DNA of 64,000 bases from Squalus acanthias (lineage: Eukaryota): NCBI GenBank assembly GCA_030390025.1, contig JASTWF010000034.1, positions 2,232,001-2,296,000 of the forward strand, given 5' to 3'. The stretch's first letter is position 1. Every line of letters begins with the position of its first letter. The position numbers and the translations under genes were made by a program. This document shows, in pieces, positions 1-64,000 of the stretch. Below the pieces are notes generated by a model that worked only from the letters and a program-made list of their open reading frames with translations, had not been told where the DNA came from and searched no databases.

Positions 1-1040
1 TCGTAATGGTCAACGGGTGTTTTTGTGACTGGAAGGTTGCTTCCAGCGGGGTTCCACAGGGCTCAGTACTAGGTCCCCTGCTATTTGTGGTATATATTAA
101 TGAATTAGACTTCAGTGTTGGGGCCATGATGAAGAAGGTTGCACATGATACAAAAATTGGCCGTGTGGTTGGTAGTGAGGAAGAAAGCTGTCGACTGCAA
201 GAAGATATCAATGGACTGGTCAGGTGAGCAGAACAGTGGCAAATGGACTTCATTTCGGAGAAGTGTGAGGTAATGCATTGGTGGCGGGCTAACAAAAAGG
301 GAATACACAATAAATGGCAGGATACTGAGAGGTGCAGTGGAACAGAGGGACCTTGGAGTACATTTCCACATATCTCTAAAACTATCAGGACATGTACATA
401 GGGTGGTTAAAAAGTAATGTGGGATACATTGCTTTATTAGTCGAAGCATAGAATATAAAAACAGGGAGTTTATGCTAGAACTGTATAAAACACCAATTAG
501 GCCACAGCTAGAATACTGCGTACAATTTTGGTCAAAATATTACAGGAAAGATGTGATTGCATTTGAGACATTATAGAGGAGATTTACGTGGATGTTGCCA
601 AGACTGGGGAATAGTTTGGGGTTCTTTACTTTGGAACAGAGGAGGCTGAGGGGAGATTTAATTGAGGTGTATAACATTATGAGGGGCCTAGATAGAGAGG
701 ATAGCAAGCACCTATTTCACCTGGCAGAGAGGTCAATAACCAAGGAGCATAGATTTAAAGTAATTGGTAGAAGGATTAGACGGGAGATGAGAATTTGTTT
801 CACCCAGAGGGCGGTGCGGGTCTGAAACTCAAGGCCTGAAATGGTGGTAGAGGCAGAAACCCTCATCACGTTTAAAACGTACATGGATATGCACTTGAAG
901 TGCCATCACCTACAGGATTAGGGACCAAGAGCTGGAAAGTGGGATTAAGCTGGAAAGCTCTATTTCGACCGGCGCAGATGCAATGGGCCAAATGGCCTCC
1001 TTCTGTGCCATAAATTTCGACGATTCTACAATTCTGTGAT
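1..1040 (+). mobile_element. CR1 LINE 3' fragment (degenerate RT to 3' tail)
   Basis: [19 protein letters not shown] and a decayed ADD motif (AHDTK); LEQRRLRGDLIEVY; short-repeat tail near 1015-1040; many stops. Confidence 0.9.
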
Positions 1041-1585
1041 GTTTAACCTTCGCTGATCTAAAAAGAACAATCCCAGCTTCTTCTGTCTCTCCACGTAATT
1101 GAAGATCCAGATCCCTGGTACCATTCTGGCAAATCTCCTCTACACCTTCTCTAATCCTTGACATGCTTGCCAAAGTGTGGTGCTCAGAATGGGACACAAT
1201 ACTCCAGCTGGGGTCTAACCAATGCTTTTTAAAAGGTTAACATTTCTACCTGGATTTTGTTACTCTGTGTCTCTCTTTATAAAGCCAAGGACTCCGTATG
1301 CTTTATTAACAGCCATCGCTACTTGTCCTGCCACCTTCAATGATTTGTGTAAGTACACACCAGGTCTCTCTGATCGTGCACCCGCTTTGAAATTGTACCG
1401 TTTAGTTGATATTGCCTCTGCTCACGCTTCCTACCAACATGTATCACTTCACCCTTCTCTGTGTTAAATTGTATCTGCCCATTTCACCAGTCTGTCTGCG
1501 ACCTCCTGAATTTCTTTTACTATCATTCTCACTGGTTATTAACATTTCCGAGTTTTCTGTCATTTTCAAACTTTGAAATCATGCG
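1040..1585 (-). mobile_element. CR1 LINE RT C-terminal fragment, decayed
   Basis: Minus-strand remnants of the LEYCVxFW and FxRMVPG blocks of CR1 ORF2. Confidence 0.75.
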
Positions 1586-2265
1586 CTGTCATAGAGTCAT
1601 CGATAGTTATAGTTATACAGCACAGAAAGGGGCCCTTCGGCCCATTGTGTCCGCGCCGGCCATCAAGCCCTATCTATTCTATTCCCATTTTCCAGCACTT
1701 GGTCCGTAGCCTTGTATGCTATGGCATTTCAAGTGCTCATCTCAATGCTTCTTGAATGCTGTGAGGGTTCCTGCCTCTACCACCGTTTCAGGCAGTGAGT
1801 TCCAGATTCCAACCACACTCTAGGTGAAATTTTTTTTCCTCAAATCCCCTCTAAACCTCCTGCCCCTTACCTTGAAACCATGTGCCCTGGTGATTGACCC
1901 CTCTACTAAGGGGGAAATTCCTTTCTATCTACCCTTTCTATTCCCCTCATAATTTTGTACACCTCAATCAGGTCCCCCTGCAGCCTTCTCTGCTCCAAGG
2001 AAAGCAACCCCAGCCTGTCCAGCCTCCCTTCATTACTGCAGCGCTCCAGCCCAGGTAACATCCTGGTGAATCTCCTCTGCACCCTCTCCAATGCAATCAC
2101 ATCCTTCCTATAGTGTTGAGATCAGAACTACACACCGTATTCCAGATGTGGCCTAACTAGCATTTTGTACATCTCCAACACAACCTCCCTGCTCTTATAT
2201 TCTATGCCTCGGCTAATGAAGGCAAGTATCCCATATGCCTTTTTAACCACCTTATCTCCCTGTCT

Positions 2266-3770
2266 TCCAAAATTCTAAACACTCTAGAACAGTTCCCATG
2301 GATTGGAGGGTAGCGAATATAACCCTACTATTTAAAAAAGGTGGGAGAGAGAAAACGGGGAATTATAGACTGGTAAGCCTGACATCGGTAGTGGGGGAAA
2401 TGCCAGAGTCCATTATAAAATATGTAATAGCAAAGCACTTGGAAACCAGTGACAGGATCGGACAAAGTCAACATGGATTTACAAAAGGTAAATCATGCTT
2501 GACTAATCGAGTGGAATTTTTGAGGATGTAACTGTTAAAATAGATAAGGGAGAACCAGTGGATGTGGTGTATTTGGACTTTAAGAAGGCTTTCGATAAGG
2601 TCCCGCATAAGAGATTGGCGTGGAAAGTTAAAGCACATGGGATTGGGGGTAAGGTACTGACTTGTATAGAAAACTGGTTGACAGACAGGAAGCAGAGAGT
2701 TGGAATAAACAGGTCTTTTTCCGAGTGGCAGGCAGTGACTAGTGGGCTACCGCGAGTATCAGTGCTAGGACCCCAGTTATTCACAATATATATTAATGAT
2801 CTAGATGAGGGAACTAGATGCAATATCTCCAAGTTTGCAGATGACACAAAGCTGGGTGGGTGTGTGTGCCGTGAGGAGGATGCCGAGAAACTCCAGGATG
2901 ATTTGGACAGGTTGGGTGATTGGTCAGATGCATGGCAGATGCAATACAAGTGGATAAATGCGTGGTTATCCACTTTGGTGGCAAAAACAGGAAGGCAGAT
3001 TATTATCTGAACGGCAATAGATTGGGAAAAGGGGAAGGGCGACGATCCTGGGAGTCCTTGTGCACCAGTCGTTGAAGGTAAGCATGCAGGTGCAGCAGGC
3101 GGTTAAGAAGGCAAATGGTATGTTGGCCTTCATAGCGAGAGGATTCGAGTACAGGAGCAAGGAGGTCTTGCTGCAGTTGTACAGAGCCTTGGTGAGACCA
3201 CAACTTGAGTATTGTGTGCAGTTTTGGTCGCCTTATCTGAGGAAGGATGTTCTTGCCATGGAGGGAGTGCAGCGAAGATTTACCAGACTGATACCTGGGA
3301 TGGCAGGAATGACGTATGAAGAGATATTGGATCGATTGGGATTATACTCGCTGGAGTTTATAAGAATGAGAGGGGAACTCACTGAAACTTATAAAATTCT
3401 AACAGGACTAGACAGACTAGATGCAGGAAGGATGTTCCCGATGGCGGGGGAGTCCAGAACCAGGGGTCACAGTCTAAGGATAAGGGGTAAGCCATTGAGG
3501 ACTGAGATGAGGAGGAATTTCTTCACCCAGAGAGTGGTGAACCTGTGAAATTCTCTACCACAGAAGGCAGTAGAGGCCAATTCATTAAATATATTCAAGA
3601 AGGTGTTAGATATATTTCTTAAGGCTAAAGAGATCAAGGATATGGGGAGAAAGCAGGGACAGGGTACCGAATTTGGATGATCAGCCATGATCTCATTAAA
3701 TGGCGGAGCAGGCTTGAGGGGCTGAATGGCCTACTCCTGCTCCTATCTGCTATATTTCTATGTTTCTATG
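2266..3770 (+). mobile_element. 5'-truncated CR1 LINE (RT + 3' tail) inserted in the minus-strand CR1
   Basis: ORFs 2298-2531, 2558-3010 (FADDTK) and 3060-3548; terminal hairpin and TATTTCTATGTTTCTATG tail. Confidence 0.9.
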
Positions 3771-3931
3771 TCCTGCTGTCTTCAGGGATCTATGTACATG
3801 CACACCAAGGTCCCTCTGGTCCTCTGTCCTTCCTAGGGTCTTAACATTCATTGCGTATTTCCTTGCCTTGTTAGTCCTCCCAAAATGCATCACCTCACAC
3901 TTTTCCGGGTTAAATTCAGTTTGCCCCTGTT

Positions 3932-5462
3932 TGCGATTCAAAACGTGATGCGGGCAAGAGGAAACAGCTGATTGTGAGTGAGTGCAGCCAGGTGAGTATT
4001 TACACGACTCCATAGTTTGACAGTTAAGGTTAATAGTTTATAAAGTTTAGAAGGTCTTAATTTTGTGGCTATAGTTTCTAAGGTCTCAGTTGTGTAGCGG
4101 GGAGTGCTAGTAAACAATGGCCCTTGACTTTATCATTTAATTGCAGTGTAATTTGTAGCATTGATTTGATTTAATTTAACTTAAATTATTTAAAGGTAAG
4201 TCATGTCAGCACAGCTCGGCCCCGTGGTATGCTCCTCCTGTAGTTTGTGGGCAATCAGGGACACTTCCTGTGTCCCTGACGACCATGTGTGCGGGAAGTG
4301 AATCCAGCTGCAGCTGCTGGCAGACCGCATTGCGGCGCTGAAGCTGCGAATGGATACATACTGGAGCATTCGCGATGCTGAGGACATGGTGGATATCACG
4401 TTTAATGAGATGGTTACACCGCAGGTAAACGCTGCACAGGAAGGAAGGGAATGGGTGACCGCCAGGCAGAGTAGTAGGCGCAGGCAGGTAGTGCAGTGGT
4501 CCCCTGTGGCCATACCCCTCTCAAACAGATATACCGCTTTGGAGATTGTTGAGGAGGATGGCTTATCGGGGGAAGACAGCTGCAGCCAACTTCCTGGCAC
4601 CATGGGTGGTTCTGCTCCACAGGACGGGAGGAAAAAGAGCGGGAGAGCTACAGTGATAGGGGATTCTATTGTAAGGGGAATAGATCGGCGTTTCTGCGGC
4701 CGCAAACGAGACTCCAGGATGGTATGTTGCCTCCCTGGTGCAAGGGTCAAGCATGTCTCGGAGCGGCTGCAGTGTATTCTGGATGGGGAGGGTGAACAGC
4801 CAGTTGTCGTGGTGCATATAGGTACCAACGACATAGGTAAAAAACGGGATGAGGTCCTAAAAGCTGAATATAGGGAGTTAAGAGGTAAATTATAAAATAG
4901 GACCTCAATCTCAGGATTGCTACCAGTGCCACGGAATAGTCAGAGTAGAAATAGAAGGATATTTCAGCTGAGTACGTGGCTGGAAGAATGATGCAAGGAG
5001 GAGGGATTCAAATTCCTGGGACATTGGAAACGGTTCTGGGGGAGGTGGGACCAGTACAAACTGGAAAGTTTGCACCTGGGCAGGACCGGGACCGATGTCC
5101 TAGGGGGAGTGCTTGCTAGTGCTGTTGAGGAGGGTTTAAACTAAAATGGCAGGGGGTTGGCAACCTGTGCAGGGAGACAGAGGAAATGGAAGCAAGGATA
5201 GAAGCAAAAGACAGGAAGGAGAAAAGCAAAAGTGGAAGTCAGAGAAAGCAAGGGTGTAAATCAAACATGCCCACAGTAAACAATAATTCTAAAAGGTCTA
5301 AGAGTGATAAGTAAACAAGCCTGAAGGCTTTGTGTCTTAATGCGAGGAGCATTCGTAATAAGGTGGATGAATTAGCTGCTCAAATAGATGTATTGAATAT
5401 CGGAGCAGGCTCGAGGGGCCGAATGGACTACTCCTGCTCCTATCTTCTATGTTTCTATGTTC
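3932..5462 (+). mobile_element. Internally deleted CR1: 5'UTR + ORF1 + start of ORF2 fused directly to the 3' tail
   Basis: ORF1 from ~4203 (CSSC..HVCGK, GDSIVRG, HIGTND); ORF2 start LCLNARSIRNKVDEL near 5330-5390; then GGAGCAGGCTCGAGGGGCCGAATGG..CTATGTTTCTATGTT tail at 5400-5462. Confidence 0.85.
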
Positions 5463-8400
5463 TGCCTATCTAACCAAACCGTCTATATCGTCCTGTAGCC
5501 TGAGGCGTTCGTCCTCGCTTTTTACCACTCCACCAATTTTCGTGTCATCTGCGAACTTGCTGATCATACCTCCTACATTCATATCTGAATCATTAATGTA
5601 CATTACAAACAGCAAAGATCCCAGCACCGATCCCTGCGGTACACCACTGGACCCAGGCATCAAGTCACAAAAACATCCTTCGACCATCACACTCTGCCTC
5701 CTGCCACTAAACCAATTTTGGATCCAATGTGCCAAATTGCCCTGGATCCCATGGGCTCTTACCTTCTTGACCAGTCTCCCATGTGGGACGTTGTCAAAAG
5801 CCTTACTGAAGACCATGTAGACGACATCAACTGCACTACCCTCATCCAGAAACCTGGTCACTTCAATCAAATTGCTTAGAACTGATCTCCCCCTTCCAAA
5901 GCCATGCTGACTATCCTTGATCAATCCTTGCCTCTTAAAGTGTAGACTAACTCTGTCCCTCTGAATTTTTTCCAAGAATTTCCCTACCACTGATGTTAGG
6001 CTCAATGGCCTGTAATTCCCTCGTTTATCCCTACTAACCTTCTTGAACAATGGTACTATGTTAGCTGTTCTCCAGTCATCTGGCACCTCCCCTGTGGTCA
6101 GAGAGGTTCTGAAAATTTATGTCAGAGCCCCTGCAGTCTCCTCCCTTGCCTCACACTGCAGCCTGGTATACATCTCGTCTGGTCCTGGGGATTTATCCAC
6201 TTTTATGCCCGCTAAAACCGCAATACCTCCTCCCTCTCAATACTAATTTATTCAAGTATACCACAATCGCCTTGCCTGATTTCTATGCCTACATCGTCCA
6301 TCTCCATAGTGAACACAGATGCAAAATATTCATTTAAAACCTCACCCACATCTTCTGGCTCTACACACAGATTACCACTTTGGTCCCTAATGGGCCCTAC
6401 TCTTTCCCTGGTTATCCTCTTGCCCTTAATATACTTATAAAACACCTTGGGATTTTCCTTTTTTTTGCCCGCCAGTGTTTTTTTTCATGCCCCCTCTTCG
6501 CTCTCCTCATTTCTTTTTTAAGTACCCCCCTGCACTTTCTATACTCCTCCAGGGCTTCCACTGTTTCTAGTCCTTTGTATCTGCCAAAAGCCTCTCTTTC
6601 TTTCCCAATCCATTCTTGTATATCCCTTGACATCCAGGATTCCCTGGGCTTGTTGGTCCCAACCTTGACTTTTACGGGAACATGTTGGTGTTGTACTCTC
6701 TCTATTTCCTTTCTGAAAGAGTACCACTGCTCTGATGTGGATTTTCCTACAAGTAGCTGATCCTAGTCCACTTTGACCAGATCCTGCCTTATCATATTAA
6801 AATTGGACTTCCCCCAATTTAGAACCATTATTCCGGTCCATCTTTGTCCTTTTCAATGACTACCTTAAATCTCACCGAATTATGGTCACTGTCACCAAAA
6901 TGATCTCCTACTAACGCTTCTACCACTTGCATGGCTACATTCCCTAGAATTAGGTCCAGAACTGCCCCCTCTCTTTTAGCACTTTCTATATGTTGGTTCA
7001 AAAAGCTCTCGTGGATGCACTTTAAGAATTCCGCACCCTCTAAGCCTTTCACACTCTGACTATCCCAGTTAATATTGGGGAAGTTGAAATCCCCTACTAT
7101 TATTACCCTATTATTTAGACACTTCTCTGAGATTTGCCTACATATCTGTTCTTCTATCTCCCCCTGACTGTTTGGGGCCCTGTAGTACACTCCCAGCAAA
7201 GTGCTTGCCCACTTTTTGGTTTTAAGTTCCACCCATATGGCCTCCTTAGAGGAACCTGCTAAGATATCATCCCTCGTTACTGCAGTAATTGACTCCTTGA
7301 TTAATATTGAGACACCCCCTCCTCTTTTACACCCCCTCTGTCTCGCCTGAAGATTCTATACCACGGAATATTGAGCTGCCTGTCCTGCCCCTCCCTCAAC
7401 CATGTATCTGTGATAGCAACAATATCATATCCCATGTGTTCATCAACACCTTCAATTCATCTGCCTTACTCGCAAGGCTCCTTGCATTAAAATAAATGCC
7501 CACCAGGCTTGCCTTACATTCTTGTGCCGTTACATATTTGCTCTGCCTTCCAGGCTGACTTGTTTTTTCCTCTATATTTGGCTGTGCATCACCCCCTACT
7601 ATAGCTCCACTCCGTATCCCATCCCTCTGCCAAGTTAGTTTAAACCGCACCCCGCCCCCAACCCCGCCCGCCAACAGCACTAGCAAACCTCCCCAGAAGG
7701 ATGTTGATCCCGTTCCGGTTCAGGTGCAACCCGTCCAAATTGTACAGGTCCCACTTTCCCCAGAAGCAGACCCAGTGATCCAGGAAACGAAAGCCCTCCC
7801 TCCTGCACCAACTCTTTAGCCACGCATTCATCTGCTCTATCCTCCTATTCCTATAATCACTAGCAAGTGGCACCGGGAGTGAAACAGAGATTACAACCTT
7901 TGAGGTCCTGCTTTTTAATCTGCTACCTAGCTCCCTAAATTCTTGTTGCAGGACCTCATCCCTCTTTTTACCCATGTCGTTAGTACCAATGTGGATTACG
8001 ACCGCTGACTGTTCGCCCTCCCCCTTCAGAATACCCTGCAGCCGTTCAGTGACATCCTTGAACCTGGCACCAGGGATGCAACATACCATCCTGGAGTCAC
8101 GTCTGCGGCCACAGAAACGTCTATCTGTTCCCCTTACGATAGAATCCCCTGTCACTATTGCTCTCCCACTCTTTCCCCCCCACGCCTCCTGTGGTGCTGA
8201 GCCACTCGTAGTGCCATGGACTTGGCTCTTGCTGCATTCCCCTGAGAAACCCTCTCCCCCATCAGTATCCAAAATGGAAAATCTGTTGGAGAGGGAGATG
8301 GACCTTGGGGACTCCTGCACTTCCTTCCTAGTTGTTTTACACTGTCTGGCGGTCATCTATTTCCTATCTGCCTGTGCACTCTTTACCTGCGCTGTGACCA

Positions 8401-8870
8401 CCTCGTTAAATGTTCTATCCACGAAGATCTCAGCTTCGCGGATGCTCCACAGTGACTCCAGTCGCAGCTCCAGCTCCGAAACGCGGTTTTCGAGTAGCTG
8501 CAGCTGGAGACACTTCCTGCACATGTGTCCGCCCTGGACACCTAAAGTGTCCCTGACTTCCAACATAGCACAGAAGGAGCACTCCACACTGCCGAGCTGC
8601 CCTGCTATATCCTACCAATAATTTACTCCCTTTAAATTAAAGAATATTAAATACACTAGGTACCTTACTTCCCTTTAAGCACTACTTGCTCTAAACTCGA
8701 GACCTTACTTTTACTTTAACGACTGGACTGTAGAAATACTGACCGGGTCTTGGAAGCTGACAAAGACAGAAAAAGAAAGGAACACATCACTCCCTGAACT
8801 CCCTCACTCACCAAACTCGCAGCTTAACACTCGGTTCCAAGCTGCACTCCATGACAAAGTGCACTCAAGC

Positions 8871-10120
8871 CAGTACTGAGGGAGTGCTGCATTGTTGGAG
8901 GGGCAGTACTGAGGGAGTGCATCTATGTCAGAGGGGCAGTACTGAGGGAGCGCATCACTGTCAGAGGGGCAGTACTGAGGGAGCGCAACACTGTCAGAGG
9001 GACAGTACTGAGGGAGCGCATCACTGTCAGAGGGGCAGTACTGAGGGAGCGCATCACTGTCAGAGGGGCAGTACTGAGGGAGCGCATCACTGTCAGAGGG
9101 GCAGTACTGAGGGAGCGCATCACTGTCAGAGTTGCAGTACTGAGGGAGCACTGCCCTGTCAGAGGGGCAGTACTGAGGGAGCGCCGCACTGTCAGAGGGG
9201 CTGTACTGAGGGAGCGCATCACTGTCAGAGGGGCAATACTGAGGGAGCACATCTCTGTCAGAGGGTCAGTACTGAGGGAGCGCATCACTGTCAGAGGGGC
9301 AGTAATGAGGGAGCACTGCCCTGTCAGAGGGGCAGTACTGAGGGAGCACTGCACTGTCAGAGGGGCAGTACTGAGGGAGCACTGCACTGTCAGAGGGGCA
9401 GTACTGAGGGAGCACTGCACTGTCAGAGGGGCAGTACTGAGGGAGCACTGCACTGTCAGAGGGGCAGTACTAAGGGAGCGCATCACTGTCAGAGGGGCAG
9501 TACTGAGGGAGCACTGCACTGTCAGAGGGGCAGTACTGAGGGAGCGCTGCACTTTCAGAGGGGCAGTACTGAGGGAGCACTGCACTGTCACATGGACAGT
9601 ACTGAGGGAGCACTGCACTGTCAGAGGGGCAGTACTGAGGGAGCACTGCCCTGTCAGAGGGGCAGTACTGAGGGAGCGCCGCACTGTCAGAGGGGCTGTA
9701 CTGAGGGAGCGCATCACAGTCAGAGGGGCAATACTGAGGGAGCACATCTCTGTCAGAGGGTTAGTACTGAGGGAGCGCATCACTGTCAGAGTGGCAGTAC
9801 TGAGGGAGCACTGCCCTGTCAGAGGGGCAGTACTGAGGGAGCACTGCACTGTCAGAGGGACAGTACTGAGGGAGCATTGCACTGTCAGAGGGGCAGTACT
9901 GAGGGAGCACTGCACTGTCAGAGGGGCAGTACTGAGGGAGCGCTGCACTGTCAGAGGGGCAGTACTGAGGGAGCACTGCACTGTCAGATGGACAGTACTG
10001 AGGGAGCACTGCACTGTCAGAGGGGCAGTACTGAGGGAGCACTGCACTGTCAGAGGGGCAGTACTGAGGGAGCACTGCACTGTGAGAGGGGCAGTACTGA
10101 GGGAGCACTGCACTGTCAGA
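8871..10120 (+). repeat. 33-bp minisatellite (CAGTACTGAGGGAGCACTGCACTGTCAGAGGGG), about 38 units
   Basis: Direct tandem periodicity; 11-aa periodic ORFs in several frames. Confidence 0.97.
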
Positions 10121-10129
10121 TAGGTAGGT

Positions 10130-10615
10130 TGGTGAGGACGTGGTCAAGCAGGCTATTCTCTCATCTTGGGTCTCCCACCACCTGCCGCAATCCCAGTCTG
10201 GCAGCTGTGTTCTTCAGGACTCGGTTAATGATGGTACTTCCGAGCCACTCTTGGTGATGGACATTGAAGTTTCCCCCTCCCGACCCAGAGTATAATTTGC
10301 GCCTTTTCTGCTCTCGGTGCTCCCATCAACTGTTGTTCAGCATGACGATGTGCCGATTCATCAGCTGAGGGAGGGCGGTAGGTGGTAATCGGCAGGAAGT
10401 TATCTTGCCCATATCTGACTGGAAGCCATCAGACTTCATTATATCCTCAGGCAATGTTGAGGACTCGCAGGGTTTCTCCCTCCCGATTGTATACACCTGT
10501 GTCCCCACCTCTGGTGGGTCTGTGCAGACCCTGGAATGGTGATGGAGGGTTTGAGAATGTTGACTGACAGGTATGGTTCTGTGAGTATGATTATGCGAGA
10601 ATTTAATATTTCCAC
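10130..10615 (-). mobile_element. Decayed APE endonuclease fragment of a second non-LTR retrotransposon family
   Basis: Minus-strand translation gives IILTEPYL, ITTYRPPSADES and FNVHHQEWLGS-like motifs with frameshifts. Confidence 0.7.
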
Positions 10616-10819
10616 AGAGTTTCCTGGAGTATTGAGGTGCATACAGCATATTTATCTCATTGGTTAATATTTTAAGTGTTTTTCCTTTGATCCCTTCGTT
10701 TTAATCCTTTGCTCCTTTTAATTATTCTTCCCCTCGGTCAAACACGATGACATGTTTGTCTGGGTAAGGTCATTTTTCTTCTTCTTCTTCCATTTTCAGG
10801 CAAAAGAGAAATGAACTGA

Positions 10820-12907
10820 GAATGAAATTCCTGGACTGAGGTGGGAGCAGTGTAATCTAGCCGGCCCTGGAAATCACATTCCTGGACTGAGGTGGGAGCA
10901 GTGTAATCTAGGCAGCCCTGGGAATGAAATTCCTGGATTGAGGTGGGAGCAGTGGAATCTAGGCAGCCCTGGGAATGAAATTCTTGGATTGAGGTGGGAC
11001 CAGTGTAATCTAGGCTGTGCCTGGGAATGAAATTCCTGGACTGAGGTGGGAGCAGTGTAATCTAGGCTGTCCTGGGAATGAAATTCCTGGACTGAGGTGG
11101 GAGCAGTGCAATCTAGGCTGTGCCTGGGAATGAAATTCCTGGATTGAGGTGGGAGCAGTGTAATCCAGGCTGTGCCTGGGAATGAAATTCCTGGACTAAG
11201 GTGGGAGCAGTGTAATCTAGGCTGTCCTGGGAATGAAATTCCTGGACTGAGGTGGGAGCAGTGTAATCTCGGCTGTGCCTGGGAATGAAATTCCTGGACT
11301 GAGGTGGGAGCAGTGTAATCTAGGCGGCCCTGGGAATGAAATTCCTGGACTGAGGTGGGAGCAGTGTAATCCAGGCTGTGCCTGGGAATTAAATTCCTGG
11401 ACTGAGGTGGGAGCAGTGTAATCCAGGCTGTCCTGGGAATTAAATTCCTGGATTGAGGCGGGAGCAGTGTAATCTAGGCTGTCCTGGGAATGAAATTCCT
11501 GGATTGAGGTGGGAGCAGTGTAATCTAGGCTGTCCTGGGAATTAAATTACTGGATTGAGGTGGGAGCAGTGTAATCTAGGCTGTCCTGGGAATGAAATTC
11601 CTGGTTTGAGGTGGGAGCAGTGTAATCCAGGCTGTGCCTGGGAATTAAATTCCTGGACTGAGGTGGGAGCAGTGTAATCCAGGCTGTCCTGGGAATGAAA
11701 TTCCTGGACTGAGGTGGGAGCAGTGTAATCTAGGCTGTCCTGGGAATTAAATTCCTGGATTGAGGCGGGAGCAGTGTAATCTAGGCTGTCCTGGGAATGA
11801 AATTCCTGGATTGAGGTGGGAGCAGTGTAATCTAGGCTGTCCTGGGAATTAAATTACTGGATTGAGGTGGGAGCAGTGTAATCTAGGCTGTCCTGGGAAT
11901 GAAATTCCTGGTTTGAGGTGGGAGCAGTGTAATCTAGGCTGTCCTGGGAATGAAATTCCTGGATTGAGGTCGGAGCAGTGTAATCTGGGCTGTCCTGGGA
12001 ATGAAATTCCTGGATTGAGGTGGGAGCAGTGTAATCTAGGCAGCCCTGGGAATGAAATTCCTGGATTGAGGTGGGCGCAGTGTAATCTAGGCTATCCCTG
12101 TGAATGAAATTCCTGGACTGAGGTGGGAGCAGTGTAATCTCGGCTGTGCCTGGGAATGAAATTCCTGGACTGAGGCGGGAGCTGTTTAATGTAGGCGGCC
12201 CTGGGAATGAAATTCCTGGTCTGAGGTGGGAGCAGTGTAATCCAGGCTGTGCCTGGGAATTAAATTCCTGGACTGAGGTGGGAGCAGTGTAATCTAGGCT
12301 GTCCTGGGAATGAAATTCCTGGACTGAGGTGGGAGCAGTGTAATCTAGGCTGTCCTGGGAATTAAATTCCTGGATTGAGGCAGGAGCAGTGTAATCTAGG
12401 CTGTCCTGGGAATGAAATTCCTGGATTGAGGTGGGAGCAGTGTAATCTGGGCTGTCCTGGGAATGAAATTCCTGGATTGAGGTGGGAGCAGTGTAATCGA
12501 GGCAGCCCTGGGAATGAAATTCCTGGATTGAGGTGGGATCAGTGTAATCTAGGCTATCCCTGTGAATGAAATTCCTGGAATGAGGTGGGAGCAGTGTAAT
12601 CTAGGCTGTGCCTGGGAATGAAATTCCTGGATTGAGGTGGGAGCAGTGTAATGTAGGCAGCCCTGGGAATCACATTCCTGGATTGAGTCGGGAGCAGTGT
12701 AATGTAGGCAGCCCTGGGAATCACATTCCTGGATTGAGGCGGGAGCAGTGTAATCTAGGCTGTGCCTGGGAATGAAATTCCTGGATTGAGTTGGGAGCAG
12801 TGTAATCTAGGCTGTCCTGGGAATCACATTCCTGGATTGAGGCGGGAGCAGTGTAATCTAGGCAGCCCTGGGAATCACATTCCTGGATTGAGGTGGGAGC
12901 AGTGTAA
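10820..12907 (+). repeat. 51/52-bp minisatellite (GGGAATGAAATTCCTGGACTGAGGTGGGAGCAGTGTAATCTAGGCTGTCCT), about 40 units
   Basis: Direct tandem periodicity; 17-aa periodic ORFs. Confidence 0.97.
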
Positions 12908-12909
12908 TG

Positions 12910-13213
12910 GTACCTCTATTGTTTCTTAACTCTAACCAAATAGATTCTGTCCTTGATCCCTCGAAGACATCCTCTTTCTCCAGCACTAATATTCTCCTTA
13001 ATCAATACTGCTAATCCACCTCCTTTCTTTCTTTCCCTATCTTTCCCGAACATCTTATATCCAGGAATATTTAGTACCCAATCCTGCCCTTTTTGAGCCA
13101 GGTCTCTATTATCGCCACAACATCATTTTCCTATGTGGCTATTTGCTCCTGCAGCTCACCTACTTATTGACCACGCTTCGTGCGTTTACACACATGCACT
13201 GTAAACCCATCTG
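12910..13213 (-). mobile_element. CR1 ORF2 endonuclease N-terminal fragment
   Basis: Minus strand reads CVNARSVVNK, VVAIIETWLK, LNIPGY and ESIWLELRN-like motifs. Confidence 0.75.
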
Positions 13214-13216
13214 ACA

Positions 13217-13665
13217 GTGTCAGCTGTGGCTCAGTAGGTAGCACACTAGCCTCTCAGTCACAGGTTGTGGGTTGAAGTCCCACTCCAGAGACTTGAGCAC
13301 CATAAATCTAGGCTGACTCTCCAGTGCAGTACTGAGGGAGTGCTGCACTGTTGGAGGTGCCGTCTTTCGGATGAGATATTAACCCGAGGCCCCGTCTGCT
13401 CTCTCAGATGGACGTAAAAGATCCCGTTGCACTAGTTCGATGAAGAGTAGTGAAGTTATCCCTGGTGTCCTGGCCAATAATTATCGCTCAATCAACATAA
13501 CAAAAACTATTAATCTAGTCATTTTCACATTGCTGCTTTTGGGAGCTTGCTGTGCGCTAATTGGCTGCGGTGTTTCTCACATTACAACAGTGATGACACT
13601 GCAAAAGTATTCATTGGCTGTAAAACGCTTCGAGACGTCCGGTGGTCGTGAAAGTCTTTCTTTTT
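13217..13665 (+). mobile_element. tRNA-head SINE with Deu-domain core and L2-like tail (SacSINE1/DeuSINE-like)
   Basis: A-box-like TGGCTCAGTAGG and B-box-like GGTTGAAGTCCC; core GATGAGATATTAACCCGAGGCCCCGTCTGC..GACGTAAAAGATCCC..GTCCTGGCCAA; tail resembles the L2 end at 44540-44600. Family name is from recall, not a search. Confidence 0.8.
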
Positions 13666-13685
13666 CTTTTATCTTAGACCTTACA

Positions 13686-13930
13686 ATAGCAAAATACTGC
13701 GGATGCTGGAAATCTGAAATAACAACAAAAAATGCTGGAAACAGTCAGCAGGTCAGGCAGCATCCGTGGAGAGAGAAACAGAGTTAACGTTTCAGGTCTG
13801 TGACCCTTCGGCAGAACTGGAAAAAGTTAGAGATGTAACAGATTGTAAGCAGGTGTAGGGGCAGGGTAAGGCGGGGGGAGGAATGAACAAAAGAGATGGT
13901 CTGTGATAGGGTGGAAGGCAGGAGAGGTTA
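13686..13930 (-). mobile_element. Penelope-like element terminal-repeat fragment with a minimal hammerhead ribozyme-like motif
   Basis: Reverse complement of 13782-13818 is AGTT-CTGCCGA-AGGGTC-ACA-GACCT-GAAAC-GTTA-ACT; related copies at 18050-18180, 19420-19745 and 21730-21860. Confidence 0.7.
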
Positions 13931-13959
13931 AATGTTGCATAATGGGAATGGCAGAATCA

Positions 13960-14912
13960 TTGGCTGTAAAACTCTTCTATAGGCCACCAACTAGTGGGAA
14001 GGAAATAGAGGAGCAAATTTGCAGGGAAATTGCAGAGAGGTGGAAGAAATATAGAGTGGTAATAATGGGGGACTTCAGTTATCCTAATATAGACTGAGAT
14101 AGTAATCGTATAAAGGGAAGAGAGGGTGAAGAATTTCCTTAGTGAGTTCAAGAGAACTTTCTTGATTGGTGCATTTCTGGCCCAAAGAGGAAGGAGGCAT
14201 TGCTGGATCTGGTTCTGGGGAATGAGGTAGGTGAAGTGGAGAAGATTTCAGCAAGGGGGCATTCAGGGAACGGTGATCGTAGTATCATGAGGTTTATATT
14301 AGCTATGGAAAAGGACGAGGAGCAAGCTAGAGTAAAAATACTTCATTGGGGGAGGGCCAATTTCAGTGGGTTGAGAACGCAGCCGGCTTGGGTAAAAGGA
14401 ATCAAAGATTGGCAGGGAAAACTGTCATTGAACAATGGGCTGCCTTTAAAGAAGAGATGATTCAGGTACAATCGGGGTACATTCCCACGAGGGGGAAAGG
14501 TAGGGCAACCAAAGCCAGAGCTCCCTGGATGATGGAAGAAATAGTGGAAGATAGAGAGTAAGAGGAAGCAGAGAAATGGGGCGTATGACAGATGTCAAGT
14601 TCAGAATACAAGTGAGAACCAGGCTGAATATAGAAAGTTCAGAGAGGAAGTGAAAAAGGAAATAAGAGGGGCAAAGAGAGAGTATTAGAATAGATTGGCA
14701 GCTCACATAAAATGGAATCCAAAAGTCTTCTTTTGGCATATAAATATTAAACGTGCAGTAAGAGGAGGGGTGGGGCTGATTAAGGGCCAAAAAGGAGACA
14801 TACGAATGGAGGCAGAGGGCATGGCTGAGATAGTAAATGAATACTTTGCATCTGTCTTTAGCAAGGAAGAAGCTGCTGCCAAAGTCATAGTGAAAGAGGA
14901 GGTAGTTGAGTA
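13960..14912 (+). mobile_element. CR1 ORF2 endonuclease/linker fragment
   Basis: FYRPPTSG, IMGDFSYPNID, LDLVLGNE, NEYFASVF; frameshifts and stops. Confidence 0.85.
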
Positions 14913-14984
14913 AAGTGTTGTGGTGACAATGGTTCAATGAGTCTGATTGTTCAATGACTGTAATTAATGTCAGTTACAGTGAGG

Positions 14985-15030
14985 CCTAATGATGTCACTC
15001 GGGGATTTCCCTCTGCTCTAAATAAGGAGC
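14985..15030 (+). promoter_or_regulatory. Putative core promoter of the GPCR gene
   Basis: TGATGTCA (CRE/ATF-like) at ~14990, GGGGATTTCC (NF-kB consensus match) at 15001-15010, TATA-like TAAATAA at 15019-15025, about 90 bp upstream of the ATG. Confidence 0.45.
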
Positions 15031-15109
15031 TCCGTTCACTGTGTCACCTCACACAGTCAGCGCGCTACCCCCAGCACAAAGACAACCAGACACTCACAGA
15101 AGGGAAGGC

Positions 15110-15200
15110 ATGGATTGGGGTGAAGTGTTTAGGATATTAGGAATATGTTATGATATACAAAATATGTACTATCCCCCCCTCACTGCTGTCGGCGTTCCTA
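15110..15200 (+). CDS. GPR139/GPR142-like class A GPCR, coding exon 1 (N-terminus and start of TM1)
   Basis: MDWGEVFRILGICYDIQNMYYPPLTAVGVP followed by donor A|GTAAGG at 15201; phase 1 matches the exon 2 acceptor. Confidence 0.8.
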
Positions 15201-15632
15201 GTAAGGATCGATGTCCAGTTATTAATTCAAAATAATGCAGAGGCCCAGAGAAAGAGCTAGGGGCTTGAGCGACGAGGCTTTGGTGGTTCTGGTTGGTGCT
15301 GTGGAACGGCGATGGGCAGTGTTGTTCCCTGTGAGGCACAGGAGGCCATTGCCCCGGGAGTTTAGAAGAGTGTGGAGGGAGGTGGCTCAGCACATCTCCC
15401 CGAGGGGCCTGGTGCCAAGGACACACATCCAATGTCAGAAGAAGTTCAACGAGCTCACTCGGGTGGTCAGTGTGAGTACCTGCTTTTCCAAACCTCTACA
15501 TCTCTCCATCTCAACTTCACTCTGTGCCCAGAGGGTTTACAAACCCAAATGCCCAACACTCATTCAAACCTATGGCCATTTCATAAAACACACATCCACA
15601 TCCCACGCCTTGCACACATTAACCGCTATTCA

Positions 15633-15982
15633 ACAAGATACACTACAGCAACTCACCAAGGCTTCTTCGGCAGCACCTCCCAAACCCGCGACCTCTTCCA
15701 CCTAGAAGGACAAGGGCAGGCGCATGGGAACACCACCGCCTTCAAGCTCCCCTCCAAGTCACACACCATCCTGACTTAGAAGTATATCGCCGATCCTTCA
15801 TCATCGCTGGGTCAAAATCCTGTAACTCCCTACTTAACAGCAATGTGGGAGTACCTTCACCACACGGACTGCAGCGGTTCAAGAAGGCAGCTCACCACCA
15901 CCTTCTCAAGGGCAACTAGGGATGGGCAATAAATGCTAGCCATGCCAGCGAAGCCCACATCCCATAAACGAATAAAAATATA
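15633..15982 (+). mobile_element. LINE 3'-end fragment inserted in the Harbinger Myb intron
   Basis: Shares GGCAGCTCACCACCACCTTCTCAAGGGCAAxTAGGGATGGG..AATAAA with 47975-48480; a more decayed copy lies at 24402-24605. Confidence 0.75.
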
Positions 15983-16418
15983 CTATGGGAGGCACATCTG
16001 CCAAACACATGGCTGCACATAATAACGGCTATTCAGCTGTGGTAGGCACATCTGCCAAACATATGGCTGTGCACAGTAATGGCTATTCAACTAAGAAAGG
16101 CACATCTGCCAATCACATGTCTGCACACAGTAATGGCTATTCAACTATGATAGGCACATCTGCCAAATACATGGCTGCACACATTAATGGCTATTCAACT
16201 ATGATAGGCATATCTGCCAAACACATGGCTGCACACAGTAATGGCTATTCTACTAAGATAGGCACATCTGCCAAACACATGGCTGCACACATTAATGGCT
16301 ATTCAACTATGGGAGGCACCTCTGCCAAACACATGGCTGCACACAGTAATGGCTAGTCAACTATGGGAGGCACCTCTGCCAAACACATGGCTGCACACAG
16401 TAATGGCTATTCAACTAT
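15982..16418 (+). repeat. 54-bp minisatellite, about 8 units
   Basis: Unit GGCACATCTGCCAAACACATGGCTGCACACAGTAATGGCTATTCAACTATGATA. Confidence 0.95.
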
Positions 16419-19417
16419 TTTTGACAGTTTTCCCGCTCATCTCCATGTTGTGAGAACGAGTTTTGTTAGTTCATGAATTGTTGTGTTTGTTTCAATTTGT
16501 TTGTCCTGAATAAATGACACAGAGTTGGTAACAAAACTAATTTTTTTAATTGTTACTTTACATCTTTTCTGATTTGACTCATTGCAGCTTTGTCCAGCAA
16601 TAGGGGGAGCGGGATGCTTTCAATGATGAGCTTCTTCATCACAGAAGCCATCTTCTCAGTAAGGGGTTAGAATCGGTGTCTTATGAGCCGTTCACGGACG
16701 GCCCTTTCAGTGGCAACATTGTGCGCCTCCCTCCGACGTTGGTGCTGCTGATCCTCCTCTTCATCCTCCTGCTACTCATCCTCCTCCTCCTCTCCCTCTT
16801 CCTCCTCCTCCTCAGGGGGGTGGACCAATCCCTGGTGGCAATGGCTGTGTCCTCATGATTGCAATGTTATGAAGCATGCAGCACACAACAATCAAGAGGG
16901 AGACTCGCTCGGGAGAGTATTGCAGGGCTCCTCCTGAGTGATCTAGAAAGCGGAACCGTTGTTTGAAGACGCCGAACGCCTGCTCTATCATGTTCCTGGT
17001 GGCGCTATGGCTCTCATTGTATTGCAGTTCGGCAGGGCTGTTAGGGTTATAGATCGGTGTCATCAGCCAGGTGCAGAGTGGATAACCCTTGTCTCCGAGG
17101 AGCCATCCACTAGGTTGACACGGTGGTTGGAAGATGTGTGCAACACCGGACTGGCGCAGAATAAAAGCATTGTGGCTGCTGCCAGGATAGCGGGCATTAA
17201 CGGCGAGTATGAGCTGTCTGTGGTCACACACCCTCTGGTCGCGTTTGCCACTCTCTCTCTCTCTGTGCCTCTGCTGCCTCCGAAGGTGAAGCTGGACGAT
17301 GACGCCCCAAGTTAGTGCAGCCCCCATCGAAGCTTCTTAATATCGTTAGAAGGAAGGTGAAATAAAAATGAACCTCCAAATTGGTGCTCAGGACCCAAAA
17401 CTCCTTCGGTGAGCGTCGAATCTCTCCAGACGTCTCTCAACCTGCATCTAACAAAAAATTCGCCGACAATAAACGGCAGGAGGCAACCGCCTATAAATAG
17501 CCCTCCCCCAGCCCCTTCCCAACTTGAAAACATTCCCCATCTACGTGTCGTTCCTAGCGGCAGGGGCTGAGGCAGGGCACGCGACTCAATTTTCAGTCCG
17601 GGGCGCTACCAGGGCATTGCACGCTCGACTGATGTCACGATCTGCAGGCGCAGGAGATCGTGGCGGCAGTGTTTAGTGCCAGCGCAAAATGACTGGTTAA
17701 TTTTGTGAGCGGCGCTAAAATAGCAGCGCTCTGGCGCTATGCTCCTATCGCCCCGTTACCCCCCCCCCCCCCCCGAAGGTGCTCAGCGGAGGTGCTAACC
17801 AACCGATTTTCCCCCCATGATTATCTGTGTTTCTCTCTCTGTCATTCCCCATCCCATCCGCGCTGCTGTCAGCTATTGATTCTGAAGGTGATTTGGTGTT
17901 GCCAAGATTCAAATGTTCAACTCAAGTAAATTTATTGGTGGTGACTCTTTATTTAACGAACATCAGTCTGCTACCGACACTGAACATTAGTATCAGATCA
18001 GAAGAATGCGGTCTTGGTTTCGGAGACTTTTCACCTAATGGCGAAAGGCCATCGACCTGAAACGTTAACTCTGTTTCTCTCTCTCTCTCCACAGATGCTG
18101 CCTGACCCGCTGAGTATTTCCACCATTTTCTGTTTTCATTTCAGATTTCCAGTATCCGCAGTATTTTGCTTTTGATTTCACCTAATGCTCGGTATGGATA
18201 CTCACAGAGTCACAGGAACAAATCCTGGCAGATCACATCCACATCTTTAAATGTCTGAAATATCCGCTAATCATTCAGTTCCAGTCAGTGTCTCCTTTCC
18301 CACCCTCTCCAGTTCTGCATTATTGGCACTGCTTCTGATGGTTAAAGTAGGATTACAAGGATAATTTACATTCTCACAAAACGTTCATTCAGCCAGATTT
18401 CAATACATTTCTTTCTGATCATTGTTTTGAATTTACAATTGGACTCCATGCCCGTCTGTCACAGTTCAGTGGATCTGTCAATGAGATCCAGAGTGATTCT
18501 CTATTGCCTCCTGCTGCACTTCAGGATAAACAATCCCAGCTAATTGCAACTGAAGTACTGATGATAAGAAAATCCTTTGATATTTTCTCGTCTAATATTA
18601 TTTTCTGCACAGGTTGGAAACAACAGGTGAAAAAGTACAAGGATAAATCTCTTCCATTTGTGTTCAGATACTTTACAACAGCATTCGGCGGCACTTTGAC
18701 TGTGGGTTAAGTCGTCTGATTTCGATGCTGATAAATGAATTTAGTGGGACATTACCTGGTCAATCATCACTATTTACTTTAATTCAGAGTCCATTATTTG
18801 CAATGTTACTTGGCAAATCTTCCTTTCAATGAGCTAGATTTTGTGTATTTCAACAAAAATGCAGAAAACTCAATCGTCAAAACATATCTGATAGCCCAGA
18901 TATCTTTATAACTGCAGTGCACTTGCATTTATTATCTTAGCATTGTCGTATTACATCCGTACATTTTACATACAATTGCCTGTAATTATTGCATGCCAAG
19001 GTTGCAGTTTCTGTATTTTGCTGTTGCATTCATTTTCAGTTCTAAATAGAATGGATATTCTAACCAAGAGCAGGAATCCAAGCGGGATTTCCCACTCCCT
19101 AACACAGGGGCACAGAAGCGAACTGCACCGCTCCAAATGCTGACTGATCCCGGGACACGAAGTTTTCCTGAGAGGGTCTGGTCCTTTGTGTCCCTGGTAC
19201 CTCGGGCGGTGCTTTTGTCTGCTTGGCTAAATTTAGATCGATCATTTAATCTCTCCTTGATCCAACATCTGTTACTTTCATATTGTATTTATTCCCATTT
19301 AAGTTATTGATTCCATAATGTTTTCCCGATTATTCTTACAATAAGCCCTGTATTCAGCTCTACAGGTAATAGAATTAGATTATATCATTCAATGTGGGTA
19401 ATGAGTTGCAGATTTCA

Positions 19418-19745
19418 CTCTTTTGGTCCGTGCCTTTTTCCTTTTTTTCTCGCTCTCCCCCCACGGCAGCTGTCTCTGATTCTGCCAGCATTTCACACCT
19501 TACCTGTTGTTTCTCAACCTGTCCCATTACCATTTCGTCTTGCCTTGAGCATCTCTCAATGTCTCTACTCACTAAAGACCATCCCTTTTGTTCTTTTATT
19601 CCTCCCCCCAGCCTCCCCCTTGCATTTTTATCTGTTTATTTCTTGCTCTCTCAGTTCCGACGAAGGGTTTCGACCTGAAACGTTAACTCTCTTTCTCTCT
19701 CCACGGATGTTGCCTGGCCTGCTGAGTTTTTCCAGCTTTTTTCTT
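19418..19745 (+). mobile_element. Penelope-like terminal fragment with hammerhead-like motif
   Basis: AGTT-CCGACGA-AGGGTTTCGACCT-GAAAC-GTTAACT at 19653-19688; pyrimidine-rich flank; same family as 13686-13930. Confidence 0.65.
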
Positions 19746-19747
19746 TT

Positions 19748-22700
19748 GTCTGCACACAGTAATGGCTATTCAACTATGAAAGGCACCTCTGCCAAACACA
19801 TGTCTGCACACAGTAATGGCTATTCAACTATGAAATGCACCTCTGCCAAACACATGTCTGCACACAGTAATGGCTATTCAACTATGATAGGCACATCTGC
19901 CAAACACATGTCTGCACACAGTAATGGCTATTCAACTATGAAAGGCATCTCTGCCAAACACATGTCTGCACACAGTAATGGCTATTCAACTATGATAGGC
20001 ACCTCTGCCAAACACATGGCTGCACACAGTAATGGCTAGTCAACTATGGGAGGCACCTCTGCCAAACACATGGCTGCACACAGCAACGGATATTCAACTA
20101 TTTGTTGACAGTTTTCCCGCTCATCTCCATGTTGTGAGAACGAGTTTTGTTAGTTCATGAATTGTTGTGTTTGTTTCAATTTGTTTGTCCTGAATAAATG
20201 ACACAGAGTTGGTTACACAACTAATTTTTTTAATTGCTACTTTACATCTTTTCTGATTTGACTCATTGCAGCTTTGTCCAGCAATAGGGGGTGCGGGATG
20301 CTTTCAATGATGTGCTTCTTCATCACAGATGCCATCTTCTCAGTAAGGGGTTAGAATCGGTGTCTTATGAGCCGTTCACGGACGGCCCTTTCAGTGGCAA
20401 CATTGTGCACCTCCCTCCCACGTTGGTGCTGCTGATCCTCCTCTTCATCCTCCTGCTACTCATCCTCCTCCGCCTCTCCCTCTTGCTCCTCCTCCTCAGG
20501 TGGTGCAACAATCCCTGGTGGCAATGGTTGGGTCCTCATGATTGCAATGTTATAAAGCATGCAGCACACAACAATCAAGAGGGAGACTCGATTGGGAGAG
20601 TATTGCAGGGCTCCTCCTGAGTGATGTAGAAAGCGGAACCGTTGTTTCAAGACGCCGAACGCTTGCATTATGATGTTCCTGGTGGCGCTATGGCTCTCAT
20701 TGTATTGCAGTTCGGCAGGGGTGTTGGGTTATGGATCGGTGTCATCAGCCAGGTGCAGAGTGGATAACCCTTGTCTCCGAGGAGCCATCCACTAGGTTGA
20801 CACGGTGGTTGGAAGATGTGTGCAACACCGGTCTGGCGCAGAATAAAAGCATTGTGGCTGCTGCCAGGATAGCGGGCATTAATGGCGAGTATGGGCTGTC
20901 TGTGGTCACACACCCTCTGGTCACGTTTGCCACTCTCTCTCTCTCTCTGCGCCTCTGCTGCCTCCGAAGGTGAAGCTGGACGATGACGCCCCAAGTTAGT
21001 GCAGCCCACATCGAAGCTTCTTAATATCGTTAGAAGGAAGGTGAAATAAACATAAACCTCCAAATTGGTGCTCAGGACCCAAAACTCCTTTGGTGAGCGT
21101 CGAATCTCTCCAGACGTCTGTCAACCTGCATGTAACAAAAATTTCGCCGACAAGAAACGGCAGGAGGCAGCCGCCTTTAAATAGCGCTCCCCCAGCCCCT
21201 TCCCGAATTGAAAACATTCCCCATCTACGTGTCGTTCCTAGCGGCAGGGGCTAAGGCAGGGCACGCGACTCAATTCTCAGTCCGGGGCGCTACCAGGGCA
21301 TTGCACGCTCGACTGATGTCACGATCTGCAGGCGCAGGAGATCGTGGCGGCAGTGTTTAGTGCCAGCGCAAAATGACTGGTTAATTTTGTGAGCGGCGCT
21401 AAAATAGCCGCGCTCGGGCGCTAAGCTCCTATCGCCCCGTTACCCCTCCCCCCCCGAAGGTGCTCAGGGGAGCCGCAACCCAACCCACTTTTCCCCCCAT
21501 GATTATCTGTGTTTCTCTCTCTGTCGTTCCCCATCCCATCCGCGCTGCTGTCAGCTATTGATTCTGAAGGTGAATTCGTGTTACCAAGATTCAAATGTTC
21601 AACTCAAGTAAATTTATTGGTGGTGACTCTTTATTGAACGAATTTCAGTCTGCTACCGACACTGAACATTTGTATCAGGTCAGAAGAATGCTGTCTTGGT
21701 TTAGGAGACTTTTCATCTAATGGCGAAAGGCCATCGACCTGAAACGTTAACTCTGTCTCTCTCTCTCTCCACAGATGCTGTCTGACCCGCTGAGTATTTC
21801 CATCATTTTCTGTTTTCATTTCAGATTTCCAGTATCCGCAGTATTTTGCTTTTGTTTTCACCTAATGCTCGGTATGGTTACTTACAGAGTCAAAGGAACA
21901 AATCCTGGCAGATCACATCCACATCTTTAAATGTCTGAAGTATCCGCTAATCATTCAGTTCCAGTCAGTGTCTCCTTTCCCACCCTCTCCAGTTCTGCAT
22001 TATTGGCACTGCTTCTGATGGTTAAAGTAGGATTAAACGGATAAATTACATTCTCACAAAACGTTAATTCAGCCAGATTTCAATACATTTCTTTCTGATC
22101 ATTGTTTTGAATTTACAATTGGATCCCATGCCCGTCTGTCACAGTTCAGTGGATCTCTCAGTGAGACCCAGAGTGATTCTCTATTGCCTCCTGCTGTACT
22201 TCAGGATAAACAATCCCAGCTGATTGTAACTGAAGTACTGAGGATAAGAAAATCCTTTGATACCTTCTCGTCTAATATTCTCTGCACAGGTTGGAAACAA
22301 CAGGTGAAAAAGTACAAGGATAAATCTCTTCCATTTGTGTTCAGATACTTTACAACAGCATTTGGCGGCACTTTGCCTGTGGGTTAAGTCGTCTGATTTC
22401 GATGCTGAAAAATGCATTTAGTGGGACATTACCTGGTCAATCATCACTATTTACTTTAATTCAGAGTCCATTATTTGCAATGTTACTTGGCAAATCTTTC
22501 TTTCCAGAAGCTAGAATTTGTGTATTTCAACAAAAATGCAGAAAACTCAATCTTCAAAACATATCTGACAGCCCAGTTATCTTTATAACTGCAGTGCACT
22601 TGTATTTATTATCTTAGCATTGTCGTATTACATCCGTACATTTTACATACAATTGCCTGTGATTATTGCATGCCAAGGTTGCAGTTTCTGTATTTTGCTG

Positions 22701-23095
22701 TTGCATTCATTTTCAGTTCTAAATAGAATGGATATTCTGACCAAGAGCAGGAATCCAAGCGGGATTTCCACCTCCCGAACACAGGGGCACAGAAGCGAAC
22801 TGCACCGCTCCAAATGCTGACTGAACCCGGGACACGAAGGCTTCCTGTGAGGGTCTGGTCCTTTGTGTCCCTGGTACCTCGGGCGGTGCTTTTGTCTGCT
22901 GGGCTAAGTGTAGATCGATCATTTAATCTCTCCTTGATCAAACATCTGTTACTTTCATATTGTATTTATTCCCATTTCATTTATTGATTCCACAATGTAT
23001 TCCCGATTATTCTTACAATAAGCCCTGTATTCAGCTCCACAGGTAAAAGGATTAGATTATATCATTCAATGTCGGTAATGAGTTGCAGATTTCAC
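19748..23095 (+). repeat. Tandem duplicate (offset about 3.68 kb) of ~16050-19417: 54-bp minisatellite, Harbinger half-element (TIR near 21498) and intron DNA
   Basis: Paired ORFs 17312/20996, 18504/22184 and 18943/22620; both copies share the same transposase deletion. Confidence 0.95.
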
Positions 23096-23170
23096 CCCGA
23101 ATTCCCTCAAACTGCTGCTTTTGCTCCCAGCCTGATGACTAATTTCCCTGTTTATTTCCCTTCCACACAG

Positions 23171-24072
23171 TGAACTTAGTGACGATTGGAATCCTGTCTC
23201 GGGGAAAGTGCGGTCTCTCCAAATGCGTCACTCGCTACCTGGTAGCCATGGCAGCGGCGGATCTACTGGTCGTTATCCTCGACCTGATATTGAGGCACAT
23301 TCCGATTGTTTATAGGGAACAGTTTTATTTCGTGTATTCCATCCCCGTGTGTAATATCCACGCCGTCCTGCTGTTCGCAGCCACAGACTGTTCTGTCTGG
23401 TTCACCGTCACTTTCACCTTCGATCGATTTGTGGCCATTTGTTGCCAGAAGCTGAAAACTAAACATTGCACCGAGAAAACGGCGGCTGTGGTTCTGGGAA
23501 CAGTGACTGTGCTGAGCGGTTTAAAGAACATCACCTGGTATTTTATGTTGACAGGTCGGTATGGGTTTGGGAACGGCCCCTGGTTTTGTGAGGCCTCAGA
23601 GGATGTTGCGTATTCATGGGTCTGGGGAACAATCGAGCTGCTTCATTATATTCTCACCCCGTGTGTCCCATTTGTGGTGATTCTGCTGCTCAATGCTGTC
23701 ACCGTTAGACACATTTTAGTGGCCAGCAGAGCCCGCAGGAGACTCCGGGGTCCCAGCAGTGGGGAGAGTCCCAGAGACCCAGAGATGGAGAGCCGCAGGA
23801 AATCCATCATTTTACTGCTTGTTATCTCCGGCAATTTCATCCTGTTATGGGCAGTGTTTATGGTGTTTTCTATATGGACCCGGATGTGGTTTTTGGGGTA
23901 TCTGTCTGTAATTCTACCTCTTTATGTAATGGAACTGGGATTCATGCTGCAGCTGCTGAGTTGCTGCACAAACACTGGGATTTATGCCGTGACCCAGACT
24001 AAGTTCAGAGAGCAGTTGAAGAATGTGGGGAAATATCTCTTTACACTGATTGTAAAATTCATTAAAGGATGA
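23171..24072 (+). CDS. GPR139/GPR142-like class A GPCR, coding exon 2 (TM1-TM7 and C-tail)
   Basis: Acceptor TTTCCCTTCCACACAG|; NLVTIGILSR, YLVAMAAADLLV, FTFDRFVAIC, PFVVILLLN, CCTNTGIY; open to TGA at 24072. Spliced CDS is 993 nt, 330 aa. Confidence 0.9.
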
Positions 24073-24137
24073 GAAGAAACGGAGACTTTGCAGTCCAAGA
24101 TTTGGCAGTTCCCTGGGCCGCATATTGTGGCGTCCCG

Positions 24138-24399
24138 CACAAAGATGGCGGCACCGGGGCGCAGCACAAAGATGGCGGCTCCGCGGCCCCGCACAAAGAT
24201 GGCGGTTCCGGGGCCCCGCAAAAAGATGGCGGATCCGGGGCCCTGTATAAATATGGCGGCTCCGGGGCCCAGCACAAAGATGGCGGCTCTGGGTCCCCGC
24301 CCAAAAATGGCGGCTCCGAGACCCAGCACAAAGATGGCGGCTCTGTTGCCCGGCACAAAGATGGTGGCACTGGGGCCCCGCACAAAGATGACGGCTCTT
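24138..24399 (+). repeat. 27-bp CpG-rich tandem repeat carrying AAGATGGCGGC (YY1 consensus), about 10 units
   Basis: Unit CACAAAGATGGCGGCTCCGGGGCCCCG and variants. Confidence 0.92.
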
Positions 24400-24844
24400 C
24401 AAATATATCGCCGTTCTTTCATCGTCACTAGGTCAAAAGCTTGAAAATCCTTCAGTAACAGTATTGTGGGAGCACCTTCACCACACGGACTGCAGCGGCT
24501 CAATATGAAGGCCCACCACTTTCACATGGGTAACTAGGGATGGGCAAATGATACCAACCTTGACAGCGTCACCCCTAGCCTGAGAACAAACACATCGAAA
24601 TAATAAAATAGGATTAAAATCAATGATTTTACAATTCATTGATTGAAACCAGATGAGGCCTGTGATCAGAGCGGGGCGTCAAGTACGATAAACAAATTGT
24701 CAACACCACTTGGATCTCCAATTCTATCGTTGTATGATTGATACTACTCACACTTTCCCAATTTCCCAATCATTAAAAAAGGTGCTTGATAAAGGATCAC
24801 ATATTACCAACATTGAAGCCCATGGGAATAAAGTGGCAGTGACA

Positions 24845-25720
24845 ACAGTGAGTGGTGGGGGGTGTATCAGTATGTAAGAGAGAATTACATTGAGGGGTGT
24901 ATCAGTGTGTTACAGTGAGGGGTGTGGGGTACATCAGAGTGTTACAATGAGGGGTGCGGGGTTTATCAGCGTGTTGTACGGAGGTGTGTGGGGTATATCA
25001 GAGAGTTACAGTGAGTTGTGTGGTGCATATCACAGTGTTCCCGTGAGGGGTGTGGGGTATATCAGTGTGTTACAGTGAGGGGTGTGGGGTATATCAGTGT
25101 GTTACACTGAGGGGTGTGGGGTTTATCAGCGTGTTGCAGCGAGGAATGTGGGGTATATCAGAGAGTTACAGTGAGGTGTGTGGTGTATATCACCGTGTTA
25201 CCGTGAGTGGTGTGGGGTATATCATAGTGTTACATTGATGGTGTTTGGGGTATATCTGTTTTACTGTGAGGGGTGTGGGGTATATCAGAGAGTTACAGTG
25301 AGGGGTGTGGGGTATATCAGTGTGTTACAGTGAGGGGTGTGGGGTATATCAGTGTTAGTGAGGGGTGTGGGGTACATCAGTGTTACAGTGAGGGGTGTGG
25401 GGTATATCAGTGTGTTACAGTGAGGGGTGTGGGGTATATCAGTGTTAGTGAGGGGTGTGGGGTACATCAGTTTTATAGTGAGGGGTGTGAGGTATATCAG
25501 TGTTACAGTGAGGGGTGTGGGGTATATCATAGTGTTACATTGAGGGGTGTGGGGAATACCAACATGTTGCACTGAGGTGTTTGATGTATATCATAGTGTT
25601 ACCGTGAGTGGTGTGAGGTATATCATAGTGTTACATTGATGGTTTTGCGTATATCAAAGTGTTACAGCGAGATGTGTGTGGTATATTAGAGCATTACAGT
25701 GAGAGGTTTGGAATATGTAA
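24845..25720 (+). repeat. 30-34-bp G-rich minisatellite (GTGTTACAGTGAGGGGTGTGGGGTATATCA)
   Basis: Tandem periodicity; same family at 28505-28905, 33762-34025 and, inverted, 44728-46430. Confidence 0.92.
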
Positions 25721-25734
25721 GAGAGGATTAAAGA

Positions 25735-28500
25735 GCATAAGAACATAAGAAATAGGAGCAGGAGTAGGCCAATTGGCCCCTCATGGCTGATCTGCTCCTA
25801 ACCGCTAATCTACTATCACAGAACCATCGCCTGAACCTAACAGAATTGGACACACGAAATAGGAGCAGGATCAGGCTACACGGCCCCTGTGCCGCTACGC
25901 TACCCACAGGGCCATGACCGATCCGAACCTAGACTCATGTCCAAATTCCTGCCCGCTCCCCGTAACCCTTAATCCCCTTTACTTCTAGGAAACTGTCTAT
26001 TTCTGTTTTAAATTTATGTAATGATGTAGCTTCTACAGCTTTTGGGGCAGCATATTCCATGGACCTACCACCCTCTGAGTGAAGTAGCTCCTTCTCATCT
26101 CAGTTTTGAAAGAGCAGCCCCTTATTCGAAGACTATGCCCCCTAGTTCAAGTTTCACCCATCATCGGGAACATCCTCCCCACATCCACCCGATCCAACCC
26201 CTTCATAATCTTATATGTTTCAATAAGATCGCCTCTAATTCTTCTGATCTCCAATGAGTGGAGTCCCAATCGACCCAACCTCTCCTCATATGTCCACCCC
26301 CTCATCCCCGGGATTAACCGAGGGAACCTGCTTTGTACTGACCCGAGAGCAAGTATGTCTTTTCTGAAGTATGGACACCAAAACTGTATGCAGTATTCCA
26401 GATGCGGTCTCACCAATACCTTGTACAACTGAAGCAATATCTCCCTATTTTTATATTCTATCACCCTAGCAATAAAAGCCAACATTCCAATGGCCTTCTT
26501 TAATCACTTGCTGCAACTGCATACGAACCTTTTGAGATTCGTGCACCAGGACCCCCAGATATCTTTTTACTTCAGTACTTTCCAGTTTCTTGCCATTAAG
26601 ATAATAACTTGCTCGACTATTTTTCCTGCCAAAGTGCATAACCTCACACTTTCCAGTATTGTATTCCATCTGCCAAATCTCTGCCCACTTACTTATCCTG
26701 TCGATGTCCCCTTGCAGGTATTTTATGTCCTCCTCACTCACTACTTTCCCTCCCATCTTAGTATCATCTGCAAACTTTGATATGTTACACTCGGCCCCTC
26801 CTCCATATCGTTAATATAGATTGTAAAGAGTTGGGGACCCAGCACTGACCCCTGCGGAACACCACTAGTTACTGATTGCCAGTCTGAGAATGAACCATTT
26901 ATCCCAACTCTCTGCCTTCTGTTAGATAGCCAATCCTCTATCCATGCCAGAATATTACCCCCAATCCTGTGATTTTTTACCTTAAGCAATAATCTTTTGT
27001 GTGGCACTTTGTCAAATGCCTTTTGGAAGTCTAAATACACCACATCCACTGGTTCCCCTTTATTCACCCTGTATGTTCAATCCTCAAAGAACTCCAGCAA
27101 ATTTGTCAAACATGACTTCCCCTTCATAAAACCATGCTGACTTTGTCCTATTAAATTATGATTATCCAAATGTCCCGTTACTGTCTCCTTAATAATGGAC
27201 TCTAAAATTTTACCTACCACAGATGTTAGGCTAACCGGTCTATAGTTTCCAGCCTTCTGTCTACTGTCCTTTTTAAATAAGGGTGTTACATTAGCAGTTT
27301 TCCAGTCTGCCGGGATCTTTGCTGAGTCCAGGGAGTTTGGGAAAATGATTACCAATGCATCCACAATCCCTACCGCCACTTCCCTCAAGACCCTAGGATG
27401 TAAGCCATCAGGCCCAGGTTATTTATCCGCCTTGAGTACTATTATTTTACCGAGTACCATTTCCTTAGTGATTTTGATCGTGTTTAGCTCCTCCCCCCCA
27501 TAGCCCCCTGTTTGTCCAGTGTTGGGATATTCTTAGTGTCCTCTACTGTAAAGACTGATACAAAATATTCATTGTGTATTTGCCATCTCCATATTTCCCA
27601 CCAGTGATATCCCGGTCTCATCCTCCAAGGGACCAACATTTACTTTAGCCACCCTTTTTCATTTTATATAACTATAAAAACTCTTACTTTCTGTTTTTAT
27701 ATTTTTTGCTAATTTACTTTCATAATCTATCTTCCCTTTCTTAATCAATCTTTTTGTTATTTTTTGCTGTCTTTTAAAGTTTCCCCAATCCTCTATACTC
27801 CCACTAGATTTGGCCTTGTTTTTATCCGAATACTATCCTTAATTTCTTTACTTAGCCACGGATGACTGTTTTTTCTTTTACACCCTTTTCTTCTCAGTGG
27901 AATATATATTTTTTGGAAGTTGTAAAATAACTCCTTAAATGTACACCACTGATCATGTATCGTCTTACCCTTTAATCTATTTTCCCAATCCACTCTACTC
28001 AATTCCACTCGCATACCTTCATAGTCGCCTTTATTGAAGCTTAGCACGCTTGTTTGAGATCCAACCTTCTCACCCTCTAATTGAATATGGAATTCAACCA
28101 TGTTATGGTTACTCATTCCAAGGGGATTCCTTACTCGGACATTTTTAATTAATCCTGTCTCGTTGCACAGGACCAGATCTAAGGTTACTTGCCCCCTGGT
28201 CGGTTCAGTTACATACTGCTCAAGAAACCCATCCCTAATACACTCAATGAACTCATCCTCAAGGCAGCCCTGCCCAATTTGATTTGTCCAATTAATATGA
28301 TAGTTAAAATCCCCCATAATTATATATGTTCCCTTATTACAAGCCTCAACTATTTCCTGATTGATACTCCGTCCAACAGAGTTGCAACTGTTCGGAGGCC
28401 TATAGACTACGCCCACTAGTGTTTTTTCCCCATTATTATTCCTTAACTCCACCCAAACAGTTTCATTATCCTGATCTTTTGATCCAACATCATTTTTCTG
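25735..28500 (-). mobile_element. 5'-truncated CR1 LINE ORF2 (endonuclease + RT)
   Basis: ORFs 28452-27793 (YRPPNS, GDFN), 27388-27077, 27067-26741 ([10 protein letters not shown]) and 26485-26147; CATAAGAACATAAGAA tail at ~25735. Confidence 0.92.
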
Positions 28501-28504
28501 TAAT

Positions 28505-28905
28505 AGAGTGAAGGGGTATATCAGAGTGGTACAGTAAGGGATGTGTGGTGTATATCAGAGTGTTATAGTCAGGGGAGTGGGTTTACATCAAAGTGCTACA
28601 GTGAGGGGTGTGGGGTACATCCGGTTTATACAATGAGGTGTGTGGTGCATAACAGAGTGCTATAGTGAGGGGTGCGGGGTACATCACAGTAATACAATGA
28701 GCGGTGTTGTGTATAACAGAGTGTTACAGTGAGAGATGTGGTGTATAACAGAGTATTACAATCAGGGCTGTGGGTTTATGTGAGTGTTTTACATTGATGG
28801 GTGTCGGGTATATCAGAGTGTTACAGCGAGGGGTATGGAGTATATCAGAGAGTGTTACAGTGAGGGGCTTGGAGTAAAACGGTGTGCTGCAATGAGAGGT
28901 TTAAT
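28505..28905 (+). repeat. Degenerate 30-34-bp G-rich minisatellite
   Basis: GAGTGTTACAGTGAGGGGTGTGGGGTA variants. Confidence 0.8.
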
Positions 28906-28911
28906 CACAGA

Positions 28912-29319
28912 AGAATGTAAGAAATAGGAGCAGGAGTAGGCCATTCGGCCCCTTGAGCCTGCTCCGCCATTCAATGAGATCATGGCTGATTTTCTCCCTC
29001 AATTCCATTCACCGGCCTTATCTCGATATCCCTTGATGCCCTTACTAGTCAGAAATCTATCGACTTCTGTTTTGAATATTCCCAATGACTGAATCTCCAC
29101 AGCCCTCTGGGGTAGAGAATTCGAAAGATTCACCACCCTGTGAAGAAATGTCTTTATTAGAGTTAGATATATTTCTTAAGGCTAAGGGGATGAAGGGATA
29201 TGGGGAGAAAGCAGGGACAGGGTACTGAATTTGGATGATCAGCCATGATTGCATTGAATGGCGGAGCAGGCTCGAGGGGCCGAAAGGCCTACTCCTGCTC
29301 AAATCTTCTATGTTTCTAT
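28912..29319. mobile_element. Two CR1 3' ends (minus 28912-29155; plus 29158-29319), the target of the Harbinger
   Basis: Terminal hairpins AGGAGCAGGAGTAGGCCATTCGGCCC and GGAGCAGGCTCGAGGGGCCGAAAGGCCTACTCCTGCTC; the minus element resumes at 33352. Confidence 0.85.
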
Positions 29320-29489
29320 GGGGCAAAAATTCAGTTGGTTGCGCCTCCCGTTAGCGCCTTAAGAGGGCGCTAATGGGACGCAAAGCCGCTAGCGCCCGGG
29401 CGCAGCGATGTTTGCGCCGCTCGGGAACTTAACTAAACATTGTGCGGCGGCGTTAAACTTTACCGCTGCGACCACCTGCGCGCGCAGAT

Positions 29490-29640
29490 TGTGACGTCAT
29501 TCCATGGTGCAACGCCCTTGTGGCGCCCCGGAGCAGAAATTGAGTGGCGCCCCCTGCCTTACCGCCTGGCGCATCCAACGACCGGAAGACTGGAACGCTA
29601 TCAATCGCTGTGGGGCTGGGGGGGCGCTATTTAAAGGGGG
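29490..29640 (+). promoter_or_regulatory. Putative transposase promoter
   Basis: Perfect CRE TGACGTCA at 29492-29499 and TATTTAAA at 29628-29635. The degenerate copies keep a TATTTA(T/A)A at the equivalent place (~17490, ~21180, minus strand). Confidence 0.5.
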
Positions 29641-29807
29641 CCTCTTCCTGTCTTTTTCTGTGGTTGACATTTTTGCACCACTCGTTCTGAGAGAGAAAGA
29701 GAGACTTCTGCATTGAGTCAACGCTTTGTGAGGTAGTTTTGCCTACTGATCCTAACTTCGCTGGTACTTTGGTTGCTGTCCTTCATAACTTTGCTTGCAA
29801 AGAGACT

Positions 29808-30968
29808 ATGGGGGCTGCACTGAATGTGGGCGTTGTCCTGCTCCAGCTGAATCGGAGGACACATAGACGCAGAGAGAGAGTGGCAATGATGGCCAGACGG
29901 AGGAGGGCCAACTGGCGTCTGTACAGGAGAGCTTACCCTCCCAGGGTATATCCTGAACAGCTCTCCTACATTCATTTGTCTGAGGAGTTGTGTTTGCAAT
30001 GGCTGCGATTCAGCAAGGAGGTGGTCACTGAGCTCTGCCACCTGCTGCAGCCAGATCTGCAGCCTCAACTGAGGTCCAGGACGTCTCTGACGGTAGCAGT
30101 GAAGGTCACAGTGGCTCTCAAGTTCTATGCTACTGGCTCATTTCAAGCTGCTGCTGGGGACCTCCCCAATATCTCCCAGTTCGCGGTGCATTGCTGCATC
30201 CGGCAGGTCACAAATGCCCTCTTTAAAAGGAGACGAGAGTTCATCTCTTTCCCCATGACCCCAGACAAGCAACGTGACCGCGCTCTGGGCTTTGCGAGGA
30301 TAGCGGGCTTCCCCATGGTGCAGGGCGCCATTGACTGCACGCATGTGGCTTTGCGTGCTCCACATGAGAATGCCGAGGATTTCCGGAACAGAAAGGGGTT
30401 CCATTCCTTGAATGTTCAGTTGGTCTGTGACCACAGACAGCTGATACTCGCTGTCAATGCCCACTATCCTGGCAGCTGCCACGATGCTTTCATCCTGCGC
30501 CAGACTACTGTGGCAGAACTTTTCGAGGCACCGCATCAGCCAGTTGGTTGGCTTCTCGGGGACAAGGGGTATCCATTGAGCACCTGGCTGATGACACCGC
30601 TCCGTACGCCCAACACCCCTGCTGAGCTGCGGTACAACGAGAGCCATCAAGCTACCAGGAACATCATTGAGCGCACAATCGGCGTGCTGAAGCAACGGTT
30701 CCGCTGTCTCGACCATTCAGGAGGAGCCCTGCAGTACTCGCCTGAGCGAGTATCCAACTTCGTAGTTGTGTGCTGCATGTTGCATAACATGGCAATCGTC
30801 AGGACCCAGCCAATGCCACCAGGCCTTGGAGCACCACCAGAGGAGGAGGAGGAAGAGGAGGAAGAGGACGAGGAGGATGATCATCAGCAGCACCAAGGCG
30901 GGAGGGCGGCCCACAATGGTGAAACTGCAAGGGCCGTCCGTCAACGGCTGATAGCAAGCCGCTTCTAG
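29808..30968 (+). CDS. Harbinger DDE transposase (HARBI1-like), 386 aa
   Basis: Intact ORF from ATG 29808; HTH region (ALKFYATGS..ISQFAV); GAIDCTH, YPGSCHD, LLGDKGY, IERTIGVLKQRFRCL, CCMLHN; acidic tail. Confidence 0.95.
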   Translation: MGAALNVGVVLLQLNRRTHRRRERVAMMARRRRANWRLYRRAYPPRVYPEQLSYIHLSEELCLQWLRFSKEVVTELCHLLQPDLQPQLRSRTSLTVAVKVTVALKFYATGSFQAAAGDLPNISQFAVHCCIRQVTNALFKRRREFISFPMTPDKQRDRALGFARIAGFPMVQGAIDCTHVALRAPHENAEDFRNRKGFHSLNVQLVCDHRQLILAVNAHYPGSCHDAFILRQTTVAELFEAPHQPVGWLLGDKGYPLSTWLMTPLRTPNTPAELRYNESHQATRNIIERTIGVLKQRFRCLDHSGGALQYSPERVSNFVVVCCMLHNMAIVRTQPMPPGLGAPPEEEEEEEEEDEEDDHQQHQGGRAAHNGETARAVRQRLIASRF

Positions 30969-31280
30969 GGCCTCTGCTGTGGAAATGGCTTCTGCCATTG
31001 CTAACAACATCAATGAACCCAGCACGCAACCCCTAAGCCGGCCAAGGCACCAATGATTCCAAACACCAAACATGTATATTTTGAATACAAAAACGTATTT
31101 ATTTTACAAACTCTGTGTGTGTCATTTCCTCATGACAAACTCATAGAAATAAACACAAAAAAACAGTCATTAACATAACTGGTTCTCACAACCTGGAGAT
31201 AATGTCCAAAACACTAAACAAAAGTTGGACCACGAACCTCGGCCTTTAATAAAAAAATGACCAGCATTTTGTCACACCTC

Positions 31281-32191
31281 CTACTTTTTGCCCTTCGAGG
31301 GTGATCTCCTTCCCTTGCACACTTCCCCCCTTCTAACCCTACTGCTCCTCCGTAATGGGACCTCAGTGGCTGCAGCAAGGCTGGTGGAAGGCTGCAGATT
31401 GTCAGACACTGACACTGCAGATGCCCCTGAAGGACGGCCTCGACCAGTTCTGGGCCTGGAGGGCCCGGCTGCAGACTGCACCAACTCTGCATGGGCGGCA
31501 GCAGTCTGTCCTACAGGCGGTGGCAAGTGCAGTGGAGAAGTGACAGTGTTGGCAGCAGGAATGCTGTCATCGTGAGAGAGGAAAGCAACTCCCTGCTCGC
31601 CCGACACACTGGCACTCCCACGGGGCAGCACTTCAGCATCCGGAGCAATCTGCTGGAGCACAGATTGCTGGCCTGCTGCGGCGCGGTGGGAGCCCCGGGG
31701 ACCTGTGAACGAACCATCGAGGTTGGCAGCAGTCAGTGCTCGCGTGGCCTCAATCTTTAGTGTGGCATCCGCCTGTGCTACAGCGAAGTGCTCCACACTC
31801 CTTGCCAGTGACTCAATGCATTCGGGCACCCTTCCCACTGCACCCATGAGCTCAGTGTGCATGCCCACCGCCTGCGTGTTCATTTCTGCGATCAGCCGCT
31901 CCTCCTCTGCGTCCATTGCAGTAGGAGTCGCTGGCATACTCTCCCTCTGGGGAGAAGGCCCCCGTTCTTCCCTACCCCCATGGCGTTGCTGCAGCCCGCT
32001 GGGTCCTGGAGCTTCACCCTCATCAGACCCTTCCCCCCTGCTCCCCTCCAGGGAAGGCGTGTTCCCAGTGTGGGCATGGGCTTCCTCGGGAGAGGGTGGC
32101 ACTGATGCTCCGGCTTCCTCTTCCTCCTCGGCTGCAGCTTCACTCCCACTGGCAGCTTCAGGGCCCGTCTCCTCAGCTGGTGAATCACCAT
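31281..32191 (-). CDS. Harbinger Myb/SANT-like protein, exon 3 (spliced product 436 aa)
   Basis: Acceptor CTGCTTTCAG|AT joins in frame with ORF 31281-32102; acidic low-complexity region, helical segment, basic NLS-like end (RRSPSKGKK). Confidence 0.85.
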
Positions 32192-32350
32192 CTGAAAGCA
32201 GGGAGGTACAAGAGTGACTTTAGCGTGTGGACAAGGTGGCAGTAAGGGAGGAATAAGTGCAGCGAGTTAGCAAGTTGGATTGAAAGTGTCAAAGGCTGGT
32301 GTTGTGAGGGACAAGTGGAAGGACAGAGGACAAAAAGGTGATGACCTTAC

Positions 32351-32513
32351 CATTGCTGTCAAGAACGGGGTCGGCGTCTCCAGTGGCGACGGGCCCGATC
32401 ACCCGGCTTGCCACAATCCTGTGGACGCGCTCCTCAAGATCGCTGAGGGGTTGCAGCTGAGGCCGCCCTCCACCTGTCCGTTGCTGCTGTCTCCTATTAT
32501 GCGCCAGCTTGGC
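32351..32513 (-). CDS. Harbinger Myb/SANT-like protein, exon 2
   Basis: Acceptor TTTTCTTGCAG|GCC; AKLAHNRRQQQRTGGG..LSDLEERV; donor G|GTAAGG, phase 1. Confidence 0.88.
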
Positions 32514-32743
32514 CTGCAAGAAAAAGGACAGCGTCTGAGTAAATATACAGCCATGGTCTTGCCTGATGTGCCTCCCAAAGGTGAATAGCCCTTACTGTAT
32601 GCAAAGTGTGGAATGTGTGTGTGTGTTTCATGAAAGGGCCATAGGTGTTGGATGAGTGTTGTGCATTGGGGTTTTAAGACCCTCTGGCCATAGAGTGAGG
32701 TTGAGATGGAGGGATGGAGAGGTATTGAGAAAAAGCCACTCAC

Positions 32744-32980
32744 CCGGACGACCCGAGTGAGGTCGTTGAACTTTTTGCGGCATTGAACATGGGTCCTGGG
32801 CACCATGCTCCTGGAGGAGACGCTCTGAGCCACCTCCCTCCACACTCTTCTGTACTCTCGTGGCAAAGGCCTCCTGCCACTCTCAGGGAAGATTATAGAT
32901 CTTCTGCGCTCCACCGCGCCAACCAGAGCATCCAAGGCCCGCTCGGTGAGGCGCTGAGCTCGTTCTCTCACCCTCTCCAT
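32744..32980 (-). CDS. Harbinger Myb/SANT-like DNA-binding protein, exon 1
   Basis: MERVRERAQRLTERALDALVGAVERRRSIIF..WREVAQSV..RTHVQCRKKFNDLTRVVR; donor CGG|GTGAGT, phase 0. Confidence 0.9.
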
Positions 32981-33351
32981 CCTTGGCAGCAAAATGGATT
33001 CACAGGTCTCTCCAGGCCGAGATTCAAGGCTGCAATGAGCAGGGTGTGGCTGGGGAGCAAGTTGGCCCCCCTCGCTTTAAGAACTGGCCGGCGCCAGTGT
33101 GTCTGTGTTCCCTCGCTAACTGGCAGCACCTGCGCTGTGCTCGCGCGCTGAGTTAGCGCCTCACTGCTCGGCCTTTGCGCCTTAAGACAGGTGTGCAGCG
33201 CCTGATTTAGCGCTCCACTCACCTCCCGGGGCGGTAAAAGTGCAGTTTCCAATCAGTGGCGATAATTAGCACCAGGCACTAATTTTTGCGTCCAGACGAT
33301 ATTTGCGCCCCAAACGGGGCGCGACCTAATTATTCCCCCTATGTTTCTATG

Positions 33352-33760
33352 CATCTCATCTCAGTCCTGAAAGGCCTACCCTTTATCATAAGTCTGTGGC
33401 CCCTGGTTCTAGACTCCCCAGCCAAGGGAAACATTCTCCCAGCATCCAACCTATCAAGCCCAGTAATAATTTTTAATGCTTCAATAAGATCCCCACTCAT
33501 TCTTCTGATTTAAAGAGAATACAGGCCTAGTTCACTCAATCTCTTCTCATATGACTGTCCCGCCTTCCCAGGAATCAATCTCGTGAACCTTCGTTGCACT
33601 CCCTCTATGGCAAGTATATCCTTCCTTAGGTAAGGAGACCAAAATTGTACACAGTACCCAGATGTGGTATCACCAAGGCCTATATAAAGGGAGTAAGACT
33701 TCTTTACTCCTGTACTCAAATCCTCTTGTAATGAAGGCCAGCACACCATTTGCCTTCCTT
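33352..33760 (-). mobile_element. CR1 RT C-terminal fragment, continuation of 28912-29155
   Basis: YCVQFWSPYLRKDILAIEGVQRRFTRLIPG. Confidence 0.85.
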
Positions 33761-33761
33761 G

Positions 33762-34215
33762 GGGTATGTAAGAGAGTGTTATAATCAGGAGTGTGGGGTA
33801 TATCAGAGTATACAGTGAGGGGTGTGGTTTAGATCAGAGTGTTATAGTGAGGGGTGTGGGGTATATCAGATTATTATAGTGATTGGTGTGGAGTACATCA
33901 GAGTGTTACAGTGAGTGGTGTGGGGTATATCAGCGTATTGCAGTGAGGTGTGTGAGTTATTTCAGAGTGTCACAGGTATGGGTGTGAGGTATATCAGTGG
34001 GTTACAGTGAGGGGTGTGGGGTACAGCCCCACCCAACATTCCAAGGGCAGGGACAGTGGGTTAGATAAAGAATAAAGCTCCCTCGACACTGCCCCACCAA
34101 ACAGTCCCAGGGCAGGTACAGTGGGATAGATAGAGTAAAGCTCCCTCTACACTGCCCCACCAAACACTCCCAGGGCAGGTACAGCACGGGTTAGGTACAG
34201 GTAAAGTTCCCTCCA
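33762..34215. repeat. 30-34-bp minisatellite abutting inverted 67-bp minisatellite units
   Basis: G-rich units run to 34025; then CAAACACTCCCAGGGCAGGTACAGCACGGGTTAG units. Confidence 0.8.
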
Positions 34216-34485
34216 ATTTGGTTCATCAACACAACCAACTCTGATACATCATGTGTTCAATGCAGCGTACAGCTCCCTTGACACTACGCAATGAAGCACA
34301 ACCAGCTCAGTTACAGCATGGGGTCAATACAGATTAAAGATCCCTCTACATGTAAGTGTTAAACACTCCCGGGTGAGGTACGGGCAAGGTTTATCTGCGA
34401 GTTAAGCTCCGCTCAACTTGCCACATCAAAGGCCGAGCCTGATGGCAGATGTTGAAGAGCTCCCAGTATCTGGTTAGACTCTCAC

Positions 34486-35005
34486 CTGGGCAGAATCCTG
34501 GACTGATGGGATTCTCAGTAAAGTTCCTCACCTTTCCAATCATTGTTGAAGCTTCCCGTTTTATCCCGTCTCCGACACGGGGATCTCGATCCCACCAGAT
34601 CTGCTCTGTGAAACCAGCGACATTTCTCCAGTCCCAGTCAGTGAGGCGATGATTCGACTTCTCTCTCTCCACCTTCCTGAGATATTGCTCACTCCCAGAG
34701 ACTGTCAATAGAAAAATGATTCATATTAATCCCAGGTCCATTATCTGGAATACAGTGGGACTGTTTTTGTGACTGGGATTGTATCTAATTTAATTATATT
34801 TGCAACTAATGTGTGTTTGAATTACTTACATTAATATTAAATTGTCCCTTTCAGCCCTTTGCCCTGTTTATTGGGACTAAACTCACTGCCAGTGTCAGCT
34901 GTCACTCCAGCTCCTCCCACACTGACATCCCACTGATGGGCCGTAACCAGGGGCGGGGCTCTGTCTCCAGGTGACACCACACAGGAGCAAGGAGCCAATC
35001 AATCA
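34486..35005 (-). other. Putative promoter plus two 5' exons of an unidentified gene (copy A)
   Basis: CCAAT at 34995-34999; GC box at 34950-34959; donor GTGAGT at 34886; acceptor TTTTTCTATTGACAG before 34701; donor CAG|GTGAGA at 34485. Confidence 0.4.
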
Positions 35006-35064
35006 AAGAGCAGCCTGGAAAAATGTTAAAGCGGCCAAGCCCCTCCCAATCCCCCCGGGGCAGG

Positions 35065-38000
35065 TACATAACGAACATACGAATTAGGAGCAGGAGTCGG
35101 CCATTCGGTCCCTCAAGCCTGTTCCGCCATTCAATAAGATCATGGCTGATCTGATTACTCCACATTCCCGTCCAACCCCCGATAACCTTTCACCCCCTTG
35201 CTTACCAAGAATCTATCTACGTCCGCCTTAAAAATATTCAAAGACTCTGCTTCCACCGCCCTCTGAGGAATAGAGTTCCAAAGACTCACGACCCTCTGAG
35301 AAAAAACATTCTCCTCATCTCTATCGAAAATAGGCGCTCCATTATCTTTAAACAGTGACCCCTCATTCTAGATTCTCCCACAAGAGGAAACATCCTCTCC
35401 GCATCCACCCTGTCAAGACCCCTCAGGATCTTATAGGTTTCAATCAAGTCACCTCTTACTCTTCTAAACTCCAGTGGATACAAGCCTAGCCTGCCCAACC
35501 TTTCCTCATAAGACAACCCGCCCATTCCAGGTATTAGTCTAGTAAACCTTCTCTGAACTGCTTCCAACGCATTTACATCCTTCCTTAGATAAGGAGACCA
35601 ATACTGTACTCAGTACTCCAGATGTGGTCTCACCAATGCCCTCTATAACTGAAGCATAAACTCCCTACTTTTGTATTCAATTCCCCTCGCAATAAACGTT
35701 AACATTCTATTAGCTGTCCTAATTACTCGCAGTACCTGCATACTAACCTTTTGTGATTCATGCACTAGGACACCCAGAACCCTCTGAATCTCAAAGCTCT
35801 GCAATCTCTCACTATTTAGATAATATGCTTATTTTTTATTTTTCCTGCCAAAATGCACAATTGCACATTTTCACAAATTATACTCTATTTGCCAGATCTT
35901 TGCCCAGTCACTTAACCTATTCAGATACCTTTCTAGCCACCATATGTCCTCTTCACAATTTACTTTCCTACCTATCTTTTTGTCATAAGCAAATTTAGCA
36001 ACCATACCTTCGGTCCCTTCATCCAAGACATTTATATAAATTGTAAAAAGTTGAGGCCCCAGCATTATCCCTGTGGCACACTACACATTACATTTGCTAA
36101 GCAGAAAATGACCCATTTATGCCTACACTCTGTTTCCGGTTAGCTAGCCAATCTTCTATCCATGCCAATATGTTACCCCCTACACCATGAGCTTTTATTT
36201 TCCGAAATAACCTTTGATGTGGCACCTTATCAAATGCCTTCTGGAATTCTAAGTACAGTACATCCACCGGTTCCCCTTTATCCACAGCACATGTTACTTC
36301 CTCAAAGAACTCCAATAAATTGGTTAAACATGATTTCCCTTTCACAAAACCATGCTGACTCTGCCTGATTACCTTGAACTTTTACAAGTGCCCTGCTATA
36401 ACGTCTTTAATAATAGTTTCTAGCATCTTCCCTAAGACAGGTGTTAAGCTAACTGGCCTGTAGTTTCCTGCTTTCTGTCTCCCTCCCTTTTTGAATAAAG
36501 GAGTTACAATCGCTATTTTCTAATCTAATGGAACCTTCCCCGAATCTAGGGAATTTTGGAAAATTAAAACCAACGCATCAACTATCTCACTAGCTACTTC
36601 TTTTAAGACCCTAGGATGAAGTCCATCAGGACTCGGGGACTTGTCAGCCCGCATCTCCAACAGTTTCCTCATTACTACTTCCCTGGTGATTGTAATTTTC
36701 CTGACTTCCTCCCTCCCTTCCATTTCCTGATTTACAGCTGTTTCTGGAATGTTACTTGTATCCTCTATAGTGAAGACCGATGCAAAATACCTGTTCAATT
36801 CAACTGCCATCTCCTTATTTTCCATTATTAATTCCCCAGACTCACTTTTTATAGCACCAACGCTCCCTTTGTGAACTCTTTTCTTTTTCGAATATCGATA
36901 GAAACTCTTACTATCTGTTTTTATATTTCTAGCTAGCTTTCTCTCGTACTCTAATTTTTCTCTCCTTATTAATCTTTTAGTAATTCGTTGCTGTTTGTTT
37001 ATATTCTGTCCAATCTTCTGACCTGCCACCCATCTTTGCACAATTATATGCTTTATCTTTAAGTTTGATACTATCTTTAACTTTTTTAGTTAACCACGGA
37101 TGGTGGGTCCTCCCCTTGGTATTTTCCTTTCTCGTTGGAATGGATCTATTCTGTGTATTCTGAAATATCCCATTAAATGTCTGCCACTGCAGCTCTATTG
37201 ACCTATCGCTTACTCTAGTTTGCCAGTTCACTTTAGCTAGCTCTGCTATCATGCCCTCATAATTGCCCTTATTTAAGTTAAAAAAACTAGTCTTGGACCA
37301 ACTCTTCTCTCCCTCAAACTGAATGTAACATTCAATCATATTATGATCGCTGCGACCTAGGGGCACCTTCACTATGTGGTCATTAATTAATCTTATCTTG
37401 TTTCACAATACCAGGTCTACTATAGCCTGCTCTCTGGTTGGCTCCAGAACGTGTTCTAAGAAACTGTCCCAAAAACATTCTATGAACTCCTCATCTAGGC
37501 AACCTTTGCCCATCTGATTTTTCCATCTATATGTAGATTAAAATCCCCCATGATTATTTCCGTACCTTTCTGACAAGCTCCCATTATTTCTTCCTTGATA
37601 CTCCATCCTAACGTGTGGTTACTGTTAGGGGGCCTGTACACCACTTCCACAAGTGACTTCTTGCCTTCATCATTTCTCATCTCTACCCAAACCGCTTCTG
37701 CATCCTGGTTTCCTGAACTTTAGTCATCCCTCTATTGCGCTAATACCATTATTAATTTACAGAGCCACCCCTCCACTTTTTCCTAAATATCATGTACCCT
37801 TCAATATTCAGGTCCCAATGTTTGTCATCCTGCAGCCATGTCTCTGTAATAGCTATCAGATTGTACTTATTTAATTCTATTTACGCCATCAGTTCATCTG
37901 TTTTGTTTCGAATGCTTCGTGCATTCAGATACAGAGCCTTTAGTTTTGTCCTTTTGTTATTTTTGTAACCTTTAGCCTTATCTGTTGATTTACTCTTAGA

Positions 38001-38312
38001 TTTGTACTCTCTATCCCTTCCCGTCTCGGTCTGCTTATCATTTCCCATGTTAATACCTTTCTCTCTTGTCTTGTTTCTACTCTTTGATTTACCACATCTT
38101 CCCAGATTTGATCCCTGGCCCCCAATATTTAGTTGAAAGCCCTCTCTACCGCCCTAGTTATATGACTCGCCAGAACACTGGTCCCAGCACGGTTCAGGTG
38201 AAGACCAACCCAACGGTACAGTTCCCACTTTCCCCAGTACTGGTGCTAGTGCCCCAGGAAGCGAAACCAATTTCTCCCATACCAGTCTTTGAGCTACGCA
38301 TTCATCTCTCTA
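35065..38312 (-). mobile_element. CR1 LINE, ORF1 end through ORF2 to 3' tail, decayed
   Basis: WGKWELYRWVGLHLN (ORF1 end) at ~38240; [42 protein letters not shown]. Confidence 0.92.
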
Positions 38313-38314
38313 AT

Positions 38315-40543
38315 TTGATGGAACAGGGTAGAGGGAGCTATACTTTGTATCTAAACCGTGCTGTATCTGCCCTGGGAGTGTTCGATAGGTCTTTGTAGAG
38401 GGAGCTTTACTCTGTACCTAACCCGTGCACTACCTGCCCTGCGAGTATTTAATGCTACAGTGATGAGGGAGCTTACTCTTTCAAAACAGTGCTGTACCTG
38501 CCCTGGGAGTGTTTGATGGGACGGTGTAGAGGGAGCTTTACTCTGTATCTAACCCTGTGCTGTACCTGCCATGGTACTGTTTGATGGGACAGTGCAGAGG
38601 GAGTTTTACGCTGTATCTAACCCGTGCTGTACCTGCCCTCGGAATATTTGAAGGATCTTTGTAGAGGAAGCTTTACTCTGTATGTAACCCGTGCTGTATC
38701 TTCCTGGGAATATTTGAAGGGACAGTGCAGAGGAAGCTTTACTTTGCATCAATCCCTGTGCTGTACCTGCCCTGAGAGTGTTCGATAAGTCTTTGTAGAG
38801 GGAGCTTTACTCTGTACCTAACCCGTGCACTACCTGCCCTGCGAGTATGTAATGCTACAGTGATGAGGGATTTTTACTCTTTCAAAACAGTGCTGTACCT
38901 GCCCTGGGAGTGTTTGATCGGACAGTGTAGATGCAGCTTTACTCTGTATCTAACCCGTGCTGTACCTGCCCTGGGAGTGTTTGATGTGACAGTGTAGAGG
39001 GAGCTTTACTCTGTATCTAACCCCGTGCTGTACCAGCCATGGGGCTTTTTGATGGGACAGTGTAGAGGGAGCTTTACTCTGTGTCTAACCGGTGCTGTAC
39101 CTGCCCTGGCAGTTTTTGATACGACAGTGTAAAGGGAGCTTTACTCTGTACCTAATCCATGCATTACTTGCCGAGAGTGTTTGAGGGGACAGTGTAGAGG
39201 GAGCTTTATTCGGTATCTAACACGGGCTGTACCTGCCTGAGAAAGTTTGATGCGACAGTTTAGAGGAAGCTTTACTCTGTATCTAACCCGTGCTGTACCT
39301 CCCCTGGGAGTGTTTGATGGGACAGTGTAGAGGGAGCTTTACTCTGTATCTAACCCGTGCTGCACCTGCCCTGGGAGTGTTTGATAGGACAGTGTCGAGG
39401 GAGCTTTACTCTGTATCTAACCCCGTGCACGACCTGCCCTGCGAGTGCTTGATGAGGCAGTGTAGAGGGAGCTTTACTCTGTACCTAACCCGTGCACGAC
39501 GTGCCCTGCGACTGTTTGATGGGGCAGTGTAGAGGGAGCTATACTCTGCATTTTACCTGTTCTGTACCTGCCCTGGGAGTGTTTCATGGGACAGTGCAGA
39601 GGGATCTTTACTCTGTAACTAACCTATGCACTAACTTCTCAGCGAGTGTTTGATGGGACAGTTTAGATGGTGCTTTATTCTATATCTAACCATTGCAGTA
39701 CCTGCCCTGGGAGTGTATGATGCGATTCTGCAGAGGGATCTTTACTCTGCATCTTACCTGTGCTGTACCAGTCCTGGGAGTGTTTGATGGGACAGTGTAT
39801 AGGTAGATTTACTCTGCATCTTACCTGTGCTGTACCTAAACTCTGAGTGTTTGATGGGAAAGTATAGAGGGAACTTTACTCTGTAACTAACCTGTGCTGC
39901 ACCTGCCCCGGGACTGTTTGTTGGGACAGTGTAGAGGGAGCTCTAATCTGTATCTAACCATTGTTGTGTCTGCCCTTGGTGTGTTTGATAGCACAATGTA
40001 TAGTGAGCTATACTCTGTATCTAACCCGTGCTGTTGCAGACCTGGGAGTGTTTGATGTGATAGTATATATGGAGCATTACTCAGTATCTAACCCGTGCTG
40101 TACCTGCCCTGGGAGTGTTTCATGGGGCAGTCTAGAGGGAGCTTTACTCTGTATTTAATCCATGCTGTACCTGACCTGGGAGTGTTTGATGCAAAAGTGT
40201 AGAGGCAGCTTTACTCTGCATCTTACCGTGCAGTACCTGGCCTGGGAGTGTTTGATGGGATTGTGCAGAGGGCTCTTTACTATGTATCTAATCCTTGCAG
40301 TACCTGCCCTGGGAGTGTTTGATGGGATTGTGCAGAGGGCTCTTTACTATGTATCTAATCCTTGCAGTACCTTCCCTGGGAGTGCTTGACGGCCAGTGTA
40401 TTGTGCGCTTTACTCTATATCTAACCCATGCTGTACCTCACCTGCGAGTGTTTGATGGGACCGTGCAGAGGGATCTTTACTAAGTATCTAACAAATGCTG
40501 TACCTGCACTGGGACTGTTTGATGGGACAGTGTAGTGGGAGCC
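38315..40543 (+). repeat. 67/68-bp minisatellite (ACCCGTGCTGTACCTGCCCTGGGAGTGTTTGATGGGACAGTGTAGAGGGAGCTTTACTCTGTATCTA)
   Basis: Tandem periodicity with divergent units. Confidence 0.95.
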
Positions 40544-40870
40544 TTATAATTCTTTATAACGTTAGAATCCTTAATAAACATTTACAAAAGGTGTATAACG
40601 GGTTATTAAGGATTATAATGATTTATAAAGGGTCATGTCCCTTTATAATATTTTGCATCACTTTGTACCCCATTCAAATCCCTTTATAATCCTTTGTCAA
40701 TCATTATAACACTTTATAAGCCTTTCTCGATCATTACCACCCTTTATATTCCTTAACAATTCATCATAACACTTTATATTCTAAAATCAACATTTATATA
40801 TCATTATAATACTTTATATTCATTTATAATAATTTATAACCCAGCATAATCCTTTATAACCCTTTATAAA
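40544..40870. repeat. AT-rich low-complexity tract of degenerate (CTTTATAAT)-like units
   Basis: Recurrent TTTATAA and ATTATAA words. Confidence 0.7.
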
Positions 40871-40879
40871 GCGTCAGGA

Positions 40880-41935
40880 TACAGCGTAGGGATAATGGGT
40901 AGGTACTCAAATTGGCAGGATGTGACTCGTGGTGTCCAGCAGGGCTGTGTTTTGGGGCCTCAGCTGTTCACAATAATTATTAATGACTTAAGTGATCTCA
41001 TAGAAAGACATATACCCAAATTTGCCGATGACACAAAGATAGGCAGCATTGTAGCAGTGCTGGTGAAACCATAAAATTACAAAGGGATATTGACAGATTA
41101 AGGGCATGGGCAAAACTATGGCAAATGGATTTCAATGTAAGCAAATGTGAGGTCATCCACTTTGGACCCTAAAAGGATAGAACAGGTTACTTTCTAAATG
41201 GTGAAAAGCTAAAAAGAGTGGATGTCCAAAGAGACTTGGGGGGTCCAGGTACATAGATCATTAAAATGTCATGGACAGGTACAGAAAATAATCAAAAAGG
41301 CTCATGGAAAGCTTGTCTTTATATCTAGAGGACTAGATTACAAGGGGTAGAAGTTATTCTGCAGCTATACAAAACCCTGGTTAGACCACACCTGGAGTAC
41401 TGTGAGCAGTTCTGGGCACCACACCTTAGGAAGGATATATTGGCCTTGGAGGGAGTGCAGCGCAGGTTTACCAGAATGATACCCAGACTTCAAGGGTTCA
41501 GTTACGAGGAGAGATTACACAAATTAGGGTACTATTCCCTAGAATGTAGAATGTTAAGGGGTGATCTGAGCGAAGTGTTCAGGATATTAAGGGGAACAGA
41601 TAGAGTTGATAGCGAGAAACTATTTCCATTGGTGGGGATACTAAGACTGGAGGCACAGTCTAAGAATTAGAGGCAGTCCTTTCAGGAGTGAAATTAGGAA
41701 ACACTTCGACACACAAAGTGGGAGAAATTTGGAACTCTCTTCCACAAACGGAAGTGGACGCTAGATAAATTGTTAATTTTAAATGGGAGATTTATTGCTT
41801 TTTGTTAACCAAAGCTATGAAGGGATAGGGGCCAAACGTGGGTTTATGGAGTTACATCGCAGATCAGTCAATGATCGCATTGAATGGGGCAACAGGCTCG
41901 AGGGGCTGAATGGCCGACTCCTCTTCCTACGTTCC
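40880..41935 (+). mobile_element. CR1 LINE 3' fragment
   Basis: FADDTK at ~41020; LEGVQRRFTRMIP; terminal hairpin near 41890-41930. Confidence 0.88.
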
Positions 41936-42029
41936 TCAGTGTAGGATCCGTTGACTTGTTAGCCCTCCCCAAATGCATTACCTCACACGACTCCGGATTG
42001 AATTCCATTTGCCACAATCTCCCTGCATG

Positions 42030-42400
42030 TAGCATGAGTTATACACAGAGTAAAGTACCCTTTACACTGCCCAATCAAATAATCCAAGGGAAGGTACAAC
42101 ACGGGTTAGATCGAGAGATACAGAGTAAAGCTCCCTTTACACTGCCCAATCAAACAGTCCAAGGGCAGGTACCCCACGGGTTAGATACAGAGTAAAGCTC
42201 CCTTTACACTGCCCAATCAAACAGTCCAAGGGCAGGTGCAGCACGGGTTGGATAGAGAGATACAGAGTAAAGCTCCCTTTACAATGCCCAATCAAACAGT
42301 CCAAGGGCACGAACAGCACGGGTTAGATAGAGAGATACAGACTAAACCTTCCTCTGCCCTGTCCACTCAAACACTCGCAGGGCAGGTACAGCGCGGGTGA
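42030..42400 (-). repeat. 67-bp minisatellite family, inverted orientation
   Basis: AGAGTAAAGCTCCCTTTACACTGCCCAATCAAACAGTCCAAGGGCAGGT units. Confidence 0.88.
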
Positions 42401-42652
42401 CATGCAAATCTCCCTCTAATACAGCATGTGCAGCGTACAGCTCCCTTGACACTACCCAATGAAGTACAGCCAGCTCGGGTACAGCATGGGATGAATACAG
42501 ATAAAGATCTCACTACATGCAAGTGTCAAACACTCCAGGGTGAGGTACGGGCAAGGTTTATCTCCGAGTTAAACTCCGCTCAACTTGCCACATCAAAGGC
42601 CGAGCCTGACGGCAGATGTTGAACAGCTCCCAGTATCTGGTTGGACTCTCAC

Positions 42653-43150
42653 CTCAGCAAAATCCTGGACTGATGGGATTCTCCGTAAAGTTCCTCACCT
42701 TTCCAATCATTGTTGAAGCTTCCCGTTTTATCCCGTCTCCGACACTGGGGGTCTGGATCCCACCAGATCTGCTCGGTTAAGGCAGCGACATTTCTCCAGT
42801 ACCAGTCAGTGAGGCGATGATTCGACTTCTCTCTCTCAACCTTCCTGAGATATTGCTCACTCCCAGAGACTGTCAATAGAAAAACGATTCATATTAATCC
42901 CAGAATACAGGGGGAGCATTTTTGTGACCATAAATATATTCAATTTGATTATTTTTGCAATTAATCACGGTGTTTGAATTACTTACTTTAATATTGAATA
43001 GTTCTTTTCTGTCCATTGCCCTGTTTATTGGGACTAAACTCACCCCCAGTGTCAGCTGTCACTCCAGCTCCTCCCACACCGACATCCCACTGATGGGCCG
43101 TAACCAGGGGCGGGGCCCTGTCTCCAGGTGACATCACACAGCAGCTAGGA
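42653..43150 (-). other. Putative promoter plus two 5' exons (copy B, diverged paralog of 34486-35005)
   Basis: GC box at 43107-43116; donor GTGAGT at 43043; acceptor before 42869; donor GTGAGA at 42652. Confidence 0.4.
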
Positions 43151-43499
43151 ACGATGTCACAAAGCGGCCGGAACCCCTCCCACTCGAGGTGTCACAGGTT
43201 CACATTGACCATGCTCTGCTCCTGGTGTGCAGTCTCACTGGGCATGAACACAGGGTGTACAATCAGCCCCGTCTCCGGGAATGAAATGGATCCTGCCCTA
43301 CATCTCTCCCGAGTTTTATTTCCATCGGTGTACAATGGGTGGCTGATTCACAATTACCCGGTTTGTAACTTAGCACCTACTAAACGACAAACTCTACCCC
43401 AGTATTTCTTTCCTTCTCTACGTATCTGCTCCCTCACTGTCTCTGCCTCTCTCTCTCTCTCTGCAGTGAGGGATACGTCTGGGGCTGGGATCATACTGT

Positions 43500-44605
43500 G
43501 CGGAAAGGATCAGAATACCAGTTAGCCTCTCTTCCCTCTCCCACATCGTTACCTCTGTTGTCCCCCAAGGATCTCTCCTTGGCCCCCTCCTATTTCTCAT
43601 CTACACGTTGCCACTTGGTGAAATCATCCAGAAACACAGTCAGTTCCCACATGTACGCTGACGACACCCAGCTCTACCTCACTACCTCTTCTCTCAACCC
43701 CTCCACGGTGTCTAAATTGTCAGACTGCTTGACCGACATGAGCAAAAGTTTCTCCAAGTAAATATTGGGAAGACCGAAGCCATTGTTTTCGGTCCCTGCC
43801 ACCAACACCGTTCCCTTGCCACAGACTCAATCCCTCTCTCTAACATCTGTCTGAGGCTGAATCACACTGTTCGCAACATTGGTGTCATATTTGACCCTGA
43901 ATTGAGCTTCCGACCACATATCCGCAGCATAACAAAGGCCGCCTACTTCCACCTCCGTAACATCACCCGTCTCCGCCCTTGCTCATCTCATCCGCTGCTG
44001 AAACCCTCATCCATGCCTTTGTTACTTCCAGACTTGACTATTCCAACGCACTCCTGGCTGGCCTCCCACATTCCACCCTATGTAAACTTGAGGTCATCCA
44101 AAACTCGGCTGCCCGTGTCCTAACTCGCACCAAGTCCCGTTCACCCATCTCCCCTGTGCTCGCTGACCTACACTGGCTCCCGGTTAAGCAGCACCTCGAT
44201 TTCAAAATTCTCATCCTTGTTTTCAAATCCTTCCATGGCCTCGCCCCTTCCTATCTCTAATCTCCTTCAGCCCCACAAACCCCCGAGATATCTGCGCTCC
44301 TCTAATTCTGCCCTCTTCAGCAACCCTGATTACAATCGCTCAACATTTGGTGGCCCTGCCTTCTGTTGCCTAGGCCCTAAGTTCTAGAATTCCCAGCCTA
44401 AACCTCTCCGCCTCGCTAACTGTCTTTCCTCCTTGAAGACGCTCATTAAAACTTTCAACTTTGACTAAGATTTTAGTCACCTGTCCGAATTTATCCTGAT
44501 GTGGCTCAATGTCAAAATTGTTTGTCTTAAAATACACCTGTGAAGCGACTAGGGACGTTTTACTACGTTAAAGGCGCTATTTAAATACAAGTTATTGTTG
44601 TTGCA
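43500..44605 (+). mobile_element. L2-clade LINE 3' fragment
   Basis: VPQGSLLGPLLF, HMYADDTQLYL, LIHAFVTSRLDYSNALL, LHWLPV; tail AAAGGCGCTATTTAAATACAAGTTATTGTTGTTG. Confidence 0.9.
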
Positions 44606-44727
44606 CATCTCTGGCTCTATAGAATCATAGAATGGATACAGTACAGAAGGAGGCCTTACGGCCCGTCGAGCCCGTGCCGGCTTTCTACAAGAGCACTTCA
44701 GCAAGTCCCACTTATCCAATCCCCTTT

Positions 44728-46430
44728 TGATATACTCCACACCCCTCACTGTAACACGGATATACTCCACACCCCTCACTGTAACACTGATATACCACAC
44801 ACCCCTCACTGTAACACTGATATACTCCACGCCCCTCACTGTAATACTGATATACCCCACACCCCTCACTGTAACACTGATATACTCCACACCCCTAACT
44901 GTAACACTGATATACCCCACACCCCTCACTGCAACACTGATATAACCCACACCCCTCACTGTAACACTGATATACACCACACCCCTCACTGTAACACTGA
45001 TATACCCCACACCCCTCACTGTAACACTGATATACCCCACACCCCTCACTGTAACACTGATATATCCCGCACCCCTCACTGTAACACTGATATACTCCGC
45101 ACCCCTAACTGTAACACTGATATATCCCATACCCCTCACTGTAAAACTGATATACCCCACACCCCTCACTGTAACAGATATATCCCACACCCCTCACTGT
45201 AACACTGATATACTCCACACCCCTAACTGTAACACTGAAATACCCCACATCCCTCACTGTAACACTGATACACCCCACACCCCTCACTGAAACACTGATA
45301 TACCCCACACCCCTCACTGTAACACTGATATACCCCACACCCCTCACTGTAATGCACTGATATACCCCACACCCCTCACTGTAATGCACTGATATACCCC
45401 ACACCCCTCACTGTAACACTGATATACCCCACACCACTCACTGTAACACTGATATACCCCACACCCCTCACTGTAACACTGATATATCCCACACGCCTCA
45501 CTGTAACACTGATATACCCCACACCCCTCACTGTAACACTGATATACGCCACACCCCACACTGTAAAACTGATATACCCCACACCCCTCACTATAACACT
45601 GATATACCCCACATCCCTCACTTTAACATTGATATACCCCACACCCCTCACTGTAACACTGATATATCCCACACGCCTCACTGTAACACTGATATAACCC
45701 ACACCACTCACTGTATTACTGATATACCCCACACACCTCACTGCAACACTGATATACCACTCACCCCTCACTAACACTGATATGCCCCACACCCCTCACT
45801 GTAACACAGCAGTACCCCACACCCCTCACTGTAACACTGATATACCCCACACCCCTCACTGTAACACTGATATACCCCACATCCCTCACTGTAACACTGA
45901 TATATCCCACACGCCTCACTGTAACACTGATATAACCCATACCACTCACTGTATTACTGATATACCCCACACCTCTCACTGTAACACAGCAGTACCCCAC
46001 ACCCCTCACTGTAACACTGATATACCCCACACCTCTCACTGTAACACTGATATACCCCACACCTCTCACTGTAACACTGATATACCCCGCACCCCACAAT
46101 GTAAAACTGATATACCCCACACTCCTCACTATAACACTGATATACCCCACATCCCTCACTGTAACATTGATATACCCCACATCCCTCACTGGAACACTGA
46201 TATATCCCACACGCCTCACTGTAACACTGATATAACCCACACCACTCACTGTATTACTGATATACCCCACACCCCTCACTATAACACAGCAGTACCCCAC
46301 ACCCCTCACTGTAACACTGATATACCCCACACCTCTCACTGTAACACAGATATACCTTATACCCCTCAATTTAACACTGTGATATACCTCACTATAACAC
46401 ACGGAAATACCCCACAGGCCTCACAGTAAC
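44728..46430 (-). repeat. 30-bp minisatellite (TGATATACCCCACACCCCTCACTGTAACAC), more than 50 units
   Basis: Reverse complement of the family at 24845-25720. Confidence 0.97.
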
Positions 46431-46439
46431 ACTATGCTT

Positions 46440-46866
46440 CAGTGGGGAGGCGAGCTGCTATTTTAGTGGGGAGGTGAGCTGCTGGTTTAGTGGGGAGGTG
46501 AGCTGCTGGTTTAGTGGGGAGGTGAGCTGCTGGTTTAGTGGGGAGGTGAGCTGCTGGTTTAGTGGGGAGGTGAGCTGCTGGTTTAGTGGGGAGGTGAGCT
46601 GCTGGTTTAGTGGGGAGGTGAGCTGCTGGTTTAGTGGGGAGGTGAGCTGCTGGTTTAGTGGGGAGGTGAGCTGCTGGTTTAGTGGGGAGGTGAGCTGCTG
46701 GTTTAGTGGGGAGGTGAGCTGCTGGTTTAGTGGGGAGGTGAGCTGCTGGTTTAGTGGGGAGGTGATCTGCTGGTTTAGTTGGCTGGTGAGCTGCTGGTTT
46801 AGTGGGGAGGTGAGCTGCTGGTTTAGTGGGGAGGTGAGCTGCTGGTTTAGTGGGGAGGTGAGCTGT
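46440..46866 (+). repeat. 24-bp highly homogeneous minisatellite (GGTTTAGTGGGGAGGTGAGCTGCT), about 18 units
   Basis: Near-perfect tandem units. Confidence 0.97.
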
Positions 46867-47223
46867 TATCATTCGTTGTTCTTGCCCATTGATCTCTATC
46901 AGTTTGTTCTTTACTCTCCCACACAGGAGTGTTAATTACCTGCTTCTGTAACCTTCAAACCCTCACAGCTTCCAATGTCCTTTACAAAAGGGACTGATTC
47001 TCTGCCCACACAGCCCAGCAGTCTTCCAGACACCCTGCTGGCATTAAATTCAATCTTCACACTCACCTATGCTCGGCAGCAGATGTGCGTCTTTCTGGAG
47101 TGTATTCTAACCTAACTTAATCCGTGGTTATTCTAGCTTAATATTGATATAATTCCATATGTCAACCAGTGTATTATATTTAATAATCTATACATACCAA
47201 TACTTACAAGAACTTTTAAAAGG

Positions 47224-47757
47224 TCAGCTTTCAGAGGGCATTCGCTTGCGCTTCAGTAGACTGGATGACCTTGTGAATCTCTCCACACACATGGAGTGGG
47301 TCAACAGTCTCTCCCCAGTGTGTCTGCGCCGATGAATTTGCATCTGAGACGGATAATTGAACCCCTTCTCACAGTCCCCACATTCCCACGGTTTCTCCAT
47401 GGTCCATCTGTCTCTCCAGGTTGGACGATCGTTTGAAGCCTCGTCCACACACATAACACGTGTACGGTTTCTCCCCGCTGTGAATGGTGTGAAGTTTTTT
47501 CAGGCTGTGTAGCTGGTTACAGCTCTTTCCACAGTCAGTGCACTGGAACACTCTCGCTCAAGTGTGAATGGGTCTCAGTGCTTTCCCAGTCGCATGATGT
47601 GTAAAATCCTTTCCCACACACAAGAACCCGAGAAAGATGTCTCCTTCCGCATTCAAAGGCCGATGATATTCAGGTCCTGATGAATCGAGTGACTCTCAGA
47701 TCTTGGCGTGATGTTTGTTTTGAGTTTCTTGTCTACAAATCCTCCCCTTCTAATACC
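47224..47757 (-). pseudogene. C2H2 zinc-finger gene terminal exon, frameshifted
   Basis: FQCTDCGKS..HSGEKPYTCYVCGRGF and KPWECGDCEKGF..HTGER in different frames; several Cys/His ligands lost; acceptor CTCCTTTTTCAG| before 47757. Confidence 0.85.
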
Positions 47758-47974
47758 CTGAAAAAGGAGATTACAAAAGTCATCACTAAGTGCAGGACAT
47801 AAATTCAGAACAGACAATTCTACTTTCTATGGAACAATCTTTCCTCTCTTGTTTCCCCCAAAAGCTGTAAATTCCTGTCCCACACAGTCTCCCTCTCCCT
47901 GTGCTGAAATCCCTACCCATTGCACCATATTTTTGCCCCAACCCACTCTCTCCCTCCCTCTGCTCTCCAGCCCC

Positions 47975-48480
47975 TGTGTGCGAGGAGTGTGATGGAATAC
48001 TCTCCACTTGCCTGGATGAGTACAGCTCCAACAACACTCAAGAAGCTCGACGCCATCCAGGACGAATCAGCCCGCTTGATTGACACCCCATCCACCACAT
48101 GAAACATTCACTCCCTCCACCACCGGCGTACCGTGGCTGCAGTGTGTACCATCTACAAGATGCACTGGAGCAACTCGCCAGGTCGTGATCGGTAGCAACT
48201 CCCAAACCCGCGAACTCTTCTACACAGAAGATCAAGGACAGCAGGCTCATGGGAACACCACCACCTCCAGGTTCCCCTCCAAGTCACACACCATCCTGAC
48301 TTAGAAGTATATCGTCAATCCTTCATCATCGCTGGGTCAAAATCCAGGAACTCCCTATCTAACAGCAAAGTGGGAGTACCATCACCACACGGACTGCAGC
48401 GGTTTAAGAAGGCAGCTCACCACCACCTTCTCAAGGGCAATTAGGGATGGGTAATAAATTCTGGCCTTGCCAGCGACTCC
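47975..48480 (+). mobile_element. LINE 3'-end fragment ending at the duplication junction
   Basis: RSVMEYSPLAWMSTAPTTLKKLDAIQ; same 3' end as 15633-15982. Confidence 0.8.
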
Positions 48481-48742
48481 CACAAAGATGGCGGCACCGG
48501 GGCGCAGCACAAAGATGGCGGCTCCGCGGCCCCGCACAAAGATGGCGGTTCCGGGGCCCCGCAAAAAGATGGCGGATCCGGGGCCCTGTATAAATATGGC
48601 GGCTCCGGGGCCCAGCACAAAGATGGCGGCTCTGGGTCCCCGCCCAAAAATGGCGGCTCCGAGACCCAGCACAAAGATGGCGGCTCTGTTGCCCGGCATA
48701 AAGATGGTGGCACTGGGGCCCCGGACAAAGATGACGGCTCTT
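48481..48742 (+). repeat. 27-bp YY1-motif repeat, copy 2
   Basis: Matches 24138-24399. Confidence 0.92.
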
Positions 48743-50077
48743 CAAATATATCGCCGTTCTTTCATCGTCACTAGGTCAAAAGCTTGAAAATCCTTCAGTA
48801 ACAGTATTGTGGGAGCACCTTCACCACACGGACTGCAGCGGCTCAATATGAAGGCCCACCACTTTCACATGGGTAACTAGGGATGGGCAAATGATACCAA
48901 CCTTGACAGCGTCACCCCTAGCCTGAGAACAAACACATCGAAATAATAAAATAGGATTAAAATCAATGATTTTACAATTCATTGATTGAAACCAGATGAG
49001 GCCTGTGATCAGAGCGGGGCGTCAAGTACGATAAACAAATTGTCAACACCACTTGGATCTCCAATTCTATCGTTGTATGATTGATACTACTCACACTTTC
49101 CCAATTTCCCAATCATTAAAAAAGGTGCTTGATAAAGGATCACATATTACCAACATTGAAGCCCATGGGAATAAAGTGGCAGTGACAACAGTGAGTGGTG
49201 GGGGGTGTATCAGTATGTAAGAGAGAATTACATTGAGGGGTGTATCAGTGTGTTACAGTGAGGGGTGTGGGGTACATCAGAGTGTTACAATGAGGGGTGC
49301 GGGGTTTATCAGCGTGTTGTACGGAGGTGTGTGGGGTATATCAGAGAGTTACAGTGAGTTGTGTGGTGCATATCACAGTGTTCCCGTGAGGGGTGTGGGG
49401 TATATCAGTGTGTTACAGTGAGGGGTGTGGGGTATATCAGTGTGTTACACTGAGGGGTGTGGGGTTTATCAGCGTGTTGCAGCGAGGAATGTGGGGTATA
49501 TCAGAGAGTTACAGTGAGGTGTGTGGTGTATATCACCGTGTTACCGTGAGTGGTGTGGGGTATATCATAGTGTTACATTGATGGTGTTTGGGGTATATCT
49601 GTTTTACTGTGAGGGGTGTGGGGTATATCAGAGAGTTACAGTGAGGGGTGTGGGGTATATCAGTGTGTTACAGTGAGGGGTGTGGGGTATATCAGTGTTA
49701 GTGAGGGGTGTGGGGTACATCAGTGTTACAGTGAGGGGTGTGGGGTATATCAGTGTGTTACAGTGAGGGGTGTGGGGTATATCAGTGTTAGTGAGGGGTG
49801 TGGGGTACATCAGTTTTATAGTGAGGGGTGTGAGGTATATCAGTGTTACAGTGAGGGGTGTGGGGTATATCATAGTGTTACATTGAGGGGTGTGGGGAAT
49901 ACCAACATGTTGCACTGAGGTGTTTGATGTATATCATAGTGTTACCGTGAGTGGTGTGAGGTATATCATAGTGTTACATTGATGGTTTTGCGTATATCAA
50001 AGTGTTACAGCGAGATGTGTGTGGTATATTAGAGCATTACAGTGAGAGGTTTGGAATATGTAAGAGAGGATTAAAGA

Positions 50078-52842
50078 GCATAAGAACATAAGAAATAGGA
50101 GCAGGAGTAGGCCAATTGGCCCCTCATGGCTGATCTGCTCCTAACCGCTAATCTACTATCACAGAACCATCGCCTGAACCTAACAGAATTGGACACACGA
50201 AATAGGAGCAGGATCAGGCTACACGGCCCCTGTGCCGCTACGCTACCCACAGGGCCATGACCGATCCGAACCTAGACTCATGTCCAAATTCCTGCCCGCT
50301 CCCCGTAACCCTTAATCCCCTTTACTTCTAGGAAACTGTCTATTTCTGTTTTAAATTTATGTAATGATGTAGCTTCTACAGCTTTTGGGGCAGCATATTC
50401 CATGGACCTACCACCCTCTGAGTGAAGTAGCTCCTTCTCATCTCAGTTTTGAAAGAGCAGCCCCTTATTCGAAGACTATGCCCCCTAGTTCAAGTTTCAC
50501 CCATCATCGGGAACATCCTCCCCACATCCACCCGATCCAACCCCTTCATAATCTTATATGTTTCAATAAGATCACCTCTAATTCTTCTGATCTCCAATGA
50601 GTAGAGTCCCAATCGACCCAACCTCTCCTCATGTGTCCACCCCCTCATCCCCGGGATTAACCGAGGGAACCTGCTTTGTACTGACCCGAGAGCAAGTATG
50701 TCTTTTCTGAAGTATGGACACCAAAACTGTATGCAGTATTCCAGATGCGGTCTCACCAATACCTTGTACAACTGAAGCAATACCTCCCTATTTTTATATT
50801 CTATCACCCTAGCAATAAAAGCCAACATTCCAATGGCCTTCTTAATCACTTGCTGCAACTGCATACGAACCTTTTGAGATTCGTGCACCAGGACCCCCAG
50901 ATATCTTTTTACTTCAGTACTTTCCAGTTTCTTGCCATTAAGATAATAACTTGCTCGACTATTTTTCCTGCCAACGTGCATAACCTCACACTTTCCAGTA
51001 TTGTATTCCATCTGCCAAATCTCTGCCCACTTACTTATCCTGTCGATGTCCCCTTGCAGGTATTTTATGTCCTCCTCACTCACTACTTTCCCTCCCATCT
51101 TAGTATCATCTGCAAACTTTGATATGTTACACTCGGCCCCTCCTCCATATCGTTAATATAGATTGTAAAGAGTTGGGGACCCAGCACTGACCCCTGCGGA
51201 ACACCACTAGTTACTGATTGCCAGTCTGAGAATGAACCATTTATCCCAACTCTCTGCCTTCTGTTAGATAGCCAATCCTCTATCCATGCCAGAATATTAC
51301 CCCCAATCCTGTGATTTTTTACCTTAAGCAATAATCTTTTGTGTGGCACTTTGTCAAATGCCTTTTGGAAGTCTAAATACACCACATCCACTGGTTCCCC
51401 TTTATTCACCCTGTATGTTCAATCCTCAAAGAACTCCAGCAAATTTGTCAAACATGACTTCCCCTTCATAAAACCATGCTGACTTTGTCCTATTAAATTA
51501 TGATTATCCAAATGTCCCGTTACTGTCTCCTTAATAATGGACTCTAAAATTTTACCTACCACAGATGTTAGGCTAACCGGTCTATAGTTTCCAGCCTTCT
51601 GTCTACTGTCCTTTTTAAATAAGGGTGTTACATTAGCAGTTTTCCAGTCTGCCGGGATCTTTGCTGAGTCCAGGGAGTTTGGGAAAATGATTACCAATGC
51701 ATCCACAATCCCTACCGCCACTTCCCTCAAGACCCTAGGATGTAAGCCATCAGGCCCAGGTTATTTATCCGCCTTGAGTACTATTATTTTACCGAGTACC
51801 ATTTCCTTAGTGATTTTGATCGTGTTTAGCTCCTCCCCCCCATAGCCCCCTGTTTGTCCAGTGTTGGGATATTCTTAGTGTCCTCTACTGTAAAGACTGA
51901 TACAAAATATTCATTGTGTATTTGCCATCTCCATATTTCCCACCAGTGATATCCCGGTCTCATCCTCCAAGGGACCAACATTTACTTTAGCCACCCTTTT
52001 TCATTTTATATAACTATAAAAACTCTTACTTTCTGTTTTTATATTTTTTGCTAATTTACTTTCATAATCTATCTTCCCTTTCTTAATCAATCTTTTTGTT
52101 ATTTTTTGCTGTCTTTTAAAGTTTCCCCAATCCTCTATACTCCCACTAGATTTGGCCTTGTTTTTATCCGAATACTATCCTTAATTTCTTTACTTAGCCA
52201 CGGATGACTGTTTTTTCTTTTACACCCTTTTCTTCTCAGTGGAATATATATTTTTTGGAAGTTGTAAAATAACTCCTTAAATGTACACCACTGATCATGT
52301 ATCGTCTTACCCTTTAATCTATTTTCTCAATCCACTCTACTCAATTCCACTCGCATACCTTCATAGTCGCCTTTATTGAAGCTTAGCACGCTTGTTTGAG
52401 ATCCAACCTTCTCACCCTCTAATTGAATATGGAATTCAACCATGTTATGGTTACTCATTCCAAGGGGATTCCTTACTCGGACATTTTTAATTAATCCTGT
52501 CTCGTTGCACAGGACCAGATCTAAGGTTACTTGCCCCCTGGTCGGTTCAGTTACATACTGCTCAAGAAACCCATCCCTAATACACTCAATGAACTCATCC
52601 TCAAGGCAGCCCTGCCCAATTTGATTTGTCCAATTAATATGATAGTTAAAATCCCCCATAATTATATATGTTCCCTTATTACAAGCCTCAACTATTTCCT
52701 GATTGATACTCCGTCCAACAGAGTTGCAACTGTTCGGAGGCCTATAGACTACGCCCACTAGTGTTTTTTCCCCATTATTATTCCTTAACTCCACCCAAAC
52801 AGTTTCATTATCCTGATCTTTTGATCCAACATCATTTTTCTG
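50078..52842 (-). mobile_element. 5'-truncated CR1 ORF2, copy 2
   Basis: Matches 25735-28500. Confidence 0.92.
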
Positions 52843-54149
52843 TAATAGAGTGAAGGGGTATATCAGAGTGGTACAGTAAGGGATGTGTGGTGTATATGAG
52901 AGTGTTATAGTCAGGGGAGTGGGTTTACATCAAAGTGCTACAGTGAGGGGTGTGGGGTACATCCGGTTTATACAATGAGGTGTGTGGTGCATAACAGAGT
53001 GCTATAGTGAGGGGTGCGGGGTACATCACAGTAATACAATGAGCGGTGTTGTGTATAACAGAGTGTTACAGTGAGAGATGTGGTGTATAACAGAGTATTA
53101 CAATCAGGGCTGTGGGTTTATGTGAGTGTTTTACATTGATGGGTGTCGGGTATATCAGAGTGTTACAGCGAGGGGTATGGAGTATATCAGAGAGTGTTAC
53201 AGTGAGGGGCTTGGAGTAAAACGGTGTGCTGCAATGAGAGGTTTAATCACAGAAGAATGTAAGAAATAGGAGCAGGAGTAGGCCATTCGGCCCCTTGAGC
53301 CTGCTCCGCCATTCAATGAGATCATGGCTGATTTTCTCCCTCAATTCCATTCACCGGCCTTATCTCGATATCCCTTGATGCCCTTACTAGTCAGAAATCT
53401 ATCGACTTCTGTTTTGAATATTCCCAATGACTGAATCTCCACAGCCCTCTGGGGTAGAGAATTCGAAAGATTCACCACCCTGTGAAGAAATGTCTTTATT
53501 AGAGTTAGATATATTTCTTAAGGCTAAGGGGATGAAGGGATATGGGGAGAAAGCAGGGACAGGGTACTGAATTTGGATGATCAGCCATGATTGCATTGAA
53601 TGGCGGAGCAGGCTCGAGGGGCCGAAAGGCCTACTCCTGCTCAAATCTTCTATGTTTCTATGGGGCAAAAATTCAGTTGGTTGCGCCTCCCTTTAGCGCC
53701 TTAAGAGGGCGCTAATGGGACGCAAAGCCGCTAGCGCCCGGGCGCAGCGATGTTTGCGCCGCTCGGGAACTTAACTAAACATTGTGCGGCGGCGTTAAAC
53801 TTTACCGCTGCGACCACCTGCGCGCGCAGATTGTGACGTCATTCCATGGTGCAACGCCCTTGTGGCGCCCCGGAGCAGAAATTGAGTGGCGCCCCCTGCC
53901 TTACCGCCTGGCGCATCCAACGACCGGAAGACTGGAACGCTATCAATCGCTGTGGGGCTGGGGGGGCGCTATTTAAAGGGGGCCTCTTCCTGTCTTTTTC
54001 TGTGGTTGACATTTTTGCACCACTCGTTCTGAGAGAGAAAGAGAGACTTCTGCATTGAGTCAACGCTTTGTGAGGTAGTTTTGCCTACTGATCCTAACTT
54101 CGCTGGTACTTTGGTTGCTGTCCTTCATAACTTTGCTTGCAAAGAGACT

Positions 54150-55346
54150 ATGGGGGCTGCACTGAATGTGGGCGTTGTCCTGCTCCAGCTGAATCGGAGG
54201 ACACATAGACGCAGAGAGAGAGTGGCAATGATGGCCAGACGGAGGAGGGCCAACTGGCGTCTGTACAGGAGAGCTTACCCTCCCAGGGTATATCCTGAAC
54301 AGCTCTCCTACATTCATTTGTCTGAGGAGTTGTGTTTGCAATGGCTGCGATTCAGCAAGGAGGTGGTCACTGAGCTCTGCCACCTGCTGCAGCCAGATCT
54401 GCAGCCTCAACTGAGGTCCAGGACGTCTCTGACGGTAGCAGTGAAGGTCACAGTGGCTCTCAAGTTCTATGCTACTGGCTCATTTCAAGCTGCTGCTGGG
54501 GACCTCCCCAATATCTCCCAGTTCGCGGTGCATTGCTGCATCCGGCAGGTCACAAATGCCCTCTTTAAAAGGAGACGAGAGTTCATCTCTTTCCCCATGA
54601 CCCCAGACAAGCAACGTGACCGCGCTCTGGGCTTTGCGAGGATAGCGGGCTTCCCCATGGTGCAGGGCGCCATTGACTGCACGCATGTGGCTTTGCGTGC
54701 TCCACATGAGAATGCCGAGGATTTCCGGAACAGAAAGGGGTTCCATTCCTTGAATGTTCAGTTGGTCTGTGACCACAGACAGCTGATACTCGCTGTCAAT
54801 GCCCACTATCCTGGCAGCTGCCACGATGCTTTCATCCTGCGCCAGACTACTGTGGCAGAACTTTTCGAGGCACCGCATCAGCCAGTTGGTTGGCTTCTCG
54901 GGGACAAGGGGTATCCATTGAGCACCTGGCTGATGACACCGCTCCGTACGCTCAACACCCCTGCTGAGCTGCGGTACAACGAGAGCCATCAAGCTACCAG
55001 GAACATCATTGAGCGCACAATCGGCGTGCTGAAGCAACGGTTCCGCTGTCTCGACCATTCAGGAGGAGCCCTGCAGTACTCGCCTGAGCGAGTATCCAAC
55101 TTCGTAGTTGTGTGCTGCATGTTGCATAACATGGCAATCGTCAGGACCCAGCCAATGCCACCAGGCCTTGGAGCACCACCAGAGGAGGAGGAGGAAGAGG
55201 AGGAAGAGGACGAGGAGGATGATCATCAGCAGCACCAAGGCGGGAGGGCGGCCCACAATGGTGAAACTGCAAGGGTCGTCCGTCAACGGCTGATAGCAAG
55301 CCGCTTCTGGGGCCTCTGCTGTGGAAATGGCTTCTGCCATTGCTAA
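54150..55346 (+). CDS. Harbinger DDE transposase copy 2, 398 aa (stop-loss extension)
   Basis: Same catalytic motifs; TAG>TGG at 55308-55310 adds WGLCCGNGFCHC. Confidence 0.93.
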   Translation: MGAALNVGVVLLQLNRRTHRRRERVAMMARRRRANWRLYRRAYPPRVYPEQLSYIHLSEELCLQWLRFSKEVVTELCHLLQPDLQPQLRSRTSLTVAVKVTVALKFYATGSFQAAAGDLPNISQFAVHCCIRQVTNALFKRRREFISFPMTPDKQRDRALGFARIAGFPMVQGAIDCTHVALRAPHENAEDFRNRKGFHSLNVQLVCDHRQLILAVNAHYPGSCHDAFILRQTTVAELFEAPHQPVGWLLGDKGYPLSTWLMTPLRTLNTPAELRYNESHQATRNIIERTIGVLKQRFRCLDHSGGALQYSPERVSNFVVVCCMLHNMAIVRTQPMPPGLGAPPEEEEEEEEEDEEDDHQQHQGGRAAHNGETARVVRQRLIASRFWGLCCGNGFCHC

Positions 55347-55622
55347 CAACATCAATGAACCCAGCACGCAACCCCTAAGCCGGCCAAGGCACCAATGATT
55401 CCAAACACCAAACATGTATATTTTGAATACAAAAACGTATTTATTTTACAAACTCTGTGTGTGTCATTTCCTCATGACAAACTCATAGAAATAAACACAA
55501 AAAAACAGTCATTAACATAACTGGTTCTCACAACCTGGAGATAATGTCCAAAACACTAAACAAAAGTTGGACCACGAACCTCGGCCTTTAATAAAAAAAT
55601 GACCAGCATTTTGTCACACCTC

Positions 55623-57322
55623 CTACTTTTTGCCCTTCGAGGGTGATCTCCTTCCCTTGCACACTTCCCCCCTTCTAACCCTACTGCTCCTCCGTAATGG
55701 GACCTCAGTGGCTGCAGCAAGGCTGGTGGAAGGCTGCAGATTGTCAGACACTGACACTGCAGATGCCCCTGAAGGACGGCCTCGACCAGTTCTGGGCCTG
55801 GAGGGCCCGGCTGCAGACTGCACCAACTCTGCATGGGCGGCAGCAGTCTGTCCGACAGGCGGTGGCAAGTGCAGTGGAGAAGTGACAGTGTTGGCAGCAG
55901 GAATGCTGTCATCGTGAGAGAGGAAAGCAACTCCCTGCTCGCCCGACACACTGGCACTCCCACGGGGCAGCACTTCAGCATCCGGAGCAATCTGCTGGAG
56001 CACAGATTGCTGGCCTGCTGCGGCGCGGTGGGAGCCCCGGGGACCTGTGAACGAACCATCGAGGTTGGCAGCAGTCAGTGCTCGCGTGGCCTCAATCTTT
56101 AGTGTGGCATCCGCCTGTGCTACAGCGAAGTGCTCCACACTCCTTGCCAGTGACTCAATGCATTCGGGCACCCTTCCCACTGCACCCATGAGCTCAGTGT
56201 GCATGCCCACCGCCTGCGTGTTCATTTCTGCGATCAGCCGCTCCTCCTCTGCGTCCATTGCAGTAGGAGTCGCTGGCATACTCTCCCTCTGGGGAGAAGG
56301 CCCCCGTTCTTCCCTACCCCCATGGCGTTGCTGCAGCCCGCTGGGTCCTGGAGCTTCACCCTCATCAGACCCTTCCCCCCTGCTCCCCTCCAGGGAAGGC
56401 GTGTTCCCAGTGTGGGCATGGGCTTCCTCGGGAGAGGGTGGCACTGATGCTCCGGCTTCCTCTTCCTCCTCGGCTGCAGCTTCACTCCCACTGGCAGCTT
56501 CAGGGCCCGTCTCCTCAGCTGGTGAATCACCATCTGAAAGCAGGGAGGTACAAGAGTGACTTTAGCGTGTGGACAAGGTGGCAGTAAGGGAGGAATAAGT
56601 GCAGCGAGTTAGCAAGTTGGATTGAAAGTGTCAAAGGCTGGTGTTGTGAGGGACAAGTGGAAGGACAGAGGACAAAAAGGTGATGACCTTACCATTGCTG
56701 TCAAGAACGGGGTCGGCGTCTCCAGTGGCGACGGGCCCGATCACCCGGCTTGCCACAATCCTGTGGACGCGCTCCTCAAGATCGCTGAGGGGTTGCAGCT
56801 GAGGCCGCCCTCCACCTGTCCGTTGCTGCTGTCTCCTATTATGCGCCAGCTTGGCCTGCAAGAAAAAGGACAGCGTCTGAGTAAATATACAGCCATGGTC
56901 TTGCCTGATGTGCCTCCCAAAGGTGAATAGCCCTTACTGTATGCAAAGTGTGGAATGTGTGTGTGTGTTTCATGAAAGGGCCATAGGTGTTGGATGAGTG
57001 TTGTGCATTGGGGTTTTAAGACCCTCTGGCCATAGAGTGAGGTTGAGATGGAGGGATGGAGAGGTATTGAGAAAAAGCCACTCACCCGGACGACCCGAGT
57101 GAGGTCGTTGAACTTTTTGCGGCATTGAACATGGGTCCTGGGCACCATGCTCCTGGAGGAGACGCTCTGAGCCACCTCCCTCCACACTCTTCTGTACTCT
57201 CGTGGCAAAGGCCTCCTGCCACTCTCAGGGAAGATTATAGATCTTCTGCGCTCCACCGCGCCAACCAGAGCATCCAAGGCCCGCTCGGTGAGGCGCTGAG
57301 CTCGTTCTCTCACCCTCTCCAT
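55623..57322 (-). CDS. Harbinger Myb/SANT-like protein copy 2 (exons 57322-57086, 56855-56693, 56533-55623)
   Basis: Splice sites and frames are the same as in copy 1. Confidence 0.87.
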
Positions 57323-58827
57323 CCTTGGCAGCAAAATGGATTCACAGGTCTCTCCAGGCCGAGATTCAAGGCTGCAATGAGCAGGGTGTGGCTGGGGAGC
57401 AAGTTGGCCCCCTCGCTTTAAGAACTGGCCGGCGCCAGTGTGTCTGTGTTCCCTCGCTAACTGGCAGCACCTGCGCTGTGCTCGCGCGCTGAGTTAGCGC
57501 CTCACTGCTCGGCCTTTGCGCCTTAAGACAGGTGTGCAGCGCCTGATTTAGCGCTCCACTCACCTCCCGGGGCGGTAAAAGTGCAGTTTCCAATCAGTGG
57601 CGATAATTAGCACCAGGCACTAATTTTGGCGTCCAGACGATATTTGCGCCCCAAACGGGGCGCGACCTAATTATTCCCCCTATGTTTCTATGCATCTCAT
57701 CTCAGTCCTGAAAGGCCTACCCTTTATCATAAGTCTGTGGCCCCTGGTTCTAGACTCCCCAGCCAAGGGAAACATTCTCCCAGCATCCAACCTATCAAGC
57801 CCAGTAATAATTTTTAATGCTTCAATAAGATCCCCACTCATTCTTCTGATTTAAAGAGAATACAGGCCTAGTTCACTCAATCTCTTCTCATATGACTGTC
57901 CCGCCTTCCCAGGAATCAATCTCGTGAACCTTCGTTGCACTCCCTCTATGGCAAGTATATCCTTCCTTAGGTAAGGAGACCAAAATTGTACACAGTACCC
58001 GAGATGTGGTATCACCAAGGCCTATATAAAGGGAGCAAGACTTCTTTACTCCTGTACTCAAATCCTCTTGTAATGAAGGCCAGCACACCATTTGCCTTCC
58101 TTGGGGTATGTAAGAGAGTGTTAGAATCAGGAGTGTGGGGTATATCAGAGTATACAGTGAGGGGTGTGGTTTAGATCAGAGTGTTATAGTGAGGGGTGTG
58201 GGGTATATCAGATTATTATAGTGATTGGTGTGGAGTACATCAGAGTGTTACAGTGAGTGGTGTGGGGTATATCAGCGTATTGCAGTGAGGTGTGTGAGTT
58301 ATTTCAGAGTGTCACAGGTATGGGTGTGAGGTATATCAGTGGGTTACAGTGAGGGGTGTGGGGTACAGCCCCACCCAACATTCCAAGGGCAGGGACAGTG
58401 GGTTAGATAAAGAATAAAGCTCCCTCGACACTGCCCCACCAAACAGTCCCAGGGCAGGTACAGTGGGATAGATAGAGTAAAGCTCCCTCTACACTGCCCC
58501 ACCAAACACTCCCAGGGCAGGTACAGCACGGGTTAGGTACAGGTAAAGTTCCCTCCAATTTGGTTCATCAACACAACCAACTCTGATACATCATGTGTTC
58601 AATGCAGCGTACAGCTCCCTTGACACTACGCAATGAAGCACAACCAGCTCAGTTACAGCATGGGGTCAATACAGATTAAAGATCCCTCTACATGTAAGTG
58701 TTAAACACTCCCGGGTGAGGTACGGGCAAGGTTTATCTGCGAGTTAAGCTCCGCTCAACTTGCCACATCAAAGGCCGAGCCTGATGGCAGATGTTGAAGA
58801 GCTCCCAGTATCTGGTTAGACTCTCAC

Positions 58828-59347
58828 CTGGGCAGAATCCTGGACTGATGGGATTCTCAGTAAAGTTCCTCACCTTTCCAATCATTGTTGAAGCTTCCCG
58901 TTTTATCCCGTCTCCGACACGGGGATCTCGATCCCACCAGATCTGCTCTGTGAAACCAGCGACATTTCTCCAGTCCCAGTCAGTGAGGCGATGATTCGAC
59001 TTCTCTCTCTCCACCTTCCTGAGATATTGCTCACTCCCAGAGACTGTCAATAGAAAAATGATTCATATTAATCCCAGGTCCATTATCTGGAATACAGTGG
59101 GACTGTTTTTGTGACTGGGATTGTATCTAATTTAATTATATTTGCAACTAATGTGTGTTTGAATTACTTACATTAATATTAAATTGTCCCTTTCAGCCCT
59201 TTGCCCTGTTTATTGGGACTAAACTCACTGCCAGTGTCAGCTGTCACTCCAGCTCCTCCCACACTGACATCCCACTGATGGGCCGTAACCAGGGGCGGGG
59301 CTCTGTCTCCAGGTGACATCACACAGGAGCAAGGAGCCAATCAATCA
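58828..59347 (-). other. Putative promoter plus two 5' exons (copy A')
   Basis: Matches 34486-35005. Confidence 0.4.
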
Positions 59348-59406
59348 AAGAGCAGCCTGGAAAAATGTTAAAGCGGCCAAGCCCCTCCCAATCCCCCCGG
59401 GGCAGG

Positions 59407-62400
59407 TACATAACGAACATACGAATTAGGAGCAGGAGTCGGCCATTCGGTCCCTCAAGCCTGTTCCGCCATTCAATAAGATCATGGCTGATCTGATTAC
59501 TCCACATTCCCGTCCAACCCCCGATAACCTTTCACCCCCTTGCTTACCAAGAATCTATCTACGTCCGCCTTAAAAATATTCAAAGACTCTGCTTCCACCG
59601 CCCTCTGAGGAATAGAGTTCCAAAGACTCACGACCCTCTGAGAAAAAACATTCTCCTCATCTCTATCGAAAATAGGCGCTCCATTATCTTTAAACAGTGA
59701 CCCCTCATTCTAGATTCTCCCACAAGAGGAAACATCCTCTCCGCATCCACCCTGTCAAGACCCCTCAGGATCTTATAGGTTTCAATCAAGTCACCTCTTA
59801 CTCTTCTAAACTCCAGTGGATACAAGCCTAGCCTGCCCAACCTTTCCTCATAAGACAACCCGCCCATTCCAGGTATTAGTCTAGTAAACCTTCTCTGAAC
59901 TGCTTCCAACGCATTTACATCCTTCCTTAGATAAGGAGACCAATACTGTACTCAGTACTCCAGATGTGGTCTCACCAATGCCCTCTATAACTGAAGCATA
60001 AACTCCCTACTTTTGTATTCAATTCCCCTCGCAATAAACGTTAACATTCTATTAGCTGTCCTAATTACTCGCAGTACCTGCATACTAACCTTTTGTGATT
60101 CATGCACTAGGACACCCAGAACCCTCTGAATCTCAAAGCTCTGCAATCTCTCACTATTTAGATAATATGCTTATTTTTTATTTTTCCTGCCAAAATGCAC
60201 AATTGCACATTTTCACAAATTATACTCTATTTGCCAGATCTTTGCCCAGTCACTTAACCTATTCAGATACCTTTCTAGCCACCATATGTCCTCTTCACAA
60301 TTTACTTTCCTACCTATCTTTTTGTCATAAGCAAATTTAGCAACCATACCTTCGGTCCCTTCATCCAAGACATTTATATAAATTGTAAAAAGTTGAGGCC
60401 CCAGCATTATCCCTGTGGCACACTACACATTACATTTGCTAAGCAGAAAATGACCCATTTATGCCTACACTCTGTTTCCGGTTAGCTAGCCAATCTTCTA
60501 TCCATGCCAATATGTTACCCCCTACACCATGAGCTTTTATTTTCCGAAATAACCTTTGATGTGGCACCTTATCAAATGCCTTCTGGAATTCTAAGTACAG
60601 TACATCCACCGGTTCCCCTTTATCCACAGCACATGTTACTTCCTCAAAGAACTCCAATAAATTGGTTAAACATGATTTCCCTTTCACAAAACCATGCTGA
60701 CTCTGCCTGATTACCTTGAACTTTTACAAGTGCCCTGCTATAACGTCTTTAATAATAGTTTCTAGCATCTTCCCTAAGACAGGTGTTAAGCTAACTGGCC
60801 TGTAGTTTCCTGCTTTCTGTCTCCCTCCCTTTTTGAATAAAGGAGTTACAATCGCTATTTTCTAATCTAATGGAACCTTCCCCGAATCTAGGGAATTTTG
60901 GAAAATTAAAACCAACGCATCAACTATCTCACTAGCTACTTCTTTTAAGACCCTAGGATGAAGTCCATCAGGACTCGGGGACTTGTCAGCCCGCATCTCC
61001 AACAGTTTCCTCATTACTACTTCCCTGGTGATTGTAATTTTCCTGACTTCCTCCCTCCCTTCCATTTCCTGATTTACAGCTGTTTCTGGATGTTACTTGT
61101 ATCCTCTATAGTGAAGACCGATGCAAAATACCTGTTCAATTCAACTGCCATCTCCTTATTTTCCATTATTAATTCCCCAGACTCACTTTTTATAGCACCA
61201 ACGCTCCCTTTGTGAACTCTTTTCTTTTTCGAATATCGATAGAAACTCTTACTATCTGTTTTTATATTTCTAGCTAGCTTTCTCTCGTACTCTAATTTTT
61301 CTCTCCTTATTAATCTTTTAGTAATTCGTTGCTGTTTGTTTATATTCTGTCCAATCTTCTGACCTGCCACCCATCTTTGCACAATTATATGCTTTATCTT
61401 TAAGTTTGATACTATCTTTAACTTTTTTAGTTAACCACGGATGGTGGGTCCTCCCCTTGGTATTTTCCTTTCTCGTTGGAATGGATCTATTCTGTGTATT
61501 CTGAAATATCCCATTAAATGTCTGCCACTGCAGCTCTATTGACCTATCGCTTACTCTAGTTTGCCAGTTCACTTTAGCTAGCTCTGCTATCATGCCCTCA
61601 TAATTGCCCTTATTTAAGTTAAAAAAACTAGTCTTGGACCAACTCTTCTCTCCCTCAAACTGAATGTAACATTCAATCATATTATGATCGCTGCGACCTA
61701 GGGGCACCTTCACTATGTGGTCATTAATTAATCTTATCTTGTTTCACAATACCAGGTCTACTATAGCCTGCTCTCTGGTTGGCTCCAGAACGTGTTCTAA
61801 GAAACTGTCCCAAAAACATTCTATGAACTCCTCATCTAGGCAACCTTTGCCCATCTGATTTTTCCATCTATATGTAGATTAAAATCCCCCATGATTATTT
61901 CCGTACCTTTCTGACAAGCTCCCATTATTTCTTCCTTGATACTCCATCCTAACGTGTGGTTACTGTTAGGGGGCCTGTACACCACTTCCACAAGTGACTT
62001 CTTGCCTTCATCATTTCTCATCTCTACCCAAACCGCTTCTGCATCCTGGTTTCCTGAACTTTAGTCATCCCTCTATTGCGCTAATACCATTATTAATTTA
62101 CAGAGCCACCCCTCCACTTTTTCCTAAATATCATGTACCCTTCAATATTCAGGTCCCAATGTTTGTCATCCTGCAGCCATGTCTCTGTAATAGCTATCAG
62201 ATTGTACTTATTTAATTCTATTTACGCCATCAGTTCATCTGTTTTGTTTCGAATGCTTCGTGCATTCAGATACAGAGCCTTTAGTTTTGTCCTTTTGTTA
62301 TTTTTGTAACCTTTAGCCTTATCTGTTGATTTACTCTTAGATTTGTACTCTCTATCCCTTCCCGTCTCGGTCTGCTTATCATTTCCCATGTTAATACCTT

Positions 62401-62653
62401 TCTCTCTTGTCTTGTTTCTACTCTTTGATTTACCACATCTTCCCAGATTTGATCCCTGGCCCCCAATATTTAGTTGAAAGCCCTCTCTACCGCCCTAGTT
62501 ATATGACTCGCCAGAACACTGGTCCCAGCACGGTTCAGGTGAAGACCAACCCAACGGTACAGTTCCCACTTTCCCCAGTACTGGTGCTAGTGCCCCAGGA
62601 AGCGAAACCAATTTCTCCCATACCAGTCTTTGAGCTACGCATTCATCTCTCTA
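59407..62653 (-). mobile_element. CR1 LINE, copy 2
   Basis: Matches 35065-38312. Confidence 0.92.
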
Positions 62654-62655
62654 AT

Positions 62656-64000
62656 TTGATGGAACAGGGTAGAGGGAGCTATACTTTGTATCTAAACCGT
62701 GCTGTATCTGCCCTGGGAGTGTTCGATAGGTCTTTGTAGAGGGAGCTTTACTCTGTACCTAACCCGTGCACTACCTGCCCTGCGAGTATTTAATGCTACA
62801 GTGATGAGGGAGCTTACTCTTTCAAAACAGTGCTGTACCTGCCCTGGGAGTGTTTGATGGGACGGTGTAGAGGGAGCTTTACTCTGTATCTAACCCTGTG
62901 CTGTACCTGCCATGGTACTGTTTGATGGGACAGTGCAGAGGGAGTTTTACGCTGTATCTAACCCGTGCTGTACCTGCCCTCGGAATATTTGAAGGATCTT
63001 TGTAGAGGAAGCTTTACTCTGTATGTAACCCGTGCTGTATCTTCCTGGGAATATTTGAAGGGACAGTGCAGAGGAAGCTTTACTTTGCATCAATCCCTGT
63101 GCTGTACCTGCCCTGAGAGTGTTCGATAAGTCTTTGTAGAGGGAGCTTTACTCTGTACCTAACCCGTGCACTACCTGCCCTGCGAGTATGTAATGCTACA
63201 GTGATGAGGGATTTTTACTCTTTCAAAACAGTGCTGTACCTGCCCTGGGAGTGTTTGATCGGACAGTGTAGATGCAGCTTTACTCTGTATCTAACCCGTG
63301 CTGTACCTGCCCTGGGAGTGTTTGATGTGACAGTGTAGAGGGAGCTTTACTCTGTATCTAACCCCGTGCTGTACCAGCCATGGGGCTTTTTGATGGGACA
63401 GTGTAGAGGGAGCTTTACTCTGTGTCTAACCGGTGCTGTACCTGCCCTGGCAGTTTTTGATACGACAGTGTAAAGGGAGCTTTACTCTGTACCTAATCCA
63501 TGCATTACTTGCCGAGAGTGTTTGAGGGGACAGTGTAGAGGGAGCTTTATTCGGTATCTAACACGGGCTGTACCTGCCTGAGAAAGTTTGATGCGACAGT
63601 TTAGAGGAAGCTTTACTCTGTATCTAACCCGTGCTGTACCTGCCCTGGGAGTGTTTGATGGGACAGTGTAGAGGGAGCTTTACTCTGTATCTAACCCGTG
63701 CTGCACCTGCCCTGGGAGTGTTTGATAGGACAGTGTAGAGGGAGCTTTACTCTGTATCTAACCCCGTGCACGACCTGCCCTGCGAGTGCTTGATGAGGCA
63801 GTGTAGAGGGAGCTTTACTCTGTACCTAACCCGTGCACGACGTGCCCTGCGACTGTTTGATGGGGCAGTGTAGAGGGAGCTATACTCTGCATTTTACCTG
63901 TTCTGTACCTGCCCTGGGAGTGTTTCATGGGACAGTGCAGAGGGATCTTTACTCTGTAACTAACCTATGCACTAACTTCCCAGCGAGTGTTTGATGGGAC
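62656..64000 (+). repeat. 67/68-bp minisatellite, copy 2
   Basis: Matches 38315 onward. Confidence 0.95.

Follow-up and report, generated by a model that had tools for sequence, protein, structure and literature searches.

The window analysed here is a 64,000-nucleotide stretch of Squalus acanthias DNA (contig JASTWF010000034.1, positions 2,232,001 to 2,296,000, forward strand). It contains a complete two-gene Harbinger-type element at positions 29320 to 33339, set in LINE sequence and repeated further along the window. The features of the locus, including terminal inverted repeats (TIRs) as well as target-site duplications (TSDs), follow.

24138..39659, plus strand: duplicated block, repeated at about 48481-64000 with 25 differences in 15523 bp
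28924..29149, minus strand: 3' piece of the outer LINE, which resumes at 33355-33757
29162..29316, plus strand: host CR1-type 3' fragment whose tail is the insertion site; 90.5% identity with 3605-3761
29317..29319: left TSD, TAT, within the 8-bp repeat tail of the CR1-type fragment
29320..33339: Harbinger-type element, 4020 bp, with two convergent genes
29320..29331, plus strand: left TIR, 12 bp, first letters GGG
29332..29807, plus strand: left subterminal region, CpG-rich (observed/expected ratio 0.97; whole window 0.41)
29628-29635: TATA-like motif in the left subterminal region
29808..30968, plus strand: transposase gene, 386 aa, DDE_Tnp_4 domain, without internal stop
30969..31280: 3' region that the two convergent genes share
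31281..32191, minus strand: Myb/SANT exon 3, 911 nt including the stop; acceptor confirmed by RNA-type contigs
32192..32350, minus strand: Myb intron 2, 159 nt, GT-AG
32351..32513, minus strand: Myb exon 2, 163 nt
32514..32743, minus strand: Myb intron 1, 230 nt, GT-AG, predicted
32980..32744, minus strand: first coding exon of the Myb/SANT gene, 237 nt, Myb_DNA-bind_5 domain
33217..33222, minus strand: consensus splice donor, likely belonging to a non-coding Myb exon further upstream
33328..33339, minus strand: right TIR
33340..33342: right TSD, TAT
53662..57680, plus strand: second full copy, 7 differences, 99.8% identity, identical flanks

The termini proposed in the original prediction were confirmed in the sequence: the TIRs pair as inverted repeats at 10 of 12 bp and are flanked by the TAT duplication, a combination with a chance of 6e-7, by a naive estimate, of occurring at two given points. 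When one TAT is deleted, the CR1-type tail recovers its 8-bp period, as expected of an empty site, and the window contains a comparable paralogous tail, unoccupied, at 3758-3773. A 2-bp AT duplication of the ISL2EU type was rejected because it would break this period. In the outer LINE, contigs of run X2 connect 29136 directly to 33357. Because the element was inserted into the surrounding LINEs later, it looks fresher than they do. Both of its ends are CpG-rich, and the left subterminal region, which is likely the putative transposase promoter and 5' UTR, has a resembling counterpart in two decayed relatives.

The transposase frame is uninterrupted and retains all the acidic motif residues, as had been claimed. 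It matches DDE_Tnp_4 (E=6e-41), and its motifs, starting at aa 173, 225, 251, and 287, provide the acidic residues D176, D226, D252, and E288, with D176, D226/D252, and E288 located in conserved columns among 120 homologues. Structure prediction gives an intact fold (pLDDT 83.8). A sequence search for a solved relative gave 0 matches, and Foldseek returned only weak DDE/integrase-fold matches, none with E<=0.001. Shark and ray proteins constitute the top 73 of the 120 homologue matches listed; the best, P0001 and P0002, are from Pristiophorus japonicus and match the transposase at 67% identity across 90% of its length and at 61% across 100%, respectively. Among the matches listed, no homologue exceeds 67% identity, a ceiling that includes the chondrichthyan proteins named 'putative nuclease HARBI1', and none is a close family member. 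The best protein matches carry this HARBI1 name, which appears to be an automatic label on transposon copies, since dozens of different proteins of one species bear it.

The second gene was borne out as a three-exon GT-AG model: its exons of 237, 163, and 911 nt join into one 436-aa frame with a single terminal stop and a Myb_DNA-bind_5 match (E=2e-9). AATAAA signals were found on both strands between the genes, as predicted (+31148, +31248, and -31103..31098). The junction 32351/32191 was found exactly as predicted, at the family level, in contigs of two organisms. It is present in both RNA-type runs (X12, depth 211; X16, depth 52; these depths are summed over contigs and give no copy number) and in neither of the two DNA runs of the same comparison; DNA run X11 has a 750-bp contig that crosses intron 2 gap-free. 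Runs X12 and X16 were classed as RNA solely from the spliced joint; no listed run with the element's words is recorded as RNA. Among the 15 of 89 joints listed in a separate contig mapping, this junction does not appear. The other expected junction, 32744/32513, was not found in either contig mapping. In one contig of run X16 (depth 7), the intron 1 acceptor at 32513 is joined to the upstream donor (joint 32512/33222). Junction 32744/32513 is predicted from homology: the spliced product has an alignment of 112 aa with P0009 that runs through it, compared with 78 aa for the unspliced frame. A search with Myb exon 1 returned 1 match among 494, and no homologue of Myb exon 3 was found among 7999 candidates.

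These observations support the assignment to a complete two-gene Harbinger with the gene model originally described, through its ends, TSD, both frames, and domains. Its features are those of the PIF/Harbinger superfamily in the broad sense (PHIS): a DDE_Tnp_4 domain with the acidic triad, a Myb/SANT domain encoded by a second, separate gene, short TIRs with a 3-bp TSD, and a dispersed multicopy family with deletion derivatives. The narrow PIF/Harbinger group (Han et al. 2015) duplicates TWA, whereas this one site shows TAT. Members of NuwaI, which includes Harbinger3_DR, share the ends of 12-61 bp with initial GGG and the pair of DDE and Myb/SANT genes, but duplicate CWG; according to PMC4482050, NuwaI ends usually begin with GGG. 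The same paper describes two genes, DDE and Myb/SANT, for the narrow PIF/Harbinger group and NuwaII, as in this element. The C and G flanking its TSD (C-TAT-G) are those of the NuwaII target C-TNA-G, but the third duplicated base differs, so that TAT fits neither TWA nor TNA as given there. Supplementary file 1 of PMC4482050 contains 0 occurrences of 'TAT'.

By description, the element and zebrafish Harbinger3_DR (NuwaI-2_DRer in that supplementary file) have in common a length of ~4.0-4.2 kb, 12-bp ends, DDE_Tnp_4 and Myb_DNA-bind_5 domains, and a 3-bp duplication. They differ in protein length (386 and 436 aa here, 343 and 221 aa in Harbinger3_DR) and in the TSD (TAT versus CWG), and, of the 15 positions of the insertion site, 6 agree with the published target on either strand. 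By analogy with Harbinger3_DR and with Ping/Pong, binding of the 12-bp ends would fall to the spliced Myb/SANT protein, which would also bring the transposase into the nucleus via the transposase N-terminus, and the DDE core would excise the element and reinsert it at a partly palindromic site, with 3 bp duplicated.

The family of the element is very abundant in shark-type runs. On positions 29000-33700, a stretch that includes LINE flanks, 64,565 contigs of run X1 and 97,742 of run X2 were placed, covering 30 of 30 bins, and 8,485 contigs of run X9 were placed on 29285-33372. A dispersed family with deletion derivatives is evident from thousands of variant contigs, higher cover of the ends, a joint that skips 29657-33204, and left-end junctions with other flanks; the five or six left-end junctions listed give no reading of the family's target preference. 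The best holder runs carry 0.73-0.74 of the element's words, the expectation for ~40 unshared changes, and about half or more of the words occur under seven organism labels. Some of these labels could denote metagenomes, given that two runs under label E contain none of the words, so the labels are not read as a species count or as horizontal transfer. A metagenome scan with the left end gave 0 matches. The spliced contigs, which carry family-majority letters, support transcription and splicing at the family level. From run X21 (raw RNA reads of another organism) 0 reads were placed, which is no test of expression. Searches of published papers listed no description of the family.

The only near-identical copy in the 64-kb window, at 53662-57680, shares both flanks with the first, and no near-identical copy was found at an independent site within the window. 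It was therefore discarded as evidence of a recent jump: identical flanks within a 24.3-kb tandem duplication carrying both copies identify it as a block duplicate, and its divergence (7/4020) is like that of the rest of the block (25/15523). In this twin, which the original prediction had overlooked, the transposase stop TAG has become TGG at 55309, giving 398 aa.

The 29320-33339 copy departs from the family majority by ~1.0-1.6%, with 45 (X12), 55 (X16), 40 (X9), and 64 (X11) differences over 4088 places. Where two places were compared by eye, both show the family letter in a decayed relative within the window. The introns and ends show the same background of ~1%. In an incomplete tally, drawn from 40 rows of differences out of 302 and 40 out of 78, 36 differences were near-fixed, of which 24 were coding (16 amino-acid-changing and 8 silent). 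Drift would make 75% of coding changes amino-acid-changing (P=0.23 for <=16/24), and an omega of 0.3 would make 47% so (P=0.045 for >=16/24); this test of selection is weak because of the incomplete tally, and the Myb gene alone (7/12) gives P=0.32 against omega 0.3. The expected probability that a frame is still free of stops at the observed divergence is 0.52-0.67, so the open frames are unremarkable, and intact, expressed vertebrate Harbingers have been described in PMC8437027. The original prediction's view of the intactness as exceptional is accordingly not supported. At the epaulette-shark mutation rate of 7e-10 per generation (PMC10587355), a divergence of 0.9-1.6% corresponds to ~1-2e7 generations; at an assumed 5e-9, it corresponds to ~2-3e6.

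Given the ~1% drift from the family and the nearby twin that arose by block duplication, the copy probably represents an old insertion, not one that is actively jumping. We infer its age, its loss of function, and that its departures from the majority are private decay. Our main reading, with a probability of about 0.68, is that insertion of a two-gene Harbinger into the repeat tail of a CR1 fragment was followed by its duplication as part of the 24-kb block, and that it has likely drifted unselected for millions of generations; after such a long drift, its function would probably be impaired. The earlier suggestion of a natively competent element thus finds no support in the divergence, the drift-like changes, or the sole near-identical copy. 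Against this main reading stand the retention of all four acidic residues, the intact predicted fold, and the CpG-rich ends.

The differences in the transposase are clustered, which speaks against simple uniform decay: 11 of the 12 listed lie within its first 358 bp (aa 6-120), and contig pieces over 29807-30181 show 7/165, 8/190, and 4/173 differences, versus ~1% elsewhere. The catalytic part has at most ~4 differences in ~660 bp of contig pieces. Because the family majority was drawn from runs that probably lack this copy, a younger subfamily of the window's own species is conceivable, in which the differences would come from active ancestors with a fast-changing transposase N-terminus and the element would be competent. 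The clustering, the nearly unchanged catalytic part with its DDE residues, the complete ends, and the spliced family transcripts all suit this alternative. However, we consider it unlikely in view of the excess of amino-acid changes over omega 0.3 among the listed coding differences, the background divergence of introns and ends, the duplicate without a transposase stop codon, and the lack of any independent insertion seen with the letters of this copy. Furthermore, three residues at conserved sites of the transposase N-terminal region, which is said to bind the Myb partner (PMC9392472), are rare or absent among homologues: K105 occurs in 2 of 109 (82 have N), W36 in 0 of 53, and P120, located in the turn that links predicted helices 112-118 and 124-140, in 0 of 112.

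A mosaic origin, in which conversion or template switching overwrote the transposase 5' end of a majority-like body from an older copy, would explain the same cluster as N-terminal damage in a younger insertion, and the family offers many potential donors. No donor was seen, and we regard this origin as improbable; since the remaining element still differs by ~1%, the insertion would be old even then, so that a mosaic modifies the old-insertion reading more than it replaces it. Domestication as a HARBI1/NAIF1/MSANTD-like gene pair under host selection, which the names of the best protein matches and the two open frames might suggest, is hardly credible for a member of a high-copy family that keeps both ends and its TSD inside a LINE tail and bears no sign of purifying selection.

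With one of its introns confirmed by RNA, the locus shows in good resolution what a full-length member of an elasmobranch Harbinger family looks like. It addresses a published gap on cartilaginous fish: PMC9179366 found no Harbinger in elephant shark and called for checks in other cartilaginous fish, and PMC12498223 ranks Tourist/Harbinger first in frequency among the DNA transposons of a reef shark. In PMC8437027, Harbinger-Snek of sea kraits (269 intact copies in L. colubrina, 1 in L. laticaudata) is likewise a high-copy, two-gene family with intact copies, with both genes covered by RNA reads, and with deletion derivatives; the likeness is one of description, and Harbinger-Snek differs in having been acquired horizontally, in a snake. 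In a slowly mutating genome, open frames alone are no mark of a young copy. It is rather doubtful that this large, spliced, and expressed family, with its non-canonical TAT target, retains its mobility in sharks today, and that either this copy or a near sister is moved by native proteins of its own. If it were so, an animal Harbinger would be functional without reconstruction, in a lineage where the elephant shark survey recorded none, whereas Harbinger3_DR, according to PMC2836001 and PMC3016246, was mobilised only as a reconstruction; and if a native copy transposes, it would offer a ready two-protein, target-selective transposon for mechanistic and tool work.

The element at 29320-33339, with a transposase gene on the plus strand and a Myb/SANT gene on the minus strand, has the anatomy of the complete two-gene transposon put forward in the original prediction: 12-bp inverted repeats at its ends (10/12 positions pair), TAT on either side and both reading frames. 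The features around it are:

28924-29149 and 33355-33757, minus strand: outer LINE, split by the CR1-type fragment 29162-29316
29162-29316, plus strand: host CR1-type fragment, whose 8-bp repeat tail holds the element
24138-39659 and ~48481-64000: a block present twice in tandem, period 24.3 kb, starting in a GC-rich minisatellite and adjoining, at the second copy, the preceding SINE-like piece

When the element and one TAT were taken out of the sequence, the tail period of the CR1-type fragment was regained, and an empty CR1-type tail of similar kind occurs at 3758-3773. Another junction, in a contig of DNA run X11, seemingly lies in a CR1-type tail too, as recognised by its likeness to the window flank. 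Harbinger insertion is described as duplicating a 3-bp site inside a longer preferred target (PMC2836001, PMC10288884, PMC9392472). The target here reads C/TAT/G, and the 15-bp empty site agrees with the published target of zebrafish Harbinger3_DR at 6/15 places, one half-site agreeing at 4/6.

The uninterrupted 386-aa transposase was confirmed as a stop-free frame at 29808-30968 matching Pfam DDE_Tnp_4. All catalytic residues are kept, and the predicted fold is sound (pLDDT 83.8). The best homologue shares 67% identity, and the top 73 of the 120 hits listed are shark and ray proteins, which makes an elasmobranch host likely. A candidate 70-nt GT-AG intron lies in the 5' UTR (29733-29802), with no corresponding joint among those listed.

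The minus-strand Myb/SANT exons can be joined at GT-AG sites into a 436-aa frame, with a Myb_DNA-bind_5 domain in its first coding exon. For the proposed junction 32351/32191, a joint skipping exactly 32192-32350 was found in two RNA-type runs, at depth 211 in X12 (organism A) and at depth 52 in X16 (organism B); it carries CT..AC ends on the plus strand and was seen in neither of the two DNA runs compared beside them, and one DNA contig crosses this second intron gap-free. The intron 1 junction (32744/32513), sought in both contig comparisons, was absent among the joints listed. The intron 1 acceptor, 32513, turned up in a single joint (depth 7) with a consensus donor at 33222, which suggests an upstream non-coding exon. 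Against P0009, a database protein met among the transposase homologues, the spliced product aligned over 112 aa across junction 1 and the unspliced frame over 78 aa. P0009 itself (523 aa) unites Myb_DNA-bind_5 and DDE_Tnp_4 domains, which may reflect two genes annotated as one or a Harbinger with its genes arranged head to tail. The RNA contigs show the family majority letters (the commonest base among run contigs at each position), not those of the window copy, and the spliced transcripts are family-level evidence.

Among the 23 public runs listed, 20 carry part of the element stretch and 12 at least half its words. Contigs covered 30/30 bins in the three runs that yielded any match in the first comparison (including X1 and X2) and 29-30/30 in X12, X16 and the DNA runs X9 and X11. 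Cover rises at the element ends and one joint leaves out most of the interior, as expected of deletion derivatives.

Set against the majority letters over 4088 places, the window copy departs at 45 in X12, 55 in X16, 40 in X9 and 64 in X11, and most of these places are shared between runs. Eighty difference rows were used (40 of 302 listed in the first comparison, 40 of 78 in the second); after dropping 7 flank rows and 5 and 14 variable rows from the first and second comparisons, and counting 18 repeats once, 36 places inside the element, near-fixed in deep DNA runs, were kept. Among these listed rows, 24/36 are coding, and 9/12 transposase and 7/12 Myb gene places change the amino acid. For the rows listed, this agrees with drift, which predicts 75%, and at best marginally with an omega of 0.3 (P=0.045). 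At the observed divergence a frame would remain stop-free with a chance of 0.52-0.67, so open frames are unsurprising in a large family. The window copy is probably old; in orders of magnitude only, its divergence corresponds to ~1-2e7 generations at the epaulette-shark rate and ~2-3e6 at an assumed sevenfold faster rate.

A host-specific young subfamily is a possible alternative source, because the runs behind the majority letters probably lack the window copy and may derive from related species: the best holders carry only 0.73-0.74 of the element words, the expectation for ~40 unshared changes.

Within the transposase, the changes fall in the N-terminal helical part, through which the protein reportedly contacts its Myb partner to enter the nucleus (PMC9392472, citing Sinzelle 2008). 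Among homologues, W36 occurs in 0/53, P120 in 0/112, K105 in 2/109 and P49 in 2/68 (R in 49; the majority letter is absent among the rows listed). The N-terminal changes have likely damaged the window copy, with loss of function as the presumed outcome. With its 40-64 departures per 4088 places and these rare residues, the natively competent element originally envisaged was not borne out. Eleven of the 12 listed transposase changes fall within the first 358 bp of the gene, the contig pieces agreeing; among the possible causes is conversion with an older copy as donor. Across 29808-30165, majority-letter differences are three to four times denser than in the remaining element.

The window self-search revealed a full second copy at 53662-57680 with 7 differences. 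Both copies have identical flanks and lie inside the block recurring at 24.3 kb spacing (25 differences in 15523 bp); the second is a duplicate of one insertion, and an independent jump is ruled out by the flanks and shared block. The block divergence of 0.16% is near a reported shark diversity of 0.002 (PMC10587355), so the block may represent two haplotypes assembled in tandem instead of a real duplication. In the second copy the transposase stop reads TGG, lengthening the protein by 12 residues; decayed relatives in the window keep a stop there.

Tandem repeats and LINE fragments are plentiful in the window, and other repeats include:

~16420-17818 and 20095-21500, minus strand: a pair of relatives with internal deletions (~75% identity to the element), left end resembling the element's, CAT just before, terminating in a 54-bp satellite
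16064-19418 / 19747-23095: older 95% tandem repeat containing these relatives
15235-15632, plus strand: piece of a related Myb gene (68% identity at the amino-acid level) that covers the first coding exon and some of intron 1
15981-16418 and 19747-20101: 54-bp tandem unit similar to element intron 1 at 32548-32603
8871-10121, 10816-12909, 24845-25716, 44726-46436, 62654-64000: long minisatellite arrays, units ~30-70 bp

Contigs in X1, X2 and X9 step back 54 bases at the intron 1 unit, and the 54-bp satellite may have arisen from within this transposon family.

The element is a member of the broad PIF/Harbinger superfamily. It resembles Harbinger3_DR (NuwaI-2_DRer in supplementary file 1 of PMC4482050) in its 12-bp ends, DDE_Tnp_4 and Myb_DNA-bind_5, whereas TAT at the single site examined fits none of the subgroups described there (duplications TWA, CWG, TNA). 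By analogy it would work as Harbinger3_DR does; Harbingers are described as requiring both proteins, the end-binding Myb protein delivering the transposase (PMC2836001, PMC10288884, PMC9392472). None of the papers listed in our literature searches describes this family. Harbinger expression has been reported in teleosts (PMC9179366) and a newt (PMC5741667); the former survey found no Harbingers in elephant shark, and in a reef shark Tourist/Harbinger elements are listed as the most frequent DNA transposons (PMC12498223). Intact, RNA-supported two-gene vertebrate Harbingers are already in print, with 269 intact copies in Laticauda colubrina and one intact expressed copy in L. laticaudata (PMC8437027). 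The element described here is real and complete, and belongs to an abundant, expressed, shark-type Harbinger family.
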